A DNA stretch of 29,108 nt from Gemmatimonadota bacterium (lineage in GTDB: Bacteria > Latescibacterota > UBA2968 > UBA8231). The stretch is taken from NCBI GenBank assembly GCA_038128265.1, contig JAYPJE010000001.1, positions 128,582 through 157,689 on the forward strand, in the 5' to 3' direction. Positions 1 through 29,108 of this stretch are shown piece after piece. Position numbers and translations under genes: made by a program. Under the pieces are notes generated by a model that was not told the origin of the DNA, made no database searches, and was given only the letters and a program-made list of their open reading frames with translations. Numbering within the stretch: the stretch's first letter is position 1; each line of letters begins with the position of its first letter.

Positions 1-4
1 GGCG

Positions 5-1162
5 ATGTGTCTCAGCGCGGGGGGGGGGGGGGCGGTTGAGGCCTCCGGGCGGTGGGCGCATTTAGCCCCCCGACACGTCGAAATCGACGTGGACCAAAAG
101 GAGCTGCGCGCGCGCGGCCAGGTGCGCGCCCAGCGTGGCCAGGCTCAGCTCGTGGGGGAGGAGTGGCGCGAGGCGTGGCGTCAACATCGCTCTCATATCG
201 TCGGCAACCCGGCGCGCTACCGACGCGATGAGCGCCATATGGAGGCCTTGCGCATGGACTATGCGCGCGACGACGAGCGCGTGGAAGCCAGCGGGGCGGT
301 GTTGTTTAGCGAGGGGGCGCGGATGCTCGGGGCGCAGACCATGGTCTACGACAGCCGCCGCGACGTGCTGCGCGCAGGAGGTGGGGTCTCTGTCAGGGAC
401 AATGCTTGGGAGGGTGTGCTCAGCGGCGACAGCCTGTTTTTCGATCTGAGCGCGGAGCGCGGCTGGCTGTCGGGCACGCCGCAGCTGCGCAGCAGGGAAG
501 AGAACGATTTGCGCTGGCAAGCCGACTCGATGTATTTCGATATGGCCGCGCGCGCGCTCGTTGGGGACGGACAGAGTGCGCTGTCCAGCGGCCACGTGCG
601 CATTCACTCACAGCGCAGCCACTACGCAGCCGAAGCGCAGCGCTTTGCTTTTGGCGTCGGCGTGGTGCTGGAGCGCCGCACCGACGGCGCGGTCGATGGA
701 TACCGCATTGAGGCCGACTCGATGGTCGTCTTGTTTGAAGACGGCGTGGCGCAGCGCGCAGAGATGGACGGGGCGCTGTCGGGCAGGGTGGCGATGGACG
801 GGGAGCGCACCAGCTGGCTGTCCGGATCCGGCGGGGCCTTTGTCTTGCGCGACGATCGGCTGCAGCAGGTCGAGTTGAGTAGCGCAGCCGACGTCACCTA
901 TCGCCATGCCGGCCGGGACGAGGTGAGTCGCTTTCGCGGTGACTCGATGGTGCTCCACTTTGACGAGGAGGGGCTCTATCAGGTGCACGTCGAGGGCGGG
1001 GCACATCTGCAATCGCGCCTGGTGCGCGCGGAGGGCGAGGCTACCGTAAACAGCGTCGAGGGAAGCGAAATGGATATACACTTTGTCGACGGATCGCTGG
1101 CCAGCGTGCAGGTCGGGCCGGGTATTGAGGGCCTGTACGTACCAGCAGAGGACGTGCAGTAG
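5..1162 (+). CDS. OstA/LptA-like beta-jellyroll LPS transport periplasmic protein (probably 5'-truncated)
   Basis: Repeated beta-strand motifs typical of OstA/LptA/LptD-N (e.g. LRARGQV, VEASGAV, ADSM, GDSM). Its stop overlaps the lptB start at 1162. The true start may lie before the window. Confidence 0.75.
   Translation: MCLSAGGGGAVEASGRWAHLAPRHVEIDVDQKELRARGQVRAQRGQAQLVGEEWREAWRQHRSHIVGNPARYRRDERHMEALRMDYARDDERVEASGAVLFSEGARMLGAQTMVYDSRRDVLRAGGGVSVRDNAWEGVLSGDSLFFDLSAERGWLSGTPQLRSREENDLRWQADSMYFDMAARALVGDGQSALSSGHVRIHSQRSHYAAEAQRFAFGVGVVLERRTDGAVDGYRIEADSMVVLFEDGVAQRAEMDGALSGRVAMDGERTSWLSGSGGAFVLRDDRLQQVELSSAADVTYRHAGRDEVSRFRGDSMVLHFDEEGLYQVHVEGGAHLQSRLVRAEGEATVNSVEGSEMDIHFVDGSLASVQVGPGIEGLYVPAEDVQ
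19..32 (+). repeat. Poly-G homopolymer (G14)
   Basis: 14 consecutive G at 19-32, read directly. Confidence 0.85.
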
Positions 1163-1887
1163 TGGCGCTGCGGGCCGATAACGTGCGCAAGCGCTACGGC
1201 GGTCGGGCCGTCGTCGACGGCGTCAGCATTGCAGTGGAGTCGGGCGAAATCGTCGGCCTGTTGGGGCCCAACGGAGCCGGCAAGACAACCACTTTCCACA
1301 GCATGGTCGGCTTTGTGACGCCGGATGGCGGGCGCATCGAACTCGACGGCACCGATATAACGGAGCTGCCGATGTATCGCCGCGCGCGTCGGGGCATCGG
1401 CTACCTGCCGCAGGAAACCTCTATTTTTCGCCGCCTGACGGTGGCGCAAAACATTCGGGCGGTGCTCGAAATGCGCCAGATGGATCGGGCTGCCCTCGAA
1501 GAGCGCCTGGAAGAGCTGCTGGTGGAATTGCATCTGGCACCGCGCGCCGACCAGCGCGCCGATACGCTGTCGGGCGGCGAGACGCGCCGCGTGGAAATCG
1601 CGCGCGCGCTGGCCTGCGATCCGCACTACATTCTGCTCGACGAGCCGTTTGCCGGCATCGATCCGCGCACGGTAGAAGACCTACAGAATATCGTTTCCGA
1701 ACTGCGTGCCAAGGGCCTAGGCGTGCTTATTACCGACCACAACGTGCGCGAGACGTTGGCCATTACCGACCGCGCCTATATCATGGTTGACGGGCGTATT
1801 CTGACGGCGGGAACCGCCGGCGAATTGACCAGCGATGAGCAGGTGCGGCGCATCTATTTGGGCGAGCGCTTCCGCCTGGACCGCTGA
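1162..1887 (+). CDS. lptB: LPS export ABC transporter ATP-binding protein LptB
   Basis: Walker A GPNGAGKTT, YLPQETSIFRRLTV, LSGGETRRVEIARAL, LLDEPFAGIDP, LITDHNVRETL. Classic lptA-lptB-rpoN synteny. Confidence 0.96.
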   Translation: MALRADNVRKRYGGRAVVDGVSIAVESGEIVGLLGPNGAGKTTTFHSMVGFVTPDGGRIELDGTDITELPMYRRARRGIGYLPQETSIFRRLTVAQNIRAVLEMRQMDRAALEERLEELLVELHLAPRADQRADTLSGGETRRVEIARALACDPHYILLDEPFAGIDPRTVEDLQNIVSELRAKGLGVLITDHNVRETLAITDRAYIMVDGRILTAGTAGELTSDEQVRRIYLGERFRLDR

Positions 1888-1912
1888 GCCGATTTAGCCC
1901 CCATATAGTCAC

Positions 1913-1942
1913 TTGACACATTTTCCACTTTGATAGTATACT
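1913..1942 (+). promoter_or_regulatory. sigma70-type promoter for rpoN
   Basis: TTGACA (1913-1918), 18-bp spacer, TATACT (1937-1942) in an AT-rich gap 65 bp before the rpoN ATG. Confidence 0.7.
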
Positions 1943-2007
1943 CCCTTTACAGCAATTATCGAACCAGTTCTACAACTACTTGTAAAAGTATTTAGATAAG
2001 CCCCATT

Positions 2008-3468
2008 ATGCTCCGAATAGCGCAAAATCTGAGTCTCCAGCAGAAGATGGCTCCGCAGCTTATCCAGTCACTGCAATTATTGCAGATGTCGACGCTGGAA
2101 CTCGAGCTGGAGATCAAGCAGCAGCTCGAAATCAATCCGCTGCTGGAAGAGACGATGGAGCAGCTCGAAGAGGCGGAAGAGAGCGCCGAGGAAACAGAGG
2201 GCATTAAGGAGGAGGAAGAGCTTCCTCAGGAGAGCGAAGAAGTCGATATCGACGCCCTCTTAGACGACCAGTTCGACATGGGATCGTACAATAGCGAGCG
2301 CACCGAATACGATCCCAACTGGGAGGTCGATCGCGAACCGCAGGAGAATCGCATCACGACCATACCGCCGCTGGTCGAGCAGCTGCGCGAACAGCTGGCG
2401 CTGGGCGAACTGTCCCTCGAAGAGCGCGAAATCGGCGAGTACATTATCGGCAATCTCGACGATAGGGGCTATTTGGGCTGTTCGATCGAGGACGTCGCGG
2501 CCGATTTAGACGTCGAGGTTGAAGAAGCCGAGCGCATATTGCGCATGATCCAATCCTTTGAGCCGCCGGGTATCGGCGCACGCGACCTGCGCGAGTCGCT
2601 GCTAATCCAGCTGGCGTTTAGCGACGAGCCGCTGGCCGAGTTGGCGCTGGAGATCGTGCGCGACCACATGGAAGACCTGACGCGTCGTCGCCTCACGCGC
2701 ATCACGCGCGCGCTGAACATTTCCAATGAACTGCTTAAAGAGGCGCTGGAAATCATCGAGAATTTGCAGCCCTATCCCGGTTCGCCCAGCAGCAGCGACT
2801 ACAACGGCCTGCTGACGCTGGATACGGAGGTTTCCTATATCACGCCGGATCTGATCGTCGAGAAGGTTGGCGAGGAGTGGGTGGTATCGCTGGCCGACGG
2901 CACGCTGCCGGCGCTGCGCATCAACCCCGAATACGCCGACTTGCTCAAGCAGCCCAAGCAGAAAAAGGGTCCCGACGAAGTAAAGACCTATGTGTCCAAA
3001 AAGCTCAACGATGCGCGCTGGCTGATTAACGCCATACAGCAGCGGCGCACGACGATGCTCCGCGTCGCCAACTACCTAGTGCGCGCGCAGATGGATTTCT
3101 TTGAGCACGGCTCTTCGCACCTGCGGCCCATGGTGCTCCAGGATGTGGCCGATGCCGTAGAAATGCACGTGTCGACGATTAGCCGCGTCAGCAACGGCAA
3201 GTACATGCAGACCCCGCACGGCGTATTTGAGCTGAAGTATTTTTTCGACAGTCGGGTCAGCACGGACGATGGCGAGGACGTTTCGGCCCGTTCCGTAAAG
3301 GACAAGATCGGGCGCATGGTGTCTGACGAGGACAAGGCCAAGCCGCTGTCCGACCAGGAGATTGCCGACCGCCTGAGCGAAGACGGCCTGCAGATCGCGC
3401 GGCGCACGGTGGCCAAATACCGCGACCAGCTCAAGATTCCCTCGCAGCGCTATCGCAAGGCGCTGTGA
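2008..3468 (+). CDS. rpoN: RNA polymerase sigma-54 factor
   Basis: N-terminal Q/L-rich region (PQLIQSLQLLQMSTLEL), EPPGIGARDLRESL, HVSTISR HTH and the RpoN box ARRTVAKYR. Confidence 0.98.
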   Translation: MLRIAQNLSLQQKMAPQLIQSLQLLQMSTLELELEIKQQLEINPLLEETMEQLEEAEESAEETEGIKEEEELPQESEEVDIDALLDDQFDMGSYNSERTEYDPNWEVDREPQENRITTIPPLVEQLREQLALGELSLEEREIGEYIIGNLDDRGYLGCSIEDVAADLDVEVEEAERILRMIQSFEPPGIGARDLRESLLIQLAFSDEPLAELALEIVRDHMEDLTRRRLTRITRALNISNELLKEALEIIENLQPYPGSPSSSDYNGLLTLDTEVSYITPDLIVEKVGEEWVVSLADGTLPALRINPEYADLLKQPKQKKGPDEVKTYVSKKLNDARWLINAIQQRRTTMLRVANYLVRAQMDFFEHGSSHLRPMVLQDVADAVEMHVSTISRVSNGKYMQTPHGVFELKYFFDSRVSTDDGEDVSARSVKDKIGRMVSDEDKAKPLSDQEIADRLSEDGLQIARRTVAKYRDQLKIPSQRYRKAL

Positions 3469-3488
3469 AATAGGGTGCTCTAAACGCC

Positions 3489-3522
3489 AAAACCCGCGGC
3501 CGAGAGGCCAGCGGGTTTTTTT
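3489..3522. terminator. Intrinsic, probably bidirectional terminator
   Basis: AAAACCCGC-GGCC-GAGA-GGCC-A-GCGGGTTTTTTT hairpin with A and T tracts between convergent genes. Confidence 0.85.
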
Positions 3523-3564
3523 GTGCGCGGTAGCGTTGGGAGCTGATCGGAACTCCGGGGGCGT

Positions 3565-4809
3565 CTAGCGTAGGCGGCCCTGTTCGTCGAAGCGCATGTC
3601 CATCAGCTCGCCGACCTGCTGCAGATCGGGGTGGTTGGCAATCTCGCGCAGCAGCGTTTCGGAGAGCTCTATTGCGCCGATGGCGCGCGTGTTTTTAATG
3701 CGCACGACGCGCGCGCGCGCGGGATGCTCTAAACGCTGCACGTCGATGGCTGCCTCGATGGCCTGGCGATCGCTGTCCATGATCACGGGTATATTGGCGC
3801 GGTTGAGGAAGGTCGTGGTAAAGACGTTGGCGTAAGTCGCCTGAAAATCGATGGATTCGTAGAGATCGCGCGTAATGATATCGGCCAGGCCGACGCCGTT
3901 GGCGTTGCCGTGGCTCTCTTCCGTTAGGCCGAGGGCGACGATGCGTGCCACGCCGGGCGATTCGGGCTCCTTGACGCCGGGCAGCAGCATGCGGCCGACG
4001 ACGTTGGTGTCCATGCCGGTGCCGGAGATATTCTTGCCCATCTCCTCGACAATCAGCAGATCGACGCCCTGCACCATAATGCGCGGCATGGCGGCGCGGG
4101 CCTCTTCGAGCAGGTGGGGCTCGCGGCTCTCGAATTGGTCCGGGCGCAGTGCTTCGACGCGCAGCGTTTCCTCGTAGGCATTTTCGACGATGGCCAGCCC
4201 CATGCAAATCGGTGCCTTGGCCAGAATCTCAGCGCCCCAGGCGGGGATGAGGCGCGCCAGGCCTTCGGCGCCCTGCGCATGGGCTATGGTCGCTCCCTTA
4301 TGGCTGCCCAAGCCAATGGTCATCATTTTCATCAGGCCGCTCTCAAAGCGCCCTCGGAACGAAGTGTGCGGCTTGATGCGGTTGATCAGGACAACGCCAT
4401 CGGCCTCCCATGCCAGGCGGTTGAGCAGCACCGGCGTATCGTCGGCCAGTCGCCCTACTTCGACCACGTCCATCGTCGCTTCCACCGGACAGCCCATGGC
4501 CTCCGGCGTGATGCCGTAGCTGGCCAACACCTCTTTCTGTCCCTCGGGGTTGGCGCCGCCGTGGCTGCCCATGGCCGGCAGCAGAAAGGGCTGTCCACCC
4601 GCCTCCTTGACGCAGTCGACGACGGTGCGGGTAATGAGGGGAATATTGGCGATGCCGCGGCTGCCAGAGGAAACGGCAATGCGCTGCCCCGCAGCGATGG
4701 ATCCAGCCAAATCGGCTGCGGCCAGCGTTTGGCGCACGCTGGCTTCGACATCGTCGAGCGCGGTGGCGGCAAAGTGCTGCTTTACTTTGGCCATGCGGGG
4801 CAGTTGCAT
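3565..4809 (-). CDS. Lactate-racemase-domain (LarA-N/DUF2088, DUF362-like) protein
   Basis: Family motifs SRGIANI, PAMGSHGGA, NRIKPHT, ESGLMKMMTIGLG, GKNISGTGMDTNVVGR. GGAGA RBS upstream. Confidence 0.75.
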   Translation of the reverse strand: MQLPRMAKVKQHFAATALDDVEASVRQTLAAADLAGSIAAGQRIAVSSGSRGIANIPLITRTVVDCVKEAGGQPFLLPAMGSHGGANPEGQKEVLASYGITPEAMGCPVEATMDVVEVGRLADDTPVLLNRLAWEADGVVLINRIKPHTSFRGRFESGLMKMMTIGLGSHKGATIAHAQGAEGLARLIPAWGAEILAKAPICMGLAIVENAYEETLRVEALRPDQFESREPHLLEEARAAMPRIMVQGVDLLIVEEMGKNISGTGMDTNVVGRMLLPGVKEPESPGVARIVALGLTEESHGNANGVGLADIITRDLYESIDFQATYANVFTTTFLNRANIPVIMDSDRQAIEAAIDVQRLEHPARARVVRIKNTRAIGAIELSETLLREIANHPDLQQVGELMDMRFDEQGRLR

Positions 4810-4839
4810 CGCGTATCTCCTATGTTGGGGCTGGCGATC

Positions 4840-5403
4840 CTAGCCGACTAGCGCTTGGCGCAGGTTGTGCGCTCGCTCGCGGATGGGACGCTTGGGTTTG
4901 GGCACCGGTTCGCTGGCCTGTGCGATCTTCCAGATAAAGACCTGTGGTCCCGCGCCGGTGAAATGCGCCTCCAAATGCGCGTCAAACTGGTCGGCATCTT
5001 CGATCGTGTAGACGTTTTGGATACCGGCACCGCGGCAGATTTGCTCGTAGTCGATCTGGCCGGCTCCGGGCACCGGCTGGTTGCCCGTCACTTCGTAGGT
5101 GCCGTTCTCGGTGATGACCATCGTCAGGTTGGGTGCCGGGCGCTGCGCCAGCGTGACCAGCGTGCCCAAACACATCAGCGTCGAGCCGTCGCCGTTGATG
5201 ACAAAGACGCGGCGTTCGGGTTGGGCGATGGCCAGGCCGAGCGCGAAGTCGGCCGCGTGGCCCATGGCGCTCTCGACGTGGGCAAAGTCGAGCGGCCCGT
5301 CGGACAGCTCGGCCCAGGGCATGGCCACGCTCATGGTGGTGACGACGACTTCGTCCGTGCGTCGCGCCGCTAGCTTCTTCAGGCATTCGTATTTGTCGAG
5401 CAT
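4840..5403 (-). CDS. TPP-dependent decarboxylase beta subunit (sulfopyruvate decarboxylase ComE / phosphonopyruvate decarboxylase-like)
   Basis: Start re-called at ATG 5403 (MLDKYECLK). SAMGHA, GLAIAQPERRV, TPP-binding NGDGS...EN motif, YEVTGNQP. Confidence 0.85.
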   Translation of the reverse strand: MLDKYECLKKLAARRTDEVVVTTMSVAMPWAELSDGPLDFAHVESAMGHAADFALGLAIAQPERRVFVINGDGSTLMCLGTLVTLAQRPAPNLTMVITENGTYEVTGNQPVPGAGQIDYEQICRGAGIQNVYTIEDADQFDAHLEAHFTGAGPQVFIWKIAQASEPVPKPKRPIRERAHNLRQALVG

Positions 5404-5404
5404 A

Positions 5405-5899
5405 TCAGACGGTCTCCGGGACAATAAGCACGGCGGTGGGCAGAGAGGTTTCCCGTGCCTTGGCGAAGGCGGCTGGAATCTGTGCGATATCGCCGTCTTC
5501 GTGCATGGCGGTGTAGGGAATGTCCCAGGCCTTGAGCGTTGGCTCAAAAAACGTCGCCGCCGTATCGACGCGCGGGGCACCGGGTTCCATGGTCTTGTAG
5601 CCGCGGTAGCCGACCATCATGACGAGGGGTATGCCCATATTGTAGGCGGTGCCGCGAAAGCCGTCACCCGCTTCGAAAAAACCCGTGTTTTGGATCAGCA
5701 CGAGCGGCGTGGCGCCGCCCAGATAAAGCCCGGAGGCGAGGCCAAAGGCCTCGCCTTCGCGGCTGGTAAGAATGACTTCGATCTGCGGATGGGCCCACAG
5801 GCGCTCAAAGAGCGCGCGCGAACCGTTGTCGGGCACGCCGACTACGTGCGTAACGCCCTGCTCCTCAAGGGCGTCAATGATCTTTTCTGAACTTAACAA
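5405..5899 (-). CDS. TPP-dependent decarboxylase alpha subunit (ComD / phosphonopyruvate decarboxylase N-half-like)
   Basis: Start re-called at TTG 5899 with AAGGAG RBS. VVGVPD, REGEAFGLASG (catalytic Glu), LIQNTG. Abuts the beta gene. Confidence 0.85.
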   Translation of the reverse strand: MLSSEKIIDALEEQGVTHVVGVPDNGSRALFERLWAHPQIEVILTSREGEAFGLASGLYLGGATPLVLIQNTGFFEAGDGFRGTAYNMGIPLVMMVGYRGYKTMEPGAPRVDTAATFFEPTLKAWDIPYTAMHEDGDIAQIPAAFAKARETSLPTAVLIVPETV

Positions 5900-5912
5900 G
5901 GGGATACGCTCC

Positions 5913-7109
5913 TTACTCGGCAAAAATCGAGCGGTTGGAGATACCGTAGGCCGCTCCCTCGCGCTGGATGCCGCCGACAAACTGCGCCGTGCGTCCGGCC
6001 GGTGCACTGCCGGCGTAGTAGGCGCTGAACGACTCGTTGAACGTGCCGAGCCCGGCGCGGTTGGCCGCCGTGTCGGCCCCGGCGCCGATATAGGCGTTGT
6101 TGAAGATGCCGTTTTCTTTCAGACCCTGGCCGCCGGCTTCTTTCACGCGCGCATCAATAGTGCTCAGCTGAGCGCCGGCATCGTCGCCGGCTACGGCGCT
6201 GACCATGACCTCGCGCACGCCGTGGTGGCGGATGGCCGTCCAGGTGCTAAAGCCGTCTTCGACCTGCCCCGAGCGCACGATATCGACCTCGCCGGAGACG
6301 ACGCGCGGCTGCGGTTCGATAATGCTGTCGAGGTTGGGAATGCGCGAAACCGGATAGATCAGGCCGGCCGGTAGGTCGTCGCCAAAGTAGTCGACAAAGG
6401 CCTTGCGCGTAATTTCGATGCGCTCCCAGGTCTTGGCCGGATCGTCGTCGACGGCGACGAGGATTTCCATAAAGACCGTCTGCTTGCGGAAGTCGACGCC
6501 CTGCTCGGCAAAGGGCTTGGCGTACTGCTCTTCGAGGATGAAGTTCATCTCCTCGACCAGGTCGTCGCCCAGCGTCGTAATCATCTGATCGCCCTTCTTG
6601 TGCAGCACGGAGGCGCCGGAGGGCTGGTGGTCGATCCACGTGCCGTAGTCCACCTTGCCGCCGCCGATCGTGACCTTTTCGCCTTTGACCGCTTTGATCT
6701 GCACTTCAAACAGGGCCGCTGGGTCGGGAAAGCCTTCCTGATGCGTGAAGCGCGCCATGCGATTGGAGCGCAGCGGGCCGCCGGTAACGGCGTTGATCAG
6801 GGCGCCATAGATCTTATTGAAATCGTTTTTACGCGCATCGCACTCGTCGCGGTCGGCCGAGGGCGTGGTCCACAGCACGTCTGTTTTGTAGACGTCGGAC
6901 CAGTGCACGCCGCAGGTAGTCAAGCCCTTGTTGAGGTTTTCGATGGTGCCAAACCACTCGGAACCGACGTCGTTAGCATACTGCGTGCCGACGTTGCCGG
7001 ACGGCTCGACGAGGCGCACGACATCGCCGTTGTCGTCGCGGATAAGCACCTCGGTGGGATTGGAAAAAACGGCAATCGAGTTGTGGCGAATGATGTTGAC
7101 CTGGGCCAT
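5913..7109 (-). CDS. Protein with three tandem Rid/YjgF/UK114-like repeats
   Basis: Three ~130-aa units, each echoing the Rid pattern: ENLNKGLTTCGVHWSDVYKTDV...DFNKIY...MARF...ALFEVQIKA; ...AFVDYFGDDLPAG...IIEPQ; ...FNESFSAYYAGSAPAGRTA. Confidence 0.6.
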   Translation of the reverse strand: MAQVNIIRHNSIAVFSNPTEVLIRDDNGDVVRLVEPSGNVGTQYANDVGSEWFGTIENLNKGLTTCGVHWSDVYKTDVLWTTPSADRDECDARKNDFNKIYGALINAVTGGPLRSNRMARFTHQEGFPDPAALFEVQIKAVKGEKVTIGGGKVDYGTWIDHQPSGASVLHKKGDQMITTLGDDLVEEMNFILEEQYAKPFAEQGVDFRKQTVFMEILVAVDDDPAKTWERIEITRKAFVDYFGDDLPAGLIYPVSRIPNLDSIIEPQPRVVSGEVDIVRSGQVEDGFSTWTAIRHHGVREVMVSAVAGDDAGAQLSTIDARVKEAGGQGLKENGIFNNAYIGAGADTAANRAGLGTFNESFSAYYAGSAPAGRTAQFVGGIQREGAAYGISNRSIFAE

Positions 7110-7220
7110 GAGGTTCCCCTTTTTTCGTGGATTAATGCGGGATTAAAGTGACGTTGCGATATTTTTTTGCGGTCAAATAAAATAGGGAGGAATAGCGGTG
7201 CGAACAACAGCAGGCCCACG

Positions 7221-7904
7221 ATGAAGCGCAGCATGGTTCTCTTGGCCAAAAAACCAGAGCCAGGGCAGGTGAAAACGCGGCTTCAGCCGTGCTGCAGTGC
7301 AGAGGGCGCCGCTGCACTCTACACCGCATTCTTGCGCGATTCAGCCGAGCTGCTGGCCGCTGCCAACGCCGACGAGAAGGTGATAGCCTACGCGCCGCGC
7401 GACGGGCGCGCTGCGCTGCAGCAGTTGCTGGAAGGCGGCGGTGATTTCACCTATGTGGCACAGGCCGACGGCGATCTTGGGGCTCGTCTACAGGCTGTCG
7501 TACAGGGGGCTATAGCGCGCGGTGCCGAGTGCGTTGTGGTGATTGGTTCGGACAGCCCGAGTCTGCCCTGTGAATACGTCGATCGCGCGTTTGAACTGCT
7601 CGAAGCGCACCAAGTCGTACTGGGGCCGAGCACCGACGGGGGATACTATCTGATCGGCCTGCAGCGCACGGCGCGCTGCCCGTTTTCGCATATCGCCTGG
7701 AGTTCGGGCGCGGTGCTCGAACAAACCCTGCAGCAGATCGGCGGGCAGTCGCTTGGGCTCTTGCCGCCCTGGTATGACGTAGATACACCAACCGAGGCGG
7801 CCTTTTTGCGCATTCACCTGCGCGCGCTACACCGGGCGGGCAGCGCGAGCGGGCGACACAGTCTGACGGCATTAGAAGGCATCGAACTGCCGCCGCCTTC
7901 GTAG
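7221..7904 (+). CDS. DUF2064 / TIGR04282 family (CofC-like, GT-A fold) transferase
   Basis: Start re-called at ATG 7221. AKKPEPGQVKTRL, Q-GDLGARL, IGSDSP, LGPSTDGGYYLIG, WYDVDT. Confidence 0.88.
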   Translation: MKRSMVLLAKKPEPGQVKTRLQPCCSAEGAAALYTAFLRDSAELLAAANADEKVIAYAPRDGRAALQQLLEGGGDFTYVAQADGDLGARLQAVVQGAIARGAECVVVIGSDSPSLPCEYVDRAFELLEAHQVVLGPSTDGGYYLIGLQRTARCPFSHIAWSSGAVLEQTLQQIGGQSLGLLPPWYDVDTPTEAAFLRIHLRALHRAGSASGRHSLTALEGIELPPPS

Positions 7905-7927
7905 CGGACGCCGCGTTTTATTCCAGC

Positions 7928-8698
7928 CTACATACCCATAAACTGATATCCGGCGTCGACGTATATAATCTCGCCGGTGATGCCCGAACTGAGCTCGCTG
8001 CAGAGGAAGAGCGCACTGTTGCCGACTTCTTCAACGGTGACGTTGCGCTTGAGCGCGGCGCGTTCGGCGTGCGTTTCCAGCATGATATTAAACTGGCCGA
8101 TGCCGCGCGCGGCCAGGGTCTTGACCGGGCCGGCAGACAGGCCGTTGACGCGGATGTTGCGATCGCCCAGCTCGCGGGCCAGATAGCGCACGCCCGATTC
8201 CAGCGCGGCTTTGGCCACGCCCATCACGTTGTAGCGCGGGATGGCGCGCATGCTGCCTAGATAGGTCATGGCGACGATGCTGCCGCCGTTGTCCATCAGG
8301 GGCACGGCACCGCGACTGAGGGCGTTGAGCGAGTAGGCGCTGACCGATAGGGCCAGCTGGTAGTGCTCCTGCTCAATGCCGAGAAAGTGTCCGTCCTCGA
8401 GGTCCTCGCGCCGCGCGAAGGCGATGGAGTGGACGGCTGCGTCGAGGCGTCCGTACTCGCTTTTAACCTTGTCGAATGCGGCGGCAATCGAATCGTCGTT
8501 GGTCGCCTCGCAGGGCACCACGAGCGGCGTTTGCGACAGTTCGCCGACCAATTTGTTGATGCTATCCCGTTCGCGCTCGCTCAGATAGCTCAGCGCCAGG
8601 CGCGCGCCGTGTGCGTCGAGCGAGCGGGCAATGCCCCAAGCAATACTGCGGTGATTGGCTACGCCGGAAACAAAGGCAAATTTGTCCTGCATCAACAT
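7928..8698 (-). CDS. fabI: Enoyl-ACP reductase FabI
   Basis: GVANHRSIAWGIA, HSIAFA, SAYSL, YNVMGVAKAALE, SAGPVKTLAARGI. AAGGAG RBS. Confidence 0.95.
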   Translation of the reverse strand: MLMQDKFAFVSGVANHRSIAWGIARSLDAHGARLALSYLSERERDSINKLVGELSQTPLVVPCEATNDDSIAAAFDKVKSEYGRLDAAVHSIAFARREDLEDGHFLGIEQEHYQLALSVSAYSLNALSRGAVPLMDNGGSIVAMTYLGSMRAIPRYNVMGVAKAALESGVRYLARELGDRNIRVNGLSAGPVKTLAARGIGQFNIMLETHAERAALKRNVTVEEVGNSALFLCSELSSGITGEIIYVDAGYQFMGM

Positions 8699-8719
8699 GG
8701 TATAGCTCCTTTATCGCTT

Positions 8720-9358
8720 CTACTGTTCGGAATCGCTCTTCTGTTTGAACAACTGTTCCCACTCGTCGACTTCACGCTCGTCCAACGCCAGGTCGGGATC
8801 GAGCTCCCGCGCGCGCCGTGCCGCGTTGCGCTTTGGCTGCGCACGCCGCGTCGGCTGCTGGAAGACCTTGGCCAATTCGTCTACCTCGTTGCGCTCGGGC
8901 GCCCAGTGCGGATCGGATCCCGGATCGACGTCCTCGGCCCGGTCGGCGCGTTGGACCGGGCGCTCCAACTCCTCGGCAAAGGTCGGCGAATCGACAAAGG
9001 CAATATTGTGCCGCGCGGCAAAGCGCTGAATTTCTCGGTCCGATGTGACCACGCGCAGCCAGCGCGCGCCGTGTTTGCGCTCTACCGCTTCCATAATAAG
9101 GTCGTCGGCTTTTTGTGGACGACGAGAGAAAAATATATCTATGTTGCCGCGTTGTTGGTAGTCCGCATAGCCGATTTCGGGATCGCCGTCGTAGTAGATA
9201 GACACCCGCAGGTCACCGCGCTTGGCATGAGCTGACAGCACGGCCTCGATGTGGTCGCGCGCGGCCGCTAAACTCTGGTTCTGCGTTTCGCTGTAGAGCG
9301 GGACGCATTTAATCAGATTGTATCCGTCAACCAGGATATGTGGGCGTTGCTTGGCCAT
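8720..9358 (-). CDS. NYN-domain (YacP/Rae1-like) ribonuclease
   Basis: ILVDGYNLI, YYDG, ADDLI, VVTSDREI acidic PIN/NYN motifs. Confidence 0.85.
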   Translation of the reverse strand: MAKQRPHILVDGYNLIKCVPLYSETQNQSLAAARDHIEAVLSAHAKRGDLRVSIYYDGDPEIGYADYQQRGNIDIFFSRRPQKADDLIMEAVERKHGARWLRVVTSDREIQRFAARHNIAFVDSPTFAEELERPVQRADRAEDVDPGSDPHWAPERNEVDELAKVFQQPTRRAQPKRNAARRARELDPDLALDEREVDEWEQLFKQKSDSEQ

Positions 9359-9375
9359 GGGAGCGTATCGCTTTT

Positions 9376-11235
9376 CTATGCGCGCTCGCTTAGGGCAATG
9401 CCCGTGCGGTTAAGGCGGTATGACACGACGCCGCTCTTGGCGTAGGCCGCCACCTTGCGCAGCTCGTTGAGCTGTTTGCGCAGCGCCTCTTCGCAGCCTG
9501 CTCGCGCTATGAGCAGGGCAAAACCGCCGCCGCCCGCACCGGTAATGAGGCCCCCTTCGCTCAGTTCGCGCATGGAGGGGTGTTCAAATAGGTGCTGTAG
9601 CGTTTCGCTGGTGGCGCCGGCATCGAGCGTGCAGCGCAGCTGCCAATAGCGCGTGGCCAGCTGACCGAGCTGGGCGTAATCGGCCTGGCGCAGGGCTTCG
9701 ACCATGCGATCGTGAATGTCGAGCGATTCGCGAATGGCCGGATAGCGCTTGGGGTCGCGCGTCAGATAGGCATCGAGCACCTCGTTGAGTCCGCGCGTTG
9801 CACCGCGCGATATGCCGGTGTCGAATAGCACGACGCGCTCGGCAAAGAGCGCTTCATCGATACCGCTTATAAACTGGCGCTCTGGTGTGGGTAGGCCGTC
9901 GGTCGGCGGCGCGTAGAAGTCCTTGATGGCCGATGGGCCACCGCAGGCACCGCGCGCATCCTGCCACCCGCTGTTGAGGCCGAAGCTCTGTTCGAGCAAT
10001 ACGCTCTGGTCGTAGAGACCGGGATACTCGCTTTCGGCCCTCGCATAGGCGTGCCCCGAAAGTCGGTAGAGCATTTTGAGGACGGCGGCGGCTAAGATGC
10101 TGCTCGTGCCCAGGCCCGAGCCCTGCTGCACCTTGCTGCTGGTGACCAATTCGAGTCCGCCGCCGCCGGTAAAGGCGGCGACGTCGTCCAGTATATTGTC
10201 CGAGTTGTCGCGGACGATGCCGATGTGCACCAGCGCCTGCTTGACCAAGCGCAGGGCCTCATCGCCGCCGCGCCGGTAGGCGAAAAATAGCTTGCTCTGC
10301 GTGGCGGCATCGCCCTTGTTGCTGGCCTCGAAATCGGCTTTAAAATCCATCGAAAGCGAACGCAAAATGAGTTTGGGCTCGGCTAGGCGCCGCGCTCTGA
10401 CCGTCAGCGGCGGCGAGGCGTGTTCCTCGCCTTCCCTCTGCAGGTCGATGCCGATGTTTAGCGTCTTGCCTCCCTGCTCTTTGCTGCGCATGTGGTTGTC
10501 GGAGGCATTGGCGCTGGAAATGCCGATGCGCAGCGGCGATTCGACGAGGAACGTGCGGTTAAAATCGTCCTCTACCATGCGCGGGGCCGCGTCGCGCTCC
10601 TCGCCTAGCGCCGCTAGGCTGCGCCGCAGATCGATGCGCTGCAGCTGGTTGATGCGCGCTTCGTATGCCTCGGCTAATTGGTCGTAGGCCTTATCCTCTT
10701 TGAGTTTGGCAATGGCTTCGCCGTCGATGCGGCAGGAGGGCGCAGAGCGCCGGCGCCAGGCTCTGGCGTCGATCTGCATGCGGCCGTATAAATCGGCCAA
10801 AATGCGCGCGGTGCGCATGCCGCGCAGACGGCGCTTGGAATCCTGCTGCTTGTCGATGTAGGTGCTGAGCGCTTTGATTGTGGCAAAGAGCACTTTGGGA
10901 TCGTCGTCCGGCAGCAGGCGGAGAATCTGGCGGTGATCTACATCGGCCTGTGCGTCGACGGCGTCGACGGCGACCTTGGGCAGTTCGCGCTCGACGGCAT
11001 CGGCAAACAGCTGGGTCCAGGTCTCGGGGGTCATAACCGAAAAGAGATGGTCGATCGCCGCGTGCGTTTGCAGGTGGCTGAGCAGGCCGTCGTTGAGCAA
11101 GAGGTGACGGATAAACTGGCGGCGTTCGTCGCGGCTGCTCTGCCCGCTGCGCACGCTCTCCACGATGCGATCAATGAGTTCGGTCGCCTGTTCGGGGTGT
11201 GCTACAGCCGCGAGTCGTTTGAGGTATTCGTCCAT
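9376..11235 (-). CDS. GHMP-family sugar kinase (fucokinase/HddA-like) with unknown N-terminal helical domain
   Basis: Start re-called at ATG 11235 (MDEYLKRL). SPLRI, QGSGLGTSS (ATP loop), LEQ...SGWQD, TGAGGGGF. Confidence 0.8.
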   Translation of the reverse strand: MDEYLKRLAAVAHPEQATELIDRIVESVRSGQSSRDERRQFIRHLLLNDGLLSHLQTHAAIDHLFSVMTPETWTQLFADAVERELPKVAVDAVDAQADVDHRQILRLLPDDDPKVLFATIKALSTYIDKQQDSKRRLRGMRTARILADLYGRMQIDARAWRRRSAPSCRIDGEAIAKLKEDKAYDQLAEAYEARINQLQRIDLRRSLAALGEERDAAPRMVEDDFNRTFLVESPLRIGISSANASDNHMRSKEQGGKTLNIGIDLQREGEEHASPPLTVRARRLAEPKLILRSLSMDFKADFEASNKGDAATQSKLFFAYRRGGDEALRLVKQALVHIGIVRDNSDNILDDVAAFTGGGGLELVTSSKVQQGSGLGTSSILAAAVLKMLYRLSGHAYARAESEYPGLYDQSVLLEQSFGLNSGWQDARGACGGPSAIKDFYAPPTDGLPTPERQFISGIDEALFAERVVLFDTGISRGATRGLNEVLDAYLTRDPKRYPAIRESLDIHDRMVEALRQADYAQLGQLATRYWQLRCTLDAGATSETLQHLFEHPSMRELSEGGLITGAGGGGFALLIARAGCEEALRKQLNELRKVAAYAKSGVVSYRLNRTGIALSERA

Positions 11236-11273
11236 GGGTATTTTCGTTTTCCGTGAGAAGGGGCCTGTGCGAG

Positions 11274-12686
11274 CTATGCGACGCGCGCGCGCAGGCCATT
11301 CCACAGCGTTTCGCTTACGCCGGCTTTGCCATCGCCCATTCGCTGCGCGTGGCACAGGCCTGCCGGCCTGGGGTTGGCCTCGAGGAGGACGGCGCAGGGG
11401 CGTCCCGCTGCGACATCGACTACGAGGTCAATGCCGACCAACAGCAGGTCGGCAAAGAGGGCCGCTGCGCGCTCGGCGCGCTCGGCAGTTTCGCGCCAAA
11501 AGGCGCAGTCCAGCTCAATGGGCTGCCAGGCGTCATCGCAGCGATAGAACAGCCGGTCGCGCAGCGTCGCAACAGAGGCGATGCGCCCGCCCCTGCCGCG
11601 CGAGGCAGGGGCCCTGTCGTGGGCACCTAGCTGGGCGTAATGCGAGTCCGCCCGGGGCCCAGCGCACGTGCCTACGTTGATGCGCAGGGCCAGCGTGCGC
11701 ACGGGACCCTCCTGACCGTCTCTAAAAAAAACGCCGTCTCGTCTGGCCTGCAAGAGCGCGCCAGCGCCGCTGGTGCGCTCTCCCGCGTAGGCCATCCAGT
11801 CGCCGGTGCTGTCCACGTAGGCCACGTCGCGTCCCTCGCTGGCATCGTTTGGCTTGGCCACGGCGCGGGCGTGCTGCTCGATAAAGGCCCGGGCGCTAGC
11901 GCCGTCGTCGACGGAGAGGAAACGGGTGGCCGGCACTTCGAGACCGCAGCGATTCCAGGCCGCCGTCGTGGCCGCTTTGTCGTCTGCCAGTTGAGCCCCG
12001 TCCCACGGGTTGACCTGCGGTACTTGCAGGCGCGCCGACCACGCCCTGTGCAGAGCCTGTTCATCGCTTCCCATGCAGAGAAAATGGGCGCTGTCGATGG
12101 GCAGCGGTGTCTCCAAAGGGGCTTCGACAAAGCGCTGTCGGTCTAGATCAAAAAAAATGGCACGGCGCGCGCAGTTGTCGTCGTCAATCCAGTCGACGTG
12201 CACGCCCAGCACGTTAAAATGCGCCCGCCCCAGCGCCGCCGAATCGGCGCTAAAGGCGTCGACGACTAGCGGGTAAAGTTCGTGCGTAAAAAGCGTGGGG
12301 GCTGCGCATACGACGGCGTGATTATGCGCACCGGACAGCAGTTGGCGCAGGTGCTGTCCGCTCACCGCGCGAGTTGTTATGCAGAGTTCGGGTGCCAGGG
12401 GTTCGCTCATGCGGGCATCGCGTGCCAATTCGATGAGGCGCCGGCGGAACGGGGCCGAGTGGGCAAGCGCCTGGCGCGCGTCGCCCGCGTCGACTGCTGT
12501 CGACCAGTCCCACTCTGCACAGAGGGCGTCAAGCGCGCACTCACCGTCGTCTTCTGCATCGCCGAGGGCATCGGCTAGAGCGTATTTAAAGGCGACGCTG
12601 AGCTCCTCGTCGCGCAGTCGCGCACCGGGGTCGAGTCCGAGCGCGCGTGCCGCGCGCGCGCAGGCTGCGAGACTACGGACGCGCAT
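11274..12686 (-). CDS. ATP-grasp domain protein (RimK-like ligase fold)
   Basis: NP...LADDKAAT...GLEVPAT, AVAKPNDASEGRDV, LLQ, VGIDLVV, LLEANPRPAG. Start overlaps the stop of the giant ORF. Confidence 0.75.
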   Translation of the reverse strand: MRVRSLAACARAARALGLDPGARLRDEELSVAFKYALADALGDAEDDGECALDALCAEWDWSTAVDAGDARQALAHSAPFRRRLIELARDARMSEPLAPELCITTRAVSGQHLRQLLSGAHNHAVVCAAPTLFTHELYPLVVDAFSADSAALGRAHFNVLGVHVDWIDDDNCARRAIFFDLDRQRFVEAPLETPLPIDSAHFLCMGSDEQALHRAWSARLQVPQVNPWDGAQLADDKAATTAAWNRCGLEVPATRFLSVDDGASARAFIEQHARAVAKPNDASEGRDVAYVDSTGDWMAYAGERTSGAGALLQARRDGVFFRDGQEGPVRTLALRINVGTCAGPRADSHYAQLGAHDRAPASRGRGGRIASVATLRDRLFYRCDDAWQPIELDCAFWRETAERAERAAALFADLLLVGIDLVVDVAAGRPCAVLLEANPRPAGLCHAQRMGDGKAGVSETLWNGLRARVA

Positions 12687-15600
12687 CGCCTGCGCGACGC
12701 AGGGCGGCTACATAGTCTTCGCCCGCTTTGGTCAAGTCGGATAGCACGATGCGCGCCTGCTGGCCGATGGCATCGGCGTCGACCGCTCGCCCTGCGGCAT
12801 CGGCCGCCTGTTCTTCGAGAACGGCCTCGCGCAGCGCGACGCGATCCCACAGCCCTAGGCCGATATTGGGTTCGACCAGCACGACGCGCCAATCGCGGAT
12901 ACGGGCGGGAAAGGTCTGATCGCCGCGACGCAGCACATACTGTGAGCCGCTGCGCTGGCCGCGCTCGTCATACTGCGGCTGTATGTCGACCAACTCGCCT
13001 TCGCTGTCAAAGACGGGGGCGACTAAAAAGTCGAGCATCATGTAGCGCGGGTTGCCGTAGGATACGCCGGATAGGTCGCGTCCAACGCGGGCGCCCGTCT
13101 CCTGCAGGTAGGCTTCCGCCGTGCGCGCCTCGTAGGCGGCCAGCGCTTCCATGACGCGGGCGCCGGCTTCGGCCAGCTTGGCAAAGAGCGCTTCGCGGTG
13201 CACCTCCTGCACTATATCGGGCAGGAACAAGTCGAGGTTGCCGCCGCGCCCGACATTGGTAACCAGCTGCTTGCTGTTAAGGGTAATCCAGTGCGATATA
13301 TGCCATTTGTCGGCGGTGTTCTCGGCCTGGGGTGCGTCGGTCGACAGAATGATGCGATGCGATCCGTAGATGCTGGTGCGCGGGCGGCGCTGGCGGTCGA
13401 CAGAGCTACCCCAGTCGACGATCTGGCGATCGACAAACGAACGCATAAAGTCTTCTGTTGCCCAGTATTCGGGCGAGGAGACGACGACCTCCTGAATGGA
13501 GACGTTGTTTTTGAGTGCGATCTGATAGGTGAAATCTACCGCTTCGCGCATGGCCTCATCGTCTAGGCTGCCGTCGACGCGGCGCAGGACAAAGACGCTC
13601 ATGCCGCGCCCGCCTGAACCCGCTGCGTCTTTGACGATGGCGATGCGATGCTGGCGGGCAAATTCGGCCAGCCCCGGATAGGGCGTGCCCTCCCGGCCGC
13701 GCTCGATCCACTCTTTGACTTGCGCCTCGCTAGCGCCCTCGCCATAGCGACTCAGCCAATCGATTTCCGCGGGAATTTCCACGCCGGAAGACGGCGGGAA
13801 GATGTCTGGGTATTTGGCCTTGTCGTAGGTGGTCCAAGTGTGGAAGCGCGACTGGATTGTGTAGGGCAGCCCGCATGCTTCGAGCTGGCCCTCGTCGTAC
13901 GATGGGTCGCCGTGAAATGGATAGATCAGGGCCGCCAGCACGGGGCGCGTGAAAGCGGCGGCCACGCGAATGCCCTTGGCCGGCACGGCCGATGCACGCC
14001 GCGCCGCTTCTTCAGCGGAGAGGCCTTTGTGGCGCTGCAGCGCCTGGGCATAGGTCTCGGCGTCGATGTAGAAGTGACCGCTGGCTACGCGCACCGTCGG
14101 CGGCTGACCGTCGGCCATTTCGATATAGCGGCTGATGATGAGGTTGGCTCCCGCGCGGCCCTGGTCGCGCAGCTGGCGACACAGCGTCGGTCCTTCGCCC
14201 AAGGCGCGCGAGTAGTGCGTGCGGCCGACGGGCACGGCAAAAATGTGGTTGACGCGGTGCTCGGCGTCGATCAGTTCGGGGTCGAACTGGCTAAAGATCT
14301 CTGGGATGGGAAAGCCGTCATTGCGGATAAAAGCCAGTTCGCGCAGCTGTCCGTAGGAGCGCCACAGATGCTCGGCTGGACTCGCTGCACCGGCGCCGAT
14401 GGCCTCTATGGCCTGTCCATCGAGCCAGTTTCCCAGCAGCAGGTCTTGCTCCTGCTGGGACAGCGCGGCTACCTCGCTGCAGGTGCAGACGACGGTGCGC
14501 AGGTAGCGGTAGAGCCAGGCGTGGTGGTGCGCTGCCAGCTGGTAGAGCGCCTCGCCCTCGACGTGGTCAAAGCCAATGCCGCGGTCAAAGATCCACGGGC
14601 GGTAGGGATAGAAGTGGTCGTTGATGGTTTCGGCAAAGAACTCAGCTAGCCCGCGCCAGAGCGCCTCGGTATCGCGCTCTTCCGCGGGTGCATGAGTAAA
14701 TGCGATGGTTGTTTCAATCGCATAGAGGCTGTAAAAAAGCGCACCGGCGCGGGCGATCATATCGAGGCGACGGTCGTGCTCGGCCTGGGTGATGTGCGCA
14801 CCCTGTCGCAGCTCGACGGTGCGCTGGGCCAGCCTGCCCAGATCGCCAATGTCCTCGTAGCCGCCGGCGATGGCGCGCCAGTTTTCTTCCTCGATCTGAC
14901 GGCTGGCAAAGAGGGCCGATATGCGTTCGATAAACCCCTGTGCGACCTCGGGATGTTCCTCGTCAAAGAGGTGACTGGCCAGCGCAAATAGGGCGTTGCG
15001 CGCGTGCCCGCAGAAGGTGCCAAAGGCCGCTTCGCTCGGCGCCGTTGCACCGTCGCCGAGCGCGTCGTCGGCCGCAGTGCAGGCCGCGTCAAAGGCGATG
15101 TGCTGCGCATCGACAGCGTCAAAGGCGCTCTGGCGCTCGTTGAGCGCGCGGGCCAGGGCGATGCGCTCGGCCAGCTGGCGCCGCGCTTCGATGGCGATGG
15201 TTGGACTCTCTTCGGAGGCCTTGTTGGAGCTCTCGATCCCCTTTTCTTCGCGAAACTCTTCGGCGCGCGGCTGAAAGCGCGCGTGCAGCAGCGCACTGAG
15301 TGGACGCTGTGGGTCGGGCGGTGCGCTGTTGGTCAGGGCGGCGACAGCTGCTTCAACGCGCTGGCGATAGGTGCGAATCTCGGACTCGGGCTGGCCGTCG
15401 AGCAGGAAGAGGCCGCCTAGGGCGAGAAAGGTCTCGAAGTCGAGCGCATCCAGTTCCAGTCCGCGGCCGATCCCGGCTAGCAGGCGCGCGATGTGGCGGT
15501 CGCGTTCGCGGTCGCGGCCAAAGCGGTGCAGCTTGGCCGCCTCGTCCAGCTGCTGTTCGACCTCCTGTTCCTGCCGTATTTCGTCGCGAATCTCGTCGTA

Positions 15601-18600
15601 GATGAGGCGGGCGTCCGCCGGGCGGTTCTCAACTAGGGCATGGCCCAGCGCCTCTGCGCGGCGACGGCGACGGCGCATGGCCGCGCGCCACGATTCGATG
15701 GTCTGACCCCCTAGGCCGATGCTGGCGTATACGCTCTCGCGCTGGCGATTGTCTCCGGCGGCAAAAAACAGCATGACGTCAAAGCGGTTCATCGCACGGC
15801 GGCGTGCACCGGAGGCCCCGTCGACGATGACCAGCGCGCTGTGCGGATTGCCCTCCAGCATCAGGTCGCAAAGGTGGGCCGGATTTTCTAGCAGGTCGAG
15901 CAGCTGGCGATGGGGAATGCCCGCGTCGAGCACGTCGGCGCCCTGCAGCGCGCGCTCGTAGTCGTATTCCGGGCCGACGGTAGCCAGGTGTAGGGCGTGC
16001 AGACGGCCGCCCAACTCCTCGCACAGGGCGCGCTTGGTCTGGTCATCAATCGGCGCGCGGTGGGCCCAGCGCGCCACGTCGGGGCCGTAAACCTGCATAT
16101 TGGCCTCGATTTCGCTCTCGCCAAAGCCGCATGCCAGCAGGCGGCGCTCGGCGTCGGCGGCTATTTCCTCCAGGCGCGTATCGCTGGTATAGGACAGCAG
16201 GTCCTGCGTGGACAGGCCGGTAGGCGATACGACGCGCATTTGGCCGGGCGGCGCGTAGGCGGGAAAGATGGCACAGAGGCGCTCTTCGTCCAGCGCGCTG
16301 GGGTCGCCACCGAGCAGCTCGACGATGCGCTGGCCGCGTCCGCGCGCTTTGAGTGCGGCATAGCCCTCGCCCGTCAGTGCGGCCAGCTCTTGGCCCTCGC
16401 TGTCGAGCGAGTAGAGCAGATGCTGACCCGTGCCGGCCATGATTTCAAACTTGCGCATGCCGGCGGCAAAGCGGCCGTCCTGGGTGTCGGGTTTGTACTC
16501 GGCGGCCAGCACGGCGACAAAGCGCGCCGTGTCGATCGGCACGTGCGGATGGCGCCGCGCTGCTTCGACGACGGCCTGGCGCAGCAGCCAGGTCTTAAAA
16601 AAGGGCATAAAGCGGTTCACGTGCTCGCCGCCTGCCACCATCTTGTGAATGCCCCAATGCGCCGCCAGGCTGGTCATGACCCTGTAGGGATCGCGCAGTT
16701 CGGGCTGACCGAGGCCGTCGAGCACGCCGGCCACGCGCGTGAGGTGAAAAATAGAGGAGGTTGCGTCGATGTGCTGCTGCAGATAGTCGGCCGCCCACTG
16801 CTCCCACTCAAAGTGGGTGGCGTATTGGTCGCGCTGGGCCAGCACGTCGTGGGCCAGCTGGACGGCGCGCTCGTGCTGGTCTTCGGGCAGGCCGATTTGG
16901 CGCAGCTTTTCGCCGCGCGTCAGGGTGAGGACAAATTCGAGAAAGAGCCCGTCTTTGGGCACGCAGTAGCCGCCGTAGCCCTCGCCGGCCGGGTGAATGA
17001 GGCGATCGCGGCGCCGGCTCATCTGGTCGCCCATTTCCTCTATGTCGCCGTGTCCGGAGGCCGTCGTCATCAGCGAGAGGGCGTTGGAAAAGGCGAAGTG
17101 CGAGCTCATTGAAGCGTTCTCGCCCGTTTTGAGCAGCTCGGGCTGAGTCAGGCTCTCGTAGCTTTGCACCGACTTGTTGATCAGGCCGTAGATGCGCCGG
17201 CCGACGCGGGCGGCGGCCCGATCAGCGCCGCCGACCCACTGCGACCAAGTTTCGACCGACTCGCGTTCGCGGTGGCCCAAGTCGACGCGGCTGGGCGTGT
17301 ACAGCAAGTGGTAGCGCTTGTTGGCGCCGCTGGCCTGGTAGTAGTGGAGCGGGTGTAGGGTGCGATGGGCCAGGCCGTGCTCGGCGACGATTTCCTTGCG
17401 CGCGGTAGTTTTGGCCAGGCGTCCGTAGCGGCGCAGAAAGCTGTCGGCGCGCTGGCTCAGGCCTAGGGTTGAATCGGCTGCATCGAGGTCTTCGAGGACC
17501 TGCTGACGCGCGGCAAAGCGCGCGTAGGTCTCGCGGTCCTGGCGGTAGTCGGCATCGGCGTCGACGACGGCGCGCAGGGCCTGGCGTGCGTCGCATCCGG
17601 GATGGGCGGCGGCGTAGGCGGCGACCGCGCTCTGCAGCGCCTCTCCGTTACGGCTGACGACGTGGTCGAGTGCGCGCTCGCGCAGGGCATCACCCTCTCG
17701 CTGTAAGTGCTCTTCTACCAGCGTCGGTTCGCTCAGCGCGCCACTGAGCAGGGCACCCGCCTGCTGCTCCTGATGGGCGACGAGCACGCCGAGGGTGGCC
17801 AGTTCGCGCTGTACGCGCCCGTTGCCGCCAATGACGCGGCGCAGTGCCGCACCTTCGGAAATCTGCTCGCGCGAAGCGAGCTCTTCGACTTCGACCCAGA
17901 TGCCCAATTCGCGCACGATATGGCGACCCAATTGGGCGATGCGCTCGGCGTAGAAGCGCTGGCGCTCCTCCACCTGGGGGTGCAGGTCGAACTGGCTGAC
18001 GACGTTGTAGAGCGCCATGGACTCTTCTAACCAGGTGCGTATATAGCCTTCCGTCATGCCGGCCGACTGCGTTGTCAGCACGTGCAGCGTGGGCAGCGTC
18101 GGGCGCGGTGCAAACGCCTCGCAGTGGCGCTCCTGCCACGCGGCTGGATTGCACGGTAGGTTGAGTGATGTGGCTACCCCATCTACGGCATCCGACCACG
18201 ATAGGCCGCTCTCGCGCAGGGGGCGCAGTGCCGCCAGTGCGGCGTGTTCGTCTTCGATGAAGATGCGTCGAAGCGCCGCGTAGGGCTCGATGTCTTCGCG
18301 CTCAACAAGCTGGTGGACGGCCGCGCCGTCGCGCGCGTACAGTGCGTCGAAGAGGGATGCCAGGGCCAGCACTTCTGCGTCGCTGGCCCTTTCCTGTGCG
18401 CGGGCAATAAGATCGCTGTCGGTGCCGCCGCGGCCGGCGATCCATTCGCGCGCTAGGGCGATCAGCTCGCTCTCCAGCACGCGGCGTATATTGCGCGCCC
18501 AGTGGTCGGCCATTTCCTCGCGAAAGGATTCTTCCATGCCGGCGATGTCGACGACGGTGCGCGTCTGCTCGCGTCCATTCACGACCGAAACCTGCTCTTT

Positions 18601-20100
18601 GATAAAGAGCGGTATTGCTTCGATCCAGTGGTCGGCCTCTTCCAACCAGCGGTAGTCGGGACTGCTGTAGACGCGATTGCCCGACAGGCGCATGAGCTTT
18701 TTGAGGTTCTCGGCCTTGCCGAGATAGGGTTCCTCAAACTCGTTGATCTTGATGAGCAGATGCGAGCCGGTCGGCGATGGACGCTGACTGACGACTACGT
18801 AGGCGGCGTTGCGCTTGGGCGCAGCTAGGGCCGCGCGGCGCACCTGTTCTACCAGGCGCAGGCGCGCGCTGGTCTGCTGGCCGATGTGGGCATCGTCCAG
18901 GCTCGGCAGCGCTTCGGCTGCCAGCTCGTCTCCGTGGTTCTCAATCTGCTCGCGCGCGCGCTGCAAGAGGTTCAGCGTCTCGCGCTGCTGGACGTCGAGC
19001 ACGGCTTCTTCAAAGCGCTCGCAGGCTCCTTCTAACTGCGTCAGGGCAACTTCATCGCTCTGCTTGAGCAGCAGGCGCAGCGCCTCGGCCGTCGGCTGCA
19101 GGGCCTCGCTGTCGCGCGACGTTTCGTCGAGCGCATCGGCCAGTTCGGCCATGGCAGCGGTCGGGCGCAGCAGGGCTGCATCCGCAAAGAGCGTGCCCTG
19201 ATTGTGAAAGGCGCGGCTCATGCGGCCAAAGACCAACTCCTGCTGTTCCCGGCGCACTTCGGTGGCGATGCGGACGATGTTGTCGCCCTCGAGTTCGCGG
19301 TCGTAGGCGCGCAGCACCTCGTAGAGGCGCAGGCGTTTTTCGTCGGGGTCGATATCGCTGGACAGCACCTCGCGCGCGGCGCGGCGATCGTAGGGCAGGT
19401 CGAGCCGGTCCTGACCCAGCAGCCAGGTGATGTGCAGGTCGCGCCACGCCGCCTCGCTCATGTCTTCTGCGCTGCGCGTGGCGGCCCGGTCTAGGAAGTG
19501 GGCAAAGGCGTTGCCGCTGTCCAGGTGCGGCGATTCGAGTAGCTGGTGCAGGCGCAGGCGTTCGCTGCGCGACAGCGCGTCGTGCAGCGAGAGCACATCG
19601 CGCAGCGCGCGGCGCGGCGCCGCCCCGCGACGAACGCTGAAGAGATAGTACTGGCCGAGCGCCAACAGCACTTCAAAGCCGTTGAGTAGCTCGGGCTGGG
19701 CAGCCGTCAGATCGCCCTTGTGGGGATCCAGTTCGATGTCGAATAGGGGCGCAATATCGCAGGCGACGTAGATCGCCTCGTCGCCGATGTCGAGCAGTCG
19801 CTCGTGGTCGCGCACAAAGTGAATGCGCAGTCCGTCCAGTTCGCTCCAAAAGGTCGCGTCGACCTGCTCGGCAAAGCGGCGCAGCACCAGGTGTAGGGCG
19901 CGCTCACACAGGCGCGCCGTCAGACGCGCCGGGGCCGCCGTGTCGTCGTCCAGCTGTATAGCCGGTGGAACAATGGTTTCGCTGGACGTGCGGTAGTAGC
20001 CCGCCCCGACCTGTTGGCCGCTGCCGCGCCGGGCGCGCCAGAGACCTGCGCGCGGGTTGTGCGATGCTACAAGTCGCAGGGGAAAGCCGATAGAAGACAC
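12673..20100 (-). CDS. 2475-aa multidomain enzyme: expanded UDP-glucose/GDP-mannose dehydrogenase-like region fused to a C-terminal ATP-grasp domain
   Basis: Uninterrupted ORF, GTG start with CAGGAG RBS. Dehydrogenase motifs YTPSRVDLG, ELLKTGEN, GEGYGGYCVPKD, AEYKPDTQDGR. ATP-grasp motifs IVKDAAGSGGRG, IQEVV, VTNVGRGG, MLDFL, LVEPN. Confidence 0.8.
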   Translation of the reverse strand: MSSIGFPLRLVASHNPRAGLWRARRGSGQQVGAGYYRTSSETIVPPAIQLDDDTAAPARLTARLCERALHLVLRRFAEQVDATFWSELDGLRIHFVRDHERLLDIGDEAIYVACDIAPLFDIELDPHKGDLTAAQPELLNGFEVLLALGQYYLFSVRRGAAPRRALRDVLSLHDALSRSERLRLHQLLESPHLDSGNAFAHFLDRAATRSAEDMSEAAWRDLHITWLLGQDRLDLPYDRRAAREVLSSDIDPDEKRLRLYEVLRAYDRELEGDNIVRIATEVRREQQELVFGRMSRAFHNQGTLFADAALLRPTAAMAELADALDETSRDSEALQPTAEALRLLLKQSDEVALTQLEGACERFEEAVLDVQQRETLNLLQRAREQIENHGDELAAEALPSLDDAHIGQQTSARLRLVEQVRRAALAAPKRNAAYVVVSQRPSPTGSHLLIKINEFEEPYLGKAENLKKLMRLSGNRVYSSPDYRWLEEADHWIEAIPLFIKEQVSVVNGREQTRTVVDIAGMEESFREEMADHWARNIRRVLESELIALAREWIAGRGGTDSDLIARAQERASDAEVLALASLFDALYARDGAAVHQLVEREDIEPYAALRRIFIEDEHAALAALRPLRESGLSWSDAVDGVATSLNLPCNPAAWQERHCEAFAPRPTLPTLHVLTTQSAGMTEGYIRTWLEESMALYNVVSQFDLHPQVEERQRFYAERIAQLGRHIVRELGIWVEVEELASREQISEGAALRRVIGGNGRVQRELATLGVLVAHQEQQAGALLSGALSEPTLVEEHLQREGDALRERALDHVVSRNGEALQSAVAAYAAAHPGCDARQALRAVVDADADYRQDRETYARFAARQQVLEDLDAADSTLGLSQRADSFLRRYGRLAKTTARKEIVAEHGLAHRTLHPLHYYQASGANKRYHLLYTPSRVDLGHRERESVETWSQWVGGADRAAARVGRRIYGLINKSVQSYESLTQPELLKTGENASMSSHFAFSNALSLMTTASGHGDIEEMGDQMSRRRDRLIHPAGEGYGGYCVPKDGLFLEFVLTLTRGEKLRQIGLPEDQHERAVQLAHDVLAQRDQYATHFEWEQWAADYLQQHIDATSSIFHLTRVAGVLDGLGQPELRDPYRVMTSLAAHWGIHKMVAGGEHVNRFMPFFKTWLLRQAVVEAARRHPHVPIDTARFVAVLAAEYKPDTQDGRFAAGMRKFEIMAGTGQHLLYSLDSEGQELAALTGEGYAALKARGRGQRIVELLGGDPSALDEERLCAIFPAYAPPGQMRVVSPTGLSTQDLLSYTSDTRLEEIAADAERRLLACGFGESEIEANMQVYGPDVARWAHRAPIDDQTKRALCEELGGRLHALHLATVGPEYDYERALQGADVLDAGIPHRQLLDLLENPAHLCDLMLEGNPHSALVIVDGASGARRRAMNRFDVMLFFAAGDNRQRESVYASIGLGGQTIESWRAAMRRRRRRAEALGHALVENRPADARLIYDEIRDEIRQEQEVEQQLDEAAKLHRFGRDRERDRHIARLLAGIGRGLELDALDFETFLALGGLFLLDGQPESEIRTYRQRVEAAVAALTNSAPPDPQRPLSALLHARFQPRAEEFREEKGIESSNKASEESPTIAIEARRQLAERIALARALNERQSAFDAVDAQHIAFDAACTAADDALGDGATAPSEAAFGTFCGHARNALFALASHLFDEEHPEVAQGFIERISALFASRQIEEENWRAIAGGYEDIGDLGRLAQRTVELRQGAHITQAEHDRRLDMIARAGALFYSLYAIETTIAFTHAPAEERDTEALWRGLAEFFAETINDHFYPYRPWIFDRGIGFDHVEGEALYQLAAHHHAWLYRYLRTVVCTCSEVAALSQQEQDLLLGNWLDGQAIEAIGAGAASPAEHLWRSYGQLRELAFIRNDGFPIPEIFSQFDPELIDAEHRVNHIFAVPVGRTHYSRALGEGPTLCRQLRDQGRAGANLIISRYIEMADGQPPTVRVASGHFYIDAETYAQALQRHKGLSAEEAARRASAVPAKGIRVAAAFTRPVLAALIYPFHGDPSYDEGQLEACGLPYTIQSRFHTWTTYDKAKYPDIFPPSSGVEIPAEIDWLSRYGEGASEAQVKEWIERGREGTPYPGLAEFARQHRIAIVKDAAGSGGRGMSVFVLRRVDGSLDDEAMREAVDFTYQIALKNNVSIQEVVVSSPEYWATEDFMRSFVDRQIVDWGSSVDRQRRPRTSIYGSHRIILSTDAPQAENTADKWHISHWITLNSKQLVTNVGRGGNLDLFLPDIVQEVHREALFAKLAEAGARVMEALAAYEARTAEAYLQETGARVGRDLSGVSYGNPRYMMLDFLVAPVFDSEGELVDIQPQYDERGQRSGSQYVLRRGDQTFPARIRDWRVVLVEPNIGLGLWDRVALREAVLEEQAADAAGRAVDADAIGQQARIVLSDLTKAGEDYVAALRRAGDARP

Positions 20101-20176
20101 GAATTACTCTCCTGAGTAGAAGGGGGCGCAGGGGTGGTGCGCACCGTGATGCAGGCGGTGGGCCGTCGAATAGGCG

Positions 20177-21763
20177 TCAGGCCGTCTGCTGTAAAAAGGC
20201 GATAGAAGCGCTTTTAATCTTGGGCGCCGTCAGATAGCATAGCTTGAAGAATTGTCTGTAGTCGATCAACTGCCACAGGCAGTCGGGCACCTCGAGCCCC
20301 TCCAGCGCGCCGGACAGCGCTTCGAGGCAATCTTGGCCAATGGCCTCTTCGACGGCTTCGTCAAGGCCCATGCCCGATTTGGTTTTGACCGCCGCTTCGA
20401 TCTGCGAAAAGATGAGGGGAAACGGATGATGCGCCTCGCCGGGGTAGGGAAACAGACAGTTGCTGGCCAAGTTGGCCAGGGCGATCAGTTGGAGCAGGTA
20501 CGGCGAGTTTTCGCCCACGTCGTGGTGATGGGCGATGACCTGGATGAGCCCGGCCGGTAGCTCCCACTTTTCGGCCAGGCGCGAGCCGATAATCTGGTGG
20601 TCGATATCCTGCATGAGAAAGCGCTCTATGGCCAACGTGGAATGGGCCCACAGCTGGCCCTCTTCTTCGGCCTCTTGTGCCTCCGACTCGATGACGGCGT
20701 TGATTAGCTGCAGCGAATCCTCCAGGCACATGATCATGGTGATCTTGCCGATGTCGTGCAGCAGGCCCGAGGTAAAGGGATCGTCTTTTTCGTGTAGCTC
20801 GAAGCGGTTCCACAGTTCGGCCTGGCGCAGGGCCTCCAGCTGGTCGTCTTCAAACTGGTAGCGATCGAGCTCGTTTCTATGCTGGGGCGACTGCTGGGCT
20901 GGGTCGGCTGGCAGCACGAAGAGCTTGGCGTAAAAGGCGGCCGCCAGCGAGTGGCGCCAGTACTGGTCGATGGTGCGCTCGTTGGTATTGCGCAAGATCT
21001 GGCGCATCTGGCAGGCGGTGACGATCTCGCGGATCGTCCGTGCGCTCGCCAGCGAGACGGCCTGCTCGATGGTTTCGACGCGCGTGCGAAAACCGTAGCG
21101 CGCGCTGTTGAGCAGGCGCAGGATAACGGTGCGCATGGGCACATCCGAGTCGATGGCCTCGGCCCACTTTCTCGGCGAGTCCATATCGTCCAACTCGGCG
21201 ACTTTGCGCTGCGTTTCGGGCAGCGAGGGAAATTTATCGACCGCATTGAGGCGCGCGTCGATCATGCTGCCGCGCTCTTCCGGACTCATGTTTTCCAAGT
21301 CGATGCCCACCGACATGCCGGAGATAACGTAGTCTTTGATGATGGGAGCAAAGAAGTCGCCGTTTGCATCGCCCACTTCGACGATGGTAATCCCGAGCTG
21401 CTCGAGATTTTTCTCCGTTGCCTTGATTGCTTCTACGCTGCTGCCGAGCGGATTTCTGCGGGGGTGTATGACGATGACAATTTTAGCTTTTTTTGACAGC
21501 ATGCGCGCCACGGCGGTGGCGTTGCCGGTTAGCCCGGGGCCGATGAGGACCATTTTGACGGTGCCGAGGTAGCGGCGCAGGGCCAGCGCGACTTCGGTGC
21601 TGTCCTTGCACACGGCGTACTTGATGCGGTCCTCTGCTGCCAGCGCGCTGTTTTCTACGCGCAGATGCTGCAGCAGAGCGACTAGATGCGCCTCGGGCTG
21701 TATCTTGTCGCCGATGACGATCAGCGGGTTGTCCTCGTACTGCGGGGCTTCTTCGTCGCTCAA
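20177..21763 (-). CDS. HDOD-domain signalling protein with N-terminal receiver-like domain
   Basis: FPSLP, ILRLLNSARYG, YWRHSLAAA, FTSGLLHDIGK, DHQIIGSRLAEKWELP...HH. TTG 21763 has a GGAGG RBS; TTG 21778 is an alternative start. Confidence 0.85.
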   Translation of the reverse strand: MSDEEAPQYEDNPLIVIGDKIQPEAHLVALLQHLRVENSALAAEDRIKYAVCKDSTEVALALRRYLGTVKMVLIGPGLTGNATAVARMLSKKAKIVIVIHPRRNPLGSSVEAIKATEKNLEQLGITIVEVGDANGDFFAPIIKDYVISGMSVGIDLENMSPEERGSMIDARLNAVDKFPSLPETQRKVAELDDMDSPRKWAEAIDSDVPMRTVILRLLNSARYGFRTRVETIEQAVSLASARTIREIVTACQMRQILRNTNERTIDQYWRHSLAAAFYAKLFVLPADPAQQSPQHRNELDRYQFEDDQLEALRQAELWNRFELHEKDDPFTSGLLHDIGKITMIMCLEDSLQLINAVIESEAQEAEEEGQLWAHSTLAIERFLMQDIDHQIIGSRLAEKWELPAGLIQVIAHHHDVGENSPYLLQLIALANLASNCLFPYPGEAHHPFPLIFSQIEAAVKTKSGMGLDEAVEEAIGQDCLEALSGALEGLEVPDCLWQLIDYRQFFKLCYLTAPKIKSASIAFLQQTA

Positions 21764-21883
21764 CAGGGCGTCCTCCAAGCGGGTCCGTGGCGCTGAGATG
21801 ATGCGAAGGTATCAGCCGGGCAAAGACCCAAAAATAGCTTGGAGGCAGCAATAAATCAACATGCTATCGAACGGAGTACTAAA

Positions 21884-21920
21884 GGAAAAGAGAAGCCCCT
21901 AAGAGGGACTTCTCTTTTCC
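21884..21920 (-). terminator. Strong hairpin / probable intrinsic terminator after the sigma54 regulator
   Basis: GGAAAAGAGAAG-CCCCT-AAG-AGGG-A-CTTCTCTTTTCC: 12-bp perfect outer stem about 25 bp after the regulator stop. Confidence 0.7.
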
Positions 21921-21944
21921 GTCTTAACAGACTGTGCGTTCAGG

Positions 21945-23366
<1,422 letters not shown>

Positions 23367-23385
23367 GATGTGTTCCTCGCTGTGT

Positions 23386-24633
23386 TTATTGGGGTAAGTT
23401 GACGTAAAATTGCGTGCCCTGGCCGGGATGGCTGTCGACCCGAATGGATCCGCTGTGCGCCTCGACGATTTTCTTCGAGGTCACCAGACCCAAGCCGGTG
23501 CCGTCTTCTTTGGTAGTGAAGAAGGGCGTAAAGAGTTTGTCGCGCACCTCGTCCTCCATGCCGATGCCGGTGTCGCCCACGCAGAGCACGCCGGCGTCGC
23601 CTTCGGCGGCTACGCGGATGTGCAGGGTGCCGCCCTCGGGCATGGCTTGGGTGGCATTTTGCAAGAGGTTGAGAATGACCTGCTGGATCTGCTCTGGGTC
23701 GAGGCGGCAGACTAGCTCGCCGTCGGCATAGTCGCGCTCGACGGCGATGTCGTCGCGCTGGCGCTCGAGGTCGATCTCGAAAAAGGCCACCGACTCCTCG
23801 ACGAGTTCGACGAGGTTGACCGGATGGGTGTTGAGGCGCAGGGGACGGGTGTAGGTCAGCAGGCTGGAGACGATGCGATTGAGGCGACCGACGCCTTCGA
23901 TAATGCGGTGGACCAGGCGGCGGTTGGGATCTTCGGCGTCTAGATCGCGCTCGAGCATGCCGGCATAGCCGGCGATGCCGCCCAGCGGGTTGCGAATCTC
24001 GTGTGCCACGGTTGCGGCCATCTCGCCCAGTGCGGCCAGCGTGTTGACGCGCTGCACTTCGGCCTCCAGGCGCTTTACTTCAGTCATGTCGTGAAAGACT
24101 TCTACCGCGCCGAGCACCGTGCCCTGTTCGTCGCGCAGCAGGGAGGTGCTAAAGCCGAGGGGGATGGTGCGGCCGTCGGCGCGGCGCAGGGCCTTTTCCC
24201 TGTTGAGCAGACGTTCGCCGGTGTCCAGCGTGTGCATGGCCGTGTGCTGGCGGCCGTCGGCCAGGCCGATGATATCGGCGTAGGGGTAGCCCAAAACCTG
24301 GTCCTGGCTGTAGCCGGTAATCTCTTCGGCCTCTTGGTTGAAGTGGGCGATTTCGCCGTTGAGATCGACGACGAGGACGCCGCCGCTCATGCTGTCGAGA
24401 ATGTTGTTGAGGTAATTGGTAACGCGGTCGCGCTCTTCGACGCGCTTTTGCAGGTCGATGTTGGTCTCTTCGAGCTTGACCGTCAGCGACTCAAACTGCG
24501 CTTCGAGCTGTTCGTAGGCCTCGCGATACTTGCGCGTCGTCTCCTGAAAAAGGATGTAGGAGTCGGTGAAGCTGTCGAGCTGGCTGTCGCTGCGTCCCAG
24601 CGGCAGCGGCGAGGTTGAATCGGCGGAAGCCAT
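23386..24633 (-). CDS. Cytoplasmic PAS sensor histidine kinase (FlrB/FleS/AtoS-like)
   Basis: Start re-called at ATG 24633. N-terminal coiled coil, PAS, H-box AHEIRNPLGGI, N-box NLLQNA, DTGIG, FTPFFTTK, GTGLGL. No transmembrane segment seen. Confidence 0.92.
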   Translation of the reverse strand: MASADSTSPLPLGRSDSQLDSFTDSYILFQETTRKYREAYEQLEAQFESLTVKLEETNIDLQKRVEERDRVTNYLNNILDSMSGGVLVVDLNGEIAHFNQEAEEITGYSQDQVLGYPYADIIGLADGRQHTAMHTLDTGERLLNREKALRRADGRTIPLGFSTSLLRDEQGTVLGAVEVFHDMTEVKRLEAEVQRVNTLAALGEMAATVAHEIRNPLGGIAGYAGMLERDLDAEDPNRRLVHRIIEGVGRLNRIVSSLLTYTRPLRLNTHPVNLVELVEESVAFFEIDLERQRDDIAVERDYADGELVCRLDPEQIQQVILNLLQNATQAMPEGGTLHIRVAAEGDAGVLCVGDTGIGMEDEVRDKLFTPFFTTKEDGTGLGLVTSKKIVEAHSGSIRVDSHPGQGTQFYVNLPQ

Positions 24634-24646
24634 GGCGATCTTTCTC

Positions 24647-25015
24647 TCAGCTCCGGGCCGCACGCCGTGCGCCGTATTGATAGGGGCGCGGGCGGTTGAT
24701 GGGAATGCCCTTAGAGGCGAGCAGTTTTTGGTTGCCGTCTTCCAGCTCTAGCAGCGTGCGCATCTGCGCGATTAGCTGCGACAGGTCGCCGTGTCCCTCG
24801 GCCGGCGGCTGAGTGGCCAGGGCGCGAATGCCCTCCTGGAGCTGGGTGACTTCGGCGGCCGACTGGCGCAGCAGCGGCGTCAGGTCGCAGGTCGCCTTGC
24901 CCGTCTGCAGTTCGGCGCGAATGCGCTGCGCCAGATCGATACACTGGGCGCATTGGGTGCCCAACTGCGCGAAGGGGTCGGTGTGCTGCGTCTGCGGTTG
25001 TTCTGCTGCGTGCAT
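24647..25015 (-). CDS. Small helical protein, possibly FlgN/FliT-like flagellar chaperone
   Basis: ~122 aa, all-helical, ends with LLELEDGNQKLL resembling the FlgN N..LL motif. GAGGA RBS favours ATG 25015 over 25021. Confidence 0.5.
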   Translation of the reverse strand: MHAAEQPQTQHTDPFAQLGTQCAQCIDLAQRIRAELQTGKATCDLTPLLRQSAAEVTQLQEGIRALATQPPAEGHGDLSQLIAQMRTLLELEDGNQKLLASKGIPINRPRPYQYGARRAARS

Positions 25016-25055
25016 GTCCATTCCTCGGGTCTGAGTCTGAGATCGCCCCCACTAT

Positions 25056-25071
25056 AGCAAAAGGGATGCCT
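25056..25071 (-). promoter_or_regulatory. sigma54 (-24/-12) promoter
   Basis: Minus strand AGGCATCCCTTTTGCT = GG-N10-GC with TTGCT, 40 bp before the first gene of the module. Confidence 0.75.
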
Positions 25072-25218
25072 CTCGTGCCAGACGAGGGGAATTTTACTCC
25101 CCAAGCGCGGCCAAAAGGGAAAAAAAGGCCGTGAAAGCGGGGAAAAGCCGCCGAATATGGGAGGACGGAGCAGGCGGGCCGATGCGGCCGCATACAGGGG
25201 GTCGGGCAGAGTCTATGC

Positions 25219-25262
25219 GGAAAAAACTTCCACACGGCACTCGAGTGTGGGAAAATATTGCC
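25219..25262. promoter_or_regulatory. Candidate enhancer (UAS) dyads for a sigma54 activator
   Basis: GGAAAAAACTTCC (25219-25231) and GGAAAATATTGCC (25250-25262), 31 bp apart, 150-190 bp upstream of the -24 element. Confidence 0.45.
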
Positions 25263-25309
25263 AAATATAGGCGGGAAGGCGCGCCTATAGCAAGCGCAAA
25301 AGGCGGGTT

Positions 25310-25975
25310 CTAGCGGTTGGCCATGGGGCGCACTTTGCGCTCTAAATGGCCTGAATACAGCCTTTTACGCGATGGGCGATTGCCCCAGCGCACGCGCATG
25401 CGATCCTCGGCGGCCGGCACGGCGACCTCGACCAGGCGGTCGGGCTGCTGCTCGAGAATGCGACAGGTGGTTTGCGCGCTGATATGGCCCTGGCGGGCCA
25501 GGCGCAGCGCGTGTGCGGCCCACAGCAGGCCGAGCAGGCCAAATACGGCGATGTCGGCGCTCAGCCCGGTCATGTAGGTGATAAACGTCGCATCGTTCTC
25601 AATTAGATACAGGCTCATGGCCAGCAGCGTGCAGAAAAACAGGCACAGGGCAAAGGCGGCATGGCAGTAGCCGCGCCAGAAGCGGTGGCGGTTGTAGCGC
25701 AGGGCTTCGGCGTCGCGCAGGGGAATATCGAGGGCGTCGTCGACCTGCTTGCCGTCGACCAGGGCCGGCAGCAGGCGGGCAATGCGCTGGAAGCGCTCGC
25801 CCAGAGCCAGCAGGCCGGTGACGGCCATAGCCGTTCCCAAGATAAAGGCCGCGCCGCCGGGCGCAACCCAAGTAAACGGCGCTAGGTGTTCGGGGTGGAT
25901 GCCCAGGCAGAGGGCGATTTGGGCAGCGGACGCAATAAGCGCCCCCAGGGCAAAGAGAAAAATAAAACGCCTCAC
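25310..25975 (-). CDS. Hypothetical membrane protein (~4 TM helices)
   Basis: GTG 25975 with GGAG RBS (MRRFIFLFALGAL). Four hydrophobic segments and a basic C-terminus. Confidence 0.6.
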   Translation of the reverse strand: MRRFIFLFALGALIASAAQIALCLGIHPEHLAPFTWVAPGGAAFILGTAMAVTGLLALGERFQRIARLLPALVDGKQVDDALDIPLRDAEALRYNRHRFWRGYCHAAFALCLFFCTLLAMSLYLIENDATFITYMTGLSADIAVFGLLGLLWAAHALRLARQGHISAQTTCRILEQQPDRLVEVAVPAAEDRMRVRWGNRPSRKRLYSGHLERKVRPMANR

Positions 25976-26034
25976 GGCAATCTCCACGGGCACTAGGTAG
26001 AAAGGACCGCGCAGGGCACGGCGTGATCTAGTGC

Positions 26035-26637
26035 TCAGTGGGCAAGATCTGTGCCATATTTCTTCTCGCCGGCCGCCACGCTGAAGGGCAGGGTGTTGTG
26101 GGCGGGTGGCACCGGGCATATATAGGCGAGATTGTAGTCGCAGTATGGATTGTAAGCGCCATTAAAATCAATGAGATATAGCCCATCTTGTAGAGGCGCT
26201 ACCTGCACGTAGCGCCCGCCCACATAGGTGGTCTGGCCGCTGCTCTGGTCTTTGAAAAAGGCTTCGAGTTGGCCGTTCTCCAAGCTGCGGTAGACCTCGA
26301 GCCAGTACTCTTTTTCCCCCCAGCTAAAGTAGAGGCGGCCAAAACGTTCCATCGTCAGGGTAGTGCCGCCGGTATCGGGCACTTCAATTTGGCGCTGGCG
26401 ACCGTAGATGTGCATCTGGCCGACGAGGCGGTAGGCCAGATCGATGGGATAGTAGGCCAAGCCGCGAAACGATGGCTGGTCTTCGGGCAGCAGCGGCGAG
26501 TCGGTGCCGTGGCGCAGCAGGCTGTCTTTGAGGGCGCGCGTATCGCGTATAAAGTCGATGTGGGCGCTCTCCTCGGCAGAGGGCTGGGCGCTGGCGATGT
26601 GGGCCAGCAGCAGCAGGAGCGGTATGGGGCGAAGCAT
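26035..26637 (-). CDS. DUF1684 family secreted protein
   Basis: Signal peptide, SPL...FRGLAYYPID, FKD...TTYVGGRY, IDFNGAYNPYCDYN...CPVPP. Confidence 0.88.
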   Translation of the reverse strand: MLRPIPLLLLLAHIASAQPSAEESAHIDFIRDTRALKDSLLRHGTDSPLLPEDQPSFRGLAYYPIDLAYRLVGQMHIYGRQRQIEVPDTGGTTLTMERFGRLYFSWGEKEYWLEVYRSLENGQLEAFFKDQSSGQTTYVGGRYVQVAPLQDGLYLIDFNGAYNPYCDYNLAYICPVPPAHNTLPFSVAAGEKKYGTDLAH

Positions 26638-26756
26638 GGGCATCCTTTGCGCGTTGACGCAGGCGGCGATTGTCGACTTATTTCAGCACGCTTTTGAACG
26701 TACTACAAACAACGAAAAGCGCGCGCTTTTTTTCAAGCTAGCGCGGGAGGGACGCC

Positions 26757-27533
26757 ATGCGTTTACAGGATAGAGTGGCTCTGGTCACGGGCGGTTCGTC
26801 GGGCATTGGCCGCGGCATTTGTTTGGAGCTGGCGCGCGAGGGCGCACAGGTTAGCGTGGCCGATCTGCGCGAGGAGCCCAAGGTCGGCAAGTATCACGAT
26901 GTGGAAACGCAGGCGCCGACGGCGCAGGCCATCGTCGAGGGCGGCGGCCGCGCGCATTTTGTCGAGGCCGACCTAGGCGATGCGGCCTCGGTCGAGGCTA
27001 TGGTCGCCGCGTGCGTGGCGCAGTGGGGACGCCTCGATATCGTCGTCAACAACGCCGGCATCCACATTCCCGGCGACAGCCAGCAGCTCGAGGTGGGCGA
27101 CTGGGATCGCGTGATGGCGATCAATCTGCGCGGCCCCTACCTGAGCACCAAATTCGCCGCGCCACACCTCAAGCAGTCGCCGGCCGGGCGCATCATCAAC
27201 ATCGCCTCGGTGCACGCCTTTGCCGGCGGCGGCGGCCCCGTCTACCCGCCGGCCAAGGCCGGCTTGGTCAACCTGACGCGCGACTCGGCCGTCGAGTTGG
27301 CCGGCCACGGCATTACGGTCAACGCAATTTGTCCCGGCTATATCGAAACGCCGATCCAGGACTATCTGACGGAGGAGCAGATCGAGGCCTCGCGCCAGCG
27401 CACGCCGCTGCCGCGCCTGGGGCTGCCGCGCGATATTGGCCGCGCCGCCGTCTTTTTTGCGTCGGACGACGCCGAGTGGATCACGGGCACGGCCCTGCCG
27501 GTTGACGGCGGCTGGCTGGCGCCCATCATGTAG
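26757..27533 (+). CDS. Short-chain dehydrogenase/reductase (FabG-like SDR)
   Basis: TGGSSGIG, NNAG, NIAS, YxxxK (YPPAK), VNAICPG, VDGG. GGAGG RBS. Confidence 0.93.
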   Translation: MRLQDRVALVTGGSSGIGRGICLELAREGAQVSVADLREEPKVGKYHDVETQAPTAQAIVEGGGRAHFVEADLGDAASVEAMVAACVAQWGRLDIVVNNAGIHIPGDSQQLEVGDWDRVMAINLRGPYLSTKFAAPHLKQSPAGRIINIASVHAFAGGGGPVYPPAKAGLVNLTRDSAVELAGHGITVNAICPGYIETPIQDYLTEEQIEASRQRTPLPRLGLPRDIGRAAVFFASDDAEWITGTALPVDGGWLAPIM

Positions 27534-27554
27534 CTCTTTTCGGGAGAACGTGCG

Positions 27555-28784
27555 ATGGAACGCGCGCTGAGCGTAGACGAAGCATCGAGTGCGGCCGGCA
27601 TACAGCGGGCCATAGACGAAGTGGCCGAGCGCGGCGGCGGGCGCGTCGTTTTGCCGGCCATGGAGCTGGAGCTAGACCGCGGATTGGAACTGCGCTCGGG
27701 GATCGAATTGTGCGGTCAAGGCGTCGATACGGTGTTAAAAAAGGGGCCGGGGCGGGTCTATCCCTTTTCCGGCTACCACAACTACGGCATGTGCGACGCG
27801 CCGCTGCAGTCGGCGGCCGGACTGGACGTGGGCATGACCGTGTCGCTGCACGACGGCCGCACGCACGGCGGTTTCTACGAGACCTTTGCGACGATCACCT
27901 GGATCGACGGCGACTGGGTCGGGCTCGACCACGGCATCGAGGCCGACTACCGCGCCGAAGACGCGCCGTGCCTGACGACGGTCTATCCGCTGGTCTTTGG
28001 CCACCGGGTGCGCGACGTGGCGCTGCGCGACCTGCATCTGGAGGGCAATCGCGCCGCGCAGGAAAAGGGCATGGGCGGCTGCCGCGGCAGCGCCGTCTAC
28101 TTTGCGCGCAGTCGCGGTATCGAAGTGTGCGGCGTCAGCGAGCGCGACTACCACGGCGAAGGGCTGGGATTTCAGATGTGCCGCGACGTGCAGATCGTCG
28201 ATAGCCGCTTTGACGACAACAGCGGCAACGGCCTGCACCCGGGCGCCGGCAGCACCAATGCGCGCTTTAGCGGCTGTGCGGCCAACGGCAACGACAAGGC
28301 CGGCTTTTTCTTCTGCGTGCGCGCCAACCACATCACGGTGCGTGCGTGCGGCTTTGCCGGCAATCGACTCGGCGTATCCATCGGCACGCGCGACTGCTAC
28401 AACCTGGTCACTGGGTGCACGATCGAAGGCAACGGCGGTCCCGGCATTCTGGCGCGCTCGAGCCCGCGCCCGGTCGAGGTGCACTCGTGCCGCATCGAGC
28501 AGTGCCAGCTGCGCGACAACGCGACGACGGAGGGCCGCGGGCAGATCGAAGTGACCAGCGACGCGCACGATATGGTCCTGTCCGGCAACGCAATCGACGG
28601 CGGCGCCTGCGGGGTGCACATTGCCGAAACCGCGCAGAACATTTTTTTGCAGGGCAACGCCTTTGCGGGGTGCGCTGTCGACGTTGCGGCCGAGAAGGGG
28701 AGCTTGGCAGAGACCGAACCGGTCTTCGAATGCGGCTATGGCTCCGGGTCGGAAGCCCACTTTCGCCACTTGGATACGGCGTGA
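27555..28784 (+). CDS. Right-handed parallel beta-helix repeat protein (pectin-lyase-like fold)
   Basis: IQRAIDEVAERGGGRVVLPA capping motif and repeated N-G/GN ladders (DNSGNGL, GNDKAGF, GNRLGV, GNGGPGI). GGAG RBS. Confidence 0.85.
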   Translation: MERALSVDEASSAAGIQRAIDEVAERGGGRVVLPAMELELDRGLELRSGIELCGQGVDTVLKKGPGRVYPFSGYHNYGMCDAPLQSAAGLDVGMTVSLHDGRTHGGFYETFATITWIDGDWVGLDHGIEADYRAEDAPCLTTVYPLVFGHRVRDVALRDLHLEGNRAAQEKGMGGCRGSAVYFARSRGIEVCGVSERDYHGEGLGFQMCRDVQIVDSRFDDNSGNGLHPGAGSTNARFSGCAANGNDKAGFFFCVRANHITVRACGFAGNRLGVSIGTRDCYNLVTGCTIEGNGGPGILARSSPRPVEVHSCRIEQCQLRDNATTEGRGQIEVTSDAHDMVLSGNAIDGGACGVHIAETAQNIFLQGNAFAGCAVDVAAEKGSLAETEPVFECGYGSGSEAHFRHLDTA

Positions 28785-28905
28785 ACCGACCGGTTTCTCC
28801 AGTAAAACAGGCAATTTTATTATAAAAAAGATAAATTTACATTTTTTTAGAAGATCACCGTGTAAAAAAGTGGCAATTTGATTGGTTTTATTTTAAGTTG
28901 ATAAA

Positions 28906-28935
28906 TGTGACCTTCGTCACCGACGCACGTATACT
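28906..28935 (+). promoter_or_regulatory. CRP/FNR-family-like site overlapping a putative sigma70 promoter
   Basis: TGTGA-N6-TCACC at 28906-28921; GTGACC (28907-28912), 17 bp, TATACT (28930-28935); AT-rich upstream DNA. Confidence 0.5.
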
Positions 28936-29030
28936 AGTGTGATACATTTTTCTCATGTAAATGCAGTGTTGAAAATGCTGCGCGCTTTGGACTAAGGCCG
29001 TGTCCATCGCGTCACCCGAGAGCGCACTGT

Positions 29031-29108
29031 ATGTCCACAGTCTCTAATCCAACCCATCGCTCCGTTGCACTGGCCGCGCTGTTCTGCGCGGCGTTTGTGC
29101 TGTACGGC
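29031..29108 (+). CDS. Start of a probable secreted or membrane protein (truncated by window end)
   Basis: ATG 29031 gives MSTVSNPTHRSVALAALFCAAFVLYG, which is signal-peptide-like and open to the window edge. Confidence 0.45.
   Translation, partial: MSTVSNPTHRSVALAALFCAAFVLYG

Follow-up and report, generated by a model that had tools for sequence, protein, structure and literature searches.

Sugar salvage pathways pair an anomeric kinase of the GHMP type with a nucleotidyltransferase, as in Fkp (fucokinase/GDP-fucose pyrophosphorylase), HddA/HddC, and GalK with GalU. A further related case is the capsule pathway of Campylobacter jejuni, which is supplied by Cj1441, a UDP-glucose dehydrogenase (UGDH). 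The C-terminal TupA-like ATP-grasp domain of C. jejuni Cj1438 amidates the C6 carboxylate of GlcA in the capsule; this ligase domain shares a polypeptide with a GT2 glycosyltransferase and acts within the capsule locus (PMC11800379). In human UGDH, Glu161 hydrolyses the thioester, and Lys220 and Asn224 serve alcohol oxidation (PMC3265891).

Here we analyze a locus in a Latescibacterota genome that encodes a giant protein with dehydrogenase-like and ATP-grasp parts, a stand-alone ATP-grasp protein, and a GHMP kinase. The window, that is, the whole stretch of DNA analyzed, comprises 29,108 nucleotides of contig JAYPJE010000001.1. The first-pass annotation of the window knew of no characterized pathway with the architecture of this trio, and none emerged from our literature searches. 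No paper found there combined UDP-glucose dehydrogenase, ATP-grasp, and GHMP kinase, and none dealt with a fusion of a nucleotide sugar dehydrogenase with RimK; in the main text of two Omnitrophota giant-gene preprints, ATP-grasp, GHMP, and UDP-glucose are absent.

Organization of the Locus

The three genes are co-oriented on the minus strand and tightly spaced, as originally noted. The giant gene P0001 (12673..20100) has a GTG start and encodes 2475 amino acids; it shares 14 nt (12673-12686) with P0002 (11274..12686), the gene for the stand-alone ATP-grasp protein of 470 amino acids. The GHMP kinase gene P0003 lies in an open reading frame at 9376..11355 (659 aa). Since its start was set at the conserved Met41 (nt 11235), the gene occupies 9376..11235 and is separated from P0002 by 38 nt. 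The trio consists of real genes rather than chance open reading frames, because the giant has 138 full-length relatives (38-79% identity) and 190 stretches in species genomes encode relatives. Databases name the giant "hypothetical," with one source giving "Rossmann-fold NAD(P)-binding domain-containing protein." It has no TM-like segments and is therefore considered cytoplasmic.

An HDOD-domain gene (20177..21778, minus strand; PF08668, 1.5e-33) is located upstream of the giant gene after a 76-nt gap. An NYN_YacP gene (8720-9358) and a FabI-like gene (7928-8698; NCBIfam match below the cut-off), both on the minus strand, are packed behind the kinase gene. A scan for promoters and terminators gave results at chance level. 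The sigma-54 promoter consensus had 13 matches against 15.2 expected, and none of these fell in intergenic sequence preceding the giant gene or the HDOD gene. One sequencing run labelled metatranscriptomic but flagged as "probably DNA" yielded short contigs covering 10451-10703, 11894-12132, and 12948-13315, and is uninformative on expression.

Conservation, Synteny, and Gene Fusions

Homologs of the three genes co-occur across phyla. Of 50 judged loci, 37 have a P0002-type ATP-grasp gene immediately behind the giant; they span Latescibacterota-type MAGs, Methylococcaceae, and Armatimonadota. The unit is carried by two isolates of Methylococcaceae, Methylovulum miyakonense HT12 and Methyloglobulus morosus KoM1. 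All six genomes checked for which no ATP-grasp gene adjoins the giant (five "solo-giant" genomes and the genome of locus L020) encode one elsewhere, and in three of the five "solo-giant" genomes the GHMP gene follows this distant ATP-grasp. In Omnitrophota the same order, giant, ATP-grasp, GHMP, is found within single fusion proteins of 3000-7900 aa. A P0002-like module stands behind the giant part in 20 of 22 representatives of at least 3000 aa, and GHMP_N comes next in 8 of 12 fused proteins scanned; the fused protein P0130 includes a nearly full P0003-like part.

Of 34 judged loci, 17 contain a GHMP gene of the long type and six contain one of an unrelated short type (23 in all); the other 11 have none nearby. 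The two GHMP types, unrelated to each other, occupy the same place in different lineages. In three of five genomes that have the giant and the ATP-grasp but no adjacent kinase, queries with either type found no GHMP protein at E <= 1e-20, so the kinase often, but not always, accompanies the other two. Judged by synteny, fusion, and co-occurrence, the trio is functionally linked and forms one conserved unit.

Genes beyond the trio differ between lineages. Among 65 loci, the HDOD gene precedes the giant in 17; the upstream HDOD gene of the methanotroph locus L040 is unrelated to the one described here. The HDOD gene of the present locus is possibly a regulator, and its membership in the unit is uncertain. 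More generally, HDOD, HD-GYP, or GGDEF-EAL signaling genes recur beside the giant. By tblastn, NYN was detected in 6 of 65 loci and FabI in 17 of 65, all of Latescibacterota type; being confined to the closest lineage, both were dropped as probably not part of the unit. Locus L024 has an aldose 1-epimerase gene upstream. No glycosyltransferase, exporter, or amine-supplying gene was consistently adjacent across the loci surveyed, and the trio matches no defense system in PADLOC. No nucleotidyltransferase gene lies in the run analyzed here, as the first-pass annotation stated. However, GalU, scoring at or near the trusted cut-off, adjoins the ATP-grasp gene in four homologous methanotroph loci, with the order giant, ATP-grasp, GalU, GHMP in locus L044. 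The presence of GalU in these homologous operons is consistent with an NDP-sugar substrate.

The Dehydrogenase-Like Core of the Giant Protein

The giant is conserved from about residue 190 through the C-terminus, and residues 1-190 are poorly conserved. Its N-terminal region, delimited by the conservation profile (residues 1-430; 18811..20100, minus strand), has no match in Pfam, and residues 181-430 gave nothing usable in the ESM Atlas. It is followed by a remodeled NDP-sugar 6-dehydrogenase-like core at about residues 429-1472 (15691..18813, minus strand), modeled at pLDDT 81.5 and pTM 0.80. A Foldseek search with an 1180-residue model of the N-terminal half returned no match at E <= 0.001, just large helical repeat proteins, and VIA-align was therefore applied to the core model. 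It matched UDP-ManNAc dehydrogenase of P. horikoshii (4r16) at Z 14.4, with 314 of 418 residues aligned and an rmsd of 20.1, as well as the M. mazei enzyme (3g79, Z 14.0) and CalS8 (4xr9, Z 13.2), over the model range 9..1052. The predicted structure thus contains the three-domain fold (NAD, central helical, and NDP-sugar domains) shared by these enzymes and human UGDH (2q3e). In contrast to them, the fold in the giant is interrupted by long helical insertions and stretched across about 1040 residues. Its predicted first strand, which carries SQRPSPTGS, is modeled at a pLDDT of about 50.

At the sequence level, the similarity to dehydrogenases is genuine but incomplete. An hhalign comparison with canonical dehydrogenases gave a probability of 97.8 and an E-value of 1e-12 over 212 columns (template columns 151-368); this alignment stops short of the NAD-binding domain, and the N-domain blocks of the giant reach a probability below 1% against the canonical NAD domain. 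The same sub-1% comparison offers two candidate equivalences that serve as leads only, ADHWIEAIPLF for the strand-4 motif and LHVLTTQSAGMTEG for the ESTxxPGTT motif. In the family searches, PF00984 scored 24.3 bits (cut-off 25.4) and TIGR03026 scored 53.6 bits on residues 922-1056 (cut-off 189.8), both below threshold, and PF03721 and PF03720 were not reported by Pfam.

The catalytic residues are preserved. K991, N995, C1046, and D1050, the equivalents of Lys220, Asn224, Cys276, and Asp280 in human UGDH, are invariant in 49 aligned giants. The Cys, Lys, and Asn are also found in all 22 distant fused relatives, where position 1050 is always D or E. The GEGYGGYCVPKDG loop (residues 1039-1051; 16948..16986, minus strand), which carries the putative nucleophile Cys1046 and Asp1050, is seen in 47 of the 49 giants and aligns with the canonical GGxCxPKD. 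The NDP-sugar-binding motif YKxxTxDxR is retained C-terminally in the core.

Two features set the giant apart from the canonical enzymes. In the YTPSRVD motif (residues 934-940; 17281..17301, minus strand), Ser937 occupies, by hhalign, the column of the canonical PE(R/F) Glu corresponding to Glu161 of human UGDH (numbering transferred via this genome's own UGDH aligned to 2q3e), and Ser stands at this position in all 22 distant fused relatives. In addition, no N-terminal GxGxxG fingerprint is conserved; the sole conserved GxGxx[GA] is the Cys loop at 1039 (47/49 giants). A canonical UGDH (334.6 bits) is encoded elsewhere in this genome, hence the ordinary supply of UDP-GlcA does not require the giant.

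Two Different ATP-Grasp Modules

The core is connected to the C-terminal module by a helical region defined by both structure models (residues 1471-1947; 14260..15690, minus strand). Structural match lists were dominated by Rossmann and ATP-grasp domains, and this region was barely probed. Together with residues 1-430, it brings the part of the giant outside both recognizable enzyme modules to about 900 residues.

The C-terminal module (residues 1948-2462, with insertions; 12715..14259, minus strand) was modeled at pLDDT 88.2 and pTM 0.86. Foldseek matched the model to Ddl/VanA (1.2e-6, probability 1.0), and VIA to RimK 4iwx at Z 17.4 (rmsd 3.7, 280 of 294 residues aligned) and LysX/ArgX at Z 16; ligase-type neighbors as a whole lie at Z 14.5-17.4, and ITPK1 and PPIP5K2 at Z 12-13. 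According to the predicted structure, the giant carries an intact RimK-like ATP-grasp with three subdomains, the complete fold of the carboxylate-amine ligases RimK, LysX, ArgX, GshB, and Ddl, in about 515 residues compared with about 290 in RimK. No ATP-grasp model from Pfam or NCBIfam was reported for the giant. Both folds proposed for it at the outset, dehydrogenase and ATP-grasp, are supported by structure prediction. The K2157, SGxR, NxGRGG, and ExN motifs are retained in most distant relatives, K2157 in 21 of 22 (Arg in one); E2410 and N2412 are kept by each of the 16 whose alignment extends to that part. We take K2157 and its P0002 counterpart K278 to be the ATP-binding Lys, and E-x-N is presumably Mg-binding.

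For P0002, the ATP-grasp assignment follows from profiles and language-model features. Its family profile matches RimK, LysX, and Ddl in PDB (RimK 3vpd, 1.3e-6), and within the family K278 and E436 are nearly invariant and N438 is invariant, so that nucleotide- and Mg-binding motifs are conserved here as in the giant. The best Pfam match is the sugar-transfer-associated ATP-grasp PF14397, the Cj1438C/TupA type, yet it covers only profile positions 7-88 and stays below the cut-off (26.6 vs. 31.4), as does rimK_fam (18.9 vs. 143.4). An hhalign comparison of P0002 with the C-terminal half of the giant gave a probability of only 1%; on this evidence the two ATP-grasps are of different lineages and not close paralogs. 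Complex prediction for P0002 and the giant's ATP-grasp (residues 1948-2475), run without controls, gave no informative result (score 0.00). Cyanophycin synthetase, the F420 and H4MPT glutamyl ligases, and mycosporine ligases were considered as direct relatives and rejected, as the matches were weak and sub-threshold and the gene context did not fit.

The GHMP Kinase

The fucokinase/HddA-like character first ascribed to P0003 is upheld for its kinase domain (9376..10554, minus strand). PF00288 (GHMP_kinases_N) scores 27.9, above the cut-off of 22.3, and residues 268-656 match the kinase half of the fucokinase model NF009948 at 6e-37. Equivalog scores are far under the cut-offs (NF009948, 126.8 vs. 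721; NF049969, 38.2 vs. 600). QGSGLGTSS and TGAGGGGF, the phosphate-binding motif II and motif III, are conserved in 13 relatives. The kinase domain is preceded by a lineage-specific N-terminal extension of about 230 aa (10555..11235, minus strand), which is conserved among the same number of relatives, has no family match in Pfam or NCBIfam, and recurs in the fused protein P0130 (HMM positions 14-605). Thus, P0003 resembles HddA and the kinase half of Fkp, but unlike Fkp it has no pyrophosphorylase at its N-terminus, and in other lineages its place is taken by the second GHMP type.

Discussion

The most probable scenario, to which we assign a probability of about 40%, is that the trio encodes, as separate proteins, the parts of a single cytoplasmic multi-enzyme unit that acts on a nucleotide sugar and yields a uronic-acid amide or peptide. 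The GHMP anomeric kinase would produce a sugar 1-phosphate, and GalU or a housekeeping transferase would make the UDP-sugar. The dehydrogenase-like core would oxidize C6, keeping the acyl group on Cys1046. Because the hydrolytic Glu of UGDH is Ser in the giant, release of the thioester by water is expected to be slow, and the acyl group may be handed to an amine or slowly freed as uronate. The two ATP-grasp ligases would then attach at least one amino acid via acyl-phosphates, and the resulting uronic-acid amide or peptide would be either free or linked to UDP. Such a route from sugar to uronate to amide is plausible. The C. jejuni capsule follows the same proposed logic, an ATP-grasp joining a sugar C6 carboxylate to an amine (PMC11800379), whereas the trio has no glycosyltransferase and an unrelated architecture.

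A sugar-modifying trio had been proposed in the first-pass annotation. The folds and the conserved unit speak for it; its oxidation step is less secure, as the giant lacks GxGxxG and has Ser for the UGDH Glu, so that NAD(P) binding and oxidation by the giant are putative. Several other observations count against a nucleotide-sugar unit. Family scores are well under curated cut-offs; GalU, found in just four related loci, may be a housekeeping neighbor; and the GHMP kinase was not found in three of five genomes at E <= 1e-20 and is not nearby in 11 of 34 loci. There is no consistent glycosyltransferase, exporter, or amine supplier, and some 900 residues of the giant lie outside both modules. 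The top structural neighbors of the giant's ATP-grasp, RimK and LysX, act on protein C-termini, not sugars.

Other readings of the same data concern the chemistry of the core. It is conceivable, if doubtful, that a UGDH-derived module deprived of hydrolytic release by the Glu to Ser change holds a sugar-acid thioester on Cys1046 and passes the acyl group directly to the ATP-grasps, which would build an amide or peptide on it, as a new kind of assembly-line enzyme. Rather unlikely, in our estimate, is a redox-inactive core that still binds an NDP-sugar or NDP-uronate and serves to carry an acyl group or hold a substrate, with Cys1046 capturing the acyl-phosphate formed by an ATP-grasp as a thioester for subsequent transfer or reduction, that is, UGDH chemistry reversed or cut short. 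An invariant QR-containing loop in place of the missing N-terminal GxGxxG, the exchange of Glu for Ser in 22/22 distant relatives that have kept Cys, Lys, Asn, and Asp, and the canonical UGDH elsewhere in the genome would all fit such a core. However, the entire three-domain fold, including its N-terminal Rossmann part, is kept in the predicted structure, Lys991 and Asn995, whose UGDH equivalents serve alcohol oxidation (PMC3265891), are invariant, and literature searches gave no precedent.

The remaining scenarios assign the leading role to the ATP-grasps or deny a common one. The structural similarity of the giant's ATP-grasp to RimK and LysX/ArgX, the fact that the P0002 profile matches RimK and LysX best, and the suitability of two different ATP-grasps for successive ligations could indicate a peptide, poly-amino-acid, or carrier-protein ligase machine that extends a chain of Glu, Asp, or another amino acid on a protein or peptide tail, possibly on the giant itself, with the sugar modules supplying a primer or regulator. 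The surrounding genes include no conserved LysW-like small carrier protein and no evident acceptor, and the conserved NDP-sugar active-site residues favor a catalytic sugar module, so we regard this explanation as improbable. Inositol-phosphate kinases and synapsin share the ATP-grasp fold, and one or both ATP-grasps might be kinases in a unit that puts several phosphates on a sugar or polyol, yielding, for instance, an osmolyte or signal. This fits the appearance of ITPK1 and PPIP5K2 among the structural matches and the recurrent signaling genes beside the giant; given the higher scores of ligase-type neighbors and the conserved NxGRGG and ExN motifs, which we take to resemble the RimK/GshB type, it seems very improbable. 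Coincidental adjacency of three genes with unrelated roles, for which one could cite the lineage-dependent neighbors outside the trio, has a negligible probability, being already contradicted by the cross-phylum synteny, the fusions in the same order, and the joint presence of the genes in genomes that do not have them side by side.

The giant, with its roughly 2500 residues and 38-79% identity over several phyla, represents a sizeable piece of uncharacterized metabolism, and the family-wide replacement of Glu by Ser in an otherwise intact UGDH active site poses a concrete mechanistic question. Since M. miyakonense HT12 and M. morosus KoM1 are cultivated and have the unit, genetics and metabolomics are feasible. 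The product could be a new sugar-acid conjugate that serves in signaling, as a cofactor or osmolyte, or as a precursor for the cell surface. If the acyl group is indeed handed over from a thioester on Cys1046, the unit would be a ribosome- and NRPS-independent "glyco-acyl" ligation machine, and its product a metabolite common to Latescibacterota, Omnitrophota, Armatimonadota, and freshwater methanotrophs.

A Conserved Three-Gene Unit

The ORF listing bears out, on the minus strand, the three co-oriented, tightly spaced genes described in the first-pass annotation: a giant protein P0001 (12673-20100, 2475 aa), a stand-alone ATP-grasp protein P0002 (11274-12686, 470 aa), and a kinase P0003 (9376-11355). 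The P0001 and P0002 ORFs share a 14-nt overlap, and a 38-nt gap separates P0002 from P0003 when the conserved Met41 (nt 11235) is taken as the start of the latter. None of the three proteins contains transmembrane-like segments. In line with the annotated fucokinase-like kinase, P0003 scores above the cut-off for GHMP_kinases_N, and its match to fucokinase NF009948 (6e-37) falls on the kinase half. The ATP-grasp matches of P0002 are sub-threshold (PF14397, 26.6 versus 31.4).

The homologue search yielded 138 giant relatives at E ≤ 0.001, almost all unnamed or "hypothetical"; the best 120 of them cover 51-100% of the query with 38-79% identity. Their hosts are Latescibacterota, Methylococcaceae/Methylovulum, Armatimonadota, and MAGs labelled Gemmatimonadota. 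Among 20 aligned giants the mean column identity is 54%, and conservation extends from about residue 190 to the C-terminal end. A giant relative is encoded by 190 stretches of species-representative genomes; 65 loci were kept, two of which come from the isolates Methylovulum miyakonense HT12 (L037) and Methyloglobulus morosus KoM1 (L024). Within the phylum of the window, the giant is found in 45 of 168 genomes (E ≤ 1e-40); among high-quality genomes the count is 11 of 52, and by genus it is 18 of 49.

Gene linkage was judged at the 50 loci in which a stop codon closes the giant ORF and at least 1600 nt lie beyond it. A P0002-family ATP-grasp gene lies directly downstream of the giant in 37 of them; the other 13 include a deep Omnitrophota-type clade and a "solo" subclade. 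All five searched genomes without an adjacent ATP-grasp encode a P0002-family protein elsewhere (E 1e-77 to 1e-167), and in three of them a GHMP gene stands directly behind it. The L020 genome has the same arrangement. Where the sequence runs on for at least 1200 nt behind the ATP-grasp gene (34 loci), a GHMP kinase is present in 23, 17 being of the long P0003 type and six of a short type (334-346 aa), which has no similarity to P0003 detectable by BLASTP and is nearer to mevalonate kinase and HddA (NCBIfam). Five genomes lacking an adjacent kinase were searched as well: the short type occurs elsewhere in two (1e-98 and 1e-108), and neither long- nor short-type queries found a GHMP kinase in the remaining three.

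The same order is seen within single proteins. A profile search of 1.84 billion representatives produced 392 proteins at E ≤ 0.001 and 104 at E ≤ 1e-30; 22 of these giant relatives are 3000-7944 aa long. A P0002-like module stands right behind the giant part in 20 of the 22, and in 8 of 12 long proteins subjected to a Pfam scan it is followed by GHMP_kinases_N. One of them, P0130 (4185 aa), joins giant, P0002-like, and near-full-length P0003-like parts in the order of the genes. The named long fusions are Candidatus Omnitrophota MAG proteins. The trio is thus confirmed and, given its conserved linkage across genomes and its fusion in gene order, forms one unit. The ATP-grasp of the giant aligns with P0002 at an hhalign probability of only 1%; the two are not close paralogues, which suggests two different ligation steps.

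Lineages and Genomic Neighborhood

In a midpoint-rooted FastTree of 49 giants, the Methylococcaceae proteins are nested within the Latescibacterota-type clade, beside the "solo" subclade, a position that hints at transfer of the giant into methanotrophs. Two giant paralogues occur in some assemblies (L056/L061, L057/L059, G073 with C22 and C28, and G072). In the L057/L059 assembly an ATP-grasp gene adjoins one copy and not the other; L056 also has one. Loci L011-L015, L046, L053, L062, and L073, from MAGs labelled Gemmatimonadota, Planctomycetota, or Gemmatimonas, are 55-93% identical to the window and keep its synteny; these bins appear to be inconsistently labelled in their taxonomy.

The source MAG (4.29 Mb, 102 contigs) is 84% complete, and the proteins nearest to those of the window carry the name Candidatus Latescibacterota. 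Twelve studies have metagenomes (estuary, marine, seawater, or biofilm) that contain the DNA of the window. A PAS histidine kinase, an NtrC-type regulator, and an HDOD protein are encoded upstream of the trio on its own strand. A search for the sigma-54 promoter consensus upstream of the trio was negative. No Pfam match was obtained for two ORFs of the minus strand, at 24711-25235 (174 aa) and 25310-26119 (269 aa). Downstream of the trio are an NYN_YacP gene and a FabI-like gene, and farther downstream lies a second conserved gene group (3565-7904). It comprises a TIGR04282 gene (CofC-like, "arsenosugar biosynthesis glycosyltransferase"; 7167-7904, on the strand opposite to the trio), a gene for a 398-aa protein without any family match (5913-7109), a gene for a TPP-enzyme C-domain protein resembling the sulfopyruvate/phosphonopyruvate decarboxylase beta subunit (4840-5580), and a LarA-like nickel-pincer-cofactor isomerase gene (3565-4809; NF052515, 533 bits versus a cut-off of 400). 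Each recurs in 16-17 of the 65 loci, exclusively in the Latescibacterota-type lineage. Then come rpoN, lptB (ABC ATPase), and an lptA-like gene in their customary order (5-3468).

Other neighbors of the unit differ between lineages. Signalling genes of the HDOD, HD-GYP, GGDEF-EAL, or MASE1 kinds recurrently adjoin the giant in two phyla. HDOD is directly upstream of the giant in the window (20177-21778) and in the methanotroph locus L040 (6947-8230), and other Methylococcaceae loci have HD-GYP regulators and GGDEF(-EAL) proteins beside it; signalling genes were located at L037:7395-9988, L037:22505-25147, L036:6396-7508, L044:7765-9624, and L034:20231-21634. Downstream of the unit, a proteobacterial MAG contains an ABC-three-component (ABC-3C) system (CTD7, MC3, DUF3732; L041:19750-23371), and a Methylococcaceae MAG contains a Cas6 gene (L027:20232-21104).

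Architecture and Active Site of the Giant Protein

Family scans gave a partial nucleotide-sugar dehydrogenase signal in the giant, PF00984 at residues 988-1054 (24.3 bits versus a cut-off of 25.4) and TIGR03026 at residues 922-1056 (53.6 versus 189.8), and reported no ATP-grasp model. The annotated combination of dehydrogenase and ATP-grasp is recovered in predicted structures. The two halves of the giant were folded from 49-row alignments cut from the loci. The model of residues 421-1600 (pLDDT 81.5, pTM 0.80) had no Foldseek match at E ≤ 0.001. In VIA-align against 48,161 chains its top ranks are NDP-sugar dehydrogenases: 4r16 (Z 14.4, 314 residues aligned), 3g79 (14.0), CalS8 (13.2), and 4a7p (12.1). 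C. elegans UDP-glucose dehydrogenase (UGDH) aligns over 211 residues (Z 12.3, rmsd 3.9), and generic Rossmann dehydrogenases fall below Z 10. The NDP-sugar dehydrogenase matches cover model residues 9-1052 with an rmsd of about 20, reflecting a different arrangement of the domains. The three-domain NDP-sugar dehydrogenase fold is therefore complete in the model, with helical insertions that stretch it to about 1040 residues.

The model of residues 1601-2475 (pLDDT 88.2, pTM 0.86) matches Ddl/VanA in Foldseek (1.2e-6, probability 1.0) and, in VIA, RimK (Z 17.4, rmsd 3.7, 280/294 aligned), LysX/ArgX (Z 16), DcsG (15.3), Ddl (14.7), and GshB (14.5). The ATP-grasp matches occupy model residues 348-862, i.e., residues 1948-2462 of the giant; residues 1471-1947 are predicted to be helical.

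The profile of the dehydrogenase-like core (about residues 429-1472) matches 4r16 (5e-7), with the Cys loop and the beginning of the C-terminal domain aligned. Compared by hhalign with eight canonical NDP-sugar dehydrogenases encoded in the source genome or related ones, it aligns over 212 columns (probability 97.8, E 1e-12), which span positions 151-368 of the 443 in the template. Residues E988, K991, and N995 match the canonical E-x-x-K-x-x-x-N motif, GGYC1046VPKD1050 matches GGxCxPKD, and YK1203PDTQD1208GR1210 matches YKxxTxDxR. Ser937 occupies the column of the invariant canonical Glu in the P-E-R/F motif. The host genome's own canonical UGDH aligns with human UGDH (2q3e) at about 1e-201, placing this Glu in an NPEF motif as human Glu161. 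In the published account of the human enzyme (PMC3265891), Cys276 is the nucleophile and Lys220 the base, Asp280 positions a water, and hydrolysis of the thioester depends on Glu161 as Brønsted base; E161Q accumulates this thioester.

In 22 distant giant relatives (at least 3000 aa, 22-36% identity), S937, K991, N995, C1046, K1049, and K1203 are kept in all, position 1050 is always D or E, and R1210 is kept in 21. Only one GxGxx[GA] pattern is conserved in the giant (47/49), and it belongs to the Cys loop. The predicted first strand of the core carries AAYVVVSQRPSPTGS (pLDDT about 50), in which Q439, R440, and P443 do not vary across the 49 aligned rows. When profiles of the N-domain blocks were aligned with the canonical NAD domain, the match was not significant. 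At the sequence level, the sugar-side catalytic machinery is thus under strict constraint, the equivalent of human Glu161 systematically absent from giants, and the classical NAD fingerprint gone. The giant departs from the UGDH family on three features: its scores are below the cut-offs, and it has neither the hydrolytic Glu nor GxGxxG. We therefore call it UGDH-derived rather than a UGDH.

Proposed Function

Some hints at the substrate come from neighboring genes. As annotated, the gene run of the window has no nucleotidyltransferase. In four Methylococcaceae loci one follows the ATP-grasp gene; these score as GalU (TIGR01099, 326.3-356.7 bits versus a cut-off of 326.8, three above and one just below), and in L044 the order is giant, ATP-grasp, GalU, short GHMP. 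In M. morosus KoM1 an aldose 1-epimerase gene (L024:227-1120; PF01263, 1.2e-39) is directly upstream of the giant; it was not seen in the other loci scanned. Between them, the epimerase, the anomeric kinase, and GalU resemble a Leloir-type feed into UDP-hexose.

We infer a route in which a sugar would be phosphorylated and then nucleotidylated, its C6 oxidised on Cys1046 of the core, and the acyl group placed in one or more amide bonds formed by the two ATP-grasps. The annotated line from sugar to uronate to amide is partly supported: the predicted folds, the conserved residues, and the gene linkage stand, and phosphorylation, oxidation, and amidation are its conjectural steps. The nearest chemistry we could trace in publications is that of the C. 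jejuni capsule (PMC11800379), in which Cj1438, through its TupA-like C-terminal ATP-grasp, turns the C6 carboxylate of glucuronate into an amide; Cj1438 differs entirely from the trio in architecture and context.

Several points speak against C6 oxidation followed by amide formation. NAD(P) binding by the giant is hypothetical, and with the NAD fingerprint lost and the sugar-side residues retained, the core may be a redox-dead module that holds an acyl group, which we consider unlikely. The kinase is a frequent partner, not a universal one. Protein tails are what the structurally nearest ATP-grasps act on; that the unit is a RimK/LysX-like ligase of peptides or protein tails seems somewhat less probable still. 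ATP-grasps of the kinase type would be quite improbable. About 900 residues of the giant, those at 1-430 and 1471-1947, carry no assigned role.

Under the oxidation and amide route, the Glu-to-Ser change suggests a thioester that is not meant for hydrolysis. A thioester kept on Cys1046 would tie the dehydrogenase-like module to the ligases. No description of the giant family came up in the literature searches, in agreement with the annotation, which knew of no characterised pathway with this architecture. The unit is an uncharacterised, widely distributed multi-enzyme system that combines known folds in a new arrangement.
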